Translations under genes and position numbers: made by a program | The notes under the pieces: model-generated | What the model saw: only the letters and a program-made list of their open reading frames with translations | Database searches by the model: none | What the model was told of the DNA's origin: nothing | Virus record (IMG/VR): IMGVR_UViG_3300027881_000536 | Location: 32,001 to 96,000 of that record | Direction: 5' to 3' (one strand) | Source of the DNA: a virus | DNA: 64,000 nt | Part shown: piece after piece, positions 1 through 64,000 of the stretch | Layout: each line of letters opens with the position of its first letter | How positions within the stretch are numbered: the stretch's first letter is position 1

Positions 1-3000
1 AAACAGCATGAGGAAGGTGGCCATCATCCGATAGATGACCCTATTGAGGATAGAAAACAGGATGCTGCAGATAATGCTGGTGGGTTGAGGGTCGACGAAT
101 TGATTGACCATATGTATTCGGCTCTAGGTAAGAACATGACGGCTATCGCCAATAATGTAATGGGTCACCCATTAGACCCTGAAGGGACTCATATACCACC
201 GTACTTTGACAAGCACTCACGAGTTAAACAATCAATAATCAGAGAGGGTTTGGAACTAGCGCATTTGTCACCACTGTCTCCTGATTTCAAGAAGAAGAGA
301 GGTAATAAGTCTGGTTATGATACTCCAGAAGGTGGTAGAACTAGTCAGAAGAGTATGGCTCAAATCATGAAAGTCCTTGATTTGCTTGATGAAGTAGGAG
401 TACCAAAGGGGTGGAATATCGACAATCCTGACATCATGGAGGAATTTGATAGAGTAGTTCTTCCTTATCTTGATAACAAATTCAAGAATAGTGCTCGAGA
501 TAGATTCGAGAGTTGGTTTCACACAGACCCTAAAGCCAAGTTGAGAGGGAGGGCTAGAGAATATCAATCAGCCATGGCTCATGATAATTGGTCTTTGGAA
601 GCGAGAGTAGAAGGCGAGACATCGGAACCACATGAGATTACTGAGAATCATGACATGAGTCCTTCTTGGTTATGGCACCACAGTTTACCAAAGACTGGGT
701 ATAATTTGTATGGGCCTGATATTGCTGAGATTCTCTATGGGGTTATCCCTTGTCTTGGTGAGAAGGTGAAAAATAGTGAGAAGATACTTTTCGATTCGAT
801 GGGCACTCGCCCTCCTCATTTTGACAAAGAGAAGAGTAATGAGCATCCTGATAATTATGACTATGCAGAGTGGCTAAAGGGGATTGGTAATGGTCCAGCA
901 CCAGAGACTTGGGATAATGACCCTAGTATACCATTCACAGAAAAAGGTGGTATGTCAGGTTTAGCCATGGAGATTGATGCCTATCTAAGAGGTGGTGAGT
1001 TGGGACCAATAATGGGAGAAGTCTACAAGAGATTCTACGGTGATTTACCCCTTAATCCTCACAAGGGTGATTTCGTAAGTAGACTCTTGAAAGGGCGCCT
1101 TGGGGAGGTTTATGGTGAACATGAAGAGGCTACAATGGCAGAAGACTCACCAGAGCGAGCCAGACAAATAGGTATGACAGAAATGAAAGATGTCACTGGT
1201 GAGAGTGCAGTTGGTGAGCGTTCTAGTGGGTATGGGGTTAGAGTGGCTGGACCTTCTGAAGTGACAAGGAGAAAGGAGGCTGACATAGCAGGGGCTCCAG
1301 ATACACTGCCGAAATCTATCGTAGAAAATTACCCCCTAGGTAGGCGACCTCTCAATGAGAGGATACTTAGGATGATGCTTCCTATTGCTGGTGCTAAAGA
1401 TACTTTCTTCTTGAGAGAGGCATTACAAATGGGGCTTAGAGAGCCAGCGTTACAATTGCTAGAAGCGTTACGAAAGAAATGGGGCGGGGCTGCTGTACCG
1501 AAAAATGAAATGGAAGACCGCTTACTTACTATGGATGAGGCTGTTGATAGAAGGACAGATGAACTAGGGCAGATGGTTGACAGGGCGACTATTCTAAGAG
1601 GTTCATCAGGAGGCATAGTTTTCCCTTATCATAATCGTGGCCTTATAATGCCTGCAGATACTCTGAGGATGATAGAACTAGGGCAGATGTATCCTGGCTT
1701 GGTCAACCAGAGTAACCATGACGGCTATAGGGATGAGGGGGCCAGTAGAGGTTCTGCAATTCTAGACCAACTTGGTCGTAGTGGAGTTACAGAGAACAGA
1801 GGGCTGACTGCTGCTATGTTGGGATTACTTTGCTCAGCATTGATGGGTGGTGGCTCTGCTGAACCTTGGTCATTTGAACATAGAGGGAATGAGAAGGCTT
1901 TGGTTGTAGACCACCCTGGACAATGGGGAGATGAATTCATGGGAAATTTGGCTAATTGGATTCGTAAGCAGCCACATCCACACATTGAGGGAGAGGAAAT
2001 TGGAAACCAATTAGGTGGTTGGGAGAATGAAGATTGGCGTCATCGTGTGGCTGACAAGAGATTCATCTACCCTGTCAATAAGCACATGAATGATGAGGGC
2101 ATAGAGGAATATAGATTACCTTTCAAGAAGACCGGTGGTAAGCATGGTCTGCAATTCAAGGTTCCTGATTTAGATGTATGCAGTCCTTATCCCGAGAAAG
2201 CATTAGGAGATGGATTGAGTTTTTCGCACCCATTCAGTATACAAAACCAATTGCAGGATATAGTCGGCTCCAGAGGTATCTATCCTTCTTGGACTACACC
2301 TAGAGATGGAGAACAGCATATCCAATCCATGCCTAAGCCGTGGATGGTGATTCCCAAAGAGAGTATCATAAATTACAATGGGCAAGACTATGTTGTTGCT
2401 GAACACCCTTCTGTAATCAAGGACGAGTTTAGTAACTATCTATCTGATTATGATAAGAGTCAAGGTAACAAACAACATAAGGACCTGATACTAGGACTTC
2501 GGAGAGAGGCTAAAAATATGGCTCCCAAGATGGAGGGGGGATGGGAGAAGAGTGAGAAGCAACGAGGATGGATGATGACCATGGAAATGTTGACTAGGGC
2601 TGTGGGGACAGGTCACCAAGCGGCTAAGGCCGTTTTACCTTTCATAATGGCCCACCTTGCTTCTAATCATACCCCTGATATAGAACAAGGAAATCAAAGT
2701 GAGTCTCAATGGAAGTTGGATGATTTCACGGAGAAGTATCTAAGGCAGCACAAAGGAGATACTTCTGAGGAGGCTCAAAGGAAATATGCTACATTATGCC
2801 ACTTGTACGAATTGGCTTGGAATTATGCAGACCGTCATGGCCCTGTTAAAAGAGGCTTATTCCTTGAGCAATTAGAGAAGCAAGGTCATAACTTCACTGA
2901 TGAACAGAAGGAAGGATTCCTAAGTCCTGATTTGAATGTGAACAGTGTGCAAGGTCATAAGGAATTCGTCATGCCCAAACATGGGATGGACACAAACCAT

Positions 3001-5709
3001 CCTTTCTATGAGGCCTTCCACGAAGGTATAGGGCAGAATGTAGAAGGATTGAACCTTCTGCGTGCTTTTACCAACAAACGATATGGAGATGATGAACGAT
3101 ATGAAGGATTGATGGATGCAATTGAAGATATCATGAATCAACATTTCTCTTGGGGTTCTGAATCGGTTGGTCAACCTGGCTTGGCTCCAGAGGACTGGAA
3201 AACGAAAAGCGGTCAACCTATGTCCTTCAAATTAAAGAAATTATTCGAGACTTCACAACAGGACCATGACAAAGCCATGTATCAAGCAGACCATTATGAG
3301 AAAGGTCTGGATGGAGGTGATGACCCTCTTTGGTATATTCCAGAGTCTGACGCTCCATTTTCAGATGAGCATCCTGAGCATAGGACGAAGAATGTGGAGA
3401 GGGCTAAAAGGGGTAGTAGGGCTCAGATGTCCTTGAATACAAAAAGCATCTTGAATACTGTAGGTGATGAGCACGATTCAGATTATAGTATAGAGGACCA
3501 TAGAACACTCAATCAATTCATAGTTGCTATGGGGCCTGTGATTAAGGATTTGGTAAGTGAACTAGATAAGGTTAATTATCTGCCAGAACACGCTTCACAC
3601 CAACGATTTGATGAGAATGACCCCCAAGATGTAATGAGAGAATATTGTAGACTTTTGTTCCTTCGGGGTCGTATCAATCCCAAGTATCAACCTAGGCCTT
3701 GGTCATATCGCTCTTCTGGTATGAAACAGATAGGTGATGATAGCGAGCCTGGTGTGATAAATCTTAATAGAACACGACTCTCGAATCTATCTAGTGTCCA
3801 TGCACATGATTCATTCCACCAGTCAGAAGTTATGCCTTTCACTATGGATGTCGAGAATCATATACCTGACCTTCATAGTAGAGGGTCTCCTACTCCCCCT
3901 TGGGATATTGGTGTAGGTGGTGAGTACCAGAACAATTCTCAAGACCCTACAAGAGACCAACGCTTGGGCCATGAGGAGATGCAAGAGGGAAAGAGAGATA
4001 CAGCCATTGCTACTCCCTATAGGACTGTCCACTCTAATATTCTTAATTCAGCATTCGGTCAGAGACTTGCTATTACTGGGGATAACTCTAACATTGGAGC
4101 GTCACTCCAGTATACGGAGGATGATGAGGTGAGGTATTCGTTGGATGTTTTGACTGATGTAGACTTGCTCCTGAAAGAGGAAGAAAGGGATAAGGGTAAA
4201 CCTGCTCCTGTTAAAGCCATGCATCGTATCTTTGACCTTGATGATTTAGAGTATCTCAGAGGGTTTTCTGATGATTGGGTAGTTACTTCATGGCCTGCTG
4301 GTACAAGAGTTATTGTAGAGAAGAAAGGTAAGAAGGTTAAAGCCCGAGATGCAGAAGGTAAATCTGTTACTCTACCCAATGAAATTAAGACCGGTGTTAA
4401 AGATGCTCATGACAAGGATTTCTTAATAGATGCCATTTGGGATGAAGACAGATTATGTATTGTGGATATCTTGGAATGTGAAGATGATGATTTGTGTAAT
4501 AAGCCCACCAAAGATAGAGTCAGGCATCTAAGGGCTCACTTTGAGTCTACTGAGAAGGTTAGTACTCCAGCACCAGTAAATACGAAGAGAGTTGATGGGC
4601 AGGGTCTCAAGAGAGCAGTCAAGGACCTCATGAAGGAACCTGATGTAAAGCAGGTCCTATTGAGAGATGCTGAGTCCACTTACATGCGTGGAGAAATGAG
4701 GCACCCAAAATGGGTATTACTTACGCCAGACCATCAAATTGATGTTTTAATTCTATCTTCCTCTGGGGTTGATAACCATCTGATTGGAGTTGGGCCATTG
4801 TATGAACAGGATGCTAAGGCAATTGGTAACAGGGCGGTTCGTTATGATGGGGATTATTACATGGATGTAGGTACAGTCTCGCGTTCAGGTTTGGAAGAGG
4901 GGATGTACATAACTGTGAAGACATCAGGTATTTCTCATTCGGCTAGAAGGAATTATTCAGTTTACCGATTAAATGCACCTCGTTATCTGAGAGAATCTGA
5001 GAGTGGAGCGACTGACAGTGTAGAGACTTTGGAGATACTGCGTCACAGGCAGGAAGGTAATGTACCTCACAAGGTTCGGATTAAGAAAGGGAGAATCCAC
5101 ATAGATGTACCTACAGGACATGTAGTCTATGAAACAGAAGTGTCTGGGAATGCATTTCTTTTGAAAGATGTAGATTCCCCAGATGATTATACTCTAAGAG
5201 TGACTCAAAGCCAAATGGAATATTGGTCACCGCTGGCTGCAGTTCTTTTGCGTTCTGAAAGAGAGGGAGAGAAGGAAGAGATAGAACCAGAGCCTGCGGC
5301 TAATCATGATAAGAAGCCAAAGAAGGTGCTACCGAAAAGAGATGAGTTGCTCAAAGACCCTGAAGTCGTCAAGACTGTAGTTCTAGCATTAGAGACAGTA
5401 GATGGTATGCTCAAAGAGAAGGTTACTTGGACTGGTCCTAAGGCTCTAGGTATTGATTATGGTACTCCCATAGAATCACCTCATGGGCCTACTGATATAA
5501 CTGAACCATATGATATGCCTGACCATGACCCTGCTGCTAGACAGTCTGAACCTAAGGCATGTTGGTGTGGTGCTGAAAAGGGAGAAGAATGTAAACAAGG
5601 CATGGGTCACGATATGGAAGATTGCCCCAAGGCTAGACCACCAGATAGTGATGAAAAGCCAGAACATCTCACCGTTTCTCAGGATTCTCGCGATGTTTCT
5701 TCCGTGTGA
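1..5709 (+). CDS. Giant head-module protein (>1900 aa, 5'-truncated) with a C-terminal degenerate ATP-dependent DNA ligase-like domain and a terminal Cys/His cluster
   Basis: Frame 1 is open from base 1, so the TTG at 85 is not the true start. About 4200-5050 reads like ligase motifs I/III/IIIa/IV/V (VTSWPAGTR, FLIDAI, IVDIL, KQVLLRDAESTYMRG, KWVLL) followed by an OB-like segment. The C-terminus has CWC..C..H..C. It lies directly upstream of the prohead protease. Confidence 0.75.
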   Translation, partial: KQHEEGGHHPIDDPIEDRKQDAADNAGGLRVDELIDHMYSALGKNMTAIANNVMGHPLDPEGTHIPPYFDKHSRVKQSIIREGLELAHLSPLSPDFKKKRGNKSGYDTPEGGRTSQKSMAQIMKVLDLLDEVGVPKGWNIDNPDIMEEFDRVVLPYLDNKFKNSARDRFESWFHTDPKAKLRGRAREYQSAMAHDNWSLEARVEGETSEPHEITENHDMSPSWLWHHSLPKTGYNLYGPDIAEILYGVIPCLGEKVKNSEKILFDSMGTRPPHFDKEKSNEHPDNYDYAEWLKGIGNGPAPETWDNDPSIPFTEKGGMSGLAMEIDAYLRGGELGPIMGEVYKRFYGDLPLNPHKGDFVSRLLKGRLGEVYGEHEEATMAEDSPERARQIGMTEMKDVTGESAVGERSSGYGVRVAGPSEVTRRKEADIAGAPDTLPKSIVENYPLGRRPLNERILRMMLPIAGAKDTFFLREALQMGLREPALQLLEALRKKWGGAAVPKNEMEDRLLTMDEAVDRRTDELGQMVDRATILRGSSGGIVFPYHNRGLIMPADTLRMIELGQMYPGLVNQSNHDGYRDEGASRGSAILDQLGRSGVTENRGLTAAMLGLLCSALMGGGSAEPWSFEHRGNEKALVVDHPGQWGDEFMGNLANWIRKQPHPHIEGEEIGNQLGGWENEDWRHRVADKRFIYPVNKHMNDEGIEEYRLPFKKTGGKHGLQFKVPDLDVCSPYPEKALGDGLSFSHPFSIQNQLQDIVGSRGIYPSWTTPRDGEQHIQSMPKPWMVIPKESIINYNGQDYVVAEHPSVIKDEFSNYLSDYDKSQGNKQHKDLILGLRREAKNMAPKMEGGWEKSEKQRGWMMTMEMLTRAVGTGHQAAKAVLPFIMAHLASNHTPDIEQGNQSESQWKLDDFTEKYLRQHKGDTSEEAQRKYATLCHLYELAWNYADRHGPVKRGLFLEQLEKQGHNFTDEQKEGFLSPDLNVNSVQGHKEFVMPKHGMDTNHPFYEAFHEGIGQNVEGLNLLRAFTNKRYGDDERYEGLMDAIEDIMNQHFSWGSESVGQPGLAPEDWKTKSGQPMSFKLKKLFETSQQDHDKAMYQADHYEKGLDGGDDPLWYIPESDAPFSDEHPEHRTKNVERAKRGSRAQMSLNTKSILNTVGDEHDSDYSIEDHRTLNQFIVAMGPVIKDLVSELDKVNYLPEHASHQRFDENDPQDVMREYCRLLFLRGRINPKYQPRPWSYRSSGMKQIGDDSEPGVINLNRTRLSNLSSVHAHDSFHQSEVMPFTMDVENHIPDLHSRGSPTPPWDIGVGGEYQNNSQDPTRDQRLGHEEMQEGKRDTAIATPYRTVHSNILNSAFGQRLAITGDNSNIGASLQYTEDDEVRYSLDVLTDVDLLLKEEERDKGKPAPVKAMHRIFDLDDLEYLRGFSDDWVVTSWPAGTRVIVEKKGKKVKARDAEGKSVTLPNEIKTGVKDAHDKDFLIDAIWDEDRLCIVDILECEDDDLCNKPTKDRVRHLRAHFESTEKVSTPAPVNTKRVDGQGLKRAVKDLMKEPDVKQVLLRDAESTYMRGEMRHPKWVLLTPDHQIDVLILSSSGVDNHLIGVGPLYEQDAKAIGNRAVRYDGDYYMDVGTVSRSGLEEGMYITVKTSGISHSARRNYSVYRLNAPRYLRESESGATDSVETLEILRHRQEGNVPHKVRIKKGRIHIDVPTGHVVYETEVSGNAFLLKDVDSPDDYTLRVTQSQMEYWSPLAAVLLRSEREGEKEEIEPEPAANHDKKPKKVLPKRDELLKDPEVVKTVVLALETVDGMLKEKVTWTGPKALGIDYGTPIESPHGPTDITEPYDMPDHDPAARQSEPKACWCGAEKGEECKQGMGHDMEDCPKARPPDSDEKPEHLTVSQDSRDVSSV

Positions 5710-5741
5710 TTCAAATACCATAAGAACCCGTTGTTTGGGCA

Positions 5742-7130
5742 ATGCTGATGATGGAAGCACCGCTAGACAGCCCTATTCTCATCAAAGGTAGGACTGGAGA
5801 CCTAGTTGTTGCCGGCTATGCTTCAGTTGAAATGGTCGATAAACAAGGGGACCTGATAACTAAGGGCGCACTACGAGAAGCATTCAAGAAATTCATGGGT
5901 TCTCCAGGCTTTAGGAATGTGCAACTGGCTCATTCAAATATCCAAGTTGGTTCTGTCATTCCTGAGTATTCGGATAGTAGTGGGCGTGTCTGGAAGTCTG
6001 AAGTAGACGATACTGGTATGTTCGTAGTTATCCAACTCCGTGATGATATCGAAAAGGCTCGTGAGGTAGCCGCAGAAATCCGAAAGGGTAACCTCAAATC
6101 ATTTTCAATAGGTGGGCAGGCTTTCGAGCGTGTCAACAAGAGTAACTCCGAGAGAGGAGATTACCGAGAAATACGCAGGATGGAACTGCATGAAGTTACC
6201 ATCTGCGAGAAGGGCATCAATCCAGAGGCCCAATTCCGAATCCTGAAAGAGGATAAAATTGAAATAAATAAAGGTGAAAATATGACAGATGCAATGACAG
6301 AACTACAGGATGTCTTGGAAAGGTTATCCAAGAGGCTAGACGATGTTGACGAGGCTGAGTCTGCCCTGAAGGGCAAAGACGATGCTGAGAAAGGCAAAGA
6401 CGATGCTGAAAAGGAAGACAAAGAAAAGGCTGATGTAGCAAAGGACAATGAAGACAAAGAATCTTCTGAGAAGTCTGAGAAAACGGAAAAGATGGACGAT
6501 GTGATTACCACAGAGTATCTTGACTGGCTAGAATCGACTGTGAAGTCTGCTGGGTATGACCCATCGGCTGCTCGCGGTCACTTTGATAACACAGAGGGAG
6601 TCGAAAAGGCTTACCTCCAAGAGGGTGCTCATGGTTACGACCATCGTGGACAGGGTAGTATCGAAGGCGCTGGTGAGGATGACTCCGGTAAGCGACCCAA
6701 GATGAATATGGGTGCAGGACCGAGTGGTAACAAAACCGTCATCAAGACAGATGAGTTCATCCATCCGGAAATGGTTTCCTCTGCACAAGTAGAGGAAGCA
6801 TATCAGGTCTACAAGGCCGCTGCTCTTGAGCAGCAGTTCAAGTCTGACCTAGGCAACAACTTCTCAATAAGATTACAAAAAGAAATACAGAATAGTCAGA
6901 ATGAGACCGAGAGGTCATCATTCGATGCGCGTGGGCCTCTACAAGACCTACAGAAAGCAGTTCTCGCTCTAAGCGGTAGGATTGAGGATGTTTCCACCAC
7001 ACCTGGTGAAGATTTCCAGAAATCTGCAGATGCTTCGAGAGTAACTATTCCTGAGACAACCGAGATGGCTGCCTTGTCGTGGGACGATGTCCACCGACTA
7101 GCACACTCGGCTCTAAGGGGTGATAACTGA
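5742..7130 (+). CDS. Prohead protease (HK97/XkdF-like) fused to a C-terminal scaffold region
   Basis: N-terminal VAGYAS..VDKQGD, catalytic-type LAHS and SFSIGG, and HEVTICEKGINPEA. The C-terminal half is acidic/coiled-coil-like. It lies immediately upstream of the capsid gene with TGATG coupling. Confidence 0.88.
   Translation: MLMMEAPLDSPILIKGRTGDLVVAGYASVEMVDKQGDLITKGALREAFKKFMGSPGFRNVQLAHSNIQVGSVIPEYSDSSGRVWKSEVDDTGMFVVIQLRDDIEKAREVAAEIRKGNLKSFSIGGQAFERVNKSNSERGDYREIRRMELHEVTICEKGINPEAQFRILKEDKIEINKGENMTDAMTELQDVLERLSKRLDDVDEAESALKGKDDAEKGKDDAEKEDKEKADVAKDNEDKESSEKSEKTEKMDDVITTEYLDWLESTVKSAGYDPSAARGHFDNTEGVEKAYLQEGAHGYDHRGQGSIEGAGEDDSGKRPKMNMGAGPSGNKTVIKTDEFIHPEMVSSAQVEEAYQVYKAAALEQQFKSDLGNNFSIRLQKEIQNSQNETERSSFDARGPLQDLQKAVLALSGRIEDVSTTPGEDFQKSADASRVTIPETTEMAALSWDDVHRLAHSALRGDN
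6282..7130 (+). CDS. Putative nested in-frame scaffolding protein (282 aa, MTDAMTELQ...)
   Basis: In-frame ATG at 6282 is preceded by GGTGA (6273-6277), the same RBS motif used by neighbouring genes, and sits where the protease domain ends. Confidence 0.6.
   Translation: MTDAMTELQDVLERLSKRLDDVDEAESALKGKDDAEKGKDDAEKEDKEKADVAKDNEDKESSEKSEKTEKMDDVITTEYLDWLESTVKSAGYDPSAARGHFDNTEGVEKAYLQEGAHGYDHRGQGSIEGAGEDDSGKRPKMNMGAGPSGNKTVIKTDEFIHPEMVSSAQVEEAYQVYKAAALEQQFKSDLGNNFSIRLQKEIQNSQNETERSSFDARGPLQDLQKAVLALSGRIEDVSTTPGEDFQKSADASRVTIPETTEMAALSWDDVHRLAHSALRGDN
6372..6409 (+). repeat. 21-nt period tandem repeat in the scaffold (KGKDDAE x2)
   Basis: GGCAAAGACGATGCTGA occurs at 6372 and 6393. Confidence 0.9.
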
Positions 7131-8275
7131 TGGCGCGTAATTATGTAAGGACAATACAGGACATGGAGCGATACTACTACGGTGGTACCGCATTGACCGG
7201 GTACACCTACAGCAGTGGAGATATACTCAAGGCGGATGCACCGCTTCTGAGCACCACGGCTGGTACCTACCAGGCAATCTATGGCAGGAAGGTTTGGTCG
7301 CAGTTGAATCAAGAGTTCAACGCGTTCAGCATCCTACCAAAGAAGCCGTGGGAGCGAAGTGGATGGCGCATCATAACTGCCAAGCCTTCGTTCGATGTTG
7401 GTGGAGGTCTGGCTGAGAACGCCACACTGCCCGACACCACGAAGCCTGACTTCCTGCATGTGGCTGCAAAGCCCAAGACCATTGGCCACTCGTTCGACCT
7501 GAGCGAAGTGTCCATGTTCCTTTCCGATAAGGATGATGGTCTCGGAGATGTGCGCCAAGTGCTCAAGGAAGAGATGGGGAAGCACCACGCTGACCACATC
7601 AACAGGATGCTATTGGTAGATGTCGAGACCCCAGCGGGTAACGACTTCGAGTCACTGGACCGACTAACCTCGGACCCAGACTCGATGACAACTGGTACAG
7701 GCCATGTGAGTGCTACTACAGACCACGACCTATACTCTATCACACGCGATGGGAGTTCCGACTTCCACAGTGCTGAGGTAGATGTGTCGGCTGCGGCTAA
7801 CACTAACAGGAACCTAAGCCTGAATCAACTGGACGGATTGTTCCAGCAGATTTGGGTTCGAGGTGGTAACCCCAAGGTCATGCTGACTGGGTACGATACC
7901 CTGATGCGTGTGCAACAACTACTGCAGAGCCAGCAGAGATTCATGGAATCGAAGAGGGTCACCCCCACCTACAACGGTGTGAAGGGTGTGCCTGGTATCG
8001 AGGCCGGATTCATTGTGGCTACCTACAACGGCGTGCCGCTGATTCCGTCCAAGGATGTAGTAACTGACACGAGTGGAATCTCGAGGATTTACTACTTTGA
8101 TACGGACTACTTGTGGTTCCAGACTGCTATACCGACCCAATATTTCGAGTCGGGTATCGAAACCGGCGACCCGTTCGCCATCAACAGACTAGGCCAAGAG
8201 GGGCTCTACCGAACCATGGGTGAGGTATGGGACTCTTTCTTCGGCGCAGGAGGTTCTATCCGTGACCTTAAGTGA
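7130..8275 (+). CDS. Major capsid protein, HK97-like fold
   Basis: 381 aa directly after protease/scaffold. The C-terminal pattern YNGVPLIPSKD...IYYFDTDYL fits HK97-type capsid proteins. Codons are visibly skewed to C-ending, as expected for a highly expressed gene. Confidence 0.88.
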   Translation: MARNYVRTIQDMERYYYGGTALTGYTYSSGDILKADAPLLSTTAGTYQAIYGRKVWSQLNQEFNAFSILPKKPWERSGWRIITAKPSFDVGGGLAENATLPDTTKPDFLHVAAKPKTIGHSFDLSEVSMFLSDKDDGLGDVRQVLKEEMGKHHADHINRMLLVDVETPAGNDFESLDRLTSDPDSMTTGTGHVSATTDHDLYSITRDGSSDFHSAEVDVSAAANTNRNLSLNQLDGLFQQIWVRGGNPKVMLTGYDTLMRVQQLLQSQQRFMESKRVTPTYNGVKGVPGIEAGFIVATYNGVPLIPSKDVVTDTSGISRIYYFDTDYLWFQTAIPTQYFESGIETGDPFAINRLGQEGLYRTMGEVWDSFFGAGGSIRDLK

Positions 8276-8307
8276 GGTTTATGGAGAGATAACAGAGGTG
8301 ATATGAT

Positions 8308-8721
8308 ATGGCAGTAACATTTACGAGAAGCACAGGAAGCGGCGGAGTAATGACCGTCGACTTGGAACTAGACCTATATGCAGGGGCTTTGGGCTCCGAT
8401 ACAAGGTGGCTGGACGGCGCAGCAGGGGCAGCAGACGCATACCCCGGTAGTCTGACAGGCTTTACAGCAGCAAACGATGATACAACAAATACGGCAGGAC
8501 GAGGACTGAAACTAGTTGTGGGTACTTGCACTTTGGTGCAGGACAACAACGCCTTCACAGTTGGTGGAGATGGTGACACAGTTCACGCAATAGTGGTTGG
8601 CGGCTCAGGAGTCGCAGCGACATCTTGCTCAGTAGACGCAGGGCTTGGAACAGGGATAATCACCTTCGCTTGCGAAGGAACCCTTTCTGGAAGCACCGGG
8701 TTTATGGCGATAGTATCTTGA
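8308..8721 (+). CDS. Small Gly/Thr/Ala-rich virion protein (possible capsid decoration)
   Basis: GAGGTGA RBS, position after the capsid gene, beta-rich composition. Confidence 0.5.
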   Translation: MAVTFTRSTGSGGVMTVDLELDLYAGALGSDTRWLDGAAGAADAYPGSLTGFTAANDDTTNTAGRGLKLVVGTCTLVQDNNAFTVGGDGDTVHAIVVGGSGVAATSCSVDAGLGTGIITFACEGTLSGSTGFMAIVS

Positions 8722-8736
8722 TTGAGGTGACCCAGC

Positions 8737-9075
8737 ATGCCAACACTACTTTGGAGAGGCCCTAAGCGGGCTGTCCGTACTAAGTACGGGTACTATGACA
8801 GGCACACACCAGTGGCTGTTACCCAAGTATGGTTGGATGAGCGACGCGGAGCATTTTCAGGTGACCATTGGCAAATTGAAGATGACTACCCCGGCGTTCT
8901 CTTTGCAGAGAATACTGATGACGGCCTACCAGACAACGACTGGTTGAAGGCTGACATCAAAATCTGGCTAGAGAACAATGGGGTGGAAGTCTCGTCTATT
9001 CGGACAACGAAGGCGACAATGTTGACAATGGTAACTGAAGTCTTGGCGGACGGGGTTACTACCGAGGAGGAATAA
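8737..9075 (+). CDS. Head-module protein with a C-terminal HeH/LEM-like helix pair
   Basis: GAGGTGA RBS. WLKADIKIWLENNGVEV...TKATMLTMV resembles a helix-extension-helix motif. Confidence 0.5.
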   Translation: MPTLLWRGPKRAVRTKYGYYDRHTPVAVTQVWLDERRGAFSGDHWQIEDDYPGVLFAENTDDGLPDNDWLKADIKIWLENNGVEVSSIRTTKATMLTMVTEVLADGVTTEEE

Positions 9076-9077
9076 TT

Positions 9078-9344
9078 ATGGCATTTAGTTTTACAATAGA
9101 CCAAAGACCCAGTACAATGGGAAACCTACTAATGGTATTCGGCACATTTACCAACACTAGCAGCACTACGGGGGGCGACATTGATTTGTCATCCCTCTTG
9201 AATGAGATAGTTTCAGCAGGTGCTAACGGCGACGGTGCGGGTGCTACTGACACAGAGATTGACGGGACTGCTGCGGCAACCCTGACTCTTGTGGTAGCAG
9301 GCGGCCTCGACGGAAAGTGGTGGGCAATGGGACGCCGTGGCTGA
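9078..9344 (+). CDS. Small beta-rich virion protein (possible head fibre/decoration)
   Basis: GAGGAGG RBS, 88 aa, VFGTFTNTSSTTGGDIDL, tight operon packing. Confidence 0.5.
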   Translation: MAFSFTIDQRPSTMGNLLMVFGTFTNTSSTTGGDIDLSSLLNEIVSAGANGDGAGATDTEIDGTAAATLTLVVAGGLDGKWWAMGRRG

Positions 9345-9360
9345 TTGGGGGTAAGACCCC

Positions 9361-9534
9361 ATGACAGATACTAAGATATACGAGTTCAAGCCTTCCGAGG
9401 CAATAGAACTTGGCGCTTCTGTGGCCGGTGGCATACAGAAGGTCTTGGATGACTACACAAACGGTAAGACAGTAGAAGGGATTACCAGTTATTTAATGCT
9501 GGGAAACCTATATGTCGTGGTTGTCACCGCTTAA
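9361..9534 (+). CDS. 57-aa hypothetical protein (MTDTKIYEFKPSEAIELG...YVVVVTA), not in the ORF track
   Basis: Manual translation. GGGGGT RBS; fills the gap between 9344 and 9545 exactly. Confidence 0.75.
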   Translation: MTDTKIYEFKPSEAIELGASVAGGIQKVLDDYTNGKTVEGITSYLMLGNLYVVVVTA

Positions 9535-9544
9535 GGTGACGACT

Positions 9545-9817
9545 ATGGATGCTGAAGACCTTCGACGCTTGTCCAAACAAGGGTGGAACTACGCAACCGG
9601 CGAGAGCGTTCGTACAGAAGCAGGGTCTGACGAGCGCCTCGCTGGCCAAATTGGTGAGCAAAATCTGCGCTCACGAAACATACGAGATGTCATAGACATC
9701 GGCAGTGGTACCCGCTGTAAGCACTGCGGCATGCTCCATTTCTGTTACTTGGAGCGCTGCGGTGCTTGCAGCAAGCCAATGGAGTATAATCTAGGAAAGG
9801 TGGATGTGAAGGTATGA
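9545..9817 (+). CDS. Zinc-ribbon protein (CxxC-x10-CxxC)
   Basis: CKHC...CGAC. Start placed at ATG 9545 behind AAGGTGA rather than 9512. Confidence 0.7.
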   Translation: MDAEDLRRLSKQGWNYATGESVRTEAGSDERLAGQIGEQNLRSRNIRDVIDIGSGTRCKHCGMLHFCYLERCGACSKPMEYNLGKVDVKV

Positions 9818-10521
9818 AATGTGATGTCCATTGGTGCAATGCTCTGAGTACCGGAAATTCCAGGTGGTGTGCAGTACACCAAGATGAGTATGAGCAGCAA
9901 GGTCCTGATTTGCAAAGGGCAGAAGGCCCATACCCACTGGATATATCTTTCGCAATATTGAAGCAAGGGTGGGGTGCAGCCATAACAGGGGGCTTGAGTC
10001 CGCTATATGATAAGGCGAAGCAATTCGGTGAGCGAATGGATAATGCAGCAATGGGAATGGTTCCGTCAAGCCAAGTAAGAGAAGGTGACCCGACTTATAC
10101 TGGTGGTACCAAGCAAGGTTGGGGTGATTCCATAATGGAAGTAGGGAATGAAATTCAGGATACTGCTCGAGAGGCTTTTGTGGACCCAGTGCAACAAGCG
10201 ATTGGGGAACCGGGTAACCCACTTGCTGAAGAGGGTATGGTAGATGCTGGTACAGGTTTACGAGGGAAACTAGGAAGATTCAGAGAGAAGGTAGGGCATA
10301 AGTTACTTGGTGAGAAGGACACGAGTAGAAAAACTGGAATACTCAAACCGTTGTGGTCTGCGAATGTAGTTACAGACGACAAGACTAAACAGAAGTACAA
10401 GCAATCCCCATATGCCCCTCGATTTGCGCGTAGAGAACAACTTACTGTTGCTGAGCAAAACAATCCAGGGTCAGTAGACCCGCAGAAAATCAGAGATTAT
10501 GAAAAGACGAGGATGATATGA
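9814..10521 (+). CDS. Hypothetical protein with an N-terminal Cys/His cluster; candidate capsid cargo
   Basis: ATGA overlap with the upstream gene; C-x4-C...C-x2-H; contains LDISFAILK-QGW. Confidence 0.6.
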   Translation: MKCDVHWCNALSTGNSRWCAVHQDEYEQQGPDLQRAEGPYPLDISFAILKQGWGAAITGGLSPLYDKAKQFGERMDNAAMGMVPSSQVREGDPTYTGGTKQGWGDSIMEVGNEIQDTAREAFVDPVQQAIGEPGNPLAEEGMVDAGTGLRGKLGRFREKVGHKLLGEKDTSRKTGILKPLWSANVVTDDKTKQKYKQSPYAPRFARREQLTVAEQNNPGSVDPQKIRDYEKTRMI

Positions 10522-10522
10522 T

Positions 10523-12136
10523 ATGCCAATAGTATTCCAGACAGGTGAACGCGAGCCTAGACCTCTGTTCCCTAATGACCTAGTTTATTCCAGTGCTCAG
10601 AAGGTAGCAGACATTCTACAGATTCCACTCCCTGACCCAGTATATCTCACAGCGGATTCTAACACCAGCGCTACTTCTGCCAAGATAGTCCCTGCTGACC
10701 AACGCATAGTTGGGTTTGAGGTTGGAGATAGTGTAGAGATAGCGAGTGATGTTGAGATGGGAGAGACTGTAGTCCTAACTAGTGTTGCTCGAGACGGTAC
10801 TGATGTGGTACTATCATGGAGTGGTGGAGTCACAGGGGACTACGATACTGCTGACAATGCTACTATTCAGAATCTACAGTCATTCACTAACGGTAAGCGG
10901 AGGGGGGTAACCCGTTCTGCCGTAGAGACTATGATTCTACGCATGCAAGACAAGATAGATAACCTCTGTAACAATTCATGGAGGCCAATGCTGCAAACAG
11001 CAGAGTATCTCAATTTCGACACATACAAACCCTACAGGAGAAGGTACTATACTGACTATGTAGGTACAGTTCCACTCATGTTCCGCAATGTCCAACAGAT
11101 ACTGAGACTGGAAATATGGCAGGGACAGGAGTACAGAGAAGTAGGTTCTGCAGAGGCTCGACTCAAGATACTCGATAATTCCCTACTTACCACTGACGAC
11201 TATGTGTTTCTTTGTCCTGGGAGTGGTGGAGTAGCCTCTTTACGGGTTGGTAGTACATCCAGTACATGGAGTAATGCATTCGATGTAACTACTACTGCAC
11301 AGGAACTCTCAGACCTCATTAACAAGGACCTAAGGAAGGGTAAATCGGGTGCAGCATTCTCACCTTCATTCACACTCCAGACAGCCAATACTGCTACTGG
11401 GGTAGAGACAGCCAATGTCCATCATGAGTTCATGACTTCTGCTAACGCTGATTATGGCACAGGGCAAATCAAACTGACCAGTATGCATCGTGGTGAAGGT
11501 GGAGAGAACTCTACTGTGGCTATTACTAATCACACTGGTATGAGCATCACTGGTCTGACAGACACCGTCCTCACAGTGACTGGTGTATCAGGTAGTTCTG
11601 GTAGTGCTACAATCACACTAGCCGATACTTCTGCCTTGGTGCCCTATGGTATTATCTGCATTGGTACGGGCACTGCTGTCAAATGCGCCTATTATACAGC
11701 AAAGACTGCCACTACACTCACAGGAGTGACTGACTTGGCTAGCAGTGGCCTTGTTGCGGCACTGTCGAATGGGACTGATATCACACAGTATGCACTCAAG
11801 ATAGACTATTTCGGTAGCACCACAGGAGATGAGGCTAGGCTTCGTGACTGGTGGTGTGACTATGACCTAGGTATCATCTACTTCAACAACACTTACCCCT
11901 ACTTCCAATGGAACTCAGTGAAGGCTACCTATGTCTATGGTGAGCGATATGTTGAAAAAGCAATAGAGGATATTTGTACCAAGATGGTAGCCATGGACCT
12001 GCTCTTGTCTGATGACCGTAGCGTCCTAATGCCTGAAGGGACTCAGAACATAGACTTAGGTTCCAAGTACCAGTTGTTCAAGCAACAGGTTGCTGAGACA
12101 CTACCTCGTTACATGGAGGTGATTAACATTGACTGA
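10523..12136 (+). CDS. Head-tail adaptor (gp6/gp15-like) with large insertions
   Basis: Position between head and tail genes. C-terminal GIIYFN...VKATYVYG...KAIEDICTKMVAMDLL fits adaptor proteins. Confidence 0.6.
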   Translation: MPIVFQTGEREPRPLFPNDLVYSSAQKVADILQIPLPDPVYLTADSNTSATSAKIVPADQRIVGFEVGDSVEIASDVEMGETVVLTSVARDGTDVVLSWSGGVTGDYDTADNATIQNLQSFTNGKRRGVTRSAVETMILRMQDKIDNLCNNSWRPMLQTAEYLNFDTYKPYRRRYYTDYVGTVPLMFRNVQQILRLEIWQGQEYREVGSAEARLKILDNSLLTTDDYVFLCPGSGGVASLRVGSTSSTWSNAFDVTTTAQELSDLINKDLRKGKSGAAFSPSFTLQTANTATGVETANVHHEFMTSANADYGTGQIKLTSMHRGEGGENSTVAITNHTGMSITGLTDTVLTVTGVSGSSGSATITLADTSALVPYGIICIGTGTAVKCAYYTAKTATTLTGVTDLASSGLVAALSNGTDITQYALKIDYFGSTTGDEARLRDWWCDYDLGIIYFNNTYPYFQWNSVKATYVYGERYVEKAIEDICTKMVAMDLLLSDDRSVLMPEGTQNIDLGSKYQLFKQQVAETLPRYMEVINID

Positions 12137-12398
12137 TGACATATTCAAGAAAGCAAAGGAGGGTCTTAAACCAACAATACAGAATGTTAGAAAGCAATCT
12201 ATCTGGTCACCTGAAGGGAGAATGTTTCTAGATGCTGCTGCTAGTGCTGCAGGATACAAGGCTGATGACGCCGGTAATCTCATAGATGAGAGCGGGCGTG
12301 CCCTACCCAAGGAGCACGCGGATTACCAGTGGGTTAAGAGTATGGCAGAGCGTCAAGCAGCAGTGGAAAGTCCAATCGGTAGGGAGTTGTTAGAATGA
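12129..12398 (+). CDS. 89-aa hypothetical protein; candidate capsid cargo
   Basis: TTG start with GGAGGTGA upstream; overlaps both neighbours; N-terminal FKKAKEGLK. Confidence 0.6.
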   Translation: MTDDIFKKAKEGLKPTIQNVRKQSIWSPEGRMFLDAAASAAGYKADDAGNLIDESGRALPKEHADYQWVKSMAERQAAVESPIGRELLE

Positions 12399-12790
12399 GT
12401 GCGTTTGACTTGACTTGGATTAATCTCAAGAAAGCATGGTATGACAACGAGGATTTTCGTGGAGACCCAGATGATGAGGAGGCTCATAGGCGGGGAGAAG
12501 AAGAGGACCATCAAAATTGGCTGAATGACCCTAAGAATCAGGACGATAGTCCTAACGAGAGGGTAGATGCCCCCACCTTGGATTCTAATCACATCTTGAG
12601 GTTGACTAGACCACAACTGGATAAACTTATGGAGGACATTCAAAGTGAGATTCAGCGTAGAGAGACTAAAAAAGCCAACAAGAATGTGGCTGTTGTCAGT
12701 AACAGCCCAAGAGACCTGAGTAGCGACCCTTCCTCACCAGCAGGTAAAGATTGGATAAAGAACAACTCTTGGGCATTTGATGGTGGTTGA
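12395..12790 (+). CDS. 131-aa acidic hypothetical protein; candidate capsid cargo
   Basis: ATGA overlap; N-terminal FDLTWINLK-K. Confidence 0.65.
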   Translation: MSAFDLTWINLKKAWYDNEDFRGDPDDEEAHRRGEEEDHQNWLNDPKNQDDSPNERVDAPTLDSNHILRLTRPQLDKLMEDIQSEIQRRETKKANKNVAVVSNSPRDLSSDPSSPAGKDWIKNNSWAFDGG

Positions 12791-12791
12791 T

Positions 12792-13229
12792 ATGGCTGAA
12801 TCCATAGAACTTTTGGTATCATTATTCGACACGAGTTGGAATCGTGCTAACAGTGGTCAGAGAAAGCCAGTGATAATGGACATCACCACACTAGACCCTG
12901 GTAGAGGTAAGAGGTTCGACCTTAACCGCAGTGATGCCGTTTTTATGTATGAGACTGCTCATAACGAGGAGCAACCTGAGATATTCTATGACTATGTCAA
13001 CACTCGAATCAATGTAACCATCGACATACGAACTACACGAGGTAGAAGTCATTTGATGAATATGGAAGATGAAGTGAGAAGAATCATTCATAGTAAGAGA
13101 AAAGGGGACGCTGGTAACTACGACCGACTACTCTATAAGACGAGGACTGACTTGTCAGATAGGACCAAGCATCTACATAGAATGACCTTTCAGGTCGAAA
13201 TCGTAATATTCAGTGAACTAGTCGCATAG
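12792..13229 (+). CDS. Putative tail terminator/completion protein
   Basis: About 145 aa with an alpha/beta pattern, just upstream of the tail tube gene. Start placed at ATG 12792. Confidence 0.5.
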   Translation: MAESIELLVSLFDTSWNRANSGQRKPVIMDITTLDPGRGKRFDLNRSDAVFMYETAHNEEQPEIFYDYVNTRINVTIDIRTTRGRSHLMNMEDEVRRIIHSKRKGDAGNYDRLLYKTRTDLSDRTKHLHRMTFQVEIVIFSELVA

Positions 13230-13240
13230 GGTGAGAGGAC

Positions 13241-15205
13241 ATGCCGCAGACAATCTACAAGGGCGATTTGGCCGAAGTAACTCTCGGTCACGAAACAGGA
13301 ATAGTACTAACACATGGGGCCTGGGGTGGGCTTACTGTCACCGCCGCATCTAATGGCGACACTACCACTTTGACATTCAGTGGAGTCGCTATCAATACCA
13401 ACGGAAGCCATTCTTCGTATGATACGATGTTTTTCAGGGCTCAAGAGTTGAAATATCCTAAGGGTCTACTCGCTGGCTCCAAACTGAGAGTTAAGGGTGA
13501 TGGTAACTACAGTGATGATGACCACACTAAAGGTAATATGTATACTATTGTTGCTAATGAAGGTAATACTCTCACAGTAACTCCTGCTATGAAAAGGACA
13601 GGTGCCTCTACCACTGGTGATGAGTTCATGATTGAGACTCTGGGAACTCCTACTCTAGATGCAGGTATGATTTATAATAGTAATGCACAGACCAGTGATG
13701 AGTCAGTTCTCACTGACCAGTTTATCGGTTTGGCTGCTGAAATAACGCTTCCAGAAACCAAGGTTGAAGTCTTTCGTTCCCACATCGTGGGTGTAGGGAG
13801 GCAAGTTGTAGTTCAGGAGCCTCAGCACATGGATAATGAAGGAGGCTCCCTATCTACTATGATGCATAGTGCACGATGGCTCTACTACGCCCTTGGTAAC
13901 GAGGCTGTGAGCGAGACTAATCCAACAGGTGCAGCATCAGTGGATAGTGGTACTAACACAAGTGCTATAGCCATGGGTGATACCTATGTCTCATTCCTAA
14001 GGGCGAATTCTAACGGCACAGTGAATGGTTCTTTCCCTGCTATCGGTGATTATATTACTGTAGAGGACACTACTGAAGTCTTAACTCCTTATGCTACTGA
14101 GCCCACTGCTAGAACTAAGTGGACTGGTACACAGACCCAATTCCATAGCAGTGAAAGGTCAGAGATAAGGAGGGTGATTGCTACAGATAGCACTAACACC
14201 CACAACCGTATCTATGTAGATGACCCATTCAATTTTGACCATGCCGCTGGTGCAGTTGTAAGAAAGATAGTTATGGCAGATAATGCTGACACTGGGAGTC
14301 CTAATTTTCTTACTACTACTGCTGCTTATGGGCAGATTGAGAACAGACAGAAGAGAGCCATGTGGAGTATGTGGCATCAACCTTCTTTCTCTCTAGAGAC
14401 CAGTATGAGGAGTCGAGATGTCGGTTCCTATGGTACAGAGCAGACTTCCAATGCACCTGGGTCATCGACGGACACAAAGCAACTCACTCGAGTTTACAAG
14501 GGCTGTAAGGTCAAGTCTTGGCAACTCACTGCTGATGCAGATTCAGAGGTCAAGATGAAGGTCGACTTCGATGCACTGATGTGCTATACTGATACTGGTC
14601 GTCTAGAGGATTCTAATCCTGGTGACAGGTACACTGCTCATAGGATGTTCGAGAATATCGCTAATGGGCCCTTGGAGAGGAAGACGGCTGGTATTGCTCC
14701 CAATACTGAGAAACCGTTCTTCTTCTATAATGGTACAATCACTGCTTTCGGCACCAATCTAGCCCAAGTGACCAAGTTTGAGTTGGGTGGTGAGAACAAT
14801 ATTGCTCAACACCTAGTTGTTAGAGGCAACCCAGCGGTAGAACCCCGTAACACTGCTGGCCAGTCCTTGGAACAGATACCCTTCGCTGGTAGCAGGAACC
14901 CTTCACTGGCTGTTGAGGGTAAAGTGGAGTATAACCTAAAGATAGAGATTCTACCTACTGACCCCCTTCTATGGCATGAGTTTAGAAGTGCTAGAAGTAA
15001 AGGCTACAGTGAACCTATCACGCTGCATCTAGTCAAGGATGGAGCAGGGAGTGACAGAGAGGAGATATATGTCATCATAGATGATTACATCATCACCGAG
15101 GCCCCTCTACAAATCCCTGAGGATAAAGGGGTCATCAAGCATGAGTTGACAATACTTCCGAAGCATGTTAAAATTCTAGCATATGATGCGTTGTTGCATT
15201 CTTGA
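13241..15205 (+). CDS. Major tail (tube) protein with inserted accessory domains
   Basis: Synteny (terminator - this gene - chaperone - tape measure). Tube-like beta segments (ITLPETKVEV, PSFSLE, GCKVKSWQLTADADSEVKMKVDF). No separate sheath gene was recognised. Confidence 0.65.
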   Translation: MPQTIYKGDLAEVTLGHETGIVLTHGAWGGLTVTAASNGDTTTLTFSGVAINTNGSHSSYDTMFFRAQELKYPKGLLAGSKLRVKGDGNYSDDDHTKGNMYTIVANEGNTLTVTPAMKRTGASTTGDEFMIETLGTPTLDAGMIYNSNAQTSDESVLTDQFIGLAAEITLPETKVEVFRSHIVGVGRQVVVQEPQHMDNEGGSLSTMMHSARWLYYALGNEAVSETNPTGAASVDSGTNTSAIAMGDTYVSFLRANSNGTVNGSFPAIGDYITVEDTTEVLTPYATEPTARTKWTGTQTQFHSSERSEIRRVIATDSTNTHNRIYVDDPFNFDHAAGAVVRKIVMADNADTGSPNFLTTTAAYGQIENRQKRAMWSMWHQPSFSLETSMRSRDVGSYGTEQTSNAPGSSTDTKQLTRVYKGCKVKSWQLTADADSEVKMKVDFDALMCYTDTGRLEDSNPGDRYTAHRMFENIANGPLERKTAGIAPNTEKPFFFYNGTITAFGTNLAQVTKFELGGENNIAQHLVVRGNPAVEPRNTAGQSLEQIPFAGSRNPSLAVEGKVEYNLKIEILPTDPLLWHEFRSARSKGYSEPITLHLVKDGAGSDREEIYVIIDDYIITEAPLQIPEDKGVIKHELTILPKHVKILAYDALLHS

Positions 15206-15215
15206 GGTGAAAGAT

Positions 15216-15734
15216 ATGGCAAGATGGAGTTTACATCCTGGGGGTAGGGGAAAAGCCCCTTGGAAGAAGAAACTGGCAGCGGCTGAGCCTGAGCCTGAAC
15301 CTGAGGTGGAGGAAGATTTCTTCAACCCAGAATATGCAGTAACTGACAATAATCCATTCCCTGAAGAACTAATGACAGAGACTGATGCTGTTACTGTTGC
15401 CGAGGAAGTGCAGATGGCTGCGGCGGTAGAACTTGAGCCTGAAGTAGAAGAGGTTGTAGAGCCTGAAGTAGAAGAGGTTGTAGAGCCTGAACCTGAACCT
15501 GAACTTACATATGATTCCATGACTGTATCACAGTTACAAGACCTATTGCGTGAGCGTGGTCTGACTGTTAGCGGAGTCAAGGCGGAACTTGTTGCCCGCT
15601 TGGAAGCAGATGATGCTGGCCCCTCGGAAGAGGCTCCGGCTGAAACTGTAGAGACCCCCTCGGAAGAGGCTGTCTCTAGCGACGAGGTGCCCCAGGAGGG
15701 CGAAGTAAGTGAGTCAGGAGGAACAGAACAATAA
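15216..15734 (+). CDS. Acidic Pro/Glu-rich protein with a SAP (HeH) motif
   Basis: YDSMTVSQLQDLLRERGLTVSGVKAELVARLE matches the SAP consensus. GAGGTGA RBS before ATG 15216. Confidence 0.8.
   Translation: MARWSLHPGGRGKAPWKKKLAAAEPEPEPEVEEDFFNPEYAVTDNNPFPEELMTETDAVTVAEEVQMAAAVELEPEVEEVVEPEVEEVVEPEPEPELTYDSMTVSQLQDLLRERGLTVSGVKAELVARLEADDAGPSEEAPAETVETPSEEAVSSDEVPQEGEVSESGGTEQ
15435..15491 (+). repeat. 24-nt tandem repeat (EPEVEEVV x2 plus partial), followed by CCTGAA hexamers
   Basis: GAGCCTGAAGTAGAAGAGGTTGTA at 15435 and 15459. Confidence 0.95.
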
Positions 15735-16095
15735 GACCTTAATAACCAACATTGATAGCCTGTTAGTTTCATCAGGAACTACACCCCACGATATAGCAGT
15801 GGACCCAGACGAGCCAGACATAGTTCTGCGCGTATGGATAAAGGAGATGTCATTTCTCCAGACCCAGAAGGCTATCGCAGAAGTGGTTCAACTAACACCA
15901 GATGGTCAGGTCAACATAGACTTGGCCAATTACTGGAAGTACATGATTGCTCAGTGTATAGACAAGACTGAGCCATCAATGACCAAAGCACAACTTTACG
16001 CACTCAAACCTGATATTGCAAATAAGATTACAGCATTGTTACCTCAACCACAGGATTTGGTGGCTGGCCCTTTGGAGGATGGGCTGACCGCATAG
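15709..16095 (+). CDS. Tail assembly chaperone (lambda gpG analogue)
   Basis: 128 aa between tail tube and tape measure; carries a slippery heptamer near its 3' end. Confidence 0.8.
   Translation: MSQEEQNNKTLITNIDSLLVSSGTTPHDIAVDPDEPDIVLRVWIKEMSFLQTQKAIAEVVQLTPDGQVNIDLANYWKYMIAQCIDKTEPSMTKAQLYALKPDIANKITALLPQPQDLVAGPLEDGLTA
16068..16074 (+). promoter_or_regulatory. -1 programmed ribosomal frameshift site C CCT TTG
   Basis: Exact X XXY YYZ heptamer in the correct phase. The -1 frame is open from 16026 to the stop at 16368-16370. Confidence 0.85.
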
Positions 16096-16370
16096 ATGAC
16101 AATCTAAATTTCCTAAGGGGGAGGAAAGAGGACCCGACATTAGGTCTTGAGTCCTCGATTTATTTTGTCATGAAACACTATGGGCTCAGCCTCAGAGACA
16201 TCGACGATTTGAGTGCCGAAGAATTCGGCATGATGTTCACTTGGGCTGCGGCAGCCTCTGCTCACGAGGCAGAGCAAATGGAGAAGCAGACCGGAGAATC
16301 CAAGTCCTCGATGGGAGTAGCGGGTACCAATATGGGTGGGCCTATGCCACATAGTGAGGGGAGGTGGTAG
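16074..16370 (+). CDS. Frameshift extension of the tail chaperone (gpGT analogue; fusion about 220 aa)
   Basis: Manual translation GGWADRIDDNLNFLRGRKEDPTLGLESSIYFVMKHYG... runs without a stop into the tracked 16170-16370 ORF. Confidence 0.82.
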   Translation, partial: GGWADRIDDNLNFLRGRKEDPTLGLESSIYFVMKHYGLSLRDIDDLSAEEFGMMFTWAAAASAHEAEQMEKQTGESKSSMGVAGTNMGGPMPHSEGRW

Positions 16371-16372
16371 AT

Positions 16373-17917
16373 ATGACAGATGTTCTTACCAATGAAGAAT
16401 TGCATTTGAAGGTACTGGCGCTGGAAGATGTCGCTAAACAGTTCCAAGCCACTGGTGGTAAGGCTCACAATTATGGCGTACAGATGGGTGTAGTTGAAAA
16501 GGCTCAACAGAAACTAGTCAACATATGGCAAGGTAGTGTCATTGGTAAAGCACAAGTAGTAGGCAAGTGGTTCGGTAATCTGTCTAAGGTCGTAACAAAG
16601 TATTCAAATGATTCTAAGGATATGGAAGATGCCAATAAGAACCTTACAATTGCACAACGACATCTCATAGCACCTTTACTCAAAGGTACAGGCGCTGCCA
16701 AAATGGGGCAGAAGATGTGGGAGAAGTATAGGCATACTATCGTCGATGCTAATGGTGATATCAGTCAAGGAAGGAAAATGCTCCTAATGTTTGGTGCTAG
16801 TCTAATGACTTTACTTGGACTCCTAGGGATAATAGGTTTCGCCTTCGCTGCATTCTCATTAGCCACAGAAGGTGCAGCCTCCCCCATCGCGCAATTTGTT
16901 GCTGAACACTTCCCTCAATTTTCAGCAGGTCTACAGAAAATAATTGATTTGTTACAAGGGGATATGGTAGGCTCTATTCAATCTTATTTGTTACCAGCCT
17001 TTATTCTTTTCAAAGTAGCCTTGATGTTATTACCAGGTCTTTTCGGACCACTCTTTGTGGCTGTTGTCTTAGGTGTGGCACTCTTCAAGAGATTTCGAGC
17101 ACAAGGAGATAGTTTCGGAACGGCCCTTATCAAGACTATCGGTGGAGTTGTTGCAGCATTCTTCATTCTAATGAGTCCAGGTAAGATATTGAAACTGTTT
17201 TGGCTCATCGTTAAACTTGCCGTCAGAACTTTAGGATGGGGTGGGAGTCTAATAATTGCAGGTATTGCTGGGCTTTTCCTTGCTGCTTCTGGTAAATTGT
17301 CAGGGTTTTGGTCAGTAGTAATTGGAATAATGAGTGCTGCAGCACTCTATGTTGGTATGCTCTTAGTTTCAGCAGCGTTGGGTACCACCTCGACAATAGG
17401 GGCTCTATTTGCAGCAATTCCATTCTTCTGGGTAGCAGCATTGCTTTTGATGGTAGCCATGATTTACAGGTTCCGCGAACCACTCTGGGCCGCTTTCAAG
17501 GCTATAGGTAAGGGAATCGCTAACATCTTTATTTGGGTGGCCAATTTGATTATAGACATTCTATTGACACCTTTCAATTTCATTCTTGCCATGCTTTCCA
17601 TGGCTATACCGGGACTGAACTTTAGTCCTCTTGGGGCAGGAGATACAATACCAATGTTGGCTGATGGTGGTCCTGTTAGAGCAGGGCGCTCTTACATTGT
17701 AGGAGAGCGTGGTCCTGAGTTGTTCACCGCTGGGTCTTCTGGCCGTATCACACCTAACCATGAGATGGGAGGGGGTACCTCCAATATCACTATGAACATA
17801 GATGTTGGTGGGGTGACTGACCAAACTGATAAGCGAGCACTGGCTCGTCAGATTGGTGATGCTCTCAACCAAGAACTGAGGAGACTAGGTGGGAATCCAA
17901 CAAGGGGTAGATACTGA
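16373..17917 (+). CDS. Tape measure protein
   Basis: Follows the chaperone pair; long helical/hydrophobic body; C-terminal LADGGPVRAGRSYIVGERGPELF motif typical of tape measure proteins. GGAGGTGG RBS before ATG 16373. Confidence 0.88.
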   Translation: MTDVLTNEELHLKVLALEDVAKQFQATGGKAHNYGVQMGVVEKAQQKLVNIWQGSVIGKAQVVGKWFGNLSKVVTKYSNDSKDMEDANKNLTIAQRHLIAPLLKGTGAAKMGQKMWEKYRHTIVDANGDISQGRKMLLMFGASLMTLLGLLGIIGFAFAAFSLATEGAASPIAQFVAEHFPQFSAGLQKIIDLLQGDMVGSIQSYLLPAFILFKVALMLLPGLFGPLFVAVVLGVALFKRFRAQGDSFGTALIKTIGGVVAAFFILMSPGKILKLFWLIVKLAVRTLGWGGSLIIAGIAGLFLAASGKLSGFWSVVIGIMSAAALYVGMLLVSAALGTTSTIGALFAAIPFFWVAALLLMVAMIYRFREPLWAAFKAIGKGIANIFIWVANLIIDILLTPFNFILAMLSMAIPGLNFSPLGAGDTIPMLADGGPVRAGRSYIVGERGPELFTAGSSGRITPNHEMGGGTSNITMNIDVGGVTDQTDKRALARQIGDALNQELRRLGGNPTRGRY

Positions 17918-19059
17918 TGGCTGGAGTACCTATACGCTTGCTGAGAAAGGATGGTCAAGTGGTCAATCTAAATTGCACTGACTACCAAGTCAATATAACT
18001 CGGAGTCTAATCACTGTACCTGTACCTATCACTGCTGAGAGATTTGGGGCTGACTTGAACATGGTTCAAGCAGAGATAATTATGGAGTGTATCCTCATAG
18101 ATGACGATTGTACTACTGTAGACTTCGGTCTGTCTTATTCTGGTGCTACTATAGACTTCAGTTATCGGAGACCTAAAGAAGATGATGATAATACTGCACA
18201 TACTGCATGGTTAGAAAATGGTATTACTGCGGCTGACTTAGATGATGCTGTTTTCACATTCATTTCTACTGATGACACTAAGTTCACTGTGACCCTCAAG
18301 AATGGGAGTGCTACTACCAGTGGTACTGACATGCAGGTGAACATAAGCAGTGTCACAACGGCTGCAGGGATGGTCACTGCTATCAAGGCTGTTTTGGATG
18401 CTCATGCTGTTTTCCTATCAAAATTCACAGTGACTGCTGGGGCTGGTGCTAACGCCAATCTTTCTGGGAATACCAAATTAGACTTTGCTCAGAAAGGTGG
18501 TGGCTCGTCTGGGGCTACTGACACTCCTACTTTCGTAGCAGAAGGTCTTGATTACGACCCTCATATCAGTGTGTTCAGTAATGTGGAAGATACTGGTTGT
18601 AGGTCTGCTGGAGATAAAATCCAGAACATCCTAGCAACAGTAGCCAATAACTCAGTATTGGGTGGTATGGGTAAAGTAGGTCAGTTCGGTAGTTTTGGTG
18701 GCTTGGATATAGGTGAAGATTCTTTCATGTTTGGCCAAAGCAAAAAGTCTGATTATATCATAGGTTTACAATTACCATACAACTCACTGGCTCAGGCTAA
18801 TCTAACGAATGTAGGTGACCCTGTGGCTGGTTACAATGTGCGTAATTTCCTTTTGGTCACTGGGGGTTCCATGGCCACTAACTTGAAAGATGCCAGTAGT
18901 AATACAAACGATGCTAGTACTCCTTTCATTTTCACTGATAAGCACACTGGCATATCTGGGACTGTCAAGACTGCTTCAATCAAATATGATGCTGGGGAGA
19001 CAATCTATAGAGCCACCCTGACTTTCCAGCCACTTGACTTCGTGCTGGGGGTTGGTTGA
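17917..19059 (+). CDS. Distal tail (Dit-like) protein with an inserted domain
   Basis: First gene after the tape measure. Tube-like beta strands at both ends (VNLNCTDYQVNITR; GISGTVKTASIKYDAG...YRATLTFQP). Confidence 0.55.
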   Translation: MAGVPIRLLRKDGQVVNLNCTDYQVNITRSLITVPVPITAERFGADLNMVQAEIIMECILIDDDCTTVDFGLSYSGATIDFSYRRPKEDDDNTAHTAWLENGITAADLDDAVFTFISTDDTKFTVTLKNGSATTSGTDMQVNISSVTTAAGMVTAIKAVLDAHAVFLSKFTVTAGAGANANLSGNTKLDFAQKGGGSSGATDTPTFVAEGLDYDPHISVFSNVEDTGCRSAGDKIQNILATVANNSVLGGMGKVGQFGSFGGLDIGEDSFMFGQSKKSDYIIGLQLPYNSLAQANLTNVGDPVAGYNVRNFLLVTGGSMATNLKDASSNTNDASTPFIFTDKHTGISGTVKTASIKYDAGETIYRATLTFQPLDFVLGVG

Positions 19060-22000
19060 ATGACACTCATAGGGAAAACCAGTCACTCCTTATTCTTCAA
19101 TGGGATAAGCGATAGCGTTGTATGCCCATCACATGAGTTTGCTTCTACAGGTATCAAGACTACTATAGGAGGTGACGAAGTTAGGTCCTCCCGCCCTGTT
19201 CTTGGTGAGAGGAGTGAGGAAGGTAGTTCATCTTCATCGACAGCCATGGTATCCAGTTTTTCAGTAGAGGCTTGGATTAGACCAGACTGTGGTGGGGTAA
19301 TTGCTTCCAAAGAAGGAATGTTCAAACTAAGTGTTGGCAGTGTTGGTGCTCCAGCCCCTGCAGTATTCAGTGTGACAACTCGTACCAAGACAGGGGATGT
19401 AAGAGTCTTCACGGCTCGAAGTGCTCAGACTATCAGTGACAGTTACTCTGGTATCATCTATCCAACAGCAGGTCAGTCCTTCATCGAGAATAATACGGAA
19501 CTATCTAAGGGTGGGAGAGAACTGTTGCATGTCGTAGGTATGTTCAACGAGAGGAGAGTATCCATATTCGTCAATGGGCAAATAGTGGCTAGTAACAATA
19601 TATCCACTGGTTCTATGTGCATGTTAACTAACTCAGACCTATACCTAGGCGGTAAAGGTGGTGAATTCAGAGGCTATATCGAGGGAGTGCACTTGCGTCT
19701 TGGTGTTGATGAGGATTCTGTCATACCAGCCCCTATAGTAAGGCAGAGTAGTACTGTTGGGCTGTGGAGATTCGAGGAACCTGTAGAGGTTGAGGATACT
19801 GAGTTCTATATCAAAAGTGGAGTCAATGCAGGGGATACTGTTCTCACTCTAGATACTACACAGGTCCAAGAACTGTATGAACTTATCAGTGGTGAATCTA
19901 TAACTATGCCTTCTAGTTACACGGTACCTTCTCTAGGAAATTATCAAGTTGGTGTAACTACTCATAGTGATGGTGCTAAGAAGGTCGAGATTGCTCACAC
20001 TTCAATCAATTTACTCATCAACCCAACTGGGACTGATATCAAGACTGGTAAGCCCAATAGCAAAGCACCTGAGAGGGTAAGACTCAAGTCCATCTCATCC
20101 AGTGGGTCCATCACAGTAGAGAGTATCCATTTGGATTTCGATGTGTCTACTGACACAGGGTCTAGAGGGGTGCTTCATGATAGAACTGCTTTCGATAATA
20201 CTAGCAACCTCGCACATGATAGTTTAATAGTAATACTCAGGTCTGATTTGTTACTAGACCCTGGCACTGGTAGGCCCATGCAACCACCTGGTCTTGGTTC
20301 TCAAGCAATAGATAGGAACGGTATGACAGTCATAGATGAGAGTGGTAATGGATTTCATGGTTTTCTACACAGTCGTACTATGAGTATCAACAAGTCTGGT
20401 AACCCGTATACTGTCAGTAATGCAAACTGGACAATAGATACTAAATTCCAAGTAGGCCATTCGGGTAGACACAAGTTCTCACATTGTTCAGGTCATCCAT
20501 ATCTGAGAATGCTTCCAAGAGCGTCAAAAGAAAGAGTGACTCAAACTGTGGATGGTCTATCTGACAGTATCTATGCTGTGTTCGATGGTCAGAGTATCAA
20601 CCTTCCTGAACAAGTTCCAATCAATAGTCAGATATCTTTACTCAAGAGCAACTCCCTCTTAGATGGTACTCGTGTCATCACTACAGGAGTTATCTCTCAG
20701 ATAAAGAGGAACGGTTTAAGCACTCTTGACCCTGATAGAGATGAGATAATTTCTATAGGTGGTTCTGGATTCAATATCACTCCCTTCCTTTTGAAGTCCC
20801 ATGCTACTAGTGGAGTGGAGGCTACTGATGATGTCTACAATCTACATTTGGCACCAGAGATTGAGTCTAGAGTGGCTATCTTGCAGACCGGAGACACTGA
20901 CTTCCCATATGTGGAGATTCACTACAACGCGATAGACCTCACAGGAGGAACAATTGGGGCCAATGGTCCTGCCTTGTTAGTTAGTAAGACTGTGCCTTCA
21001 GGTGGGTCGGTTATCAACACTAAGAGAGTGGCTGATAGAATCAATACCCTCCTAGGTAGTGGTACTATGACACTCCATGCTCCAGGAGGTATCATTCATG
21101 TCAAAGCGTCTAGAGTGGCTGAGATGGATACTCTGTTCAAGGACCACAATCTAGCAGGTGATAACACTGGAGGAAGGCAGTATGAGGTAGAATTGGACCT
21201 GAGTATGACACCCCCCAATTACACTCCACAAGTTGCTACAGACCCACCGAACTCACCACCTATAGGTGTAGATTCTTCTCATGCTAATGACTCATCACAC
21301 CCTTCTGTATATCATCATCTTGTTTTGAGAGACAACGGTGCTGCAGCCAAAAGCATTCCTGATGACTCTGATGATTTCAGGTTAACAGCGAAAACAGGTA
21401 ACAAAGGGCCTACTAACCAATCTACTCATGCATTTGAGATGTTCGATGTGATAGACAATTACTCGGACAATAAGGGAGTGAATATCATTGTCCATCCCAC
21501 TGACAGAAGTAGAAATCTACAACTCAGTAAGTTCACGAATGATATCAATGACCCCTCACTCTTCAGTCTAGAGTTCCTAATGTCAAGAGGGAGGGTGAGT
21601 TCTTTCAGGAGTGAGCGTACTGAAAGAGGTCTCATTCTAACGATGCAAGGTAGAGGATTGATGGATGATGTGGCAGCCATGGCTTCTGAGTATATTGGTG
21701 AAGGTTCACCAGACTCTATCATAGTGAAAGAGAGTAGACCTGATGCTCCTGTGGTCACTGTCACTCTAGGTGGGCCTGGGCAGGGTGCTGTAGAGACTAC
21801 ACCCACATGGGACAAGAGTCCACTGACTAGGCTGGGGTGGAATACTAGGAGAGATGGTGGGGCTAGGGTGACTGATTCTAGTAGCACTTCTTTGACAGTA
21901 ACACCATTGAATAATAATTCAGATGCTTTGGCTAGTTGGGGGACTTACATGTTCCCTGTGCGTGGTAGGATACATCTAGAGAATGGTGCTAGTGCTGAGT

Positions 22001-25000
22001 ACTATGACACTACTGCTACTGCTTTCACAATCAAATCTGGTGACCAGTCTGGTACTGGGCGTTTCATCAACGGTGATGGGTCTGAACAAGATACCTTTGC
22101 TAATTGGCTTACTGCTAATTCTGTAGTGAAAGGCCAGACTAATGTTCTTCTTGACCCTCTGTTCGATGAGGCTAGTGTGGTGTCTGATGGGACTACTATC
22201 AATGACCGACTCTTCCAAAGCATAGGAAGTGTTGCACACGATTACCAATTAGGTACTCAGTACGCTAGTACTAGAGCCCTAGTTGAGATACCAGTGTTTG
22301 GCAACCAGTTCTTCGATGACCCAAGAAATGGTGTATTCCCTGGGCCTGACAACAGCATGAAGATACATTTAGACCCCACACTCACAGCCCATTCTTGGGC
22401 ACCAAACCCTGTGGGAAGAAGGGCAATGGGAATTTCCCCTGCAGACCGGGATGTACTAGGTCCTTATCACAAGAGATGGATTGAGAACACTACTAAATCG
22501 GCTGTTGTTGTCACCAAGATGGATTGTGCATCTTCTGGTTACAAGATTTACTTTGATGACCTCAGTAAATCCTTCCCTGCTTTTGAGGAGGCTATCTCAT
22601 CATTCAGAGACATCACAGGAGTCCAGAAGGCCGGTACTAATGCTGGTGTCGCTGAAGTAGCAAACACTATCATGCATAGACGCATTTACACTCCTGAAGG
22701 GGAGTGGGCTATCGTAGAGTCAAACTCTGGTAGTGAGTATGTAACTGTCAACAATCCTCTTAGCACTGGGACTAGTGAACATTTCTGGAAGAATTTCTCT
22801 GAAGGGGGGATAGTTTCCAATATAGTAAGTGGGAGTTATGGGGAACCTCTTAGAGGTGACCCTGCATTAGAGAGTACCGAGAATGAGTTTCGTAGGCCCT
22901 ACTACTATGACCGGGCTAATGTTCAGACTCAGGGTGGTAATATTGACTATGGTCTTAGGCAATATGTCAGTGCTGTCGAGTTCAAGGAAGGTCCTACTGC
23001 CAACCCACACGCTAAGAAGATAGAGAGTGGTGCTGCTACTTTTGAGATTATATCTTGGTCTAGTCCTAATGCTGGCTATATCAGTGACAATCTACCTAGT
23101 TTTACGGGCTCTAGTTGGACTGACACTACGATGGAAGCCATCAATCAAGATGATGAGATACTGTTATTCACCCACCATACAGATGGAGATAAGATTGTAG
23201 TATCATCTGGTACCCCAGCAGTTGGTGATATCTACACTCTTAAGCGATTGAAATTTTCACAGAATAATTTAGGTATAACCACTACCAACTATTTCGATAT
23301 CCATGATGGTTATGGGGTAGGAGAACAGTCATGGAAGAATACTCTCAACAAGACATGGAACAACCCCTATGCTCCGGGTGGATTGAGGCATGGTGATACT
23401 GTATGGATGAATATGCACTACACCAATCCCCATGCCATCGAGGGTCTATTCTGTAAGTCTCGCGGAGTTCTCAACGAGTTCCTAGTTTGGAATGGTTTCA
23501 ATGGAGGTAGAGGAGAACTAGGGACACAGGCTCGTGATAGCATACCACTCGAGAACTTCCTGATAGGTAACACCTGTATGGAGACTGCTCAGAACTTCGT
23601 GCAGCATGTGAACAAGACAGTGGAACTTAACTGGTTGGAACTGGGATACTCAGCCTCAGAAGTTCCTGTGGTAGCATACCTTGACCCATACTTAGCCAAG
23701 GAGGGTCACGCACGCGTACTACTCTATGATGTGGCTCATGACAGGGAGTTCATAGCCTTCCATGACATCCACATGCAAGTTCAGACAGGGCAGGCTACCC
23801 CTAAGGTCAACGGATTGGATATTGCTAATGGGTTCTATAGCCAAGATAAACACAGAAATAACAGTAGTCAAACCAGTGGTGGGGCAGCAATAATAGAACA
23901 ATCTGACTTCATAGAAGGGGCTTATGCTCACAAGAGTAGTCCTTACATGGAAGTGACTACTAGCGGACAGACTCACAATGCCTATGGTATGAATGATGCT
24001 ACAATATTCTATGGCTCTTCTTTCCTAGGTAGCACTGGTAGGACAGAGAACAGTACAGTAAGAACAGAAGACCTAACCTATGGGGTTAATTATACAGAGA
24101 AAAGACATCAGTTGGAGACTGCTACTACGAATCGTTCCACCTTCTTTGATACACCTGATGGCACTAGGGCTATACCGGCTTTCCTTTGCCTCAAAGGAAA
24201 TCGAGCAAATACACTTGACCTGACCACACATTCAGAATCTAGATTGCAGCACCTCCCACAATGGAAAGATATGGATTTCGTGAGAAGATTGACACTTGAT
24301 TTGGGTGAGATAGGGCAGGCTGATGGGGTATCTAATACTGAGTCGGCTGTGCGTGAGATGGTTAGAAGAGTGAATCAAGCCGCTGCTTTACAGGGTAGAA
24401 GTGTTGGTGGCTCTACCCATGACCCTGCTACTTTCTGGGATGATACAGCATTCAATGGTGACAAGGGTTCCCATATGGGGTATCTTAGAGCCCATTTCGG
24501 TAGGGCTGTAAAGGACTTGGATGGTAATGATGGGTATACCATTGTGATACACAGTACAGTACCAGGTGCTTCTGGTAGGAACTTCTGTGCTTGGTTGGAC
24601 AACAGCAAGGGTCAAGCAGAGTATAGACCTCAGTTTCTAGTTGGTCATGGTGGTAGATTCCGTAGTTTTTGGGCTATGCCAATGGAAGGAGAGGATGAGA
24701 ATATGCACCCGGCTCCTATGCCTATCACCAAGAATGGAAGGCCCTTTGCTCCCATTACTACATTGAGACAGATGGTTCCACCCGATGATGAGGATGAGGA
24801 ATTCATCAATAACTTGGCTGATTATGAAGGTACCAATACTAGGAGAAATAGTGAGATGGCCACTGGTCGTGGTGCTAATACTGTCTATCAAGAGTCGTTT
24901 GAATCACAGGGTGATGCTAATAGAATGGTAGAAGGTCTGAGGACTGGGACTCGTGCTCGTGCTCGTATCAATTTCGGGGGATTGGTAGCCAGTGGTGTAC

Positions 25001-28000
25001 CAGGTTGGGCACCTGATGCTGGCTCCATGGGTTTTGGTATACTCAACAAAGGAGGTAGATTTGACAAAATCTACAATGATGATAGTAACACCACTTACTC
25101 TACCTATGTGACAACAGATGAACAATCGAAAGATGAAGTTGGTAAGGGGGAGTTATATGGTTTTAGATTCACTGACCACAGAGATAAAGACCATACAATT
25201 AGGTTAGTTTACCGTGAGAAGGGTCAATCTTTCGCAAATAACAATACTGTATTACCACCAGGTTTAGAGAATGAGATAATTATCTCGTTTGATGATAGAG
25301 ATATAGGTAAGGGGGGCTTTACTGTAGGTAAGCATATGAAAGGTTCTACCTATCCTGTTACTATTGACGCAGGAGAAGATAGTGTTGGTGATGATATCAC
25401 TACTAGTGTGACATGGCGAGGTAATAGTTGGAATGGTATAAAAGCACCATCGGCAGGTTATCCAGTCTCTACTGCTTCTGTCAGTGGTAGTAATCTATCT
25501 ATCACATTGAGCAACATATGGTATACAGATGCTTCTACTGCTACTTCTTTGGATTATCTTGGGCTACTAGGTTTCCCTGAAGAAGGTCTCTTCATTTACA
25601 CAGACAATCATTCTAGTTCTCAAACAACCAAAGTCTTCCGCTATACATCTCGTTCTCATAAGTCTGCTGCTAGTGATGCTAATGGTACTATGTCCACCCA
25701 CTCTTTCTATGGTGTTACTGGAGGTACTCTTGATACTAGCAATATGAGTGCTGAATACGCTACTATCAGCCCTATGCTCAACTGGACTACTATAGTGACG
25801 GATGAACTCATCGCTGCTGCCGTAGAATATGCTATGGGTGTCGACCCTAATACTGCAAGTGAGTTTGACTGTAGTAAGTTGTATGGTCCTGATGGTCGAA
25901 CTTACAAGGAATGGATGGGTGATGCTGCCACTACTGCTATACAGATTCATACTCTGAATGATAAGAAGAAAGTCACTCCCTTAGGAGATTTATTTTCAGT
26001 ATCTAGAGAGATAGATTTAGGACTCTATGCTGGTAATGCTGAGACTTATTTAACTTCAACCCAAGTTGATGATGGGGTAGTAGTTGATACTGGTTATCTA
26101 CCTAAAACCTTGTTGAATATCACAAGCAAGTTCAGAGGTGAGAATGCTAATACTGTAAGTCCTACTTTCATCAAGAGTAATGGTGATTCACTATCTACAT
26201 CTGATTGGAAGAAGCACTTGAGAGGTGAGAAGTTCACTGCTTATGCGGGAGACCACATCACCCCTTGTATTAATAATGTTATAGTGAAAGTCACTAGTGT
26301 TTCTGGTACCACCATAACAGTGACTCCTTGGCAGTTGTTAACACCATATGACCCTGCTATTGCTGCTCTTGATAATTACTTCTCAGAATTGTACACCCTC
26401 TATGACCCTAATGGTAAGTGGGCTACATATCAACTAGTACCGGCTGGCAACAATGATTCCGGTGGTAAACTAGAACTGGTCAACAAGCACAGTGATTTCT
26501 CAATTGCTCAGAATAATCATCTTTCTACTTGGGGGCCTGAGAAAGACCCTAGGGCTAGAGAATTTGCAGGGCATCGCTTAACAGGGAACACTTACGGGGA
26601 GCCACTGACCTATTTCCGTGGGGCTCATGATAGCCCTGACCATAGTGTCCCACTTTACTTCGGGGGTGGCTTCAGTGGTGTGGTTATGGATATCAATGAC
26701 GGAACACAGAATGACTATACTGAGTTCTACTCTCACCCCTACGCTTCCGGTCCAACAGGGTGTGCTGGACTGCAGAATGTGGGAGAGAACATGGGGGCTC
26801 ATGCCATACTAGATACTACTGCGATGCTAGCCATGTTCCCTGGCACTCCATTCCTTAATCAACACAGAGGTGAATCCCAACCCCCATTCACTAATGCCGA
26901 TGCCCTATTGGCTCCAGATATGAATGTCAAGAGTGGTAGTGGGAGCAATTTAGCAGGTAATACTACTCAACTGGTGGGGTATGACAATGATTCTGATAAG
27001 GCTACTAGGTACAAAGATGATGGTAGTGATGTAGATAACCAAACCACCATCACCCACCCTACTCCTATAGTCCTTAGGTTCGCTCACCCTTATGCGAGAT
27101 ATACTGATGCTGCCAGTGGATGTGCTGATGAGGTAGCCTACATTGTGTTTGGTCCTGGTCAATCTGTACCAAAGAACATACAGATGTATGCCAGTAGTGG
27201 TGTGAAAGAGCCTACTGCTCTTAAGACTGTGAGTGCTAAGTTCACACATGTCTATCACAATGACCTGGGTGGTATTTCTTTGAGAGGCTCTGGGACTGAG
27301 CCTGGTAAGTATCACCCTAATGAGATGAGCAAGGGATGGAAGAATAGTGGGACTTATACCGATAGGGCTGGACTCTTCAAGCCATATCTACCCCCTACTA
27401 TGTCTTGGCAAAGGAGTGCTGAGTATCCCTATGGAGTTCTGAGAAACTGGGAGCCTGCTTGTGGTACACCAAGTGAGTGGTTGAATACTGAGTTCGACTC
27501 TAGTAGTGCTTCACTCATTACCAATCACTGGGCTAGTAGTAAAGCCACTGCATCATTGACAATAGCACATCCAATGTTCACACAGACTACTGCTGATGCA
27601 TTGTATTACCACTGGCATATGGATGGTGGGTACCCTGCTGGTGGTAACTGGATGGACAATGCTATCGCTAAGAATCCTACACATCCTACTACTGGAAATA
27701 GGTTACCTGATAATCAAGAACACTCTATCAATAGTGAAGACATCACTCTAGGGCTGAATGCCAGTATGTTCAGAGTAGGTGCTCTAGCCCTCGAAGACTA
27801 TGACAGGGGACTAACAGAAAATACCACAGGAGATGGGACCACTAGGGATGTCTTCGTAGTTGATGCCACTAGGGTACAGAACTCAGAGGAACTGGCTACC
27901 ATCATCTCAGCAGCCATTAACTCCTATCCCGGTGAGGGTAATCTCAAAGCCATGGGCGGGACATTCCTCCCTTCCTTCCAAGATGCCATAAGACAGGATA

Positions 28001-31000
28001 GGTATGCTTGGATTAATGTCGGGATGGTGAAAGATAGTGGTTATTCCAATGGCACTACTCTGACTACGGATGAGAGGTTACCGAAATATCTTCCAGAGAA
28101 GGGATGGTTGAGGGTCAGTAAAACAGGTACTGGTGTGTTCTATGGTAGATACACTGCCCATGATGATGATGCTAGTGGTGAGGGTACATTCACCATAGGT
28201 ACTAACTGGCGTAGTGGTGGTGCTAGACTAGAGAGTCCTACGATTGGGAGTGGGACTACTGCAGGTAACCATGACGCTGCTGCTATTGATGACTCTTGGA
28301 CAATCTATGTATGGTCAAAGACAGGTAATCTGAGGTGGAGTAACGGTGCACCTGAAGCATTGCATACTGCAGACGCTTCTACAAGTAACTGGGATACTAA
28401 TGTGTTCCATCATCTCGCTGCTACTCAAGTCCACTTCAATGGCTTCGTAGATGCTATAGACAGGACCAGACCAGTGGGTGCTGTAGGATGGCATGGTGAG
28501 AGATACTCCTATCTGAATAGTCTCAAGGTAGCCAAGACTACTACTGGTCATGGTATTAGTGCTGGTCTAGGGGCATGGCATCCTCTACTAGGCTTCAATC
28601 CATATGGGAGTGCTATGGGAGTCCACGCTCTCAATGGTGCTACTGCTGCTTATGCACAAGCCGGGGCTACCGCCTCATTCACTCAAGACTCGACTGGTCT
28701 GAATAGTGGGCTACACCCTAGACACTATGTTGTGGTATCTAATGAAGCGGAGTTACCTATCATAGCGAAAGCAGACAGAGATGGTCTACTACTTTGTGGA
28801 GATATGCTAGACAAGAGATGGGCTGCTAGTAGCAAGACTGGTGGTACAGTCATAGCCTCTCATAATGCTAGGCACAACAATGACAGGTTCGCTGCTTATG
28901 CTCATGGGGGCCCTCATGTGGATGCACAATTTGCTAAGGATTTTGCTGCCCCTTCTAGTAGTAATGGTGAGTGGGCAGCCAACATTCCAACCGCTGGTGA
29001 GTTGTACCCAATGGAATCTTGTCTATTCCCTACCGGGGACCTGTTCTACGATAGGCTAGAAAACCCAGGAGTGGCACACTACCCACAGGAAGACCCCATC
29101 AATCACAATGACATAGGCTCTAACACTTTAGCAGCACAATCTGCTGTGTTAGCAGCACCTTATTCCTTTTGGAAGGGTAAGAGTGCTGCTCGAAACTTCT
29201 TCACTAATCATGTGGTTTGGAAGAGGATGGACGGTGGTAATCTATGTATGCCTGCCTCTAATGCTAGAGGATTAGGTGCTGTCCCTTGGGTGTGGCGTAA
29301 GGTAGGTAATTCCTATGTGAAGTTCGGGGAGACTATCTATGGTAACACTCGTTTCTCGTTCGAGACTACCAATGCTGCAGTGTTCCCTACTGTACAGGCT
29401 CAGGAGTTAGCCCACCCTCAGTTAGCAGAGAAATACCCAGTGGAGATAGGGGCCGCTTTGTCTATACCCAACGAGGAGATACAATTTGAGGCTATCACAG
29501 TGGTCGATGACTCAGGTCAGGAGCACAAGATAGAGGGTGGCTCACCTCTAGGTACTGTGATTAGAGACTTTTCAAGAGTAGGGGGGAGAGATATCCAAGG
29601 TCCTGCTTTATCAGGCTCTGGTAATGAGCCAAATCTATCTATTAATCTACCAGACCCTAATACCATTCCTGGTAACATTCTAGTGAGAAGTGGTTTCGAT
29701 AAGGTGCAGGCTTACCAACATGAGACCATGGGGGCTGGTGGACTTCAAAGACCTGACCTACCTGACGCTGTAGTGAGCAGCAACTTCGACTCAACTAATG
29801 AGAATCCATCAACCAACCCATTTTGGGAGAACGAGGGATGGGAAAGAGTAGACAATAGTGAGACCAGCGAGGTGGGTACAGGTTTCCCTTACAGTAAGAG
29901 TGGGAGCATGGATGATAAGGCCCCTCTACAGACCTCCTATGAGCCACATGATAGGGCACTCTACTTCCATCTAACCAAGATGGGTTGGGGGTACACTGAG
30001 AGAGAACCCCTAGGTATAGTCAGTGCTACTACTAACGGAGTCACCACTAACACCATGACTCATAATCCACTGACATTCGTGAGTGTGAGTGGCTCAGTTT
30101 TAACTGCTAGTGGGACTATCACTGCACCCATTTGGCAAGCCGAGCAGACTCCTGATGGCAGGTCATTCCTTACTGTCAATGGTCATGTGGTATCATTCAC
30201 AGGGGTCAGTGGCTCGACATTTACTGGCTGTAAGTTCACTCCAGGCTTCACAGCCACTAACGGGAATATGATGAAGCCCTCGTTTTATGTTCCTGCTGGG
30301 AGCACTCGCCACTTCGCTGCTAGGAGGCTCAGAGACCATGCTGAGGTCAGTGGAGAAAGCCCAGACAAGGCACCGATTGATTGGGTGGGCGTTGATGTCG
30401 ATGCTAGCCCAGCAACTGCCATTAGAGATGACCGTCTGACACCAATGCCCATACCTCGAATGGGACACCACTATGTAACGCCTACTATGGCTGTGATGCC
30501 TGGGCATTTATCTCACCCTCTCTATCAGAGAGTCTACAACCTCAATAGGGCTTACCAAGGTGCTACTACTAGCATAGAGCAAGCACAAGGGTACACTTCA
30601 GTGGAGAACAGCCTCATAGGTCTAGACAATGGTAGTCTATTGGAGGAAGAAGGTGTAGGGGTCAACGCCCTGATGTGGTTCTCATCCCCTTCAAGCCCTC
30701 ACCCCCCATCTGATATCCATGGTGGGGCATTCACTCTGATGGTAGAGACCAAGGTGAGATATGATGGCTATGGTATACTAGCCTTCGATGCTGAGAATAA
30801 TAGTGGTGACCATAGGCTCAAACTAGAGGCTGGTACAAACTACAGTACTCATTGGAACTTCCCAGACCCACTAGAGACTGGGGCATACCAAATTATTATT
30901 CAGCCTAACCTATTTGCTCAACAACTCATGGGGTTCAGTACTAACTATGACTTTGGTGCTGATAGTAGTACTCAGTACCCCCTTCTCACTGACCAACAGG

Positions 31001-34000
31001 TGGCCACAGTCATAGCCTTACAGTGGAACGGTACCACCTATGATTTCGTATTGGCTGAGGCTCTCAAGGCTGATGTCAGAGGCTGTGAGGTCTATCTGAA
31101 TGAGGTGATTTTGGACATAGACCCATCACCTAATCAGCAATTTACTAGCCTCCCGACATTAGCACTTTATAATCCACTAGGAGTGAATGAATCTACCTCG
31201 CCTGCTTGGAGTCGCAAGAGTCTACCTTACTATCCTGGTATGTTCCAACTTGCTAGTCCAGGCTATACTCTCACTGTGCCTTGGTGGTCACCAGCATATA
31301 CCACTGCTAGTGGGACACTTACCAATGGCGTGTTTGCAGGAGTCAATACTGATACCCAAGGCAATTCATATAATTGGAGAAACACTGAACAGTATCATCC
31401 TAATCACTACTATCACTTTTCTCGAACTGGTTACGGTTCCGTAGGCGCTCAGTCAGTCATGACTGGCTATCCTACCCATTATCTGAACCCGTATCTACAT
31501 TCTTATGAGTCACTCAATCCTAGTTGTGTAATCAAGTATGCTGATGATGGTAATGACCAAATATTGGTAGACAATAATAATTTATTCCCAGAAGTTTCGT
31601 TTGTTTACGATGATTGTATGTTGACTGTTATTGACCCAGATGGAGGTACATATGAAGCCAACTATGGTTATCGTGGGCAGGCTAGTGGTGAAGAAAATGC
31701 TACCACGAACAGATTCTATCAAGTGAATGGTTCAACACAATTCTGGGCCGCTTGTATTGAAGGTAGGAGGTTGACCCTTACTGGTACTACTAGGAAGCCA
31801 GGGGAAGTCTATACTGACAAACTATCCAGTGTTGCTGCTCATCATATACAGGACCTAAGAGCAGGTACTGGTGATACTGGCACTAGTCATCTACCCGACG
31901 CCTATCTATCCATGTGGCATTACAATCTTGGTAGACCCATGACATATTACTCTGATAATAGGGCAAGCGCAACTGCTGCTGCTGTAGATAAGAAGCCCTA
32001 CAACCATCTACCTGAGCACTATGAAACTGTACACTATCATGACTTTGGTTATGTTGCTAGTGATGGTCCCTTTGACTTTAGGGGATATGGTTGGGATGAT
32101 GATGGGGCTAACATTGTCACTCCTAACTCAATGGGTACTGGGTCAGGAGATTGGTTCCCTCAAGCCCGCACTGCTAATAGTTTGTACTATCACTATGGCG
32201 CATTCTGGCCTGGTGGCTCACGCTTTGGTGCACAGGCTAGTAGGATGGACCTTTGGGGAACTGCTGGGCCTGGTTGGGGTAGATTCTGGGACTCGGACCA
32301 CATCATACAAGAGCAAAGTACTGCAACACAGTTCAGATATGACAGTGCTTCTGGTATAACTGATAGTATCAGCAGTGTAAATCATAAGAGAAATGCTGCT
32401 TTCGGTTTCCGTTTCTGTGTAAGAGGTCCCTTCAATAGACCAAGGGCTGCGCTTTGGTCTGCCCAAGGGTTCGATGATACCTACGATAATGAGCACGCTG
32501 GTTACAGATTCGGACCATATGTACAGAATGATGCAGTTACTGCTGCTATCTATACTCCAGCAACTAATGCTAATACTTCTACTGCAGGTACTGAGTCTAT
32601 AGCCTCTGGTTATTCTGGTATCATTGAGAGGTTGACTAATGCTTCAGCCTTAATCGGTTCTGATTTGAAAGGGCAGCAAGTCAAGTATAGTCATGGTAGA
32701 AGAATGTGTAGACCATTCGGCTGTGCTGTTAGGAATATTGTGAATGACCCTTATGCTATACGCCACCACCAAGGAGATTATGTGGCGGGAGCAGCCTCTG
32801 CTGATACTGATATCACCAATAGGAGAAGAGACTTGGCAACAGCCCTCGCTCACTACATGACTGATTGGTGGGGTAATACTACTGGAGAAGATGTGCGTAG
32901 GCTTCCAGTAAGAGGGTTTGGTATCAGACCGGCTTGGGACCCGGAAGATGCTTACAGGGCTACTGATAGAACTAGAAATGCTCAAGTATTTGCTGCTCCA
33001 AGTGGACATGGTAAGGCTCGAGTCACTCTCGATTTATTTGACCCTGCTACTGCTAAGAGAGTAGGAGATAGAGGAGATGGAAGAGGAGTTAGATGGCCTA
33101 CGGTATTCAATGAAGATGTACTACAAGAAGTGGACACTATCATGGATGCTACTGGCTTAGTGCTCTCATCCAATACTGCAGAGCCACCCCTAGGTAATGG
33201 CTATACTCGTGCACGCAATGATGACTTACAACTCAATGAAGTGCCAAGAGGGATTAGTAGGAGACTGGATGTACATGCTGATGATGGTTTGTTGAAACCA
33301 GAAGCCATGGCAGGTTCCAATGTAGAGAAGGCTGCTAATGATTTACTACCAGCAAGTGAAGTTCTGCAGGAACCAATATCCCGTATCGCTCCTCGGATTG
33401 GGCTTGACACTCTGACTATAGGAGAAAGTACAGGGGGCATCGCAAATACTCATGTTGCTCTTGGGACAGAAGCCCATAGCCTACATACAGATAGAGTGGC
33501 GGGTCGTAGATATACATTATCTGGGGGGATAAGAACAAACGATGCATACAGTAAACCCTTAGCCGACTATGACCTTTCATCCCTCTCCTTTGTGCAGAAA
33601 GATGGTCCTAGTGGTAGTTCCAATGTACCTCATTTCGTACAGGTTATGCGACTCAATTATACTCATGGTCTATGGCCTTTGGGTGGTAATCTCATTATGG
33701 ATTTGAGAAACTATACAGAACCTGTGGATGATGAGAATTGGGGTACTCATTTTCAAGGGAGAAATAACTATTGGAGTGCTAATCCCTATGAAACAACCAG
33801 TCACAATGCTGATACTACACGCACTAACAACTCAGATTACTCAATCAAATTCCTACTAAGACCTGTAAGAGTATTGGACCATCGACATCTAGAAATATTC
33901 CGAGACCGATTCACTAATGCATTGAGTGCTACTGCTGCTGGTCGCTATGGGGTCTTCACCTATGATACTCCTAATGCTAGGGCTACTACTGGTGGATTTT

Positions 34001-34362
34001 TCCTTAGAGGTACTAACCCTGCCCCAGATAATCCTCCTTATCCACCAGCATATCATTTCTTGAATGACACTGTTGTCGACAACACCATTTCTACAGAAAC
34101 CAAAGACTACAGATTACCTATCAGTGTTGGCCCTATTATTCCTGGGACTGAGGCCAGTGGTTTCACTAACAGTTTGAAACAAACAGTTGCTAGAATAACA
34201 GTGGCTGATAATACACTTCAGCATCTAAGGGCTGATGCTAGCAGGAGAGGTGACTTCACTGTCCAACCACGCTACACTCAGTCCCTCTATCCAGGTACCA
34301 ACCTCAACAAGAGTGACCACAGTGGAGAGAGTTCCCATACTGACAACGAGGTGGATGGCTGA
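19060..34362 (+). CDS. Giant 5100-aa tail-tip protein with an N-terminal LamG/concanavalin-A-like domain
   Basis: Uninterrupted 15.3-kb ORF. N-terminal SLFFNG..FSVEAWIRP..LHVVGMFN..SIFVNGQ..LYLGG..FRGYIEGV..GLWRFEE is a LamG-like pattern. Position after Dit. Confidence 0.8.
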   Translation: MTLIGKTSHSLFFNGISDSVVCPSHEFASTGIKTTIGGDEVRSSRPVLGERSEEGSSSSSTAMVSSFSVEAWIRPDCGGVIASKEGMFKLSVGSVGAPAPAVFSVTTRTKTGDVRVFTARSAQTISDSYSGIIYPTAGQSFIENNTELSKGGRELLHVVGMFNERRVSIFVNGQIVASNNISTGSMCMLTNSDLYLGGKGGEFRGYIEGVHLRLGVDEDSVIPAPIVRQSSTVGLWRFEEPVEVEDTEFYIKSGVNAGDTVLTLDTTQVQELYELISGESITMPSSYTVPSLGNYQVGVTTHSDGAKKVEIAHTSINLLINPTGTDIKTGKPNSKAPERVRLKSISSSGSITVESIHLDFDVSTDTGSRGVLHDRTAFDNTSNLAHDSLIVILRSDLLLDPGTGRPMQPPGLGSQAIDRNGMTVIDESGNGFHGFLHSRTMSINKSGNPYTVSNANWTIDTKFQVGHSGRHKFSHCSGHPYLRMLPRASKERVTQTVDGLSDSIYAVFDGQSINLPEQVPINSQISLLKSNSLLDGTRVITTGVISQIKRNGLSTLDPDRDEIISIGGSGFNITPFLLKSHATSGVEATDDVYNLHLAPEIESRVAILQTGDTDFPYVEIHYNAIDLTGGTIGANGPALLVSKTVPSGGSVINTKRVADRINTLLGSGTMTLHAPGGIIHVKASRVAEMDTLFKDHNLAGDNTGGRQYEVELDLSMTPPNYTPQVATDPPNSPPIGVDSSHANDSSHPSVYHHLVLRDNGAAAKSIPDDSDDFRLTAKTGNKGPTNQSTHAFEMFDVIDNYSDNKGVNIIVHPTDRSRNLQLSKFTNDINDPSLFSLEFLMSRGRVSSFRSERTERGLILTMQGRGLMDDVAAMASEYIGEGSPDSIIVKESRPDAPVVTVTLGGPGQGAVETTPTWDKSPLTRLGWNTRRDGGARVTDSSSTSLTVTPLNNNSDALASWGTYMFPVRGRIHLENGASAEYYDTTATAFTIKSGDQSGTGRFINGDGSEQDTFANWLTANSVVKGQTNVLLDPLFDEASVVSDGTTINDRLFQSIGSVAHDYQLGTQYASTRALVEIPVFGNQFFDDPRNGVFPGPDNSMKIHLDPTLTAHSWAPNPVGRRAMGISPADRDVLGPYHKRWIENTTKSAVVVTKMDCASSGYKIYFDDLSKSFPAFEEAISSFRDITGVQKAGTNAGVAEVANTIMHRRIYTPEGEWAIVESNSGSEYVTVNNPLSTGTSEHFWKNFSEGGIVSNIVSGSYGEPLRGDPALESTENEFRRPYYYDRANVQTQGGNIDYGLRQYVSAVEFKEGPTANPHAKKIESGAATFEIISWSSPNAGYISDNLPSFTGSSWTDTTMEAINQDDEILLFTHHTDGDKIVVSSGTPAVGDIYTLKRLKFSQNNLGITTTNYFDIHDGYGVGEQSWKNTLNKTWNNPYAPGGLRHGDTVWMNMHYTNPHAIEGLFCKSRGVLNEFLVWNGFNGGRGELGTQARDSIPLENFLIGNTCMETAQNFVQHVNKTVELNWLELGYSASEVPVVAYLDPYLAKEGHARVLLYDVAHDREFIAFHDIHMQVQTGQATPKVNGLDIANGFYSQDKHRNNSSQTSGGAAIIEQSDFIEGAYAHKSSPYMEVTTSGQTHNAYGMNDATIFYGSSFLGSTGRTENSTVRTEDLTYGVNYTEKRHQLETATTNRSTFFDTPDGTRAIPAFLCLKGNRANTLDLTTHSESRLQHLPQWKDMDFVRRLTLDLGEIGQADGVSNTESAVREMVRRVNQAAALQGRSVGGSTHDPATFWDDTAFNGDKGSHMGYLRAHFGRAVKDLDGNDGYTIVIHSTVPGASGRNFCAWLDNSKGQAEYRPQFLVGHGGRFRSFWAMPMEGEDENMHPAPMPITKNGRPFAPITTLRQMVPPDDEDEEFINNLADYEGTNTRRNSEMATGRGANTVYQESFESQGDANRMVEGLRTGTRARARINFGGLVASGVPGWAPDAGSMGFGILNKGGRFDKIYNDDSNTTYSTYVTTDEQSKDEVGKGELYGFRFTDHRDKDHTIRLVYREKGQSFANNNTVLPPGLENEIIISFDDRDIGKGGFTVGKHMKGSTYPVTIDAGEDSVGDDITTSVTWRGNSWNGIKAPSAGYPVSTASVSGSNLSITLSNIWYTDASTATSLDYLGLLGFPEEGLFIYTDNHSSSQTTKVFRYTSRSHKSAASDANGTMSTHSFYGVTGGTLDTSNMSAEYATISPMLNWTTIVTDELIAAAVEYAMGVDPNTASEFDCSKLYGPDGRTYKEWMGDAATTAIQIHTLNDKKKVTPLGDLFSVSREIDLGLYAGNAETYLTSTQVDDGVVVDTGYLPKTLLNITSKFRGENANTVSPTFIKSNGDSLSTSDWKKHLRGEKFTAYAGDHITPCINNVIVKVTSVSGTTITVTPWQLLTPYDPAIAALDNYFSELYTLYDPNGKWATYQLVPAGNNDSGGKLELVNKHSDFSIAQNNHLSTWGPEKDPRAREFAGHRLTGNTYGEPLTYFRGAHDSPDHSVPLYFGGGFSGVVMDINDGTQNDYTEFYSHPYASGPTGCAGLQNVGENMGAHAILDTTAMLAMFPGTPFLNQHRGESQPPFTNADALLAPDMNVKSGSGSNLAGNTTQLVGYDNDSDKATRYKDDGSDVDNQTTITHPTPIVLRFAHPYARYTDAASGCADEVAYIVFGPGQSVPKNIQMYASSGVKEPTALKTVSAKFTHVYHNDLGGISLRGSGTEPGKYHPNEMSKGWKNSGTYTDRAGLFKPYLPPTMSWQRSAEYPYGVLRNWEPACGTPSEWLNTEFDSSSASLITNHWASSKATASLTIAHPMFTQTTADALYYHWHMDGGYPAGGNWMDNAIAKNPTHPTTGNRLPDNQEHSINSEDITLGLNASMFRVGALALEDYDRGLTENTTGDGTTRDVFVVDATRVQNSEELATIISAAINSYPGEGNLKAMGGTFLPSFQDAIRQDRYAWINVGMVKDSGYSNGTTLTTDERLPKYLPEKGWLRVSKTGTGVFYGRYTAHDDDASGEGTFTIGTNWRSGGARLESPTIGSGTTAGNHDAAAIDDSWTIYVWSKTGNLRWSNGAPEALHTADASTSNWDTNVFHHLAATQVHFNGFVDAIDRTRPVGAVGWHGERYSYLNSLKVAKTTTGHGISAGLGAWHPLLGFNPYGSAMGVHALNGATAAYAQAGATASFTQDSTGLNSGLHPRHYVVVSNEAELPIIAKADRDGLLLCGDMLDKRWAASSKTGGTVIASHNARHNNDRFAAYAHGGPHVDAQFAKDFAAPSSSNGEWAANIPTAGELYPMESCLFPTGDLFYDRLENPGVAHYPQEDPINHNDIGSNTLAAQSAVLAAPYSFWKGKSAARNFFTNHVVWKRMDGGNLCMPASNARGLGAVPWVWRKVGNSYVKFGETIYGNTRFSFETTNAAVFPTVQAQELAHPQLAEKYPVEIGAALSIPNEEIQFEAITVVDDSGQEHKIEGGSPLGTVIRDFSRVGGRDIQGPALSGSGNEPNLSINLPDPNTIPGNILVRSGFDKVQAYQHETMGAGGLQRPDLPDAVVSSNFDSTNENPSTNPFWENEGWERVDNSETSEVGTGFPYSKSGSMDDKAPLQTSYEPHDRALYFHLTKMGWGYTEREPLGIVSATTNGVTTNTMTHNPLTFVSVSGSVLTASGTITAPIWQAEQTPDGRSFLTVNGHVVSFTGVSGSTFTGCKFTPGFTATNGNMMKPSFYVPAGSTRHFAARRLRDHAEVSGESPDKAPIDWVGVDVDASPATAIRDDRLTPMPIPRMGHHYVTPTMAVMPGHLSHPLYQRVYNLNRAYQGATTSIEQAQGYTSVENSLIGLDNGSLLEEEGVGVNALMWFSSPSSPHPPSDIHGGAFTLMVETKVRYDGYGILAFDAENNSGDHRLKLEAGTNYSTHWNFPDPLETGAYQIIIQPNLFAQQLMGFSTNYDFGADSSTQYPLLTDQQVATVIALQWNGTTYDFVLAEALKADVRGCEVYLNEVILDIDPSPNQQFTSLPTLALYNPLGVNESTSPAWSRKSLPYYPGMFQLASPGYTLTVPWWSPAYTTASGTLTNGVFAGVNTDTQGNSYNWRNTEQYHPNHYYHFSRTGYGSVGAQSVMTGYPTHYLNPYLHSYESLNPSCVIKYADDGNDQILVDNNNLFPEVSFVYDDCMLTVIDPDGGTYEANYGYRGQASGEENATTNRFYQVNGSTQFWAACIEGRRLTLTGTTRKPGEVYTDKLSSVAAHHIQDLRAGTGDTGTSHLPDAYLSMWHYNLGRPMTYYSDNRASATAAAVDKKPYNHLPEHYETVHYHDFGYVASDGPFDFRGYGWDDDGANIVTPNSMGTGSGDWFPQARTANSLYYHYGAFWPGGSRFGAQASRMDLWGTAGPGWGRFWDSDHIIQEQSTATQFRYDSASGITDSISSVNHKRNAAFGFRFCVRGPFNRPRAALWSAQGFDDTYDNEHAGYRFGPYVQNDAVTAAIYTPATNANTSTAGTESIASGYSGIIERLTNASALIGSDLKGQQVKYSHGRRMCRPFGCAVRNIVNDPYAIRHHQGDYVAGAASADTDITNRRRDLATALAHYMTDWWGNTTGEDVRRLPVRGFGIRPAWDPEDAYRATDRTRNAQVFAAPSGHGKARVTLDLFDPATAKRVGDRGDGRGVRWPTVFNEDVLQEVDTIMDATGLVLSSNTAEPPLGNGYTRARNDDLQLNEVPRGISRRLDVHADDGLLKPEAMAGSNVEKAANDLLPASEVLQEPISRIAPRIGLDTLTIGESTGGIANTHVALGTEAHSLHTDRVAGRRYTLSGGIRTNDAYSKPLADYDLSSLSFVQKDGPSGSSNVPHFVQVMRLNYTHGLWPLGGNLIMDLRNYTEPVDDENWGTHFQGRNNYWSANPYETTSHNADTTRTNNSDYSIKFLLRPVRVLDHRHLEIFRDRFTNALSATAAGRYGVFTYDTPNARATTGGFFLRGTNPAPDNPPYPPAYHFLNDTVVDNTISTETKDYRLPISVGPIIPGTEASGFTNSLKQTVARITVADNTLQHLRADASRRGDFTVQPRYTQSLYPGTNLNKSDHSGESSHTDNEVDG

Positions 34363-36128
34363 TGGTTGGTACTGCTATTTTCCCTGTGCCTGGTAATCAG
34401 AATACTGTTCCAGGTGGGAGAGATGACGATATCAGAAGTAGTGTAGGCTCTAAGGTATCTACTGCCAAGTTTGTAGATAATACTGTACACCATGCTGTAT
34501 ACAAGAGAAGCAGTAACACTACAGGACAGTATATGACTGTAGATAGACCTACCAATACTGATTTCCAAGTTACTAGTGAAAGGGCTTATGACATTATAGA
34601 AGAGGAGAGTTCGGTGATATTGAACCACTCATTGGCTGCTGGAGTTAAGAGTAATATCTCACCCTTCTTCTCAGACAGGAAACTAATCACAGGTGTTACC
34701 CCACCACTTCTCTTGATGTCTAGAAGTGGTAGAATGATACCTGACACAGTAACTATTATAAATAAAGGTAGTAGACTGGACTTCCGAAATCTAAGGGGAC
34801 TCACTCCATCTGGTATTAGTGAAGAATTTACTACTGGTACTAGTGTCCATGCTGGACAGATAGTAGATGTGGGGATGAGAACCAGTGACTTGGTCATGAA
34901 ATTATTCAATGGAAAAAATCACTCATTGAATTCTATATCTGTGGGTAGGCCATTTGCTGGTCCTAGAACTGAGGAAGTCACGACTTACAAAGGGGCTAGC
35001 CTTGCTAAACATTCCCATAGATTCCTATCTAAAAACTTCATCTCAACTACGATTCCAGATGCTGCTAGATTCATCAGTAGACATGACAATTATCACATCT
35101 TCTTCGACAGATATGGAAATTTCATTTATGCTCCTGATGGATTCTCCAATATAGACAAGCAGATAGACCCCCTTATTGCTTCCAATGTAGAAACAGATTC
35201 TGTTGTGGATGTGGCTAACAGTGTATCAGTCAAAGGTAAGGTTGTAGCAGATAATGATAACAATAGGGTCACAGTCAATGATGTAGAAATGCAAAAGAGA
35301 GATGGGATAGTGAAAACCATGAGTGTTTTTGACCCTGCAGCAACTACACTCACTGCTTCTAGACGCTCTGCGAATCAACTACTTCGACTCAACAGGAAAG
35401 CGCAAGGTGTAGTCAAGAGTAAGGGGCATCAGATGGCTTGGGACTTGTACCCTAGTGACATTATTGATTATAGAAGCCCCATAGATGGTGGGGTTAGTAG
35501 AAAGGCGGTACTGGAAGTAGAGCATAACTTAGAAACCATGAGTAGCGACTTCCAATTATTGTCATACGAAAGTGGTATTGAAAGGGTATTAATTGACCAT
35601 AACTCAAAGATAGATGATGAGGAACCTACTGTTCCCAATGATAAAACCAAAGCGTTAGAGATGGGTAGTGGTGACAGGGCCATGTTTAGGGTTAGAGGTA
35701 AGATGTTGACTAGGAACTTATCTAGTATTCTCAAGCGAATTAACAGTGACCCTTACACCCTAGCAAATGCTGGTAATGACATACATAGTGGCTTCTTAAT
35801 TGGGCATAGGAATTATGACACTGGCAATGGTGCTGGTCGTGGTGCAATAGGTACAGGTTTGGCTCCTAGATTGACTGGTGGTACTCACAATAGTGGTACT
35901 ATAACAGTGTCCTCGACAACAGGCTTCCCAAGTGCAGGTCATCTTATCATAAACGAGGCTATACATATACAGTATACTGGTAAGAGTGGGACAACATTCA
36001 CAGGTGTGACAGTACAGGCTCCTTCAGGAGAGAGTGTGCCAGCAAGCGGTTTGAGTGTTAGGTTGCTTAGAAGTAGGGGACATGAGATGAGAACTGTGAA
36101 GAATACGGTGAAAGTGAGGATGTTCTAA
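34362..36128 (+). CDS. Putative baseplate hub / Tal-like tail protein
   Basis: ISRHDNYHIFFDRYGNFIY and VANSVSVKG resemble hub domains; TGATG coupling. Confidence 0.5.
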   Translation: MVGTAIFPVPGNQNTVPGGRDDDIRSSVGSKVSTAKFVDNTVHHAVYKRSSNTTGQYMTVDRPTNTDFQVTSERAYDIIEEESSVILNHSLAAGVKSNISPFFSDRKLITGVTPPLLLMSRSGRMIPDTVTIINKGSRLDFRNLRGLTPSGISEEFTTGTSVHAGQIVDVGMRTSDLVMKLFNGKNHSLNSISVGRPFAGPRTEEVTTYKGASLAKHSHRFLSKNFISTTIPDAARFISRHDNYHIFFDRYGNFIYAPDGFSNIDKQIDPLIASNVETDSVVDVANSVSVKGKVVADNDNNRVTVNDVEMQKRDGIVKTMSVFDPAATTLTASRRSANQLLRLNRKAQGVVKSKGHQMAWDLYPSDIIDYRSPIDGGVSRKAVLEVEHNLETMSSDFQLLSYESGIERVLIDHNSKIDDEEPTVPNDKTKALEMGSGDRAMFRVRGKMLTRNLSSILKRINSDPYTLANAGNDIHSGFLIGHRNYDTGNGAGRGAIGTGLAPRLTGGTHNSGTITVSSTTGFPSAGHLIINEAIHIQYTGKSGTTFTGVTVQAPSGESVPASGLSVRLLRSRGHEMRTVKNTVKVRMF

Positions 36129-36475
36129 TGCCGATGTTGAACTCAATCAAAAGGAGATTGATAGAGCATCTATCAGGTCTAGTCAATGAGTTGCATATCG
36201 GTAGTGATGGTACAGTCGCTAGTGTAGATGATGGTGGCTCTAGAACCTTGGCTACAGTTACTCCTACTGTCAGAATTCTAGATGACAACAGCCTTCTAAT
36301 CGAAGGAACTTTTGACTCTAGTCATATTTATTCCACTGATATACAAGAGGTCTATTTACAATACAAGGATGCTACAACTGGAGAATTCATACCAGTATAT
36401 CGTACAGCCTTACCAGCCTTCACTAAGGATGGGCAGAATGAAGTTAAATTTTCATTCATACTGGAGGTAGAATGA
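36128..36475 (+). CDS. Small tail/baseplate protein
   Basis: 115 aa, TAATG coupling, beta-rich. Confidence 0.55.
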   Translation: MPMLNSIKRRLIEHLSGLVNELHIGSDGTVASVDDGGSRTLATVTPTVRILDDNSLLIEGTFDSSHIYSTDIQEVYLQYKDATTGEFIPVYRTALPAFTKDGQNEVKFSFILEVE

Positions 36476-36657
36476 TGGCTAAGAGTTACATTTCACAGAG
36501 ACCTGCTAAGTTGGCTCAAGCCCGAGTCAAGAGAATGTCTCAAAAGAACCAGAAAAAGAGGAAGATGCGACAATATCGTAGGCACAGTAAAATCGGGGTG
36601 CGGCGTCCGAAGATGCGTAGGCAGATTGGATTGACTAGAGTGTCAAGGAGTAGATAG
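36472..36657 (+). CDS. 61-aa highly basic (Arg/Lys-rich) protein
   Basis: GGAGGT RBS, ATGA overlap, fills the operon gap; no acidic residues. Confidence 0.65.
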   Translation: MMAKSYISQRPAKLAQARVKRMSQKNQKKRKMRQYRRHSKIGVRRPKMRRQIGLTRVSRSR

Positions 36658-36659
36658 AT

Positions 36660-38993
36660 ATGGTAGACCCTCTCAGTGGACATACAGCAGCAGGTAATAC
36701 GCTAGGTGGAGATGGGCTTAGAGATGGTGATGCTCTAGCCTCACCAACACTCACCAACATTCTCCAAGGACTCAAAGGTAATGGTATAATCAGACTTCAG
36801 GATGCTGCCTATGGTTCTACTAGAAATGCTGTTAATGACCAGCCCGGAGCAGTAGTAAGGGCTACTGCCCATACTCTCACTGTAACTGGTGGGTATGTAG
36901 TTTTGGATGGGCAACTGTATGAGTTTGCAGGTGGTCCAGGAGGTGCTGCTACTATCACTCTAGGTTCTGATGGCACAGGTACTGCTCTTGCAGCCAGTGG
37001 AGAACAGTCAATCTATGTCCTTTATCTGACCTCCCAAGGTGGTAATGCACAGGTTCATGTTGTTGGTGGTACTCCAGTCCAAGTCAGTACTGGACTCTAT
37101 CCCTCTATCCCCTCTCAATATCTCACAAATTATGATACAGGTACAACTCGAGATAATCAACAGGTAGTGGTCTTAGCCACAGTTAGATGTCAACATGTGA
37201 GTAGTGGTGGTGGTAACCACCTTGTAGATGTTCAAGAGGTGAATGACAAGAGACATTTCCTTAGAAACAATCCAATCTATATGTTCCCATTGACTTCATC
37301 AACCATAGTTACTGACGGGACTGAGGTCAGTCAGGTACGAAGGAACCCCGATGATGGAGTACAGTCACCTGCAGACCTTAGAGGGCTGTTCGGCTCAGAG
37401 CCTGGGAAATTAGGATTGGCAGCAAATGGTAGTACACTTATTGATGCTGGTGCCATGTGGATGTCCACATCTAAGAGTGGGGCTGGGATAGGAGCCACTG
37501 CTACCATCACCATTACAGATTTCACCGAACTCAACACACCCGACAAGGTGAACTTAGTCGCCACTGATGGAACTAACTATGACTTTGTGCAGGGTGACCA
37601 GAGTTCTGTTGCTGGTACATTTGAAGCCACTACATCAAACGATGTAACTGCAACTAACCTGATGAATGTCATTAACACATCATCAGGGCCATCGGGAACG
37701 AGATTTACCGCCACGGTTGATGGGGCAGTTGTGACTGCAACTCAGGCGGTGGGTGGTATAGCCGGCAATACAACTGTCACTCTTACAGACAGTGGGACTG
37801 CTGGTATGACCAAGACTGATTTCGTTAGTGGTTCAGGTTATGGGTTCGGTCCTGGTGATGGAGAAGACAGGGGTGAGAATCAAATGAAAGATGAACTGTT
37901 CTTCGCAGGCCAGAATAATACTGAGACTGCTTTGGTCAGCAAGAGACTGTTCAGTAAGGGTGTGTCTGCTCCTACTGCTGCCATCAGTACCAGTATTACT
38001 TACAGTATTACATCATACGGTGACTCATTCTTCATCCTTAGCCCTGCTTCTACTAAGGTTGTGACACTGGCACCGGAAAAGAGTGGCAGTAACTATCTAT
38101 TCCCCGAGGGTCACATCATAGAAGTGGTCAACAGTGCTAGTGCAGGTGGAGGAAATATTACCTTCGACCCTAGTGGATTAGATTCAGATGTCGCTCCTGA
38201 GTTTCGCGCTACATTCATATTCGAGGGTAGTGTGTGGTTACGCACAGCATATGAAACATCTACTTCTGCTGCTGCAACTACTTTCCTAACACTGACTGAT
38301 ACCCCTAGTGCTTTCACTAGTCAAGCAGGTAAAGGAGTAAGAGTGAATAGTGGCGCTAATGCTCTTGAGTTCTATACTATACAGAGCACCCTTGCTGGTA
38401 TAGATGACCAAACATCATCTAATGATGACCAGTTGACTATCACTGACACTGCTGTAACCATCAATGTAGACCATGATGACTTGGACTTCAAGGTGATATC
38501 AGATGATAACAGTGCAACTCTGCATGTAGACGGTGCAGGTGCAGGTAAGGTAGGTATCAATCAGGCTACTCCTGAGATGACCTTCCAAGTAGAAAGTGCT
38601 GGGTTTGAATATGGGACTGCCACTAGTGGTAGTAGCAATAGTAGTACTAGTACAGCCATCCCTCTCAACCTATTCCATATTCAGAACTTTAGGTCTGCCA
38701 AGATACTAGTAGAGACTGAGAATAGTAGTGAGGAGAAGTATGAGGTAGCAGAGATTGTAGTGACCACTCCTTACAAGAGCAATAGTACTATCAGTAGTGA
38801 CGCTGAGATGCCTATACAGGTCTACGGTGTCACATCTTCAGACAGTCAGGACAATAACCCAGGTACGACTGTAGTCAATACCTACAGCGTATACGCGGAG
38901 AGTAGTAACAGTAACATTCAATTGCGAGTGACGCCAGCACACTCCGGCGATACGGTAACCGTGAAGGCGTTTTGGTATGCAATTGGGCTATGA
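36660..38993 (+). CDS. Proximal tail fibre/baseplate protein (777 aa)
   Basis: Gly/Thr/Ser-rich. C-terminal FRSAKILVE...EVAEIVV...NIQLRVTP domain of the kind seen at the ends of marine-virus fibres. Confidence 0.7.
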   Translation: MVDPLSGHTAAGNTLGGDGLRDGDALASPTLTNILQGLKGNGIIRLQDAAYGSTRNAVNDQPGAVVRATAHTLTVTGGYVVLDGQLYEFAGGPGGAATITLGSDGTGTALAASGEQSIYVLYLTSQGGNAQVHVVGGTPVQVSTGLYPSIPSQYLTNYDTGTTRDNQQVVVLATVRCQHVSSGGGNHLVDVQEVNDKRHFLRNNPIYMFPLTSSTIVTDGTEVSQVRRNPDDGVQSPADLRGLFGSEPGKLGLAANGSTLIDAGAMWMSTSKSGAGIGATATITITDFTELNTPDKVNLVATDGTNYDFVQGDQSSVAGTFEATTSNDVTATNLMNVINTSSGPSGTRFTATVDGAVVTATQAVGGIAGNTTVTLTDSGTAGMTKTDFVSGSGYGFGPGDGEDRGENQMKDELFFAGQNNTETALVSKRLFSKGVSAPTAAISTSITYSITSYGDSFFILSPASTKVVTLAPEKSGSNYLFPEGHIIEVVNSASAGGGNITFDPSGLDSDVAPEFRATFIFEGSVWLRTAYETSTSAAATTFLTLTDTPSAFTSQAGKGVRVNSGANALEFYTIQSTLAGIDDQTSSNDDQLTITDTAVTINVDHDDLDFKVISDDNSATLHVDGAGAGKVGINQATPEMTFQVESAGFEYGTATSGSSNSSTSTAIPLNLFHIQNFRSAKILVETENSSEEKYEVAEIVVTTPYKSNSTISSDAEMPIQVYGVTSSDSQDNNPGTTVVNTYSVYAESSNSNIQLRVTPAHSGDTVTVKAFWYAIGL

Positions 38994-39008
38994 TAAGAGG
39001 TAGAAATA

Positions 39009-42000
39009 ATGGCAAGTGCATCAGATTTTAAGGTCAAGAAAGGATTGCAGGTACAAGGCGGAGACCTCAATTTAGGTAACGCTCAGAACGCAGTTATCCA
39101 AGTCGATGCAGTTTCCGGTACTAATACTGCAGGTAAGACTCTCACTATTAGTGGTGGGGAAGGTACTGGTACAGGTGCTGGTGGTAGCATCATCTTCCAA
39201 ACTGCAGACGGAGGGGGCACTGGGTCCAGTGTTAACCCTCTTGCTACAGCATTAACAATCGCTGATGATTTGTCTTCTGCTTTCACTGGTGCAGTAACTC
39301 TCAATGGTGCAGTGACTCTTGGTAATGCTAGTGGAGACGACATTACGAACACAGGTCGATGGGTTGGGGACTTTGTACCAAAGACAGACAGTTCGATAGA
39401 CCTCGGTACTTCTGCACTCCAGTTCGCTGAAGCACACATAGATACTGGACACATTGACGACATCACTTCGACTGGTACATCCACTCTAAGCACTGTGGAT
39501 ATAGGTGGAGGTGCGATAGATGATACAACTGTTGGTGCAACTACTGCTTCTACAGGGGCATTCACGACACTCGGTGCTACAGGTGCTGTTACTTTTGGCA
39601 CTGATGCTAGTGGTGTTGATGTCACATTCCATTCAGCCACTACTGGCGACAATATGTTGTGGGATGCTAGCGAGGAGCAATTAGTTATCACAGGCACTAA
39701 CGGAGCCACTGCTCTGAATGTAGCAGATGGTAATGTCACTATTGCTGACAATTTAACTGTCACTGGCACTAGTGCTCTTATAGGTGCTACATCAGTAGGG
39801 TCGGCAACTGCAACCTCCACAGTCACTCAAGTAGCATCTGGTCAAGGTATACATGGGAAGTCACTGACTATCACTGGGGGTAACACAACAACTGGTGGTG
39901 TAACTAATGACCGTACTGGTGGTGACCTCTTACTTCAGGGTGGGCAAGGTACTGGTACAGGTGCTGGTGGAAGTATCATATTCAAATCAGCCGGTGCTGC
40001 TGGAAGCACTGCTAACTCCCCTCTTAACCCTCTCGATGATACGCTGCTTACTTTAGCCTCGACTGGGGCTGCTACATTTGCAGGGGCTGTATCTGGTATC
40101 ACTACACTTGCTACAAGTGGTGCTGTGACAATAGGTGCTAATGAAGCAGGTGCTGATGTTCAGTACTATGGAGACACAGATGGCTTAGGGATGCTTTGGG
40201 ATACAAGCACTGACAAATTAGTCATTCATGGACGCGCTGCTTACGACGCTCTCCAAGTTACTCAAGGAGATGTTCTTGTATCCCAAACCATCAACACTAA
40301 TGTCCTGGAGACAGACACAATAAATGAGTCGACCGCTGACGCTGGTGTCACAATAGACTCTGTTCTTCTGAACAATTCAGCAGTGTATACTGGAAGTAAT
40401 ACCACTGACAAGGGTAAACTGTATGGCAACGCAACCAATACTTACCTCACCCACACCGCTACCAGTGGTAATATCAACCTAGTGGCGACGGGGACTGGTG
40501 AAGTCCTAATGGACAATGTCCGTGTAGGTGGTGACACTGTTTGGAATAATACAGCCAATCTGAAACTGAACGGTATTGCTACTGGTGGTGTGAACATAGC
40601 CAGTACTGCTGGTACTCATGCAACTGTAGCGGGTACTGCTATTGATGTGAATGGAGGTTCGGCAGGTAACTTCGACATAGGTTTACAGGTTAACCCCGGC
40701 GCTTCTGCTGGACAATATGCTGAGGTCAGGATTAAGACCAGTACTGAATCACCTATTGCGAACAGTGCTCCTGGCTCTTGCTTGGTTCTGAGGAATGCTA
40801 ACACTGCTGCTACTGGAACCAATGCAACATACTATGATTTTGGTACCGATAATGATGGTAGAGTATGGGGTACTGGTACACTACATGGTGACCCTGACAT
40901 ATTCACGATAGGGAATTTCATTGGTAAATCATATGATGGGGCCAAGAACAGTAGTACCCAGACACCTACTGATGTAGCCAATTCAGTCTTGGAGATTAGC
41001 AAGCCGACTGCTGCTACTGCTGTTAAGGATGTATTGACACTAGTCAACACAGTTAACGCGACTGGTGGTGCAGGCGGAGGCGGACATACTGGTACTGGCT
41101 CAGCGATTGCATTTGACCAGTGGTATTTCGATAGTACTATCCCAGCAAGAGCAGATGCAGGTAGGATTGCAGTCAAAACAGCGGCTGATTGGACTGCTAC
41201 TAGTACTACTCGTGATGCTACAATGGTATTCGGTGTCGCTCTGAATAACACAGTCACTGATTCCCTTACTCTCAACAGTGACGGTTCAGTCGGTTTCCGA
41301 AGTTACACATTCCCAACCGCCATAGGAAGCAGTGGTGAAGTTCTCAAGGCCCCATCTAGTGGTACTCTATTGGAATGGGCCAGTGATACTGGTGGTGGTA
41401 CAGCATCAGATGTGGCTGCGGATGATATCACTGTTGGTAACGCTGCAGTAGAGATTGAGACTTCAACAGGTGGAGTCGATATCAGTACAAATGCTGTGAA
41501 TCAGGCTCTCACAATGGGTAACACCAGTGGGGCTACTGCCATTCTTGGCTCGACCATTGATTTGACTTCTATTGGTGCGATTGGTATCAGTGCTCCCGTA
41601 TTCAAAATTAGCAGTGGTACTACTGACAGACCAGTTTTCACAGTTGAAGGTACTGCTGCCGATGCTACTGCACCTACTATAGAATTGAGAAGCACTGCTG
41701 GTACTGGGTCTGCTGGTATTGGAGAGGATGGTAACCCTAGCGGTTTCTTCACCTTCAGTAGTAGAAACGACAATAATCAGGACCATATGTATGGTAGAAT
41801 TAGGACTATCGGTTCTGCTGCGGCTGATGGGTCAGAAGAAGGCACCATGACACTCGCTGTATCTACTACTGATAGTGGTACCATAACTGATGTCATTACC
41901 ATAAAGGGTAATGATAATGCTGTTGGTTCAAAAGTTACTATCGCAGGTGACCTTCAAGTTGACGGAACAACGACCACGGTTAATTCGACTGAGGTAGATG

Positions 42001-42893
42001 TCACAAATGCTTTCGTCTTCGATGGTGCTAACGATGGGAACCACAAAACTACTTTAACGATTGTTGAGCCCACTGGTACTCGTACAATTAACCTACCTGA
42101 TGCAGATGGTACTGTCACTGTATCAGGTGGCACTGGTCTTACTCTATCGGTTCTTGGTGACATGAGCGTCGATGCATCACAGACTCAGATTACATCAGTG
42201 GGTGCTCTCAATGCTGGTTCGATTACATCTGGTTTCACTTCAATAGATGTAGGCTCAGGTGCTATCAGTACCACAGGCACTCTAACTGGTGGAAGTGTAG
42301 TAGCAGAAGACTCCATTACAATAGAGGGAGGTAGTTTCACTGATGCTACCTGTGATTACAACGATGACCCCACAATAACAATGGATAGTACTGCCGCAGT
42401 GTTCGCTGGTATGTCAGTTAGTGGTACGGACATACCTGTCGGAGCAACAGTCTCTAGTGTAACCAATAGTACCACTTTCGAGTTGAGTGCATCTACTACT
42501 GGTGGTATCAAGACCAACCAGACACTTACATTCACTAATAACACTGTGTTTATGGACACTTACTCTGCTACTCTCACTACAATCAACGCTACTACTATGT
42601 TCACTCTAGCATCCAATGCTTACAGTGCCGCTAAGGTTCTAGCAAGTGTGTGGTTGGATGATGGTAGTGATAACAGGTCAGTGACCGAGTTCTTATTCAC
42701 CTATGTTGGTGCCTCTACTCCCGCTGCTACTGGTAATATCCACATGACAGAATACGCTCTAGTGGATACTAGTGGTTCACAACTAGCCACCTTTGATGTA
42801 GTGAAGGACAGCGGAAACATCTTAGTCCAAATCACTCCTGGTTCTACCACAAGTACCAAGGTCAGGGCTCAAATAACTCAACTCGCAATATGA
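39009..42893 (+). CDS. Long tail fibre protein (1294 aa) with internal repeats
   Basis: Gly/Thr/Ala-rich; duplicated GTGTGAGGSIIF and LWD modules; same type of C-terminal domain as the previous gene. Confidence 0.78.
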   Translation: MASASDFKVKKGLQVQGGDLNLGNAQNAVIQVDAVSGTNTAGKTLTISGGEGTGTGAGGSIIFQTADGGGTGSSVNPLATALTIADDLSSAFTGAVTLNGAVTLGNASGDDITNTGRWVGDFVPKTDSSIDLGTSALQFAEAHIDTGHIDDITSTGTSTLSTVDIGGGAIDDTTVGATTASTGAFTTLGATGAVTFGTDASGVDVTFHSATTGDNMLWDASEEQLVITGTNGATALNVADGNVTIADNLTVTGTSALIGATSVGSATATSTVTQVASGQGIHGKSLTITGGNTTTGGVTNDRTGGDLLLQGGQGTGTGAGGSIIFKSAGAAGSTANSPLNPLDDTLLTLASTGAATFAGAVSGITTLATSGAVTIGANEAGADVQYYGDTDGLGMLWDTSTDKLVIHGRAAYDALQVTQGDVLVSQTINTNVLETDTINESTADAGVTIDSVLLNNSAVYTGSNTTDKGKLYGNATNTYLTHTATSGNINLVATGTGEVLMDNVRVGGDTVWNNTANLKLNGIATGGVNIASTAGTHATVAGTAIDVNGGSAGNFDIGLQVNPGASAGQYAEVRIKTSTESPIANSAPGSCLVLRNANTAATGTNATYYDFGTDNDGRVWGTGTLHGDPDIFTIGNFIGKSYDGAKNSSTQTPTDVANSVLEISKPTAATAVKDVLTLVNTVNATGGAGGGGHTGTGSAIAFDQWYFDSTIPARADAGRIAVKTAADWTATSTTRDATMVFGVALNNTVTDSLTLNSDGSVGFRSYTFPTAIGSSGEVLKAPSSGTLLEWASDTGGGTASDVAADDITVGNAAVEIETSTGGVDISTNAVNQALTMGNTSGATAILGSTIDLTSIGAIGISAPVFKISSGTTDRPVFTVEGTAADATAPTIELRSTAGTGSAGIGEDGNPSGFFTFSSRNDNNQDHMYGRIRTIGSAAADGSEEGTMTLAVSTTDSGTITDVITIKGNDNAVGSKVTIAGDLQVDGTTTTVNSTEVDVTNAFVFDGANDGNHKTTLTIVEPTGTRTINLPDADGTVTVSGGTGLTLSVLGDMSVDASQTQITSVGALNAGSITSGFTSIDVGSGAISTTGTLTGGSVVAEDSITIEGGSFTDATCDYNDDPTITMDSTAAVFAGMSVSGTDIPVGATVSSVTNSTTFELSASTTGGIKTNQTLTFTNNTVFMDTYSATLTTINATTMFTLASNAYSAAKVLASVWLDDGSDNRSVTEFLFTYVGASTPAATGNIHMTEYALVDTSGSQLATFDVVKDSGNILVQITPGSTTSTKVRAQITQLAI

Positions 42894-42918
42894 TGGACAG
42901 TGAAATCATGGTGATAAA

Positions 42919-45900
42919 TTGGCAACAGATACAGACTTCAAGATAAAAAAAGGATTGACGATTACCGATGGTGATATCACCATCAATCCTGGTCAGAAGT
43001 TAACCACTTCATCCAATGGTAATTTCACATTGGACATAGGTGGAGATTTACTCATCTCAGCGGGAGGTACAGAGTATGGTAGATTTGAGGCTAGTGGTAG
43101 AGGACTATCAGTGGGCTCAGGCGCTGACCCAATGGCTGATTCTAAAGTGGATGTTTATGGTAGACTAGGTATATCTCTTGAGGGCGCAACTCCCTCCCAA
43201 CCTGCTGATGGTAAGGGCTTGCTCTACACCAAAGCGGGTGGAGGATTATACTGGAGAAGTTACGACCAAGCAGAGAACAAACTTAGTGGCATGTCTGTCT
43301 CGACAGCGAGTGCTAGTGGTAATGGTTCACTAGCCATAGACACAGCCACAGGGGTTCTTACTTTCACACCAGCCAATGTATCAGGTGATGGTGGTGCTTC
43401 TGACATAGGTGCACTAGACGATGTTCTAATGGATGCGACTAACTTCGTTGATGGTCTTCTGATACAACCCTCATCAAACGCATCAGCACCGGGGACAGGC
43501 ACTTTGTTTAGTGCCACAGGTAACACAGGTATTGGGAAGGACACCTATGCTGCGTTGACTTCAGGGACTTACAATACATCAGTAGGATATGTAGCAGGTA
43601 AGAATCTGATAGATGGCGCAAACAATGTAATGTTTGGTAAAGCCGCTGGTCAAGAAGTAACATCAGGGTCATCTAATACTGCAGTTGGCACTAATGCAGG
43701 TTTGAATATTATTGGTGGTTCTACCAACATTGCTATTGGGTCTGGTGCTGGTGACAATATCACTAGCGGTTCACACAATGTAATGATTGGCGGAGCAGAT
43801 GCTGGGAGTGCGACAGGTAATAGCCAACTAAAAATTTCTTCTGGTGACGGTGGAGTCACATGGCTTACAGGTGCAAGCGATGGAACACTTGCATTAGGAA
43901 CACCTTCTGCATTAACTCTAACCAACGCAACAGGTTTAGTTGCTACGACAGGGCTAACTGCAACAGGGACCAAATCATCTTCAACATATCTTAGAGGCGA
44001 CAATACTTGGGCTTCTGTTTCAAGTGGCGCTTCCACTGTTGGTGCATTAACTGATGTGCTAATGGATGCTACTAACTTCGTTGATTCATTCCTACTCCAA
44101 CCCAATAGTGACGGTTTAGCACCAACGACAGGAATACTAAGTAGTGCAAATTACAATGTAGGTATTGGTTCAGATGTATTCAAATTCATAACAAATGGAA
44201 CTCAGGATGTTGCTATTGGTCAATACTCTCAGGAAAAGATTACTTCCGGCGACTACAATACAACAATTGGTGGTCAAACATTCAAAGAAGCAACTACTGC
44301 CGAAAAAAATACTGCATTAGGATATGCGGCACTAAGGAACACAGTAAGTAATTCAAATGTAGCAATTGGTTTCATGGCCCATCAAGGGGCTAATACAAGT
44401 GGTGGATTCAATGTAGCAATAGGCGCAAGTGCAATGTATGGTGTAAGTAGCCACGCAAAATGGAATGTAGCAATTGGTAACGAGGCTCTTGAAAATATTA
44501 CTACCGGAGATTATAACATCGCCGTTGGTTACAAAGCAGGGGAGGCTCTCACAACTGCTAATGATTCTATTCTATTGGGCAATTCAGCCGGGAAAAACAT
44601 AACAGGTGGTGCGAACAATACAATAGCAATAGGAAAAGAATCCTGTTTTACCTCAACAGGAGATGCGAATAATATAGGTATTGGGTACAGAACTCTATAC
44701 TTAGCAAATGGTGGAACCTACAACATAGCAATTGGTAACATGGCTGGCGATTCCGTAACAACAGGAGATTACAATACATTGATGGGAACTTCTGCTGGTG
44801 CTACTATATCCACAGGCTCACGAAATATCGCTATTGGGTATGCGGCGGCAGATGGATTCGACACAGAATCAGACAACATAGCAATTGGCTACGATGCAAT
44901 TGGTGGTGCTGTTGCTGGTGCAGAAAAGACAATCGCAATAGGGAACTACACGCTCGATGCTTTGACGAGTGGGGATAACAACATAGCGATAGGATACGAA
45001 GCACTCACTTCTTGCACGACAGGCGGCTCAAACATAGCCATTGGAAACTACGCTATCAACAACATGGATGCCGAGAGTCACAACTTAGCAATTGGATATA
45101 CCGCATTAGGCGGGGTAATCAACGGGGCTGAATACAATGTTGCTATTGGGAATGAATCTTTAGTTGCCGTCACAGAGGGCGACCATAACATCGCAATAGG
45201 ATACCAGTCCGGCGATAACATCACGACTGGCTCTAATAATGTGGTAATAGGTAAAGCAGATGTAGCGAGTGCAACAGGTAATAACCAACTCTCAATTTCT
45301 TCAGGGGATGGCTTGGTCACATGGATTACAGGAACAAGCGCAGGTGCGGTCAATCTTCCCAATTCAATACTCACAATCGCCGGGTCTGTTGGTTCAGACG
45401 GACAGGTTCTCACTTCAACGGGTTCAGCCGTAGCATGGGAGGACGCAGGTGGTGGTGGTGCTTCTGTAATCGGTGACTTAACCGATGTATCAATGGATAT
45501 TGCTAACTTCACAGATGGCTTCCTTCTTCAAACAGATAGTGACGGTTTAGCACCGACAACAGGGACATTAAGTGCAACAACCGGAAACATAGGCATTGGA
45601 AAAGATGTATTTGCGTCAATGACTTCGGGAAGTTATAATGTAGGTTTGGGGCATACTGCGTTAGACGCTTTAACCACCGCAACAGGAACTATCGGCATAG
45701 GATATGCCGCTTTTTCAGCAGTTACTACAAATACGCATAATGTTGGGATAGGATATGGTGCAGGTAGGCTCGCAACAGGTGCGGGAAATATCTATCTCGG
45801 TTATTTCACAGGTGGGCAAAATGCAAACAACCTGTCTTACAATATAGGAATAGGTTATGCAAGCCAACTCCTTGCAACAAGTGGTTGGGGAAGAAATGTA

Positions 45901-47070
45901 GCGGTAGGACAAAGCACACTACGAAATAATACAAGTGGTGGCCGAATGGTTGCTATTGGTGATGAGGCACTTTACAGTAATACTACTGCTGATGCTAACA
46001 TTGGAGTAGGTTACAAAGCAGGTAGGTCAATTACTACTGGAACACGAAACATAGCAATAGGGTATCAAGCAGCAGATGGATTCGATACAGAATCAGACAA
46101 CATAGCAATTGGTTACGATGCTTTAGGTGGTGCTGTTGCGGGTGGTGAGAAGAATGTCGCTATTGGAAATTATGCTGGTGACGCTATTACGAGTGCTGAT
46201 GATAACACACTAATTGGCCATCAAGCGGGAACTGACTTGAACTCAGGTGGACAGAATACCTACATTGGATTCAAAGCAGGGCAACTTGCTACAACAGCAT
46301 CCCAAAATGTTGTTATCGGTTATCATGAATATGATTCAGGGACTAAGACCGGAGGATATAACGCTCTTGTTGGTAATAGAGTTGGAGGAAGTCTAACTAA
46401 TGCAAGTTACAATGTGGCTATGGGTTACAGAACATTGGGGTCTGCATCATCAGGCGCATATAATGTGGCTTTGGGAACTTATGCGCTTTACACAGCCAAT
46501 CCATCGGGTGCTATTGGTATAGGATATGAAGCCGGAAGAAGCGTTGGTGGAAATTATGGTATTCACATAGGCTATGAAAGTGGCCCTCAATCTGGTTCAA
46601 ATACTGGTGAAAAGAATATAGCAATCGGTTATCAATCAGGAGATAATATCACAAGCGGTTCAAACAATGTAATCATTGGAAATGCTGATGTAGCAAGCGC
46701 AACAGGTGATGACCAACTTTCTATATCATCAGGAGATGGTAGCCCTGTTTGGATTACAGGTGACTCAAATGGAACTGTTAAACTCAATCAATTAGCAGAT
46801 GTTGTAGCAGTATCAAGTAATACACAATTAACACCGGGTCAATCAGGTTCCTATGTTTATTGGACAGCAGGAACTTGCACTCTACCTGTTAGCGCAACAG
46901 TAGGGCAACAATTTACAGTGTTCAATAATACAGGCTCAAGTGCTACTGTGGGTCTTGGTTCAGGTAACACTATGGCTACTAATTGGGCTGCTAATGCGGC
47001 AGTAGCAGATAATGATGCCACAGCCTATGTATGTGTAGCATCAACAGATTGGGTTCAGGTGGGAGCATGA
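42919..47070 (+). CDS. Distal fibre/adhesin with arrays of N-x-A-I-G repeats (trimeric autotransporter head-like beta-roll)
   Basis: Dozens of roughly 14-aa N[IV]AIGxxA repeats arranged in three modules. TTG start behind GGTGA. Confidence 0.8.
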   Translation: MATDTDFKIKKGLTITDGDITINPGQKLTTSSNGNFTLDIGGDLLISAGGTEYGRFEASGRGLSVGSGADPMADSKVDVYGRLGISLEGATPSQPADGKGLLYTKAGGGLYWRSYDQAENKLSGMSVSTASASGNGSLAIDTATGVLTFTPANVSGDGGASDIGALDDVLMDATNFVDGLLIQPSSNASAPGTGTLFSATGNTGIGKDTYAALTSGTYNTSVGYVAGKNLIDGANNVMFGKAAGQEVTSGSSNTAVGTNAGLNIIGGSTNIAIGSGAGDNITSGSHNVMIGGADAGSATGNSQLKISSGDGGVTWLTGASDGTLALGTPSALTLTNATGLVATTGLTATGTKSSSTYLRGDNTWASVSSGASTVGALTDVLMDATNFVDSFLLQPNSDGLAPTTGILSSANYNVGIGSDVFKFITNGTQDVAIGQYSQEKITSGDYNTTIGGQTFKEATTAEKNTALGYAALRNTVSNSNVAIGFMAHQGANTSGGFNVAIGASAMYGVSSHAKWNVAIGNEALENITTGDYNIAVGYKAGEALTTANDSILLGNSAGKNITGGANNTIAIGKESCFTSTGDANNIGIGYRTLYLANGGTYNIAIGNMAGDSVTTGDYNTLMGTSAGATISTGSRNIAIGYAAADGFDTESDNIAIGYDAIGGAVAGAEKTIAIGNYTLDALTSGDNNIAIGYEALTSCTTGGSNIAIGNYAINNMDAESHNLAIGYTALGGVINGAEYNVAIGNESLVAVTEGDHNIAIGYQSGDNITTGSNNVVIGKADVASATGNNQLSISSGDGLVTWITGTSAGAVNLPNSILTIAGSVGSDGQVLTSTGSAVAWEDAGGGGASVIGDLTDVSMDIANFTDGFLLQTDSDGLAPTTGTLSATTGNIGIGKDVFASMTSGSYNVGLGHTALDALTTATGTIGIGYAAFSAVTTNTHNVGIGYGAGRLATGAGNIYLGYFTGGQNANNLSYNIGIGYASQLLATSGWGRNVAVGQSTLRNNTSGGRMVAIGDEALYSNTTADANIGVGYKAGRSITTGTRNIAIGYQAADGFDTESDNIAIGYDALGGAVAGGEKNVAIGNYAGDAITSADDNTLIGHQAGTDLNSGGQNTYIGFKAGQLATTASQNVVIGYHEYDSGTKTGGYNALVGNRVGGSLTNASYNVAMGYRTLGSASSGAYNVALGTYALYTANPSGAIGIGYEAGRSVGGNYGIHIGYESGPQSGSNTGEKNIAIGYQSGDNITSGSNNVIIGNADVASATGDDQLSISSGDGSPVWITGDSNGTVKLNQLADVVAVSSNTQLTPGQSGSYVYWTAGTCTLPVSATVGQQFTVFNNTGSSATVGLGSGNTMATNWAANAAVADNDATAYVCVASTDWVQVGA

Positions 47071-47654
47071 GTTTCTTAGGTGCTGTTGGGGTTGTAGCCC
47101 AACAAGGAAATCAATCAGTTTCTGGACCAACAAATGTAATTATTCAAGTTAGTGATGGTGGGACTACTGGATTTATTACTGAAGAGTCAACGGGTGGATG
47201 GTCTTCTGCTTATACTGCAACATTCTCCGAAGATGGCGACCCTCCCGCTTCAAGTCATGTTTTGGAAATAAGTGCTGGTGACCTTGAAGATGGCTATGAA
47301 GCAGACCATGTTTTACATACAGGGTATATTGAAGTTATGACCTTTGCATGGCTTGGTGCTGATGCAGCCACTAGTTATGCTTGGTCAGGTTCAATTGCTG
47401 GCCAACAATTTAATGAAAGTATAAATGCTACTGTGGAGGGTTCAAGTAGTGATGTTCAAATGGCCCTTGATAGGGATGGGACAGGAATAAAGTTAAGATT
47501 AACTTTACCCGTTGAAAATAATTTCCCTTCCCCTAATGAGTATACTACACCTGAACCGGGTGACTATGTGCATTTCACACTTACCGGAACAGCAACTGGT
47601 AATTCAATTGATGTATCTACTTCACGAACTTGGAAAATAGAATTCATAACATGA
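47067..47654 (+). CDS. Fibre-associated/tip protein (MSFLGAVGVVAQQG...)
   Basis: ATGA overlap with the adhesin stop; beta-rich; start moved from 47031. Confidence 0.6.
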   Translation: MSFLGAVGVVAQQGNQSVSGPTNVIIQVSDGGTTGFITEESTGGWSSAYTATFSEDGDPPASSHVLEISAGDLEDGYEADHVLHTGYIEVMTFAWLGADAATSYAWSGSIAGQQFNESINATVEGSSSDVQMALDRDGTGIKLRLTLPVENNFPSPNEYTTPEPGDYVHFTLTGTATGNSIDVSTSRTWKIEFIT

Positions 47655-47672
47655 CGAGGGGGTGAATACGAA

Positions 47673-47999
47673 ATGGCACTGAGAATAGAATACGAGACGC
47701 ACTACGGAATAACTTGTGACTACGCGCACTGTATCGTTAGAGATGCTAGAGTGAACAAGGAAGTCAACGAGCAAGAGGTCGATGGGGAGACTGTCACAAC
47801 CACAGTCTTCGATGTACATTACAACGGTAAGATTTTTGCAAGCGATGATGCTTACGCAGATGGTGCATCGCCTATAGGTGGGTTCAACGGGAGTTTTGAG
47901 TTGAACACGGCTGGCTCCAAGAACCAGTACAATCTAGTCAAGCAGTCTTATCTCCACTTGAAGGAGAAAGATGGCTTTACTGATGGAACTGATTGTTGA
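47673..47999 (+). CDS. 108-aa protein, possible fibre assembly chaperone
   Basis: GGGGGTGA RBS; follows the fibre genes. Function is inferred from position only. Confidence 0.55.
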   Translation: MALRIEYETHYGITCDYAHCIVRDARVNKEVNEQEVDGETVTTTVFDVHYNGKIFASDDAYADGASPIGGFNGSFELNTAGSKNQYNLVKQSYLHLKEKDGFTDGTDC

Positions 48000-48160
48000 T
48001 GGGGGAACTAGTACAACGACTGAGTCAGGAGTGTCCTGGCTGTGGCGAGTTCGTATTAGCGAAGCGTATCGAAGGACGATATGTCAACGACAGGTCAGAG
48101 AGAATCCTTATTTGGGAGTGCCCTGAGTGCCTATCACTCTGGCAGAAGGCGAGGAGATAG
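47999..48160 (+). CDS. 53-aa zinc-ribbon protein (CPGC...CPEC), not in the ORF track
   Basis: Manual translation MGELVQRLSQECPGCGEFVLAKRIEGRYVNDRSERILIWECPECLSLWQKARR; TGATG coupling. Confidence 0.8.
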   Translation: MGELVQRLSQECPGCGEFVLAKRIEGRYVNDRSERILIWECPECLSLWQKARR

Positions 48161-48161
48161 T

Positions 48162-48254
48162 ATGCCCGAACACAAGCACAAACCTAAGATGGTAATGGTC
48201 ATCTCCATTGGTGCCAAGCCCAAGAAGAAGGGTGAGACAGGGGTGAAAAAATGA
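48162..48254 (+). CDS. 30-aa basic peptide MPEHKHKPKMVMVISIGAKPKKKGETGVKK
   Basis: ATG one base after the previous stop, with GAGGAG upstream. Confidence 0.5.
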   Translation: MPEHKHKPKMVMVISIGAKPKKKGETGVKK

Positions 48255-48453
48255 ACAGTACAGATATGAAAGAGAAGAACGAGAATACTACGCTTTGGAC
48301 TTAGGTGTGCACAGGGATACCAAAACTCCAAGTAGGTGTAGTTTTTACACCGCTTGTTGTTCCAATGGGTCTCTTCAATCTTGGCGGTTATCCATGGTTT
48401 AAGAGCATGGGGCCGTCTGCGTTTGTGATTAGTTGTCAGTGTGAGGAAGAGGG

Positions 48454-48711
48454 TTGACCAAAGACTGGGATATCGACTGGGACTACTGGGATGCACAGGT
48501 CGAAGGCTACAAGAAAGCACTTAGAAAACCTCTCTGGAGAGACTATCTTCAGACACAAAAGGAGAAGATGGACAAGGTCCATGATTTCTTTTGGAGTAGA
48601 ACTTTGAACGGGGGGGAGAGTACAAGAAGAGAAGAAGAGTCGGATGTGCCTGCACGCCACGCCGGAAAAAAACTCTCCCCCCCAGTTCCTCCTGTTAATA
48701 CACCCAAGTAG
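48454..48711 (+). CDS. 85-aa hypothetical protein, last + strand ORF
   Basis: TTG start behind GAGGAAGAGGG; Trp-rich N-terminal half. The 3' half overlaps an inverted repeat. Confidence 0.45.
   Translation: MTKDWDIDWDYWDAQVEGYKKALRKPLWRDYLQTQKEKMDKVHDFFWSRTLNGGESTRREEESDVPARHAGKKLSPPVPPVNTPK
48610..48683. repeat. Perfect 12-bp inverted repeat (GGGGGGGAGAGT ... ACTCTCCCCCCC) with a 50-nt spacer
   Basis: Arms at 48610-48621 and 48672-48683, at the convergence of the two gene blocks. Confidence 0.9.
48666..48672 (-). terminator. Putative archaeal oligo-T terminator for the - strand operon
   Basis: A7 on + (T7 on -) about 50 nt past the last - strand stop at 48723. Confidence 0.4.
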
Positions 48712-48722
48712 AGGGAGGTTTA

Positions 48723-48875
48723 TCACTCTTCTTCATCTTTGGGTAGATTCAAAGCATAAAATGAGAGGTCATTGAGTAGTGAGAAAATCATCCCACCGAC
48801 AGTAATGGCTACAGGTATCACACAGCATAGTGAGAATAGTATGTAAAGCAGGGTAGTAGCCCAATCAATGTCCAT
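48723..48875 (-). CDS. 50-aa single-pass membrane peptide, not in the ORF track
   Basis: Manual translation MDIDWATTLLYILFSLCCVIPVAITVGGMIFSLLNDLSFYALNLPKDEEE; overlaps the chaperonin stop; followed by a second stop. Confidence 0.7.
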   Translation of the reverse strand: MDIDWATTLLYILFSLCCVIPVAITVGGMIFSLLNDLSFYALNLPKDEEE

Positions 48876-50379
48876 CTTCCTGTCCTCTCATCGCTATGAT
48901 GTCGTCAATCCTAAGGACTGAAGTGCCTACTTCTGTGGCACTACTAATCACTTGCTTAACCAGGGACTCTGGCTCCACAATTCCCTTATCTAGTGTGTTG
49001 CAAATCTCACCCACACCGTCATCATCTATGTAGAGACCGATACCTGGCTCTGCTGACCTTAGTTCCATGACCACATCTAAGGGGTCCATGCCAGCGTTGT
49101 TCGCTATGGCTGCAGGGATTATCTCTAGTGCGTCAGCGTATGCCTCCATGCACATGCGCTCTCGAGCACTCATGTTAGCCTGCTTAGCAGCATGAGTTCT
49201 CACTGCCATAGATGCAGCAGAGAAGGCTGCTCCACCACCGGGAAAGCCTCTGTTACCATCCTTCATACTGAGGCAGGTCACACCCACGGCGTCGTCGAAC
49301 GCCCTCTCATATTCATCTAGAGTCTGGCGTGTTGCACCTCTGACTACCAAAGTGGTAGCCTCTCCTGGTCCGGAGACAGTCACGAAGTCTAGGTCACCTA
49401 TCCTTTCCTCCTTCACTGCGATGTCTATCCCATCTACAGGGTCTGTGATGTCCACTACTCTGTGATAGATTGGGACATTGAACAGTCTGGAAAGTGATTC
49501 CATGTCACTCTGTTGTAGTCTAGTGATGAGGGGGATGCCATTCTGCCCTAGGTAATGGGCTACAGCCTCATGGACTGAGTCCCTAACAAATACACACCCG
49601 TTAGGCCCTGTGGCACCAGCAACCATGCTTGCTAGTTCACTGAGCATCTCGAGTTCCTGTTGCTTGAGAGCCTGGAGTTGACCCATGTTCTCAACCTGTA
49701 TCTGGTCTACATCATATCCATCCAGTCCCCCGTTTATGAGTAGCACACTGACCTCACCTGAGACCTCTTTGATATCTCCCACATCGTTAGCGAACTCCTT
49801 GTTCAGAACCAATCCGTCCTGCACATAGGAATCTTTGAGGGAACCACCAGCCTGAGTTATCACCTTGATTCTCTCGAGGTCACCTCCTGCTTTCTCTGCT
49901 GCTTTGAAGCAAAGCGTAGCAGCATAATCAAGTTCACTTTCGGCAGCCTTACCGCGCATGGCAGTCTTGGCTGCATCTAACACATCTATCTCGACTGGGT
50001 CTAGATTGTTGAGAGCAATGTGTTTGCCTCTGTCAAATGACCTGAGTATAACTCGGGGGTGAATACCCCTGAGTAGTAGCCCTTCACTGAGGGCTAGCAT
50101 CTGACCGGCTAACACCACCACACTGGTGGTCCCATCCTTACAGACAGCCTCCTGTGTCTTACTAGCATCTATCATCATCAACGCACCAGGGTGTGCTGCA
50201 TCTAATTCTCTCAGGATAGTCACACCATCGTTGGTCACGATGTTATGATTACCATTGGTCAGCATCTTATCCATACCTGCTGGCCCAAGGGTAGACCTGA
50301 CGGTCTCGGCTATATTCATAGCCGCTTTTATGTTACTCATTTGCGCTTCTCTTCCACTTTGCTGTGTTTTCTCACTCAT
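48865..50379 (-). CDS. ths: Group II chaperonin (thermosome-like)
   Basis: TLGPAGMDKML, VTNDGVTIL, DGTTSVVV, GGGA and ALEIIPAAIANNAG motifs; 504 aa. Confidence 0.95.
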   Translation of the reverse strand: MSEKTQQSGREAQMSNIKAAMNIAETVRSTLGPAGMDKMLTNGNHNIVTNDGVTILRELDAAHPGALMMIDASKTQEAVCKDGTTSVVVLAGQMLALSEGLLLRGIHPRVILRSFDRGKHIALNNLDPVEIDVLDAAKTAMRGKAAESELDYAATLCFKAAEKAGGDLERIKVITQAGGSLKDSYVQDGLVLNKEFANDVGDIKEVSGEVSVLLINGGLDGYDVDQIQVENMGQLQALKQQELEMLSELASMVAGATGPNGCVFVRDSVHEAVAHYLGQNGIPLITRLQQSDMESLSRLFNVPIYHRVVDITDPVDGIDIAVKEERIGDLDFVTVSGPGEATTLVVRGATRQTLDEYERAFDDAVGVTCLSMKDGNRGFPGGGAAFSAASMAVRTHAAKQANMSARERMCMEAYADALEIIPAAIANNAGMDPLDVVMELRSAEPGIGLYIDDDGVGEICNTLDKGIVEPESLVKQVISSATEVGTSVLRIDDIIAMRGQEDGH

Positions 50380-50495
50380 TGTATTTCCTCCGTTAATGAT
50401 AGGAATAGTGCGTCGGGGTCTATCTTGTAGTAATCACACATCGTTAGATAGAACTCCTTGAAGAAGTCGATTGGTGCGTCCTCTAAGAGTTCCAT
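50376..50495 (-). CDS. 39-aa acidic peptide MELLEDAPIDFFKEFYLTMCDYYKIDPDALFLSLTEEIQ
   Basis: Manual translation; TGATG and ATGA coupling on the two sides. Confidence 0.7.
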   Translation of the reverse strand: MELLEDAPIDFFKEFYLTMCDYYKIDPDALFLSLTEEIQ

Positions 50496-51091
50496 CACCA
50501 CATCACCTCTATGTCATCAATGATACCAGTCTTTGCATTGCGAGCCTTAACGAAGCCTTCATCCCTACCATAGTGTAGTAGGTCGTAGACTAGTTGAGTA
50601 TCTTTGAGACAATACTCTGCTACCTCGTTGTAGCGACCTTCTTCCCAAGCCTTGGGAGCATCTGCACTTTCCATCAGTTTCTCACTACCTAGAGTGTGTT
50701 TACAGACATCTCCGAGGGAGACTGGAGTACCAGAAGAGCGAAGGATGGCTGAGGTGTCTATGACATGCTCCTTGTAATTGCTCATCAATTCCCCTGCATA
50801 GTGGCAGTCTAGTGCATCTCTTAGGACTGGTAGGTCGAAGCCCATTAGGTTGTGACCTATGACTCTACCCCCACCCTCTACATGTTTTTGCAGGTGTTCT
50901 CCTAAGTTCCTAGGGTGGAGTGGATGAGTAACAACTCCCTCTAATTCTATGTCCTTCTTGGAGAACACATGCCCTTCGTCACCATCCCAAGTGGCTACTA
51001 CCGTGGGCTCAAACAAGTGAGTGTTATCCCAACCACCCACTTGCCATGAGTAGTTGGATGTCTCAATGTCTAGGGACATTATCTTACTCAT
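50495..51091 (-). CDS. DEDD/RNase H-fold 3'-5' exonuclease
   Basis: LDIET (ExoI), GHNLMGFD (ExoII), YCLKD (ExoIII). Confidence 0.88.
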   Translation of the reverse strand: MSKIMSLDIETSNYSWQVGGWDNTHLFEPTVVATWDGDEGHVFSKKDIELEGVVTHPLHPRNLGEHLQKHVEGGGRVIGHNLMGFDLPVLRDALDCHYAGELMSNYKEHVIDTSAILRSSGTPVSLGDVCKHTLGSEKLMESADAPKAWEEGRYNEVAEYCLKDTQLVYDLLHYGRDEGFVKARNAKTGIIDDIEVMW

Positions 51092-52554
51092 ACCTTATCA
51101 CCTACCCACCTGATGTATGGAATCCCAGACATCTTAGTTTCCTTGAACAGAGCCCGAGCCTCCTTGTAGTGGTTGTATACCACAGGGGTGCTGCGGTCTT
51201 GTAGTCTTCCGTAAGCCTTGAGAACATCCTTCTTGAGATTCCACCCATCACCACGATGGTCGCCTAGGTCATAATCTTTACAGGCTTCTAGTGCCTTGGT
51301 CCATGCGTCTGTCTTGGCTATCTTCTCAGCCTTAGCAGCACCCAGTTCTAGGTCACTCTCAAGCCACACGATGAGTCGCTCGTAGACATCGTAGAGTATT
51401 TCCATAGCCATATCTATGTGGTCACCTGTGATAACCCACGCTTCGGACGGGTCATATGGACCTTCCTTTTTCACCTCATTCATCTCAATTAGGAGAAGGT
51501 GAGTAGCCATGATGTTCAGATAGTTCTCGATGTTAGGCATGAAAGACAGGATAACATCACTCAGTTGGTCATCCATTCCCTTCACCAGTCTGTAGAACTC
51601 CTCGATTGCTGAGTCTAACGCTGGGTCGAAGTCCCTACTCTTTTGGAACATGTTCAGAGCAGAGGCCCTGACTAGACGCTCTCGCTCTTCTCTTTCCTCC
51701 TTGATGTTCTCATCCAAGTCCTCCCACATTACTGCATCAACATGGGGTGATGAGGCGAACAAATGTTCTCTCACCATAGCCTCCACCTCTCTGAAGTGTC
51801 GGGCCAAATCCTCCGTGGACTTCACGCCTTGCATCTCATCAGACCATAGACCTGACATCCTCCGCTTGGACACTGCCATCCTCATGTCATTGTCCCAGTG
51901 ACAGAACATGAGTAGCACACGCTGGAACAGCCCCTTGGTCAGGACATACTCCTTCACGCCCGATGGGGGGAAGGTTGTAATCCAATGTGAAGTGCGGGAC
52001 TCAGTCTCAATCTTACCATCCTTCATGTGCTTGGTGAGTGTGTTACTGTGGCTTCCTACAGGGTTCATCGACTGCTGTAGGTAGAGAATAACTTCTGAGA
52101 AGAACTGCTTCGGGTTAGGTTGTAGCAGGACACTCCCTTCATCGAAGTTCAGCAGTTTCTTACCATTGAGTAGACCAGGTGTCTCCTCGGTGTAGAAGTT
52201 CCCTTCCTCATCCTTCATCTGTTTGAAGGAACCTATCAGTCCAGCGTCTGTGCCAGAGGTGAAGGTGTCTGCGTCGAGGTTGGCGTGCTTTGCTACTTCA
52301 CCTATGAATTCCCAAGAGATGGATTTTCCAGCGCGGGTAGGTTGAATCCAGAACACATGGAATCTAGGGTCTAGATAGGATGCCCAAACTGGTATCCTCA
52401 CATAATCCACCACCGCTTGCCCCTGTAAGTAGAAGAAGGAGAGTAGTCCCGGTAACTCATTGAAGAAAGAGGTCTTACTAAACCTCTCAATGTAGTCTTT
52501 CAGTATAGGATAGCGTTTGACTGCAGTGTATTGTCGCCAGGTTCTTCTTGCCAT
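51088..52554 (-). CDS. Divergent MCM-like AAA+ ATPase/helicase lacking the usual N-terminal OB/Zn domain
   Basis: Walker A-like PTRAGKS, DAGLIGS (cf. MCM SxAGLT), Walker B-like LNFDE, arginine-finger-like GLFQRV. Confidence 0.62.
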   Translation of the reverse strand: MARRTWRQYTAVKRYPILKDYIERFSKTSFFNELPGLLSFFYLQGQAVVDYVRIPVWASYLDPRFHVFWIQPTRAGKSISWEFIGEVAKHANLDADTFTSGTDAGLIGSFKQMKDEEGNFYTEETPGLLNGKKLLNFDEGSVLLQPNPKQFFSEVILYLQQSMNPVGSHSNTLTKHMKDGKIETESRTSHWITTFPPSGVKEYVLTKGLFQRVLLMFCHWDNDMRMAVSKRRMSGLWSDEMQGVKSTEDLARHFREVEAMVREHLFASSPHVDAVMWEDLDENIKEEREERERLVRASALNMFQKSRDFDPALDSAIEEFYRLVKGMDDQLSDVILSFMPNIENYLNIMATHLLLIEMNEVKKEGPYDPSEAWVITGDHIDMAMEILYDVYERLIVWLESDLELGAAKAEKIAKTDAWTKALEACKDYDLGDHRGDGWNLKKDVLKAYGRLQDRSTPVVYNHYKEARALFKETKMSGIPYIRWVGDKV

Positions 52555-52578
52555 AGGTCGGGTGGCGTCATACCTAGT

Positions 52579-52586
52579 CTATAATA
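52579..52586 (-). promoter_or_regulatory. Putative TATA box for the MCM-like gene
   Basis: TATTATAG on -, ending 25 nt before the ATG at 52554, in one of the few intergenic gaps. Confidence 0.45.
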
Positions 52587-52612
52587 CCTGTCCCTATCAA
52601 GAAAGAATAAGC

Positions 52613-53359
52613 CTAAGAATCTCGAGAACTTCGACGCTCGATGTGGACTGGTTCCTCACTGGTGAGAGCCTCTAGAACCCTAGCCCTAAGCACCTTACCC
52701 ATGCGTGGTACTCCCCTGAGACAGTCCCCACAAGCAGCCTCCTCTAGGCTACCACAAGCACCGATAATCTTGTCCACCATCTCATCACCTATGCCTGGGA
52801 TGGTACGGAGCATGTCTACTCTGACATCGTTGCTTGATACCCTACGGATAGCCTGTGCGCCGTGTCTACTGGCACTCTTGTAGGTCTTCTCATGTAGACC
52901 TACCATGAAGTGTGATGCCTCCATCAGGTTAGGTGCACGGTATACTAGGCACCCAAAGTCTGCAGCGATGCGGGCTAAGCCTCCTGCTACCTGCTTTGTT
53001 GCAGCACTGAAATTGATGGAGCCTCCTCTTGCTTGGGCCTGCTTGACATAGTCTGCTACTGGACCCCACACTACTACTCCATACATATCTACATTGGCGT
53101 CGAGATTATCTAACTGCCTCATTAGATGCCCACTCCTAAGTGATTCTAGGAAGTCCCCCACACTCTTGGCTTCCATATACCATTCTCCACACTTGTAGTC
53201 CCCAACAACTAGATGTTCTCTAACTATGGAGAGGGGTGGGCTCTTCTTGTGAGCCCTGCGTTCCACTGCATCGAACAGTGGACCACGCTCGTTGGTGTCT
53301 ATCACTAGTGGTCTTACAGACTTCCTGTCCCGTCCCATAACTGGCACCTCCCGAGGCAT
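52613..53359 (-). CDS. ERCC4/XPF-family structure-specific nuclease with a C-terminal HhH
   Basis: IDTNE, VGDY, EAKSVGD (ERKxxxD variant) and IPGIG HhH. The true start may be the second Met. Confidence 0.88.
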   Translation of the reverse strand: MPREVPVMGRDRKSVRPLVIDTNERGPLFDAVERRAHKKSPPLSIVREHLVVGDYKCGEWYMEAKSVGDFLESLRSGHLMRQLDNLDANVDMYGVVVWGPVADYVKQAQARGGSINFSAATKQVAGGLARIAADFGCLVYRAPNLMEASHFMVGLHEKTYKSASRHGAQAIRRVSSNDVRVDMLRTIPGIGDEMVDKIIGACGSLEEAACGDCLRGVPRMGKVLRARVLEALTSEEPVHIERRSSRDS

Positions 53360-54387
53360 AAACCGCCAGCCTCGAGAGAAGCACAGTGTTTTTGGTATCC
53401 TTTGTCCACTATGCTCCTAACATGGTAGCGAGTCACATTTTCATCGTAGTCAGCCCATTGAAGGGTGGCTATGTATCTTGATATGGATTCAGCGTGACCT
53501 TCACGCATCTCCTGTGTCGTTCGTTCTACAGGTAGAAAGTTCCTGAGTCTGGAGGCTAGGTAAATCACTAGAGATGCCCGAGCATCATGTGGTGGGTTGC
53601 TTCCCACTTGACAGGCTGCTTCTACTAGACAGGGGAGAATCCTCACCCCTTCCATCTCTACTGTATCGAATTGTAATGCTGGGCCTGATGTATCGAAGCG
53701 TGTCTTCTTCACATGCTCGAGAGGTAGGTCTATTCCGTTAGTCCCGTAGGTGAAGTGGCCTTTACGGTGTGCTTCTGCTTTCTCACACACATCATCCCAG
53801 GACCACTTGAGTATCTCTGCACTCCTAAGTGGTATACTCCATCTCCCTACATGTTGCTTGGCATTGTAGGAGTTGGGAATACGGATGAGTCTAGCCATGT
53901 CGAAAGGTACAGTAGGGTCCATGCAGGTTAGGTCTAGACTATCCTTCCAGTCATTGATGACCTTCTTACCTGCAGCCTTGATGAGAGAGACCTCACTACC
54001 AGTTGCTGGCCGGTGTGTCTTGGAGAGTTGAATCCAGATATGAAATCCATTTCCGCTGAACCATACAGCATGGCAGACATCTTTGTCCATCAAGACTTGA
54101 TGTAGTCTGCGTACCTGCTCCATCACTTTGTCCCCATCTACATCGAGAACCATGCTACCTTTCCTTTCCTTCTTGTCGAAGTCCAGCACGAAGTTCCTCA
54201 CTATTGCGGTGTTGTATTCAGCACGCTTACCACTAGTCTTGACTGCCCTGTAACCATACACACTGGTGTAGGCACACTGACTGTTTCTAAGTGAAGTCCA
54301 GTATCGTTCTAGTTCCTCAGGGTTGTGGACTACCTTACGGAATAGTCCTACCTCACGAGGGAAGTCGAAATCAAGGACTGAATTCAT
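53314..54387 (-). CDS. Archaeo-eukaryotic primase: PriS catalytic domain fused to a PriL-like Fe-S domain
   Basis: LDFD, FSGNGFH, D..RLIRIPNSYN; C-terminal LPC...H.AR...C....LCLGRC. Confidence 0.88.
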   Translation of the reverse strand: MNSVLDFDFPREVGLFRKVVHNPEELERYWTSLRNSQCAYTSVYGYRAVKTSGKRAEYNTAIVRNFVLDFDKKERKGSMVLDVDGDKVMEQVRRLHQVLMDKDVCHAVWFSGNGFHIWIQLSKTHRPATGSEVSLIKAAGKKVINDWKDSLDLTCMDPTVPFDMARLIRIPNSYNAKQHVGRWSIPLRSAEILKWSWDDVCEKAEAHRKGHFTYGTNGIDLPLEHVKKTRFDTSGPALQFDTVEMEGVRILPCLVEAACQVGSNPPHDARASLVIYLASRLRNFLPVERTTQEMREGHAESISRYIATLQWADYDENVTRYHVRSIVDKGYQKHCASLEAGGLCLGRCQLWDGTGSL

Positions 54388-54673
54388 CTAATTCCCCCCA
54401 CTTGAAATCAGTCAAGGCTTTGCGACACTTCTCATACACCAAGAGGATAGTTTCAGGGCTCGATATATGTTCTTTGGTGATAGTGATATCTAGATACTCT
54501 GCTATCGGAATTGGGTCTATCAGATTGTCTTCAGGTGGTTTTCCGTAGTGGACATAGACCCCTTCACTTCCAGCCTCAACCCTCAATGCTTCCTGCAGTA
54601 TCAGTCTGAATGCCTCTAGTATACTGTCCCTGTGTTTGTACATATCTTTGATAGACTCATCGAATGGGTACAT
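54371..54673 (-). CDS. 100-aa hypothetical protein
   Basis: Tightly packed in the operon. Confidence 0.65.
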   Translation of the reverse strand: MYPFDESIKDMYKHRDSILEAFRLILQEALRVEAGSEGVYVHYGKPPEDNLIDPIPIAEYLDITITKEHISSPETILLVYEKCRKALTDFKWGELDEFSP

Positions 54674-55591
54674 CTAACTCACCTTGAACTTGGGACATAG
54701 GTCCATGTAATCACAGTATGAACATTTGAAATCATCTTTGGTAATGGGGAAGTCCTGGGTAAGATACATCTTGATGAGTTTGGTGAGCCTGTGTTGCATG
54801 GCTCTTTCACTGACTTTGAGTGGCTTCTCATAATCTAACACTCCTGCTGAACTATAGCGCCAACCCCAATGGGTCACTGGTAAGTCACCCAATCCTAGGG
54901 CCTTTAGTTCTTCCATTGGAGTTAGTTCAACTAGCATCTTGTAGTAGGACATTTCCATCCTCATGTCTGATGTTTTGTACTTGCTCCACTTACCAGTTTT
55001 CAATTCCATGAGACCTAGTCCGTCCGTGTCTTGGAATACTCGGTCAATCACTCCGACCAGTTGTACTTCTACTTCCTTCCCATCTATGTGGAAGGTAGCC
55101 TTGGGTGAGAGTTTCACTTCGTTGGCTACAGGTAAGAACAGTTGGTCATCAGTAACTGACAGGCGTTGCATCTCATTACGCATCAACCAGTCCACATTGA
55201 GTTCGTAGTCACGCTCATAGAATGGTTCGTCCTTATCGCTCCCCCTTCTCATCTCAACCACTTCCTCCTGTGAGGGGAGCCATCCTCTGAATGTGTCAAG
55301 GACCAACCTGTTCTTCCCTTCCAGCACTGCTTTCCTCAAGTCCATCAGGGACTCGGGCTCAGCACGCTTGTAGAACTCCTCCACTGTGTTGTGGACATCA
55401 GTCCCTATTATGAGGTAGGGTTTGGACTCTTCAGGTACAGAGTGTGTCTTGGAGAGCCACAGTTGTTGAGCACACCACTTGGTATTTGCTAAGGTACTCT
55501 TACTGATGCGTATCTTCACCCCATCCTCCCCCATCTCAGGGGTCCAAGCATATGAGGACTCATCCTCATAGATGAGAGGTAGGGCTGGCAA
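54674..55591 (-). CDS. Cas4-like PD-(D/E)xK exonuclease
   Basis: ISKS, C-x-QQ, GTDVH, GVIDRV, ELKTGK and C-terminal CSYC...C (four-Cys Fe-S staple). Confidence 0.88.
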   Translation of the reverse strand: MPALPLIYEDESSYAWTPEMGEDGVKIRISKSTLANTKWCAQQLWLSKTHSVPEESKPYLIIGTDVHNTVEEFYKRAEPESLMDLRKAVLEGKNRLVLDTFRGWLPSQEEVVEMRRGSDKDEPFYERDYELNVDWLMRNEMQRLSVTDDQLFLPVANEVKLSPKATFHIDGKEVEVQLVGVIDRVFQDTDGLGLMELKTGKWSKYKTSDMRMEMSYYKMLVELTPMEELKALGLGDLPVTHWGWRYSSAGVLDYEKPLKVSERAMQHRLTKLIKMYLTQDFPITKDDFKCSYCDYMDLCPKFKVS

Positions 55592-55593
55592 AA

Positions 55594-55824
55594 TCAGTCC
55601 TCCAATTTTGGGGCGGTCTCGTATGCTATAGTCTTTATAGTTTCTAATTGTATGAGTTTCTCAAGGTATACCACTAGGTCCATCGCTTCCTCTTGTGCGT
55701 ACACAAGCCAGTCTAACTTGGAGAAGTCCTCCCTCTCCATAGTAGTGCCGTATTTCTTCAGTCCTACTGCAGCCCGTTCCTGTATCTTCTTACACGCAGC
55801 ATCTTCAATGGAACTCAAACCCAA
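55594..55824 (-). CDS. Small all-alpha NTP pyrophosphatase (MazG-like) family protein
   Basis: KKYGTT...WL.YAQEEAMDLVVYLEK contains the EExxD signature. Confidence 0.65.
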   Translation of the reverse strand: MGLSSIEDAACKKIQERAAVGLKKYGTTMEREDFSKLDWLVYAQEEAMDLVVYLEKLIQLETIKTIAYETAPKLED

Positions 55825-55885
55825 ATTCCTCCAGCGTCGTCTGTCTACTCTCTTCTTCTGTCATTGTTCTTCTTTCTTCTATCAT
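55805..55885 (-). CDS. 26-aa acidic micro-ORF with a PIP-box-like motif (MIEERRTMTEEESRQTTLEEFGFEFH)
   Basis: Manual translation. ATG one base after the PolB stop, with GGTGG upstream; QTTLEEF fits QxxLxxF. Confidence 0.6.
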   Translation of the reverse strand: MIEERRTMTEEESRQTTLEEFGFEFH

Positions 55886-55886
55886 A

Positions 55887-58205
55887 TTACCACCAACCAT
55901 ACGCCTTGGGACGGGGTGCTCCAAGAGCACCGTCTATGTCCCAACCAAGGGTAGTGTAAACACTATCTAACTTGGCCTTCAGCATTTTCTGGAGTATTAC
56001 ATCTGAATCTAGCACATAGCCCTCTAACTCAGAGGGTTCTCGATAGGCTATGATGTTGGGAATGCCCTGCACATAGGTCCAGGGAACTGAGTCCCCCTTC
56101 CCAAACTTGGGGCCTTTGGAATCGTCGTTGTAGTTTGTTGCTGCTTTAGCAGCACCACCCAACACCTTGTAGTCTCGGAGTGCCATCCCTAACCTAGTGG
56201 TCAGGGTCACCTCCTTGAGAGGGACTTCACCCTCGCGTATGGACATGGCTATCGGACGGACATAGGATTCTACCTCACCCTCATCTGCTCCGCTACACAC
56301 CATGTTGAACACCTCTTTCTGCACCTTCTTGGATAGGGGTGCTGCGTTGGAGGATTTCATCTCAAAGCCTGCCACTTTTAGTTCACCGCTCATCTTCTTA
56401 CCTACATACCTGTTCTTCTTGACCAGCAACCAGTAAGGCATCCAGTCTTCTAGTTCTACGGACAACATCTTGTTGCCAGTGGCCTCCTGCACAGTCTTCG
56501 TGATTTTGTCGGCCAGCATCTCAGCGTCCTCGTAAGGGACCTTGATGAATACTGAGTCAGTGTGACCATAGAGGCACTCGTAGCCATTGCTAGTGGTGAC
56601 TTGGTCCAGTAGGTGGATGCACCTCCTCCCCTCGTGGGTGATGGTGTGTGCTATGTCTAGGTCAGCCCAGCCATAACCACCATGTGCGGTCATGCCATAG
56701 AGTGAGGCCATGACCCTCTTAATCGCCATCTGTGTGGTGTTCCAAGCACCGCGTTCTTCCTCGGTTTCAGCGTGTCGCATCTTGAACTTACATTCATCTC
56801 GATAGGCGAACAGATACTCTACTACACTAGGTAGCAAACCCTGCTCACTCTGGTCCCAGAAGGTGCCGTTATCGAGTTGGAGTATGTTCTCACCAGGGCC
56901 GTCCCTCTTGGTCTCATAAGAGAGGTTGTTGCCTAAAATGAGAGATGCATACAGCCCCTTGTAATCAAGCAGGCCAACGCCTTGATGCAAACCAGTTACA
57001 AGATTCAGTCCTACTTCTGCACCCTTGAGTGAGCCACTGTCACCTCTGGCTCTGGTTGGAGCCTTCTTGTCTGTCCTCCTTGAGAGTAGACCCCTAGCGA
57101 AGTTAGTCACATTACATGCTGAGGGTAGAGTGACTCCGCAGAGTCTGACCATCTGTATGTAGAAGTCGGTGACATTCTTGGCCTCATCTATCCCTCTGAG
57201 TAGATGGGTGTCTAGTAGACAGTAGTCCACGAAGTCACCCCAGTGTTTGTACCATCCATTGTGGACATCCATGCCCTCTATATCCTCAGTGAGTTTGGAA
57301 CCTAGGCCTAGCGTCTCTGCTATGTCGTTGAGTTTGAGGGATGGTAGTTGACCACCCCCACTGTCTTTCCATACTCGCTCGAATCCTGTGCCACTGCTGG
57401 CCTGGGCTGCAGTATCGAACTGCCATCTACCTATGATGGGTTGGTCTGTTGGGTCATACCTGTCCTTACCCTTCCTGAATCTCCTGACCTTTCCCACTGG
57501 ACTCATTCGCTCAGGGTATGGAATCCTGTTGATGAGGTGAGGTAGGTCTGCGAATGTCCCCGCGTGTGCAATTAGCATGTCGGGGTCGCGCTCACGCATG
57601 AATGATATGAAGGCCTCATGGAGTTCATGTTCTGAGTTGAAGAATCTTAGTTCATACTCTACATCACGAGCCATTCTCATTTGTGTGTCACCATGAGGTA
57701 TGTATTCCCACACATTGGTGCGTTCGTCAGCCCAAGCAAAGACCACTGGCGTGTCTAAGTCGCTGTCTATCACAGCGATGACTGTGGTGAATGGGTCATC
57801 ACCAGTGTCCCATTCTATGTCATACCACCACTTTCGTGGCTTCCAGTCTGGCATAACTTGGACATTGTCTATCAGCCAGCGGTCTGTGAATCTAATATCA
57901 GCCTCGTATGTGTTGCTGAATTGCTCCCTCATCCTTGTAATCTCAAAGGGAGACTGTGCCTCTACTTTCACCAGTGGTGTGCCGTCGAGGCCAACGGCTT
58001 GCTCCTCGTAGATGACTCTGCTTTCTGGGAATCTAGTCATCACCCTCCTGAACTGGAAGTCAGGAGAGTTCTTTGGCACCCAGAAGTATGGCTTGTAACT
58101 CCTATCTGTGTGCTCGATGAGGTTACCCTCCTCATCACGGTATCGTGAGTATATGATGGGTTGCTCACCATTCTCATAGTAATCATCGACTATCATTCTG
58201 AACAC
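55887..58205 (-). CDS. polB: Family B DNA polymerase with variant motifs
   Basis: ExoI YDIEW, ExoIII YCLLD, motif A DYKGLYAS, motif B KRVMASLYG, motif C YGHTDS. An alternative ATG at 58196 overlaps the upstream stop (ATGA). Confidence 0.95.
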   Translation of the reverse strand: MFRMIVDDYYENGEQPIIYSRYRDEEGNLIEHTDRSYKPYFWVPKNSPDFQFRRVMTRFPESRVIYEEQAVGLDGTPLVKVEAQSPFEITRMREQFSNTYEADIRFTDRWLIDNVQVMPDWKPRKWWYDIEWDTGDDPFTTVIAVIDSDLDTPVVFAWADERTNVWEYIPHGDTQMRMARDVEYELRFFNSEHELHEAFISFMRERDPDMLIAHAGTFADLPHLINRIPYPERMSPVGKVRRFRKGKDRYDPTDQPIIGRWQFDTAAQASSGTGFERVWKDSGGGQLPSLKLNDIAETLGLGSKLTEDIEGMDVHNGWYKHWGDFVDYCLLDTHLLRGIDEAKNVTDFYIQMVRLCGVTLPSACNVTNFARGLLSRRTDKKAPTRARGDSGSLKGAEVGLNLVTGLHQGVGLLDYKGLYASLILGNNLSYETKRDGPGENILQLDNGTFWDQSEQGLLPSVVEYLFAYRDECKFKMRHAETEEERGAWNTTQMAIKRVMASLYGMTAHGGYGWADLDIAHTITHEGRRCIHLLDQVTTSNGYECLYGHTDSVFIKVPYEDAEMLADKITKTVQEATGNKMLSVELEDWMPYWLLVKKNRYVGKKMSGELKVAGFEMKSSNAAPLSKKVQKEVFNMVCSGADEGEVESYVRPIAMSIREGEVPLKEVTLTTRLGMALRDYKVLGGAAKAATNYNDDSKGPKFGKGDSVPWTYVQGIPNIIAYREPSELEGYVLDSDVILQKMLKAKLDSVYTTLGWDIDGALGAPRPKAYGWW

Positions 58206-58297
58206 CCATCACATCTTGGAGCAATCACTCTGCCGCAAGCACGACAGTGAGTAGTGTCAACTCCCTGCCAACCACAGAAACAATGCACTACTTTCAT
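58193..58297 (-). CDS. 34-aa Cys-rich peptide MKVVHCFCGWQGVDTTHCRACGRVIAPRCDGCSE
   Basis: Manual translation; ATGA overlaps on both sides; six Cys. Confidence 0.7.
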   Translation of the reverse strand: MKVVHCFCGWQGVDTTHCRACGRVIAPRCDGCSE

Positions 58298-58380
58298 ACT
58301 GCCACACTCATATTCCACATCATTAGGGCAACGGCTATTCCACCGAGCATTATCAAAGCCCAATCCCAATCTCTATCCAT
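58294..58380 (-). CDS. 28-aa hydrophobic membrane peptide MDRDWDWALIMLGGIAVALMMWNMSVAV
   Basis: Manual translation; ATG immediately after the clamp stop, with GAGGGGA RBS. Confidence 0.65.
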   Translation of the reverse strand: MDRDWDWALIMLGGIAVALMMWNMSVAV

Positions 58381-59136
58381 TCAATCCCCTCTTTGGTCCA
58401 AGATAACTAGCAGATGCTCCTTCTCCATGTGGCGCAGTATTAGCACGAACTTGTGCGAGGTGTATAGTTCTACCACTCCCGAAGGGATGCAGTTAACAAC
58501 ACTTGGAAACCAACCACCGAAACTTGACTCACAGGTCTTGGGTGGTCCAGCACAATCTTCTATGTCTACACTCAATGTCATGTTAGCAGTTCCTTTCTCA
58601 CCTGCAGTAATGTTCCACACCTTGTTTTTCACAGAGAATTGAGTGTTGATAGCGTGGTTCTTCCCTACTATCTTCTCGAGGGTCTGCACCTGCATGAGGT
58701 CAGAGGTGTGCAACTTACCGTAACAGGTTAGAGGTTCCCCTCCCCAATGCTTCCAGTTATCTCGTTCACTGTCCTCTTTGAGAGCCAGTGCCTTACTCGT
58801 CCTTACATTGGAGTGGACATACTCACTGTATGGTAGGGTGAGGTCTACATTGCCTGAGAGGACACGCAATGGTGTTTCTGAGGGCTGGTAGAGGCTCACC
58901 ATTGACTCCTTTGGTAGAGCCTTGGTAAATGTCAGGAGTTTACCTAGGTCTGAGATGACTATTGCACCTGAGTCTTCCACATCAGCACTCACACTAGTGT
59001 GCAACATGTGTGTCTTCATTGCAACGGTCCCAGTGAGGGACATATCCCGAGCCTCGAGCCTGAGGTCCCCCACCCCAGGCCCAAAGCCGTTCAACAGAAC
59101 GAGGAGTGCTTCCTTGCCAATATTTACTCGAGCCAA
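58381..59136 (-). CDS. Divergent PCNA-like sliding clamp
   Basis: 251 aa (PCNA size); alternating beta/alpha pattern with two similar halves; lies between PolB and RFC/RPA genes. Sequence similarity is weak by eye. Confidence 0.62.
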   Translation of the reverse strand: MARVNIGKEALLVLLNGFGPGVGDLRLEARDMSLTGTVAMKTHMLHTSVSADVEDSGAIVISDLGKLLTFTKALPKESMVSLYQPSETPLRVLSGNVDLTLPYSEYVHSNVRTSKALALKEDSERDNWKHWGGEPLTCYGKLHTSDLMQVQTLEKIVGKNHAINTQFSVKNKVWNITAGEKGTANMTLSVDIEDCAGPPKTCESSFGGWFPSVVNCIPSGVVELYTSHKFVLILRHMEKEHLLVILDQRGD

Positions 59137-59167
59137 GCGCCTTCCCCCATTTTTGGCGCAGCCTCGT

Positions 59168-59184
59168 GTATAAGAGTGTTTATA
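59168..59184 (-). promoter_or_regulatory. Putative TATA box(es) for the clamp-PolB sub-operon
   Basis: TATAAA (59179-59184) and TTATAC (59168-59173) on - in a 51-nt intergenic gap. Confidence 0.45.
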
Positions 59185-59187
59185 GTA

Positions 59188-60150
59188 TCACCCCTTAAGT
59201 TCAGGAAGCCCATGCCACTTGAGTGGCTTGTCGTCATATGTGCTCATCACCAGTCGGGTCTTATCCAACATCTCAGGTAGATTACGAGCCTTGGCGAATG
59301 TGGCCTCATAGGTGGTTTCACCTGTAGGGAAACCCTCATCGTCACGAATCTGCGTTTTCTTCATTTCTATGATGGTATGTAGATAGTTGCTCGTCTGCTT
59401 TTCCCATTTTGGTTTCTTAGCACCAGTAGCGGTCCCATCGGCCCTCTGTTCGTATTGCCAGTGTGTTTCATACCACACATTGACTCCCAAACGGGTCAAT
59501 TCTCGACATAGTGAAGTTAGTTGGTGGAACCGCGTACTGCGAATCTGCCAATTGAACCTCATACCCACTTTCTCGTGAGGACTGATTTTAGCACCAATTC
59601 CGTCAGGAGCGGTGCCTAGGTCCTCGATGAACATACAGGCCATGGAAACTGAGTCCCAAAGGTCTGTAGCAGTCACTAGGACTGTATTCAGTCTCTGACC
59701 CTTGTAGTTAGGTTCTAGTTGGTCTCTAGCCCAATTTAGGGCCTCCCTCCCTATTTCCATTACTTTGTCGTGTGTAGCAGGGTAGTTGTAAGCGGTTCGA
59801 GCCTCGTCCTGCATCACCCATGGATTGATTGACTTGAAATCTGACCTTCTATGGTTGTAGAAAGCGTCCCTGAGGGATGCGCCCCCACCATCGAAGTCTA
59901 CAATGACACAGGCGTCACCCTCAGGTATGCTGTTCAGGATGATGGCCGTTTTACAGGTCCCATCGTCACCTACTATACCACCGAACTCGCCGGTAATGGG
60001 TGCGATTTCCTCAGCGAAGTATTTGTCTCCTCGATGTTGTTGAGCCTTCTCCACAGGAGTGGCACCTCCAGGTGGCCCCGGAGTCAATGGTTTATCATTG
60101 GCTTTTGGGTCTATTATCTCCTTATCCTTTAGATTCTTGAAACCACTCAT
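59188..60150 (-). CDS. RecA-fold P-loop ATPase (Sak4/AAA_24-like recombination protein)
   Basis: Walker A variant GDDGTCKT, IVDFDGG, Walker B-like VLVTATD; C-terminal beta strands. Confidence 0.65.
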   Translation of the reverse strand: MSGFKNLKDKEIIDPKANDKPLTPGPPGGATPVEKAQQHRGDKYFAEEIAPITGEFGGIVGDDGTCKTAIILNSIPEGDACVIVDFDGGGASLRDAFYNHRRSDFKSINPWVMQDEARTAYNYPATHDKVMEIGREALNWARDQLEPNYKGQRLNTVLVTATDLWDSVSMACMFIEDLGTAPDGIGAKISPHEKVGMRFNWQIRSTRFHQLTSLCRELTRLGVNVWYETHWQYEQRADGTATGAKKPKWEKQTSNYLHTIIEMKKTQIRDDEGFPTGETTYEATFAKARNLPEMLDKTRLVMSTYDDKPLKWHGLPELKG

Positions 60151-60338
60151 TGTTGGAACCCCCTATAGTGATTCTCACGAGCAGATTCCCACATATGCCT
60201 TATTTCGGCAGTCATATCAAGTGACTCATCTTTGCTGATATTTGGGTCTTTAGCATTCTCACGAATCCACTTAGCGATGGTTTTGTCATCATCACCATTG
60301 TGTAGCATGATATCTATGTTCTTGAAGAACCCCATCAC
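60147..60338 (-). CDS. 63-aa hypothetical protein
   Basis: GTGA/ATGA overlaps on both sides. Confidence 0.65.
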   Translation of the reverse strand: MMGFFKNIDIMLHNGDDDKTIAKWIRENAKDPNISKDESLDMTAEIRHMWESARENHYRGFQQ

Positions 60339-61681
60339 TCTACCCCCTTGAACTGGTCTAGTGAGGTATTACCGCCTTCACCAGCAGGTATCGCTAGTCT
60401 CGGTGGAGCATATACACCCAAAGCCCTCATTGTGGGTACTTCCTGTTTACCATCTTCTACAGCCCTTAGTCCCAATCTACCGAAAATGTAGACTGTTGAC
60501 TTCACTGCATAAGGCTTCCAACCCTTTCGACCCTTGTAGTCGAATACATGACAGTCTTGACCTAAGAATCCATGAACTCTGATAGAGACTTCTTGTTTCC
60601 ACATATTGTCCGGGAATTCTCTCTGTAGAGCAAATGATGACACTCTCATGGTGTAATTGACACCTGCTGGGTCATATTCGCTCTCGTATCCTGTCTGGTT
60701 GATATCTGTCACTTTTCCTTTGATACAAACCAAAGGACCGATGGGGTTGTCGAACCCTTCAATGGTCTCAGACTCTGAGCGATAGACATCCATTAGGTCG
60801 GATAGGTCTGATACATAACAGTCCATCCCACCCATCAACAGGTCACCCTTGAGGTATTCCCTGTCGTCCTCGCTCACGAACTCCTTGTTGTAGTGGATTG
60901 ACTTGAAGAAATTGCTCATTCCTCGCCACATATCCTCCCAACCGGGATTCACATTCTCTGGTTGAGGCCTTACTTTGACAGTGCAAGGTTCACCGAATAC
61001 TACATGTTGAGATACACTCAATTCAGTAGAGCCACTCACATCAATTCTGAACAGTTCCATCTCATCCTCAAACCTTTCAGGGGTATTTCCATAGAATCGG
61101 TAGGTTCTGCTGAACAGGTAGGGTGAGATAGGTTCACCATGTCTTGCCCAGTCAGGGTTTTCTTGTAGGATGGCTAATGTCATCCCACTGTCCCTAACTA
61201 GGAACCAAGGGTCATTATCCTCGTCAAACCTCTCTTGGGTCGACGCTACTATTCCCATAGCCTTCTCAAGCATCCATACCTCGTTTTCTACGAAGGCTCT
61301 GGCTACTGTGCCTTTCTCGATAGCAGCACCTAAGTCTTCTTTGGCGAATTGTATAGCATTCTCTCTCACATTCTCTCTCTTGTCTCGTATCTTGGGTTCT
61401 ACACCTACGAAGCATCCCACTAACTCGGTGGAACTCCCTCCCGGTGTGCTCATCACCCTTCTCTCAACCACGAAGGTCTCAGCGGCATCCACTAGGAAAT
61501 CGTCGTCCTCTTCGTGGGTGTTAACGATTCCGAGATGTTCCTCGATGTAAGCGAGGTATTGTTCCACGGCCTTGTGTTGGCTGATACTATGATGTTCAGC
61601 ATACCAATGTAGTCGTTCTAACACTTCTTCTGGCAATTCTTCTTTGTTTTCATTTTTCTTTTTCAGCGTGCTCATTTTCAC
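60335..61681 (-). CDS. RPA-like multi-OB-fold ssDNA-binding protein with a C-terminal PIP-like tail
   Basis: OB-like strands (VCIKGKVTDI, VYIFGRL); replication context; tail NTSLDQF. Confidence 0.55.
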   Translation of the reverse strand: MKMSTLKKKNENKEELPEEVLERLHWYAEHHSISQHKAVEQYLAYIEEHLGIVNTHEEDDDFLVDAAETFVVERRVMSTPGGSSTELVGCFVGVEPKIRDKRENVRENAIQFAKEDLGAAIEKGTVARAFVENEVWMLEKAMGIVASTQERFDEDNDPWFLVRDSGMTLAILQENPDWARHGEPISPYLFSRTYRFYGNTPERFEDEMELFRIDVSGSTELSVSQHVVFGEPCTVKVRPQPENVNPGWEDMWRGMSNFFKSIHYNKEFVSEDDREYLKGDLLMGGMDCYVSDLSDLMDVYRSESETIEGFDNPIGPLVCIKGKVTDINQTGYESEYDPAGVNYTMRVSSFALQREFPDNMWKQEVSIRVHGFLGQDCHVFDYKGRKGWKPYAVKSTVYIFGRLGLRAVEDGKQEVPTMRALGVYAPPRLAIPAGEGGNTSLDQFKGVE

Positions 61682-62591
61682 TCCTCATTCTCTTCTCTTC
61701 TCTCCCGTTAGGGAGGGACAGAGACCCCACGAACCAGTCAATAAACCCTCTGTTATCTAGAGGCCATTGGTGGGTCGAAAGGACTGCGTCCCCCCATACC
61801 TTGGAGTAGTGGTGGAACCTATCTGGCTCCATATCTAAGTCGCGCACTCTATCGTGCAACATGTTGAGTATAGTCATCATATTCCTGCCTGGTTGGTTGA
61901 GTGAGTAGAGTTCTTCTCTCAATGATACCCAATCTCCACCAGCGATGGAAAGGGAGGCTTCAGACAGCATCTCTGCTTTGATGGTGGCCATATTTTCGAG
62001 TTCTCTAGCGTCCTGCACAGTTTGGGCCGCTATGCCGAGACTGCGAAGGTCTCCATTGAAAGCCATACCTATCTTGCCGATATTGTAGCCGTTCCACCCA
62101 TATGTTGACTTACATAGGTGTCTGAAGTTCTTTTGCAGAAACGCATGCACATGGGTGGTCCCGTATGGCGCGAAATGTAGTGTGTGGCATCGCGAGCGCA
62201 ACGCGGGTATGATGTTAGCCTCTTCGTTGGCTGTGAGTATGAACAGCGCATGACCTTTCTCTATGGTCCTGCGTAGGGCGTCTTGGGCCTGTCTTGTGAG
62301 ACCATCTGCCTCATCGAGTAGTATGATGGTGGTATCACTGTAGCCACGCTGTGTTGCTACCTGCTTCACACGCGTGCGTATGAAGTCTATACCGCGCTCA
62401 TCAGAGGCATTGAATTCGTGCACATCAGCATCTAGGAACTGACCTACTGCTAGTGCTGTAGAGGTCTTACCAGTGCCTGGAGGCCCTACGAATAAGAGGT
62501 CAGGGACATTGTTTGACTCACATAATTCTCTCACTTGGCAGATGGGATGGGTGGAATCATCACTCCCAATCAAGTCCTCGAATGTCAACAT
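61650..62591 (-). CDS. rfcS: Replication factor C (clamp loader) small subunit
   Basis: LLFVGPPGTGKT, EFNASDERGIDFIR, LLDEAD, AQDALRR and LRSRC RFC boxes. Confidence 0.95.
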   Translation of the reverse strand: MLTFEDLIGSDDSTHPICQVRELCESNNVPDLLFVGPPGTGKTSTALAVGQFLDADVHEFNASDERGIDFIRTRVKQVATQRGYSDTTIILLDEADGLTRQAQDALRRTIEKGHALFILTANEEANIIPALRSRCHTLHFAPYGTTHVHAFLQKNFRHLCKSTYGWNGYNIGKIGMAFNGDLRSLGIAAQTVQDARELENMATIKAEMLSEASLSIAGGDWVSLREELYSLNQPGRNMMTILNMLHDRVRDLDMEPDRFHHYSKVWGDAVLSTHQWPLDNRGFIDWFVGSLSLPNGREEKRMRSENEHAEKEK

Positions 62592-62617
62592 GGAACCCCT
62601 CCGATGTACCCCAAGTG

Positions 62618-62623
62618 CTTATA
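62618..62623 (-). promoter_or_regulatory. Putative TATA box for the RFC gene
   Basis: TATAAG on -, overlapping the upstream stop, 27 nt before the ATG at 62591. Confidence 0.4.
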
Positions 62624-62978
62624 CTATTTCCTCGAACTGTCTCATAAGTTCGGAGATGTCACCATGATTCATCTTACGAGCAGTAGGGGCATCCATAGTG
62701 ATTAGCAATTTCTGTAGGTTACCCCCATCCTTCACTGCCTCCCATACGGGTGCTAGAAGTGAGAGGACCTTCTGTATCTGCTCCTTGTCCCTCAAGACTC
62801 TACCATGCACACCCTTTGTTGCAAGCCATAGATTCAGTTCGGGTTCGTCTTCCATACTTGTATACACCTTTCGATGCACTTTGTATCCTAGTTTCCGCTT
62901 GGGGGAGAAGTGAATGCTGGCTTGGAAGCGAGCATCTCGGGCTAGCCATGCTAGGAAGAAATCATCGTGCCTGTCCAT
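62619..62978 (-). CDS. Degenerate single-domain LAGLIDADG-like protein
   Basis: FFLAWLARDARFQASI...KLGYKV follows the LAGxxDxDGxF-x-I...GYxV layout but with a non-canonical core. Confidence 0.5.
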   Translation of the reverse strand: MDRHDDFFLAWLARDARFQASIHFSPKRKLGYKVHRKVYTSMEDEPELNLWLATKGVHGRVLRDKEQIQKVLSLLAPVWEAVKDGGNLQKLLITMDAPTARKMNHGDISELMRQFEEIV

Positions 62979-64000
62979 TACCTTCCCTCTCTATGATATC
63001 GCCGTATTGGAGTGCATCACTCATCCCTAGCCCTGTGTCTATACGGACGAGATATGCTCCTTCGAGTCTGTGGTCCCTGCAACGCAGGGCGTGAAACAGC
63101 CCCACTAGGGGTATTTCGAGTTCTGTCCATACCTTCCTTCTACAGGCTTCCGTGAGTATGGAGTTATCAGGGAGATTTTCCCTCTTGACATTAGCATACC
63201 CCACATGAATGGGGTCAAAACCGTCTAGAGCCTCTATCCTCAAGTCTATCCACTCACCATTCTTCTGCTCTTTGGCTTGGGTTATGAGGAGTGGCATCTC
63301 ATAGATTCTTTTGGGCTGGATGAAGCCCCCTCTGTGCTGACCATGAATGTGTGGTTTGTCTCCATCAATGAGTCTGAGCACTTCCCCATCTTCCATAGCC
63401 TGTGAGAGTGTCCTGAGATGAGCAGCATCTCTTATTCTCTGAGGTTTTACTGACCTTGCTTGGTATTCCATTTCCCACTGGTCGGGGTTGGCTTCTGTGT
63501 GGAGCCACTCTATCACATCCCCCCCTTCGTCTACCAAAGCCACACAGTCTCCTCCTATGGCTAGGTCTGCTGGTGCGTTAGGTAGTATCTCACCCATGCC
63601 GTCATACACGAAGATGTCATCTTGGTATTGGTGCGCGTACCTGCGTGGACCTGATACAATCTCGTAGTAAGTGTTCAAGAATGGGACAGACCAGTATTTC
63701 CAGGGACCGAATGATGGGGCCCTGAATGGGTGGCCTGGTTGAATGCGAAATTCATCAGAAAGAGTACCTTCTATAGCCCTACCAAGGACTACTGCGATAT
63801 TCTCCACTGATAGAGCACTTGTAAGCCTCTCTGGGGGGTACTTACCTCCACCATGTGCAACGGCTCTGAGCAGCCTCTTACGGGGCAAAACTGGCCTTTC
63901 TCCGAGGGCTCTACACCATAGGGCTTCTGCAGACCTCTTATCCATCTTAGCGAAGATGGCTTTTATGTCTGGAGCAGTCTCTATGACTCTCAATTCTGAG
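62962..64000 (-). CDS. Degenerate ATP-dependent DNA ligase-like protein (frame open to the window edge; N-terminus probably truncated)
   Basis: Co-linear with archaeal ligase: AEALWCRALG...LLRAVA, IQPGHPF, YYEIVSGPRRYAH (KxDGxR position), EVLRLIDGDKPH, OB-like EMPLLIT...HVG...LVRID. No catalytic Lys. Confidence 0.65.
   Translation of the reverse strand, partial: SELRVIETAPDIKAIFAKMDKRSAEALWCRALGERPVLPRKRLLRAVAHGGGKYPPERLTSALSVENIAVVLGRAIEGTLSDEFRIQPGHPFRAPSFGPWKYWSVPFLNTYYEIVSGPRRYAHQYQDDIFVYDGMGEILPNAPADLAIGGDCVALVDEGGDVIEWLHTEANPDQWEMEYQARSVKPQRIRDAAHLRTLSQAMEDGEVLRLIDGDKPHIHGQHRGGFIQPKRIYEMPLLITQAKEQKNGEWIDLRIEALDGFDPIHVGYANVKRENLPDNSILTEACRRKVWTELEIPLVGLFHALRCRDHRLEGAYLVRIDTGLGMSDALQYGDIIEREGNGQAR

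Follow-up and report, generated by a model that had tools for sequence, protein, structure and literature searches.

A conserved, catalytically stripped DNA ligase module at the C-terminal end of a giant head-module protein of a magrovirus-type tailed virus

Magroviruses are among the most abundant archaeal viruses of the surface ocean. Philosof et al. (2017, PMC5434244) reported, for magrovirus groups A and B, an ATP-dependent DNA ligase "embedded in the structural module", which in their description forms a ligase family of its own. A structural-module ligase is thus already known in these viruses, and in the text of that study no mention was found of inactivation, of a lysine or of adenylation, that is, of the apparent loss of activity described here. 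The DNA analyzed (the window) is a stretch of 64,000 nt, positions 32,001 to 96,000 of IMG/VR record IMGVR_UViG_3300027881_000536, and belongs to a tailed virus of marine archaea that has a 118-kb genome, is of the magrovirus type and has an uncultured host. Its major capsid protein (MCP) is 34% identical to those of Haloarcula tailed viruses, and genes for thermosome, PolB and RFC are present. The ligase-like module of the window agrees with the ligase of Philosof et al. in virus type and in head-module position, but the gene is treated as a ligase in that paper, whereas the module examined here is without any catalytic residue and, unlike the published description, forms the C-terminal part of a 2395-aa protein, with conserved protease-type motifs at its flanks.

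Other described systems share single aspects of this locus. MuF-like and zeta-toxin-domain proteins are typical packaged cargo, and are found at the position of the giant protein in HCTV-1, a related haloarchaeal virus. The internal proteins of T4 carry a cleaved capsid-targeting sequence, and the protease of HK97, also of the S78 type, cuts its capsid protein after a Lys. The giant protein resembles the T4 internal proteins and the polyvalent proteins of phages (Iyer et al. 2017, PMC5512222) in being a large, multidomain protein encoded between portal and protease. Like packaged head proteins, it has a hypervariable body, with terminal tags and protease-type motifs in the same genome; as in polyvalent proteins, distant relatives of the module join ligase, methylases and protease in one chain. 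Unlike the polyvalent proteins that lie next to MuF, it is not accompanied by a MuF domain (no PF04233 match in the genome), and the word "ligase" is used by Iyer et al. only for RNA ligases.

The features of the giant gene and its downstream neighbors are given in Table 1. The full gene (L002:12522-19709) starts with a GTG codon 1479 nt to the left of the window, and the ORF continues past the left edge. The gene order is TerL, HNH, portal, three small ORFs, giant, S78 protease and MCP, and the earlier statement that the giant gene lies directly before the prohead protease is correct (gene end at 5709, protease start at 5742). The ligase domain had been placed in the C-terminal third of the protein, but it occupies only the last fifth (residues ~1891-2210 of 2395). 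More than 110 homologues of 1600-2570 aa have the N-terminus and the C-terminal module in common with the giant protein. The N-terminal body aligns at 11-19% identity beyond the closest relatives and gave no Pfam, PHROG or ESM Atlas match, with nothing in PHROGs for the whole giant protein and no usable ESM Atlas match for the N-terminal 1880 aa. The last ~500 residues comprise a ligase module of a nucleotidyltransferase (NTase) and an OB-fold domain, probably exapted, followed by a further small domain and by a tail that is conserved and predicted to be disordered. For the small domain no known fold was found, the best PDB match (Z 5.1) being within noise.

Table 1. Coordinates of features in and downstream of the giant head-module gene (window positions).
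Feature	Position	Strand	Basis or remark
Last 1902 codons of the 2395-aa giant head-module gene	1..5709	+	Homologue-supported
Hypervariable N-terminal body without recognizable domain (full-length residues ~41-1880)	1..4161	+	Column conservation 0.10-0.31
DLLLK, N-terminal border of ligase module, candidate protease site	4162..4176	+	Segment pLDDT <50
NTase (adenylation-type) domain, catalytically stripped	4195..4734	+	Superposition on ligases
Degenerate motif I, S-W-P-A-G-T-R vs E-K-Y-D-G-L-R of active relatives	4288..4308	+	Gap-free alignment
Motif III/IIIa region, Glu of D-[GA]-E deleted	4420..4473	+	Comparison with active relatives
Motifs IV and V	4654..4725	+	Nearly invariant LLRDA..TYM.GE.RHPKW
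OB-fold domain of ligase module	4735..4995	+	2cfm, 4eq5 and 3gde alignments reach model residue ~297-303
Small beta-sheet and two-helix domain after the OB fold	5071..5271	+	AF2 residues 8-74 pLDDT ~90
Lys/Pro-rich linker, predicted disordered	5272..5340	+	pLDDT <50; KKPKKV core conserved
DELLK, second conserved hydrophobic-hydrophobic-Lys motif	5341..5355	+	~26/36 relatives keep the motif
DGMLK, third motif (A-L-E-x-φ-[DE]-x-φ-L-K-E-K)	5401..5415	+	Helix end, disorder next
Highly conserved tail, predicted disordered, candidate binding peptide	5416..5706	+	TWTGPKGLGI..ATP.ESP.GPT..LPD.DP
Prohead serine protease (S78) fused to scaffold-like C-terminal part	5742..7130	+	FRILK/ED at domain junction
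HK97-fold major capsid protein	7130..8275	+	SSGDILK/ADAP at residues 28-38

The sequence-only reading had recognized a ligase adenylation domain followed by an OB-like fold, and this assignment is borne out by AlphaFold2 (AF2) modeling, Foldseek, structural alignment and homologue searches. Positions 4168-5160 encode a two-domain ligase module (NTase and OB), the AF2 model of which has a pLDDT of 88.1 and a pTM of 0.79. The top 50 Foldseek matches of the model in the PDB were all ATP-dependent DNA ligases (E ~1e-13), and the best VIA-align match was the Pyrococcus furiosus DNA ligase (2cfm; Z 22.9, rmsd 3.9 Å over 277 residues of NTase and OB). The same pair of domains is found, at Z 17-23, in this enzyme and in those of T. 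sibiricus (4eq5), human Lig1 (1x9n) and LigD (1vs0), while the NTase alone (model residues ~10-189) superposes on human Lig1 and archaeal ligases with Z ~19 and an rmsd of 2.5 Å over ~175 residues. The order of motifs I-V is recognizable as in ATP-dependent DNA ligases, and further motif strings were located at 4420-4440 (FLIDAIW), 4456-4473 (CIVDIL) and 4654-4671 (VLLRDA). Unlike archaeal and eukaryotic ligases, however, the module has no N-terminal DNA-binding domain, and it is embedded in a giant virion-module protein. A phmmer search with a 331-aa piece against 1.84 billion representatives reached bona fide PF01068 proteins, among them P0209 (E 2.6e-20), which itself matches PF01068 at E 2e-28 and carries KFDGVR; a pairwise BLASTP alignment with a second such protein, P0215, extended over 327 residues (E 5e-28). 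Both proteins match PF01068 at E ~1e-28 or better as well as solved ligases, and the G.GP and YMDVG motifs of the OB fold are common to the dead module and its active relatives. Direct Pfam comparison of the module stayed below threshold (PF01068, 12.7 bits vs a cut-off of 26.2), phmmer of the ligase domain against PDB sequences returned nothing even at E 10, and tblastn found no match to it in 50,697 cultured-phage records. The module is a confirmed, true homologue of ATP-dependent DNA ligases across the NTase and OB domains.

A re-use of a related fold is known from the m3G-cap-binding domain of Snurportin-1 (PF21974), a dead, capping-enzyme-like NTase fold that serves as a non-covalent nucleotide binder. 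This family gave a weak match to residues 1422-1526 of P0001 (E 0.036, 14.5 bits vs a cut-off of 27), and the homologue P0015 carries a precomputed PF21974 match. In contrast to Snurportin, the structural neighbors of the module are DNA ligases, capping enzymes being weaker, and no ligand of the Snurportin cap type is expected in an archaeal virus.

Translation confirmed that motif I reads SWPAGTR (4288-4308) instead of KxDGxR, and that the lysines of motif V are missing, as had been noticed, with PKWVLLT at 4705-4725 placing Leu and Thr on the two Lys columns. In gap-free alignment to active relatives, Trp occupies the position of the motif I Lys, and Ala that of the motif I Asp. Relative to the same proteins, the Glu of motif III is deleted along with a 22-residue loop, an aromatic residue (Phe) of motif IIIa is replaced by Val, the Lys of motif IV by Arg (LLRDA vs VIKDA), and W-x-K-x-K of motif V, which is W-I-K-W-K in the active forms, by W-V-L-L-T. 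All catalytic residues are therefore gone in this alignment, and the suspicion that the chemistry of adenylation has been removed is upheld. Since the residues lost are those of motifs I, III/IIIa, IV and V, the module is not expected to adenylate or to seal nicks, and by these motifs it would not be classed as an ATP-dependent DNA ligase in the enzymatic sense; annotating such genes as functional DNA ligases is unwarranted. A reliance of the virus on its host for nick sealing is suggested. Across 206 sequences, the Lys column of motif I is occupied by W (91), M (37), Y (25), I (16), K (13), H (7), L (6), F (6), Q (4) or R (1); eight of the 13 K residues represent the active clade, and throughout the giant clade Lys is absent at that column. 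The Arg of motif I is replaced by His, Pro or Gln in some subclades, indicating that the old nucleotide pocket has not been uniformly kept.

Alignment of homologues showed that the loss is family-wide and not a private mutation. About 190 of the ~200 relatives examined have the pseudo-enzyme form, and eight proteins of 670-1080 aa retain canonical motifs. In a tree made by a quick method and with the root assumed on the active group, the branch between this group (8 rows) and the remaining 78 rows has an SH-aLRT of 100, and a group of ~1100-aa proteins, which keeps the Lys of motif I without the other catalytic residues, is sister (98) to the giant clade (95). All non-active relatives form one clade and have their losses in common, apart from the motif I Lys still present in the ~1100-aa group. 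With the root on the active group, the Glu of motif III, the Lys of motif IV and the lysines of motif V were lost first, and the Lys of motif I later.

The active head-module ligases P0209, P0213, P0215, P0217 and P0221 (696-912 aa) are homologous to the module from the HRIF/YRIF strand ahead of motif I through the OB fold, and also have a hydrophobic-x-Lys motif ahead of the ligase domain. In contrast to the dead module, they keep K-[YF]-D-G-x-R, D-[GA]-E, the Lys of motif IV and W-x-K-x-K; they are far shorter than the giant and differ in their C-terminal domain. By eye, this domain presumably resembles the 3'-phosphoesterase of LigD, but that identity was dropped as Pfam and PDB sequence searches give it no support. 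Gene neighborhoods were compared for P0209 and P0215, the other three being known from protein sequences. Both genes lie directly before an S78 prohead protease, as in the window, and an SU10-type MCP. These two and the ~1100-aa form all sit between portal and S78 protease/MCP, and the portal, protease and MCP at the three loci are clearly related to those of the window. A ligase-domain protein of this family was the ancestor of the module, and canonical-motif forms of it persist directly ahead of the prohead protease in related viruses. By phmmer, none of the neighboring genes of active relatives resembles the N-terminal body of the giant, so a simple gene-fusion origin is unsupported. Compared with cultured-phage records, P0209 matched only ordinary replicative/NHEJ ligases of Bacillus and rhizobial phages, and no head proteins. 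At two more distant loci (L073 and L069), a ligase domain (PF01068, E 1e-21 and 1e-17) and an S78_2 prohead protease are part of one polypeptide, encoded between portal/MuF and the capsid gene, and that of L069 also carries a Dam-type methylase.

No match to PF01068, PF04679, PF09414 or PF01653 was found elsewhere in the 118-kb genome, which has no recognizable active ligase of the virus's own. The ORF at window positions 62962-63999, in the replication module, was considered as a second dead ligase, and gave no Pfam or PDB sequence match and no similarity to the module.

Column conservation in the C-terminal module is 0.42-0.67, compared with the low values of the N-terminal body (Table 1). 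In the same gene pairs, dN is 0.12-0.15 in the ligase module vs 0.56-0.85 upstream, and amino acid identity is ~81% in the module where the N-terminal body has 28-45%. Values of dN/dS are at most 0.05 where dS is computable and, as dS is saturated, represent only a bound. The dead module is under strong purifying selection, while the ~1880 residues ahead of it have diverged freely. It is better conserved than any other part of the protein, which is otherwise hypervariable, and in about 190 of the ~200 relatives examined a pseudo-enzyme under strong selection is joined to a giant protein that evolves fast. Decay of the module as a pseudogene is rejected by the conservation data. The motif IV/V strands of the former pocket carry a near-invariant R-D..T-Y-M-G-E-x-R-H-P-K-W. 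The dead domains are mildly acidic on average (median pI 5.9, net charge -9; pI 6.95 for the window copy), which does not favor a simple DNA-binding reading, and charge and pI do not separate a DNA-binding from a structural role.

The Leu-Lys motifs that had been pointed out on either side of the ligase domain proved to be conserved across the family, and lie in predicted disorder or at helix ends. The Lys of DLLLK is conserved in at least 90% of 113 sequences, and the motif is found in 33 of 36 full-length relatives. Conservation applies to the border motifs on both sides of the module and not to LK occurrences away from the borders. The same type of motif recurs at the junction of protease and scaffold, where it is kept in the 88 aligned related proteases except in the HCTV-1 row, and at the N-terminus of the MCP (residues 30-34), where it is conserved in all relatives and HCTV-1 has the related NVSK/AD. 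The motifs of the protease junction and the MCP could be structural elements instead of cleavage sites.

The reading we prefer, with a probability of roughly 0.55, is that of an exapted, packaged, protease-released, non-catalytic module for DNA binding or anchoring; its mechanism is one that we infer, and the same holds for packaging, cleavage, ejection, DNA-end binding and genome circularization as proposed in the sequence-only reading. The giant protein would be loaded into the procapsid, where the S78 protease would cut after the hydrophobic-hydrophobic-Lys motifs (K1885, K2278 and K2298 in full-length numbering) and free a ~44-kDa pseudo-ligase. Without catalysis, the fragment might then clamp the packaged or ejected genome at nicks or ends, or alternatively serve as a conserved anchor by which the variable N-terminal cargo is brought into the head. 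A more specific version, which we regard as rather unlikely, is that the rebuilt pocket (Trp for Lys, together with R-D..T-Y-M-G-E-x-R-H-P-K-W) of a virion-packaged pseudo-ligase grips a DNA 5'-end, nick or nucleotide non-covalently, and that the protein enters the archaeal cell with the genome as an end-protecting or pilot protein.

A purely structural or assembly role is possible, if on the doubtful side: the dead module and the tail would dock to scaffold, protease, capsid interior or portal and carry the N-terminal body, with no functional DNA contact. The module is conserved in parallel with capsid and protease, which are both very conserved, the tail combines conservation with predicted disorder, as binding peptides do, the domain is not basic, and residues of the nucleotide pocket differ among subclades, all of which would fit such a role. 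A 320-residue, two-domain clamp is, however, a costly docking unit, the near-invariant, charged R-D..Y-M-G-E-x-R-H-P-K-W resembles a ligand site more than a packing surface, and the flanking motifs, if cleaved, would detach the module from the tail. It appears improbable that the module stays unpackaged and has a cytoplasmic part in maturing or packaging the genome, such as keeping nicks or the ends of concatemers in place for the terminase, with its head-module location serving co-expression only. The gene does lie in a late operon between portal and protease, and Philosof et al. (2017) simply list a ligase embedded in the structural module, but distant phages fuse the ligase domain to the prohead protease, which acts inside procapsids, the flanking motifs match likely maturation sites of capsid and protease, and the HCTV-1 proteins at the same position are MuF-like or have a zeta-toxin domain. 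An enzyme of new chemistry, using another nucleophile or substrate in the rebuilt pocket (Trp for Lys; invariant Arg/Asp/Glu/Arg-His/Lys), is very improbable. Many polar residues on the strands of motifs IV and V are strictly conserved, and the sister group retains the Lys of motif I, but the clade has no conserved residue at the motif I position or next to it (W, Y, F, H, M, I, L and Q all occur), the Glu of motif III and its loop are deleted, and the Arg of motif I is lost in subclades.

If the packaged pseudo-ligase is real, it would to our knowledge be the first ligase fold turned packaged genome escort, and its live relatives would be head-packaged DNA-repair ligases, of which we know no earlier example. 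The ligase among the head genes of magroviruses has, as far as we know, been unexplained since 2017; active-motif sisters at the same locus and distant protease fusions turn this puzzle into a testable model, in which the capsid would be loaded with enzymes and ex-enzymes that the head protease trims.

The conserved tail of the giant protein carries a Cys-rich insert (CWCG..C..C, 5560-5640) only in the closest subclade, and its P.GPT...DP core is present in the ~1100-aa relatives too. The giant has no canonical terminal A-W-x-x-[LI]-K tag, its N-terminus having only a loose look-alike; this tag, which has the same ending as the border motifs of the module, occurs at a terminus of 12 proteins encoded on the plus strand in the left ~24 kb.

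The giant head-module protein had been read, from its sequence alone, as ending in an ATP-dependent ligase adenylation domain with an OB-like fold, and translation returned all of the motifs quoted for it in place, including motif I (SWPAGTR). Pfam searches of the protein gave two sub-threshold matches, DNA_ligase_A_M (E 0.11) and, at E 0.036, the cap-binding domain of snurportin, itself a dead capping-enzyme fold. An exhaustive phmmer search of 1.84 billion representatives with window:4168-5160 matched 156 proteins, most of them 1600-2500 aa long, and at the end of the list were proteins of 670-1080 aa carrying PF01068 (E 1e-11 to 1e-29), all but one of the full-length examples having the canonical K-[YF]-D-G-x-R. 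By pairwise BLASTP, the module matched P0215, a relative of the active-motif type, across 327 residues (E 5e-28), and P0215 matched solved ligases (3gde, E 2.5e-17; human Lig1, ~1e-15). An AlphaFold2 model of the module, with a 35-sequence alignment as input, had a pLDDT of 88.1 and a pTM of 0.79. Its top 50 Foldseek matches in the PDB were all ATP-dependent DNA ligases (E ~1e-13), and its neighbours in a viral structure library were viral DNA ligases, then capping enzymes. With VIA-align, both domains superposed on the closed ligase of P. furiosus (Z 22.9, rmsd 3.9 Å, 277 residues), and the NTase domain alone on human Lig1 (Z ~19, rmsd 2.5 Å, ~175 residues). Since the sequence, pairwise, model and fold tests agree, the ligase fold is confirmed, OB domain included.

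Motif I aligns without gaps to that of active relatives, V-V-T-S-W-P-A-G-T-R-V on I-V-Q-E-K-Y-D-G-L-R-I, so that Trp stands in place of the nucleophile Lys and Ala in place of Asp. The Glu of motif III (D-[GA]-E-A-V in active relatives) is deleted along with a 22-residue loop, the Phe of motif IIIa is Val, motif IV is L-L-R-D-A rather than V-I-K-D-A, and motif V is W-V-L-L-T rather than W-I-K-W-K. The proposed loss of the motif I and motif V lysines is thus borne out, and the module is a ligase homologue without catalytic residues. Across 206 domain sequences the residues in the motif I Lys column are distributed as W 91, M 37, Y 25, I 16, K 13, H 7, L 6, F 6, Q 4 and R 1, and neither this position nor its immediate neighbours show a conserved substitute nucleophile. 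Eight of the 13 lysines belong to the active-motif group; the rest, together with the single Arg, come from a group of ~1100-aa proteins that have K-P-x-G-x-R in motif I, yet carry Arg in motif IV and lack lysines in motif V. The motif I Arg is gone in some subclades. No other ligase family (PF01068, PF04679, PF09414, PF01653) was detectable elsewhere in the genome, so nick sealing is presumably left to the host.

The source record (118,155 bp, complete by CheckV; the window is its bases 32001-96000) has the gene order large terminase, HNH nuclease, portal, three small ORFs, giant gene, S78 protease-scaffold and major capsid protein (MCP), which sets the giant gene within the head module. Homologues of the giant gene start at the identical position. 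The closest cultured relatives of the MCP are the Haloarcula tailed viruses HCTV-1, HVTV-1 and HCTV-5 (34% identity). The window also codes for a thermosome subunit, a family B polymerase and an RFC-like clamp loader, and its gene profile matches that published for magroviruses, viruses of marine group II archaea (PMC5434244; PMC10768690), of which groups A and D are reported to carry thermosome genes (Philosof et al. 2017, PMC5434244).

Coordinates of the giant gene, its neighbours and other features (L002, locus of the same genome holding the whole giant gene; L069 and L073, distant phage contigs)
Feature	Location	Strand	Remarks
HNH-endonuclease-containing ORF	L002:7614-9059		between terminase and portal
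242-aa ORF, treble-clef zinc-finger match	L002:11775-12503		directly before giant gene; one of the three small ORFs
Giant gene, whole	L002:12522-19709		2395 codons, GTG start
Giant ORF, part in window	window 1-5709		continues past left edge
Motif I (SWPAGTR)	window 4288-4308
Cys-rich insert in giant protein	window 5560-5640		C-W-C-G...C...C
S78 prohead protease fused to scaffold-like part	window 5742-7130
HK97-type SU10-like MCP	window 7130-8275
Tail-module ORF	window 19060-34362	+	single ORF of 5100 codons, then ORFs of 588, 777, 1294 and 1383 codons
Full-length group II chaperonin (thermosome) gene	window 48865-50379	-	Cpn60_TCP1, E 7e-105
Gene near right edge	window 62962-63999 (full gene G000:C1:94962-96350)	-	no match by Pfam, PDB phmmer, or BLASTP against the head-module ligase domain
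Ligase-S78_2 polyprotein gene	L069:5052-9230
Ligase-S78_2 polyprotein gene	L073:2486-6436

In a quick IQ-TREE built from 86 domain sequences, with the root assumed to lie on the active group, that group split from all remaining sequences (SH-aLRT 100) and the giant clade (95) had the ~1100-aa group as its sister (98), a branching that, with the root so assumed, fits a stepwise loss of motifs III, IV and V first and of the Lys afterwards. The active (P0209, P0215), ~1100-aa and giant forms are all syntenic, and relatives with live motifs occupy the same locus. Directly downstream of P0209 and P0215 come genes for an S78 protease and for an SU10-type capsid protein, and their neighbours match those of the window at E 1e-128 to 1e-136 (portal), 1e-81 to 1e-85 (capsid) and 1e-68 to 1e-71 (protease), while the ~1100-aa form lies between portal and protease in genomes with a capsid protein 62-65% identical to that of the window. 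In two distant phage contigs, the ligase domain and an S78_2 prohead protease are found in single polypeptides (1316 and 1392 aa), encoded between the portal/MuF and capsid genes, and the L069 polypeptide has two methyltransferase domains besides, one of them Dam-type. Of the available arguments that the ligase domain family works inside the head, this physical tie to the prohead protease is the strongest. Among the active-type relatives, P0215, P0213, P0217 and P0221, over their last ~120 residues, and also P0225 and P0236, share a conserved terminal domain (G-x-Q-R-x-G-Y-H-E-Y-x-L...W-T-G-Y); its likeness by eye to the LigD phosphoesterase was unsupported by Pfam and PDB sequence searches. 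A metallo-beta-lactamase-fold domain is fused to the ligase in P0225 and P0236, and a methyltransferase in P0233, fusions that suggest DNA end-processing or modification cargo.

Column conservation along the giant protein is 0.10-0.31 over residues 41-1880 and 0.42-0.67 over residues 1881-2360, and genome pairs with a ~81% identical ligase module are only 28-45% identical over the preceding 1000 residues. The corresponding dN is 0.12-0.15 in the module versus 0.56-0.85 upstream, with dN/dS at or below 0.05 where computable (dS being saturated); the first ~1880 residues (in part window 1-4161) have no assignable domain and evolve at 4-7 times the rate of the C-terminal module. Conservation peaks at L-L-R-D-A-x-S-T-Y-M-x-G-E-x-R-H-P-K-W, the former motif IV-V strands. 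Given this conservation and low dN, the ligase domain is not decaying; it is under long-term purifying selection and appears to retain some function, other than ligation. We put the probability that it is a selected pseudo-ligase of head-module origin at about 85%. The ligase gene and its odd location are already known, since both were covered by Philosof et al. 2017 (PMC5434244), a text search of which found no mention of inactivation. Later magrovirus papers (including PMC10768690) merely list 'DNA ligase', and Iyer et al. 2017 (PMC5512222), who surveyed polyvalent proteins, name ligases only as RNA ligases. In the searchable literature, there appears to be no description of the domain's pseudo-enzyme nature, of its fusion with a giant protein of hypervariable sequence, of the series from live through K-only to dead forms, of the motifs at its borders, or of the fusions between ligase and protease in other phages.

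Three hydrophobic-hydrophobic-Lys motifs at the module borders are conserved across the family; other LK sites within the domain are not. The first, L-T-D-x-D-L-L-x-K, lies directly before the module in a segment modelled with pLDDT <50, the second, [DE]-x-L-L-K, follows a Lys/Pro-rich linker that is disordered in the model, and the third, A-L-E-x-φ-[DE]-x-φ-L-K-E-K, slightly further downstream, ends a helix that runs into disorder. Similar motifs occur in the capsid protein and protease. The MCP of closer relatives has [DE]-[IL]-L-K then A-D at residues ~30-36, directly ahead of the region alignable to the MCP of HCTV-1; more distant relatives have the hydrophobic-Lys variants R-L-L-K and N-I-M-K, and HCTV-1 has V-S-K-A-D. 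The protease domain ends in N-P-E-A-x-[FY]-x-[IL]-[LV]-K then [EM]-[DE] throughout an alignment of 88 related proteases, HCTV-1 being the exception. The S78 protease of HK97 reportedly cleaves its capsid protein after Lys103. Among the 36,955 residues of the proteome there are 32 instances of [ILMV][LM]K plus a small or acidic residue, and the final 520 residues of the giant protein account for five of them.

In the left ~24 kb of the genome (385-24183, plus strand), 12 proteins carry [DE]-x-A-W-x-x-[LI]-K a few dozen residues at most from the N- or C-terminus, one of them (3038 aa) at both ends, making A-W-x-x-[LI]-K a candidate capsid-targeting and cleavage tag. The outer two module-border motifs have the spacing of this tag, with Asp for Trp (P-L-T-E-A-W-N-L-L-K versus V-L-T-D-V-D-L-L-L-K and A-L-E-T-V-D-G-M-L-K). 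Conservation within the N-terminal body of the giant protein is confined to its first 40 residues, which hold a loose look-alike, [DE]-φ-aromatic-x-x-x-K. Carrying the AWxxLK-type idea over to the capsid, protease and ligase borders, we infer from indirect but coherent support that the border motifs may be protease sites.

For the selected pseudo-ligase we propose that the giant protein would be loaded into the procapsid, that a ~44-kDa fragment (about residues 1886-2278) would be excised, and that this fragment would act non-catalytically. Packaging into the head is rather probable, and for cleavage at the border Lys sites the odds are about level. The fragment might clamp DNA at nicks or ends, as in the ancestral binding mode of NTase+OB, or might serve as a docking or anchor unit for variable cargo, and we divide our expectation roughly equally between these two roles. 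Invariant charged residues remain on the strands of the old pocket and favour some ligand; the idea that the nucleotide pocket was simply kept is disfavoured because the dead domains are mildly acidic and the motif I Arg is not kept throughout.

A small beta/alpha domain, confidently folded in the model, separates the OB fold from the linker; structure comparison matched it to no known fold. The final ~95 residues combine high conservation with predicted disorder (T-W-T-G-P-K-G-L-G-I...P-x-G-P-T...L-P-D-x-D-P), a signature that would indicate a binding peptide, and the ~1100-aa relatives share the core of this tail. The Cys-rich insert within the tail, confined among giants to the closest subclade, is possibly a zinc knuckle.

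Follow-up and report, generated by a model that had tools for sequence, protein, structure and literature searches.

Encapsulin cargo-loading peptides are short, terminal peptides carried by unrelated cargo; they bind the lumen of an HK97-fold shell, work from either end of the cargo and do not need to be cleaved. In phage T4, the prohead protease gp21 cleaves after glutamate. The T4 capsid targeting sequence (CTS) is a short N-terminal peptide that forms the sole conserved part of diverse, fast-changing accessory proteins (PMC3012670). In phage P1, at most the first 30 residues of the giant 250 kDa DarB protein suffice to send it into the capsid, and the Dar proteins have no common consensus tag (PMC9024508). 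For polyvalent phage proteins, which combine several modules and are encoded among virion genes, packaging and processing have been proposed (Iyer et al. 2017, PMC5512222).

We describe here a peptide, termed the tag, that heads more than 100 unrelated, fast-changing proteins in an abundant marine archaeal virus group. The window (the whole 64,000-nucleotide stretch of DNA analyzed, to which all coordinates refer) belongs to a 118-kb genome of a magrovirus-like archaeal tailed virus. In the surface ocean, few archaeal viruses are as abundant as magroviruses, the majority of whose genes have no known function. The tag has the consensus (M-N-)P-h-[DEN]-x-A-W-x-h-L-K or, in its fuller form, (M-N-)P-[MLIF]-[DEN]-x-A-W-x-[LVFI]-L-K, and is followed by a Pro/Glu/Gln-rich linker. 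Its DNA pattern was found in 111 stretches of IMG/VR, 99 of which carry homologues of the studied genome; among the remainder, all nine that were tested encode the same capsid protein at 64-74% identity. A literature search found no paper on this tag.

Tags were scored with an ungapped, 10-column matrix (PSSM) built from other genomes only. This matrix was adopted because a 16-column motif model, run as a local search in HMMER, cut alignments short and gave true tags low ranks. Reversed translations of the whole genome were used as decoys (top score 8.3 bits), since decoy scores from mononucleotide-shuffled genomes were inflated, reaching up to ~14.

The studied genome holds ~13 tag copies, each on the structural strand and each at a protein terminus. 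A six-frame scan of the 118 kb gave 12 matches scoring 12.9 bits or more. Every one of them is on the + strand and in a real frame, and lies no more than 56 residues from an ORF start or four from an ORF end. The core W-x-h-h-K was observed 13 times against 2.5 expected and, near N-termini, eight times against 0.37. The tag is carried by 13 of 49 + strand genes vs none of 44 replication-strand genes (p = 1.2e-4), and tagged genes are co-oriented with their neighbours in 682 cases vs 4. In the related contigs, 471 copies were counted (361 at the N-terminus, 23 behind a Cys/His module, 79 at internal positions and 8 at the C-terminus), and the 232 distinct tagged bodies fall into 105 sequence clusters, across whose representatives only A, W, L and K are near-invariant. 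The tag lies exactly at the start codon in 58 of 81 canonical cases. Internal copies occur in polyprotein-like ORFs of relatives, with up to three copies per ORF at the census threshold. Two of the C-terminal copies have no Lys (AWGVLG-stop and AWGLLRG-stop), and a spacing variant, W-x-x-L-L-K, is present too; cleavage is thus not the sole constraint on the tag. Between pairs of tags, identity is 0.67 for the first two codon positions and 0.42 for the third, and several synonymous codons encode each of P, A, L and K; this free variation at third positions indicates selection on the peptide. The tag exists, then, as a position-specific and modular element, found lineage-wide, selected as a peptide and confined to the structural strand. 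An earlier sequence-only reading of this DNA had proposed that variable proteins encoded among the head and neck genes share one portable signal, and hundreds of unrelated ORFs support that proposal, well beyond the cases noticed there.

That reading began from three small ORFs of the window, whose surroundings are as follows.

9512 to 9817, + strand: conserved 101-aa CxxC...CxxC protein, homologues in 62 loci; left edge of slot A
9814 to 10521, + strand: ORF 9814, 235 aa, tagged, in variable slot A
9814 to 9933, + strand: N-terminal Cys/His module C..HWC...WCAVH, before the tag of ORF 9814
9934 to 9963, + strand: tag copy P-L-D-I-S-F-A-I-L-K of ORF 9814, Phe variant, PSSM 14.6 bits
10523 to 12136, + strand: conserved 537-aa structural protein, phrog_17057, in 53 loci; right edge of slot A and left edge of slot B
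12129 to 12398, + strand: ORF 12129, 89 aa, conserved untagged small structural-module protein, homologues in 27 loci at 26-45% identity
12395 to 12790, + strand: ORF 12395, 131 aa, tagged orphan, in variable slot B between the conserved 89-aa and 150-aa genes
12395 to 12430, + strand: tag copy M-S-A-F-D-L-T-W-I-N-L-K, residues 1-12 of ORF 12395, diverged variant at the start codon, PSSM 9.9 bits vs the decoy maximum of 8.3
12777 to 13229, + strand: conserved 150-aa protein, phrog_19972; right edge of slot B
13241 to 15205, + strand: tail tube protein, Phage_tube_2 (Pfam, 7e-08); a third tag slot lies behind it in relatives

The strings FDLTWINLK, LDISFAILK and FKKAKEGLK, quoted as evidence of a motif shared near the N-termini of ORFs 12395, 9814 and 12129, are all present where they were reported. 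ORFs 12395 and 9814 do share one 10-12-residue peptide, which is part of the lineage-wide tag. ORF 12395 opens with MSAFDLTWINLKKAW, and its N-terminus, MSAFDLTWINLK, resembles the tag heads MSAFNSAWTLLK and MSAFETAWGVLK of two related loci (L010 and L043); it has no homologue among 80 related loci. The copy in ORF 9814, PLDISFAILKQGW, sits at residues 41-53, behind the Cys/His module and not at the extreme N-terminus. Such a module followed by P[LM]EKAWxFLK recurs in loci L030, L042, L043, L047 and L053 (23 such cases overall), and the slot-A proteins of the closest relatives bear LELSFDVMK, MEIAFESFTK and LEMSFAVVK. ORF 9814 itself has a single partial homologue among the 80 loci (L002, residues 1-81). 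The third ORF drops out: FKKAKEGLK, at residues 6-14 of ORF 12129, scores 4.6 bits and is not a tag instance, the homologues have N-termini such as MKDIIKKAI without A-W..L-K, and the gene is an ordinary conserved member of the structural module.

Tags are concentrated in a few hypervariable slots within conserved blocks of head and tail genes. Among genomes, the length of slots A to C ranges from 10 to 1750 bp (slot A itself from ~10 to 1750 bp), the third being the interval between the tail-tube homologue and the next conserved gene, where 52 tags lie in the related loci. The largest hot spot, with 131 copies, is directly upstream of a membrane operon, outside the head module. A left-end cluster of seven tagged genes possibly consists of early genes, a possibility that counts against packaging. 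On the same side of the balance, no tag was seen in the 41 kb that surround the head genes of the halovirus relative HCTV-1.

Pfam searches of the 105 body representatives returned HD and DUF6321 only, and neither Pfam nor PHROGs matched the giant proteins (3038 and 1874 aa) or the bulk of the tagged bodies. In the tagged NUDIX family, the linker from tag to fold varies from 3 to about 85 aa, and an AF2 model of a tagged NUDIX protein, of low confidence (mean pLDDT 59.9), places the tag in a separate helix at residues 2-12. We propose that the tag forms a short amphipathic helix, which a flexible linker connects to accessory proteins that are very diverse and for the most part lack annotation. 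Most bodies are acidic and poor in hydrophobic residues, in contrast to the basic internal proteins of T4, and this too counts against packaging. So does the load, which is heavy: the tagged set of the studied genome totals ~6200 aa, including the 3038-aa protein with an N-terminal tag.

The genes expected to build and process the head are as follows.

5742 to 7130, + strand: prohead protease, Peptidase_S78 at residues 22-170, fused to a helical scaffold domain (Pfam and PHROG matches)
5772 to 5786, + strand: P-I-L-I-K15, candidate N-terminal processing site of the protease; P-h-h-L-K-[GS] is kept behind a variable 10-aa head
6234 to 6248, + strand: F-R-I-L-K169, protease-scaffold junction and candidate autocleavage site; has Ar-x-h-L-K in common with the tag
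7130 to 8275, + strand: HK97-type major capsid protein, 381 aa, phrog_24667 at 1e-55
7220 to 7231, + strand: D-I-L-K34 before A35, candidate capsid maturation site, ahead of the capsid fold

Many short hydrophobic-Lys sites had been pointed out in the capsid, protease, scaffold and giant proteins (GDILK, PILIK, SALK, TVIK, QFK, FQK, LLLK, GMLK). As a class they are what chance would give, and the loose motif is not enriched in head genes, with hydrophobic-Lys at 13.7 per 1000 aa in head-module vs 18.0 in replication ORFs and hh-K at 4.1 vs 5.0. By our estimate, chance would place roughly one h-L-K tripeptide in every protein, which counts against the processing model. Only three of the sites, P-I-L-I-K15, F-R-I-L-K169 and D-I-L-K34, are nevertheless invariant or nearly so in orthologues. 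Two of them border the S78 core, one in each predicted flexible flank, and the third precedes the capsid fold; they are retained down to 40% protease identity. K15 shows conservation of at least 90%, falls in a segment (residues 1-18) with pLDDT below 50 and reads FLLK-S in a lineage of 62% identity. F165-K169 is invariant in 23 orthologues of 50-86% identity, is followed by an indel-rich linker and falls within a second segment of pLDDT below 50 (residues 158-184). In the AF2 model of the protease-scaffold, residues 21-155 form the folded core and long helices begin at 182; AF2 confidence was modest (mean pLDDT 60-63). In the most distant lineage the junction site is YTILK, and it is colinear with GIAAMK of HK97 gp4. 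The capsid protein is 34% identical to those of the haloviruses HCTV-1/HVTV-1, with similarity starting at residue 28; its [DE]-[IL]-L-K-A-D is kept down to 62% identity, and the HCTV-1 capsid protein has GNVSK-ADNILDTTDAGY colinear with D-I-L-K34.

The HK97 gp5 sequence has K103-S104, and gp4 has a colinear ...AAMK after its FPANEQA strand. K103-S104 is the known maturation cleavage position, where the S78 protease of HK97 cuts with Lys at P1. A literature search found no published account of S78 specificity other than the HK97 sequence, and no confirmation of the cleavage behind a hydrophobic-x-Lys motif that the earlier reading ascribed to phage K/A511-type viruses. The full-tag matrix is negative at the capsid and protease sites (MCP -7.7, protease N-terminus -1.8, protease junction -3.1), which match the tag in the last 3-5 residues only, and the link between tag and protease is circumstantial.

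Judged from these sequence patterns, the tag most likely marks its carriers for capsid loading and for trimming by the head protease, and there is, in our judgment, an about even chance that it is a capsid-targeting and processing tag in the manner of the T4 CTS. Like the CTS, which is borne by IPI-III and Alt and removed by gp21, it is one short peptide on otherwise unrelated bodies (here 105 clusters), and its carrier genes are hypervariable among relatives; its h-L-K end, which recurs at the three invariant protease and capsid sites, may be where the head protease cuts. The differences are that there is no sequence similarity, that the protease here is of the S78 family with an apparent Lys at P1 and the tag ends in Lys and not in Glu, that the hosts are archaea, that the tag is also internal and C-terminal, and that 105 body clusters make a far larger repertoire. 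By such comparison the tag would be an analogue of the CTS and is not a member by homology. The 3038-aa giant with its N-terminal tag recalls P1 DarB; unlike the P1 Dar proteins, all carriers here share one consensus. HK97 gp4 belongs to the same protease family, Peptidase S78, and HK97 gp5 has Lys directly before its mature N-terminus, whereas HK97 has a delta domain in place of the fused scaffold and no known tagged cargo set. The multi-tag ORFs of relatives, whose modules are uncharacterised, look similar to polyvalent proteins, but they lack catalogued effector domains (HD and DUF6321 being the only Pfam matches), and their joints bear a defined tag and not a dedicated metallopeptidase.

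We infer the docking partner, the cleavage behind Lys, packaging and injection as parts of the following model. During prohead assembly, the tag would dock its carrier to an internal component, which may be the scaffold domain, the conserved N-terminal segment of the capsid protein or the protease. The S78 prohead protease would then cut behind the terminal Lys of the tag, freeing the body within the capsid and splitting multi-tag proteins into modules, and the cargo would exit together with the DNA. ORFs 12395 and 9814 would be two such cargo genes. One tag thereby delimits an entire class of accessory proteins, encoded here by about a quarter of all structural-strand genes and spanning more than 100 protein families lineage-wide, and predicts a shared fate for its carriers, namely particle loading and then delivery to the host. 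If packaging is correct, the tag provides a sequence-based catalogue of candidate injected proteins for uncultured archaeal viruses, and archaeal viruses would have their first capsid-targeting signal, none having been found earlier in a literature search. The same search found no virion proteome of these uncultured viruses; the prediction of packaging is testable without a host through heterologous procapsid assembly.

The tag could instead be a docking peptide, a short linear motif for which cleavage is unnecessary, that recruits its carriers to some hub other than the capsid interior, such as a host chaperone, a proteasome activator, a replication hub or the viral membrane/GTPase operon. 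We consider this unlikely. It would accommodate the N-terminal, internal and C-terminal positions of the tag, the C-terminal copies that lack Lys, bodies that are disordered-like proteins and enzymes (NUDIX, HD) that might function in the cytoplasm, and the top hot spot of 131 copies just upstream of the membrane operon. It sits poorly with the limitation of the tag to viruses with this capsid and protease family, with its absence from all 44 replication-strand genes and with the many slots between head-completion and tail genes; moreover, an invariant Lys followed by a variable linker suits a processing site, and Ar-x-h-L-K appears again at the protease junction.

Packaging might also proceed by another route. 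The tag may be the viral counterpart of an encapsulin cargo-loading peptide, with direct binding to the HK97-fold capsid protein, on its luminal face or its conserved N-terminal segment, wherever in the cargo the tag is placed, a reading we hold to be rather doubtful. The likeness lies in the occurrence of the tag at either end of its carriers, with internal copies as well; encapsulins differ in being cellular compartments without DNA or protease. If true, an archaeal virus would carry into its host a large and quickly exchanged arsenal, drawn from more than 100 protein families with nucleotide hydrolases and the 3038-aa protein among them; the tag would connect viral capsids mechanistically with encapsulins in a living system and serve as a ready-made label for protein delivery.

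It is improbable that the tag anchors accessory proteins on the virion exterior (as head decoration or on the neck or tail) in the way that N-terminal anchors hold exchangeable tail spikes. Slots A to C do lie among connector and tail-tube genes, and their contents are swapped among close relatives as in receptor-binding modules, but ten residues are very short for a stable structural anchor, the small, acidic, hydrophobic-poor bodies are seldom folded domains, and NUDIX/HD nucleotide hydrolases and multi-tag polyprotein-like ORFs are unlike fibres. Quite improbable, too, is an amphipathic helix for membrane targeting. Such helices function at either terminus, and on the Kyte-Doolittle scale we calculate a helical hydrophobic moment of 1.56 for the consensus; the strict conservation of P, A, W and L-K together with acidic tag residues nevertheless indicates specific protein recognition, and the net charge of the tag is about zero vs basic in typical membrane-targeting helices.

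A DNA-level recombination linker for cassette exchange, with the peptide as a by-product, is very improbable: tags do stand at cassette borders in hypervariable slots, and C-terminal copies beside N-terminal ones resemble recombination scars, but 36 bases at such divergence are too few for homologous recombination, and the idea was rejected on the codon evidence, third positions being near random (0.42) and synonymous codons varying while the amino acids are kept. That the three N-terminal peptides have nothing in common but a hydrophobic residue before Lys, by chance, is scarcely credible as a whole, for while the loose motif without enrichment in head genes and the untagged ORF 12129 agree with it, independent scoring and hundreds of orthogonal instances support the tag in ORFs 12395 and 9814 and refute chance for these two of the three ORFs.

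The window covers bases 32001-96000 of one virus record 118,155 bp long. The structural genes lie on the + strand up to approximately position 48,000 of the window, with giant ORFs among them, while the replication genes occupy the - strand. The large terminase, portal and a 2395-aa protein are encoded farther upstream in the genome. The structural set includes the following:

5742-7130, +, S78 prohead protease fused to scaffold
7130-8275, +, HK97-type capsid protein
13241-15205, +, tail tube protein

The capsid proteins of the haloviruses HCTV-1 and HVTV-1 are 34% identical to that of the window, and more than 598 relatives at 72-97% identity occur on marine IMG/VR contigs, in agreement with how magroviruses, which belong to Marine Group II archaea, are described in the literature (PMC5434244).

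The sequence-only reading proposed that three small ORFs, here named by their starts, share a hydrophobic-Lys signal that recruits cargo to the prohead and is clipped by the protease. All three quoted peptides were found in ORFs 12395, 9814 and 12129. Window ORFs were searched by tblastn against 80 related loci, among which ORFs 9512, 10523, 12777 and 13241 were conserved everywhere, ORF 12129 was kept in 27, ORF 9814 had one partial homologue and ORF 12395 had none. ORFs 9814 and 12395 occupy hypervariable slots (A and B, respectively) of ~10 to 1750 bp across genomes. Every ORF in the relatives' slots was listed; their bodies, meaning the protein outside the shared peptide, are unrelated, and nearly all start with M-N-P-[MLIF]-[DEN]-x-A-W-x-h-L-K, hereafter the tag. 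The head of ORF 12395 (MSAFDLTWINLK) is the same as MSAFNSAWTLLK (related locus L010) and MSAFETAWGVLK (L043). In ORF 9814 the tag is a Phe variant (PLDISFAILK) located downstream of a Cys/His module, a layout seen in five other loci. A common motif is borne out for ORFs 12395 and 9814 and falls away for ORF 12129, which is untagged together with its homologues and begins with a different conserved helix.

Several slot-A proteins have their own Cys/His module ahead of the tag, and directly 5' of that slot is a conserved 101-aa protein (window 9512-9817, +) whose C-terminal part has a CxxC…CxxC motif resembling a zinc ribbon. Relatives have tagged ORFs in the slot that follows the tail tube gene; here it is filled by an untagged, acidic 183-aa protein (window 15183-15734, +) with Pro-Glu repeats and a clear SAP domain at residues 110-142 (Pfam E = 7e-14).

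A 10-column scoring matrix, derived from 72 unique tags taken solely from other genomes, was run across the complete genome translated in all six frames. Twelve matches reached 12.9 bits or higher; each is on the + strand in a real reading frame and lies no more than 56 residues from the start of an ORF or 4 from its end. ORF 9814 scored 14.6 bits and ORF 12395 9.9, against a maximum of 8.3 in the reversed translation. The core W-x-h-h-K was observed 13 times versus 2.5 expected from residue shuffles, and 8 times versus 0.37 near N-termini. The sequence-only reading had named an excess over replication ORFs as its own test. The full tag shows this excess, with 13 of 49 structural-strand and 0 of 44 replication-strand genes tagged (p = 1.2e-4), but the loose hydrophobic-Lys motif does not, its frequency per 1000 aa being 13.7 for head ORFs and 18.0 for replication ORFs. 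Tagged proteins of this genome include:

genome 1008-1484 (L081), NUDIX hydrolase
two DnaJ-type zinc-finger proteins
a 680-aa protein
genome 5784-14900, 3038-aa protein with an N-terminal tag and a W-x-x-h-L-K spacing variant at the C-terminus
5' of the terminase, two ~500-aa proteins with C-terminal tags

All six database homologues of the NUDIX hydrolase are tagged too, the tag being retained while the linker to the fold varies from 3 to ~85 residues. An HD-domain protein of a relative (L179) is also tagged; both proteins are candidate nucleotide-signal degraders. C-terminal tags occur on long ORFs outside the window (L081/L082; genome 5574-5760, 21169-22749, 22719-24209 and 5784-14900), with the endings …AFDVAWESLKT-stop, …AMDDAWSFIKGVHC-stop and …PLEQAWALLKIG-stop, and directly downstream of some of these ORFs is a gene tagged at its N-terminus.

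A degenerate DNA pattern of the tag matched 111 stretches in IMG/VR, where well under one match was expected by chance (~7e-13 per position, our own estimate). Homologues of this genome were present in 99 of them; contigs of nine of the remaining 12 were tested, and each of the nine encodes this capsid protein, at 64-74% identity. A census with a minimum score of 15 bits counted 471 copies (361 at N-termini, 23 behind a Cys/His module, 79 internal and 8 at C-termini), with five hot spots and an orientation matching that of neighbours by 682 to 4. Internal copies, [GS]-E-P-M-[DE]-I-A-[WFYM]-[QR]-L-L-K, number at most three per ORF above this threshold and divide modules like the joints of a polyprotein. 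The 232 unique bodies formed 105 clusters, among whose representatives Pfam recognised only an HD domain and DUF6321. Polyprotein-like ORFs with three to four tag-like joints each were seen in related contigs L092, L181, L134 and L104; in three of them the C-terminal end is a conserved, very basic ~80-aa module (…KYREQLNxERRxRGIYGKGGxDVSHxxGGKLTLExxHSNRARHF…), and that of L104 ends in KFKVYPSAYANGWAVQYCKGK instead.

Selection acts on the tag peptide and not on its DNA, since third codon positions are almost free (identity 0.42, versus 0.67 at positions 1 and 2) and P, A, L and K are each encoded by several synonymous codons. In a low-confidence AlphaFold2 (AF2) model the tag forms a detached helix spanning residues 2-12. 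Pro, Gln and Glu are enriched in the 30 residues on the C-terminal side of the tag, and bodies are poor in Ile, Leu, Val and Trp, with 77% acidic.

The protease-scaffold protein has two conserved motifs with an h-L-K end: P-h-h-L-K15-[GS], preceded by a variable head, and G-I-N-P-E-A-x-F-R-I-L-K169, followed by an indel-rich linker. Because AF2 folds residues 21-155 and gives pLDDT <50 at 1-18 and 158-184, both are invariant sequences within flanks predicted to be flexible. Their counterparts in the most distant lineage (40% protease identity) are FLLK-S and YTILK-M. The capsid protein retains [DE]-[IL]-L-K34-A-D down to 62% identity, with VSK-AD at the colinear place in HCTV-1. In HK97, the model S78 system, gp5 has K103-S104, the known cut position, and gp4 has a colinear ...AAMK. 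What the protease and capsid sites have in common with the tag is limited to their last 3-5 residues, and their scores on the full matrix are negative; the h-L-K sites are suggestive, not proof, of a tag-protease connection.

We favour a capsid-targeting and processing tag, a reading we consider about evenly probable, because of its likeness to known capsid signals and the established theme of effectors packaged in phage heads (PMC5512222). The closest pattern is the T4 capsid targeting sequence, which alone is conserved among the otherwise diverse internal proteins that T4 injects (PMC3012670), and the tag also resembles the capsid signal at the N-terminus of the giant P1 DarB protein (PMC9024508). 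That the tag instead serves other docking functions is a less probable alternative, kept in view by its position independence, C-terminal copies without Lys, the heavy total load and a large hot spot that lies away from the head module. The motif is unmentioned in the magrovirus papers examined, and searching the literature for capsid targeting in tailed viruses of archaea gave no hits.

Two further loci near the portal were observed. HCTV-1 (L085, NC_021330 64830-74560) encodes 1046-, 675- and 1210-aa proteins between portal and protease (MuF-like; zeta-toxin domain), a position held here by the 2395-aa protein, whose C-terminal part is window 85-5709. Between large terminase and portal, a 481-aa ORF (genome 25614-27059; L082:10614-12059) has a homing-endonuclease-like region matching a PHROG HNH endonuclease (7e-11) and, weakly, LAGLIDADG_3.

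Follow-up and report, generated by a model that had tools for sequence, protein, structure and literature searches.

A conserved micro-ORF behind the magrovirus PolB gene encodes a candidate free PIP-type clamp ligand

A micro-ORF of 26 codons, located directly behind the gene for the family B DNA polymerase (PolB) of a magrovirus, probably encodes a free PIP-type clamp ligand that acts as a competitive plug, with the host PCNA as the favored target. Judged from the sequence evidence, this reading is given a probability of roughly 0.55. The window referred to below is the whole analyzed stretch of 64,000 nucleotides from the virus genome, and all coordinates are positions in it. The initial annotation of this DNA had offered three explanations for the micro-ORF: a split-off polymerase-clamp adaptor, a free peptide that binds and blocks PCNA, and a recoded PolB tail. 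The second of these fits best as far as a free peptide is concerned; that the peptide binds, and which clamp it binds, is what we infer.

The micro-ORF (55805..55885, minus strand) starts with its own ATG (55885-55883), ends with a TGA (55807-55805), and encodes the product MIEERRTMTEEESRQTTLEEFGFEFH; an internal ATG at Met8 would yield a 19-aa form. The PolB gene (55887..58205, minus strand) encodes 772 aa from a GTG start (Pfam DNA_pol_B, 1e-34; PHROG 262) and terminates with a TAA at 55889-55887, the single base 55886 lying between this stop and the ATG of the micro-ORF. A Shine-Dalgarno-like box, GGTGG (55890..55894, minus strand), is located within the last PolB codons (Trp-Trp), 4 nt before that ATG, and comparable GGAGG/GGTGA boxes precede most of the neighboring replication genes. 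The earlier description of a PolB ending in PRPKAYGWW, followed one base later by an ORF with its own ribosome-binding site, is thereby confirmed at exact coordinates, the span given there (55805-55889) comprising the micro-ORF plus the PolB stop. The remark that the +1 frame is open for several codons upstream of this stop was also correct: the micro-ORF frame is +1 relative to PolB and is open up to a GTG at 55930, with 42 codons from stop to stop. No terminator-like hairpin overlapping the micro-ORF was found.

By length alone, an ORF of 26 codons is within chance; its conservation is beyond chance. The micro-ORF was found behind every sampled PolB ending in YGWW, i.e., at 32 distinct junctions with PolB identities of 60-92%, and each of these 32 has a ribosome-binding-like box, GGTGGTAA or GGTGGTGA. 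For the RQTTLEEF core, compared in 17 lineages, the ratio of synonymous to non-synonymous pairwise codon differences is 454:216 in the micro-ORF frame, whereas the remaining two frames give 14:510 and 17:519, and the third-codon positions are variable in 8 of the 8 codons. The micro-ORF is a real gene selected at the protein level. Outside the PIP-like motif or motifs, no conservation was found, and the N-terminal part is merely charged. In total, the family includes 65 distinct peptides with a median length of 30 aa (relatives, 22-50 aa) and the consensus ENSRQTTLEEFGFxF. Position frequencies calculated for the whole family overstate the core, since the RQTTLEEF pattern itself served to collect some of the sequences; the set anchored on PolB is the unbiased one. 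Some relatives have a duplicated motif (RQTTLWEFL..RQTTLEEFG; QKKLTQWG..RQTTIDEWS), and in these tandem forms the two motifs are only 13 residues apart; we estimate that this distance is too short for both to occupy pockets of the same ring.

The conservation of the ORF and of its QxxLxxF motif in relatives, on which the initial annotation had made its proposal depend, holds for the 32 PolB junctions and for other magrovirus contexts. As had also been expected, the gene is missed by standard annotation, except for one unnamed "hypothetical protein" cluster. No published description of the micro-protein was found in the literature. Pfam and PHROGs assigned no family to the 26-aa peptide, phmmer against all PDB chains (5DA7 included) gave no match at E <= 10, and the homologue search with a 47-aa relative (L009) returned only its own cluster and no longer proteins. 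The first 120 metagenome matches included no host protein with this peptide at its end. The genome scan with the viral thermosome gene retrieved only chaperonins of Methanobrevibacter, ANME, and bacteria, and reached no Poseidoniales host genome. The "phages" collection contained no close magrovirus record, only haloviruses with PolB 22-25% identical.

The next gene (55594..55824, minus strand) encodes a small helical "..KYG.." protein of 76 aa, MazG-like by its relatives (PHROG 11184, 4.6e-11). Its TTG start at 55824 (or a second TTG at 55818) overlaps the last codons of the micro-ORF, and the motif's Leu-Glu-Glu codons supply its GGAGG box (55828-55832), so that both signals lie within the 3' end of the micro-ORF, an overlap that the initial annotation had not mentioned. 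With the micro-ORF stop just past this TTG and the whole block tightly packed, the micro-ORF might be a mere device for translational coupling of PolB to the next gene, the peptide itself being functionless. Such a role is very improbable given the amino-acid-level conservation with free synonymous change. Furthermore, no start codon is located close to the first motif where the motif is doubled, and in the 62% clade the micro-ORF is followed by another gene, a zinc-ribbon ORF. The family members located away from PolB use CTTGAAGAG or TTAGAAGAA, with no GGAGG, and have a gap of 39-120 nt behind them, yet encode the same peptide. The micro-ORF was also considered as a frameshifted N-terminus of the MazG-like gene; this candidate was dropped, as the zinc-ribbon gene intervenes in the 62% clade and a lipoprotein-like ORF is found downstream in other magroviruses.

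The conserved core R14-Q-T-T-L-E-E-F-G-F-E-F25 (55811..55846, minus strand) consists of a PIP-box-like part (Q15, L18, F21) and a GFxF extension. At its positions 1, 4, and 7, the stretch Q15-T-T-L18-E-E-F21-G agrees with the pattern Qxx[LIM]xx[FWY]. The Gln at position 1 is invariant in all PolB-linked relatives, which were gathered without reference to the motif. Position 4 is Leu or Ile in all relatives, and position 7 is Phe, Tyr, or Trp in all but one lineage (L001/L024), where RQMTLEECGF has Cys in place of the aromatic residue. Position 8, which is aromatic or hydrophobic in the strict consensus, is Gly (G22) here, as in the majority of main motifs; relatives with two motifs have Leu, Ile, or Met at this position in the first one. 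Because natural PolB tails with Gly, Ser, or Ala at position 8 occur (QSTLGSWG, QTGLGSWS), the motif is assigned to the relaxed archaeal class of PIP boxes, not to the strict consensus. The Gly at position 8 and the Cys of the L001/L024 lineage would nevertheless speak against a clamp ligand. Among archaeal PIP boxes, the motif matches KTTQSTLDSFFK, the consensus peptide with which A. fulgidus PCNA was crystallized (PDB 1RXM, as quoted in PMC4929162), as well as the distant PolB tails QKTMEEFFDFC, QKTLESFW, and QSTLGSWG. When the complete 118-kb genome was scanned in six frames, Q[TSAK][TS][LIM]xx[FWY] was found only in the micro-ORF and in one spurious 20-codon frame, and no Q-type PIP box was found in any other protein of the virus.

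PolB tails were compared across 150 representatives. A canonical C-terminal PIP box is present in 49 of the 107 full-length distant representatives (the halovirus HRTV-22 PolB ends with QSQTGLAAFC) and absent from this PolB and from all magrovirus-type PolBs, in agreement with the initial statement that archaeal PolBs commonly have PIP tails whereas this one, with its YGWW tail, does not. At the place where homologues hold the PIP box, this PolB (...GAPRPKAYGWW) has the non-canonical APRPKAYGWW (55890-55919), which is a degenerate positional equivalent of that box. Fusion of the peptide to PolB by a programmed +1 frameshift or read-through would give some of the polymerases a PIP tail, and both here and in the majority of relatives, the +1 frame is open over at least 15 codons ahead of the PolB stop. 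Nevertheless, such recoding is hardly credible at the 32 junctions. The micro-ORF is in the +1 frame at 26 of them and in the +2 frame at 6; its own ATG is found at 32 of 32, after a spacer of 1-5 nt (four have an ATG at 28 nt and an earlier TTG); and the PolB stop is TAA or TGA, often in the tandem form TGATAA. No slippery heptamer was found there, Trp UGG cannot re-pair in the +1 frame, and in other magroviruses the same peptide has a gene of its own, remote from PolB. With neither a fixed frame nor a conserved shift site, the recoded PolB tail was rejected. The split-off adaptor is unlikely as well: PolB keeps the tail xPRPKxYGWW at the position of the PIP box, nothing conserved beyond the motif or motifs could hold PolB, clades without the micro-ORF retain the same clamp-PolB pair, and split-PolB magroviruses encode the same peptide at a distance from PolB.

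In these split-PolB magroviruses, PolB is 30% identical to that of the virus studied here, and the peptide, written in different codons, is located in replication blocks. The 261-aa ORF upstream of the split-type PolB, a putative clamp, is not BLAST-alignable with the clamp of this virus. The occurrence of the same peptide despite a diverged viral replisome suggests that its target is strongly conserved, as the host PCNA would be. The 407-aa protein adjoining the micro-ORF in one of the relatives (L152) ends with ..STEEDIDWF.

The gene located directly upstream of PolB (58381..59136, minus strand) encodes the virus's own, very divergent sliding clamp of 251 aa, whose fold with two clamp domains is supported by AlphaFold2 and Foldseek. 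The AlphaFold2 model has a pLDDT of 74, and its top Foldseek matches are all PCNA or beta clamps (E about 3e-8). The whole-chain TM is about 0.35, which is explained by a differing domain arrangement in the model; for domain 1, VIA-align gave a Z of 14.8 and an rmsd of 1.7-2.0 A over about 100 residues. No Pfam (PCNA_N included) or PDB sequence match was found for this protein. The gene is syntenic in all clades, and the order clamp, PolB, micro-ORF is found in the micro-ORF clade. An AAA+ ATPase resembling the small subunit of the clamp loader (RFC-S type) is encoded at 61650..62591 (minus strand; Pfam AAA, 3e-16; DNA_pol3_delta2, 1e-11). A near-complete replisome has been described for magroviruses (PMC5434244; PMC10768690).

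Accordingly placed among replication genes, the peptide may act on the clamp of the virus itself, as a replisome regulator or cofactor that caps free pockets, times polymerase exchange, or aids loading or unloading, with no attack on the host. We regard this alternative as rather unlikely. It agrees with the constant presence of the peptide within the replication block and with its coupling to PolB in this clade. Additionally, PIP-like tails occur on other viral proteins, namely NTSLDQFKG on the replication-block protein p448 and, in group-B-like contigs, canonical PIP-like tails on a viral P-loop protein (KQIGLDNWM, VATLSKWLD); these suggest that viral clamps may also accept such motifs. However, the peptide is near-invariant although the clamps are unalignable and the PolBs 30% identical, and tails on proteins of the viral replisome have drifted from clade to clade (YGWW vs. 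TYW; TSLDQF vs. TSTSQY). In the PATYW clade, the clamp-PolB pair is the same, but the peptide was found nowhere in two complete genomes of this clade; therefore, it is not needed for the function of the viral clamp.

The p448 protein (60335..61681, minus strand; 424-448 aa) is conserved and has the C-terminal tail GEGG[DNE]T[ST][LTV]xQ[FY]G. In this virus, the tail is NTSLDQFKGVE, which resembles the peptide except for the lack of Gln. The AlphaFold2 model of p448 has a pLDDT of 35, and no match was found in Pfam, PDB, or ESM Atlas; its assignment as an SSB is a guess. Acidic-aromatic C-terminal tails are known for T7 gp2.5 and gp4, and the peptide might mimic such SSB or helicase tails and bind PolB, primase, or another replisome protein instead of a clamp. 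Its composition, an acidic stretch followed by aromatic residues, is of this kind, as are its resemblance to the p448 tail (GEGGxTSLxQFG), the C-terminal half of p448 being OB-fold-like by eye, and the ending of the 407-aa neighbor mentioned above. This alternative is improbable: the invariant Gln-x-x-Leu-x-x-Phe spacing is the signature of a PIP box, and in other clades the p448 tail drops the Leu (TSTSQY), which the peptide never does.

A free clamp ligand remains the preferred reading, and it may be outlined as follows. The micro-ORF would be translated independently within the magrovirus replication module, giving a product of 19-26 aa built from a charged spacer and a single PIP-type motif, RQTTLEEF, with GFxF behind it. 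With the docking motif alone conserved, the job of the peptide is most likely just to fill the PIP pocket. It would occupy this hydrophobic pocket of a sliding clamp and compete with the normal clients of the clamp, as do the PIP peptide of p21 and the Thermococcus TIP. The target would be the PCNA of the Poseidoniales host or, alternatively, the divergent clamp encoded at 58381-59136. Having its own diverged clamp, a loader-like ATPase, and a polymerase whose tail has ceased to be a canonical PIP box, the virus could jam the replication and repair hub of the host without self-inhibition, viral replication continuing meanwhile. A more specific version of this proposal is tentative: several magrovirus groups may possess a dedicated "clamp jammer," a p21-like PIP-only micro-protein that saturates host PCNA and stops host replication and repair, while the virus relies on an orthogonal pair of its own clamp and a polymerase tail rewired from a PIP box to ..PRPKAYGWW. 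With a spacer of 1-5 nt, translation of the micro-ORF would be tightly coupled to that of PolB, and the peptide is probably made in PolB-like amounts. Such amounts would suit an accessory of the replisome more than a protein that has to block the abundant host PCNA stoichiometrically.

PIP boxes are known as enzyme tails, and the PIP-tailed archaeal clients of PCNA include PolB, Fen1, the RFC large subunit (P. furiosus RFC-L peptide, PDB 1ISQ), and RNase HII. The peptide shares with these tails an initial Gln, then a pair of small or polar residues before the Leu and a further pair (acidic in the peptide) before an aromatic residue, as well as a charged, presumably disordered context; the distant PolB tail QKTMEEFFDFC is very close to it. 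Unlike these enzyme-borne tails, the predicted docking motif here makes up nearly the whole product and has Gly at position 8 followed by Phe-x-Phe. In eukaryotes, the cell-cycle regulator p21(Cip1), a 164-aa protein with a CDK-binding domain, has the C-terminal PIP box QTSMTDFY. The combination of a high-affinity PIP box and a C-terminal extension that plugs PCNA is the working model here, the role of GFxF included; p21 is not viral, however, and the resemblance is functional only.

The inhibitor TIP (Thermococcales inhibitor of PCNA; 64 aa, PDB 5DA7) blocks the stimulation of PolB and Fen1 by PCNA, and it has been proposed to have a putative PIP motif at its N-terminus (PMC4929162). Both TIP and the magrovirus peptide are small proteins of the archaeal world that bind PCNA, binding being only predicted for the latter. 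TIP, however, is a folded PH-like domain, cellular, and restricted to Thermococcales, whereas the peptide is 2-3 times shorter and virus-encoded. The peptide has no sequence similarity to TIP and lacks the PH-like domain and the length of about 64 aa; since 26 aa leave no room for a domain and no PDB match was found, it is an analogue of TIP and not a member of that family.

Among viruses, phage proteins that bind the beta clamp of the host and stop host replication are exemplified by Gp168 of Staphylococcus phage Twort; PDB 7EVP was among the clamp matches of the Foldseek search. These similarly represent viruses with their own replication machinery that neutralize the host clamp by a small protein, but they are bacterial, folded, and directed to another clamp family, with no linear-motif mimicry; for the magrovirus peptide, the host-directed role is the inferred one. 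In T4 and RB69, clamp-binding tails are found on gp43, gp33, and gp55. There, as proposed for the alternative with the virus's own clamp, a short terminal peptide common to several viral proteins reaches the viral clamp; in contrast to the magrovirus case, these tails are attached to functional domains, and there is no free peptide gene.

A gene whose entire product is a PIP box under selection would be a natural minimal PCNA ligand, and its carriers are abundant ocean viruses of uncultured Poseidoniales. With the viral clamp as its target, the peptide would be a replisome regulator of a novel type. If host PCNA is what it blocks, this would explain the complete and strongly diverged viral set of clamp, loader, and polymerase, and the peptide would be a ready-made tool to probe archaeal PCNA. 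Should the jammer proposal be true, magroviruses would possess the first virus-encoded linear-motif inhibitor of PCNA together with a deliberately insulated viral replisome.

The 118,155-bp virus record from which the window is taken is complete and has the gene content of a magrovirus, namely a block of structural genes of the tailed-virus type, a thermosome gene (Pfam: Cpn60_TCP1, 7e-105), and a block of replication genes. Such gene content has been described for magroviruses (PMC5434244, PMC10768690), tailed viruses whose assigned hosts are marine group II archaea (Poseidoniales). The replication block lies on the minus strand and begins with an RFC-S-like ATPase (61650-62591), followed by two conserved proteins without fold assignment, p448 (60335-61681) and a second one (59188-60150). 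Directly before PolB (55887-58205; Pfam: DNA_pol_B, 1e-34) is located the gene for a 251-aa protein (58381-59136), a divergent clamp by predicted fold. The micro-ORF, a MazG-like gene (55594-55824; 76 aa, containing '..KYG..'), and genes for a Cas4-like nuclease, an AEP primase, and an ERCC4 nuclease come after PolB. A 100-aa protein encoded at 54371-54673 (minus strand) has a weak PHROG match to a single-strand annealing protein and ends in an acidic-aromatic tail, ..ALTDFKWGELDEFSP, partially conserved in relatives. C-terminal Glu runs (..GEEE, ..EEEE) were found genome-wide in many small early-block ORFs (e.g., 70284-70448, 75555-76112, and 77238-77890).

PolB ends in ...GAPRPKAYGWW, followed by a TAA stop at 55889-55887. 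One base past this stop, an ATG at 55885 opens the micro-ORF, MIEERRTMTEEESRQTTLEEFGFEFH, which is terminated at 55807-55805. The ribosome-binding site claimed for it in the initial annotation corresponds to a GGTGG box at 55890-55894, 4 nt ahead of the ATG and comparable to the GGAGG or GGTGA boxes of neighboring genes; the PRPKAYGWW ending and the one-base gap were likewise borne out. The span first assigned to the feature, 55805-55889, does hold the ORF, on the minus strand, but positions 55886-55889 are the spacer and the PolB stop. The GGAGG box for ribosome binding of the MazG-like gene, whose TTG start overlaps the 3' end of the micro-ORF, is here made up of the Leu-Glu-Glu codons of the micro-ORF. 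The MazG-like gene has no ATG; its start (GTG in relatives) falls within the last codons of the micro-ORF, and in one relative, L010, the conserved N-terminus is preceded by a CTG alone, with no canonical start codon.

The Q-x-x-L-x-x-F pattern amid charged residues identifies the peptide, by motif, as a PIP box, the clamp (PCNA)-docking peptide; a peptide of this kind, KTTQSTLDSFFK, has been crystallized with PCNA of A. fulgidus (PMC4929162). Position 8, the residue after the aromatic, is Gly, so the peptide matches the strict consensus only in part; a Gly-type position 8 also occurs in several natural PolB tails. The last 300 residues of PolB were searched against 1.84 billion representative proteins. 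A strict C-terminal PIP box was found in 49 of the 107 full-length PolB matches (e.g., QKTLEDWW, QKTMEEFFDFC, QKTLESFW, and QSTLGSWG), and the PolB of halovirus HRTV-22 ends in QSQTGLAAFC. All 16 magrovirus-type PolB sequences have the tail xP[RI]PKxY(G)W(W) instead. The claim that this PolB lacks an obvious PIP box where relatives carry one thus holds for distant homologues. Their PIP box lies about 10 residues past the thumb motif 'GW(D/N)hxx', the place occupied here by APRPKAYGWW (55890-55919, minus strand). This shared position argues that the PolB tail is a degenerate positional equivalent of the PIP box, not given up to the micro-ORF, and that the micro-ORF carries an additional, canonical motif beside it. 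The magrovirus tail has the look of a clamp-docking tail that was rewired, possibly with specificity for the virus's divergent clamp.

PolB relatives were gathered from IMG/VR independently of the motif. In all relatives with the YGWW ending (PolB identity 60-92%), a motif-bearing ORF begins 1-5 nt past the PolB stop, and conservation downstream of polB, raised as a check in the initial annotation, was found at 32 distinct junctions of this type. These junctions make it extremely improbable that the peptide is a +1 recoded PolB tail, as had also been proposed: the frame is +1 in 26 and +2 in 6 of them, an ATG of its own opens the ORF in each, PolB stops at TAA or TGA (often TGATAA), and no slippery site was found at any of the 32. 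Across 17 lineages, the third positions of all eight core codons (RQTTLEEF) vary, with AGA, AGG, or CGA for Arg, CAA or CAG for Gln, CTG, CTT, or TTG for Leu, and four codons for each Thr. Pairwise codon differences in the core amount to 454 synonymous versus 216 non-synonymous in the ORF frame and to 14:510 and 17:519 in the two other frames, which shows purifying selection on the protein. The GGAGG box and the overlapping TTG start would suit an ORF that serves merely to couple translation of the next gene; conservation at the amino-acid level makes such a pure coupling uORF very unlikely. The box is a confounder, yet it does not explain the conservation, because in two-motif relatives no start codon lies near the upstream motif and family members elsewhere use CTTGAAGAG or TTAGAAGAA for these residues, followed by a gap, with the same peptide.

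Close relatives have a single motif (e.g., MTEEKKVTEENSRQTTLEEFGFECH), and a clade with 72-74% identity has two motifs spaced by 13 residues (RQTTLWEFLPGNGRQTTLEEFG, RQTTLHEFMPEATRQTTLEEFL). The 62% clade has QKKLTQWG..RQTTIDEWS. In the IPKxYW clade, named by its PolB ending, the ORF directly after PolB encodes proteins of 54-94 aa with two to three PIP-like motifs (TKLTD[YF], QQDLVDW, TGL[HQ]NWP, RQTKLIEW; loci L056, L062, L064, and L067). In the PATYW clade, which is more distant, this place is taken by an unrelated ORF for a coiled-coil protein, and RQTT[LI]xx[FWY] is absent from two complete genomes of this clade, scanned in whole. The coiled-coil protein (L053-L099) has 66-125 aa and no PIP motif, and most versions end in ..ARAVCELQEEL..INKIxAPTxVG. 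The conserved part of the peptide family is limited to the motifs, plus charge elsewhere.

A scan of IMG/VR and JGI metagenomes with a back-translated RQTTLEEF pattern brought the family to at least 65 distinct peptides (median 30 aa), a set whose core position frequencies are biased by that pattern. At least 24 distinct versions (e.g., MRVTLTLENSRQTTLEEFGFVFE, MRQTKLSEFGFTFGERQTTLEEFGFVFQ) have no magrovirus-type PolB C-terminus in the 700 nt upstream. By Pfam, these are located in replication blocks with an ATP-dependent ligase, ThiF, an AAA_24 ATPase, MazG, and the N-terminal half of a split PolB; PolB splitting is the hallmark of magrovirus group B (PMC5434244). In one split-PolB virus, PolB is 30% identical to the PolB studied here and the putative clamp, a 261-aa ORF upstream of PolB, is not BLAST-alignable with its counterpart; despite this replisome divergence both viruses share the core ENSRQTTLEEFGF. 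Larger relatives of the micro-protein, of 81-85 aa, were found at L136, L140, L201, L213, and similar loci (PolB about 41% identical upstream, zinc-ribbon ORF before), with a CxxC pair followed by RQTTLEEFGF[EK]F and GQTKLTD[FY]. A frame of 143-170 codons (stop to stop) on metagenome contigs L204, L219, and L268 has MTEENIRQTEENIRQTTLEEFGFTFTKE.. in its N-terminal third and about 110 further residues after it, and may be a fused form. A split-off polymerase-clamp adaptor, proposed initially, is unlikely: the peptide has no second conserved surface, the clamp-PolB pair is unchanged in clades without it, and in other magroviruses it is unlinked from PolB.

No PCNA_N domain (Pfam) was found in the genome, and the 251-aa protein had no match in Pfam, PHROG, or PDB sequence searches. 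Its AlphaFold2 model (11 homologues, pLDDT 74) matches sliding clamps only (Foldseek E ~3e-8, whole-chain TM ~0.35; VIA-align Z 14.8, rmsd 1.7-2.0 A over ~100 residues of domain 1), so that, by predicted fold, the virus has a very divergent clamp of its own, as reported for magroviruses in general (PMC5434244). Clamp identity between magrovirus clades is 25-38%. No Gln-type PIP box was found in the other proteins of this virus. The conserved p448 protein (424-448 aa) ends in GEGG[DNE]T[ST][LTV]xQ[FY]G (here NTSLDQFKGVE), a tail kept in every magrovirus clade sampled; p448 matches no detectable family, and its C-terminal half is OB-fold-like by eye, but its AlphaFold2 model reached a pLDDT of only 35. 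In group-B-like contigs (L122, L131, L133, L149, and others), a P-loop protein of 278-286 aa that adjoins RFC-S, and may be the clamp loader large subunit, has PIP-like tails (KQIGLDNWM, VATLSKWLD, ATVGLSRWLD), which vary where the micro-protein does not.

A product with nothing but a docking motif would most plausibly act by filling the docking site. We therefore propose, with a probability of about 0.55, that the peptide binds the PIP pocket of a clamp as a free competitor, comparable to the p21 peptide and TIP, with host PCNA as the favored target; the GFxF extension may raise affinity along the interdomain connecting loop. Since p448 and the P-loop proteins carry PIP-like tails, viral clamps may also read such tails, and action on the viral clamp is a possible, clearly less probable, reading. 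Against it, and in favor of host PCNA, the peptide is almost invariant among viruses whose own replisome proteins and their tails have diverged strongly; moreover, a virus whose clamp, loader, and polymerase form an insulated set could afford to jam a host hub. Blocking of host PCNA by a free peptide, as suggested initially, is thus favored by a free, near-invariant gene with a PIP motif, but the viral PIP-like tails speak against it, as does the coupling to PolB, which suggests modest peptide amounts; tandem motifs spaced by 13 residues also seem too close together to span two pockets of the same ring. A target other than a clamp, with the peptide mimicking an SSB tail, is considered improbable.

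Gene callers mostly miss the micro-ORF, and a single unnamed 53-aa cluster is on record. A full-text literature search (magrovirus with PCNA/PIP, archaeal virus PIP inhibitors, peptide strings) found no such gene described, and PCNA-interacting motifs go unmentioned in the Current Biology magrovirus paper (PMC5434244). The motif class is already known; a conserved virus-encoded protein that consists solely of the PIP motif appears, as far as can be told, to be new, and its function is cheaply testable.
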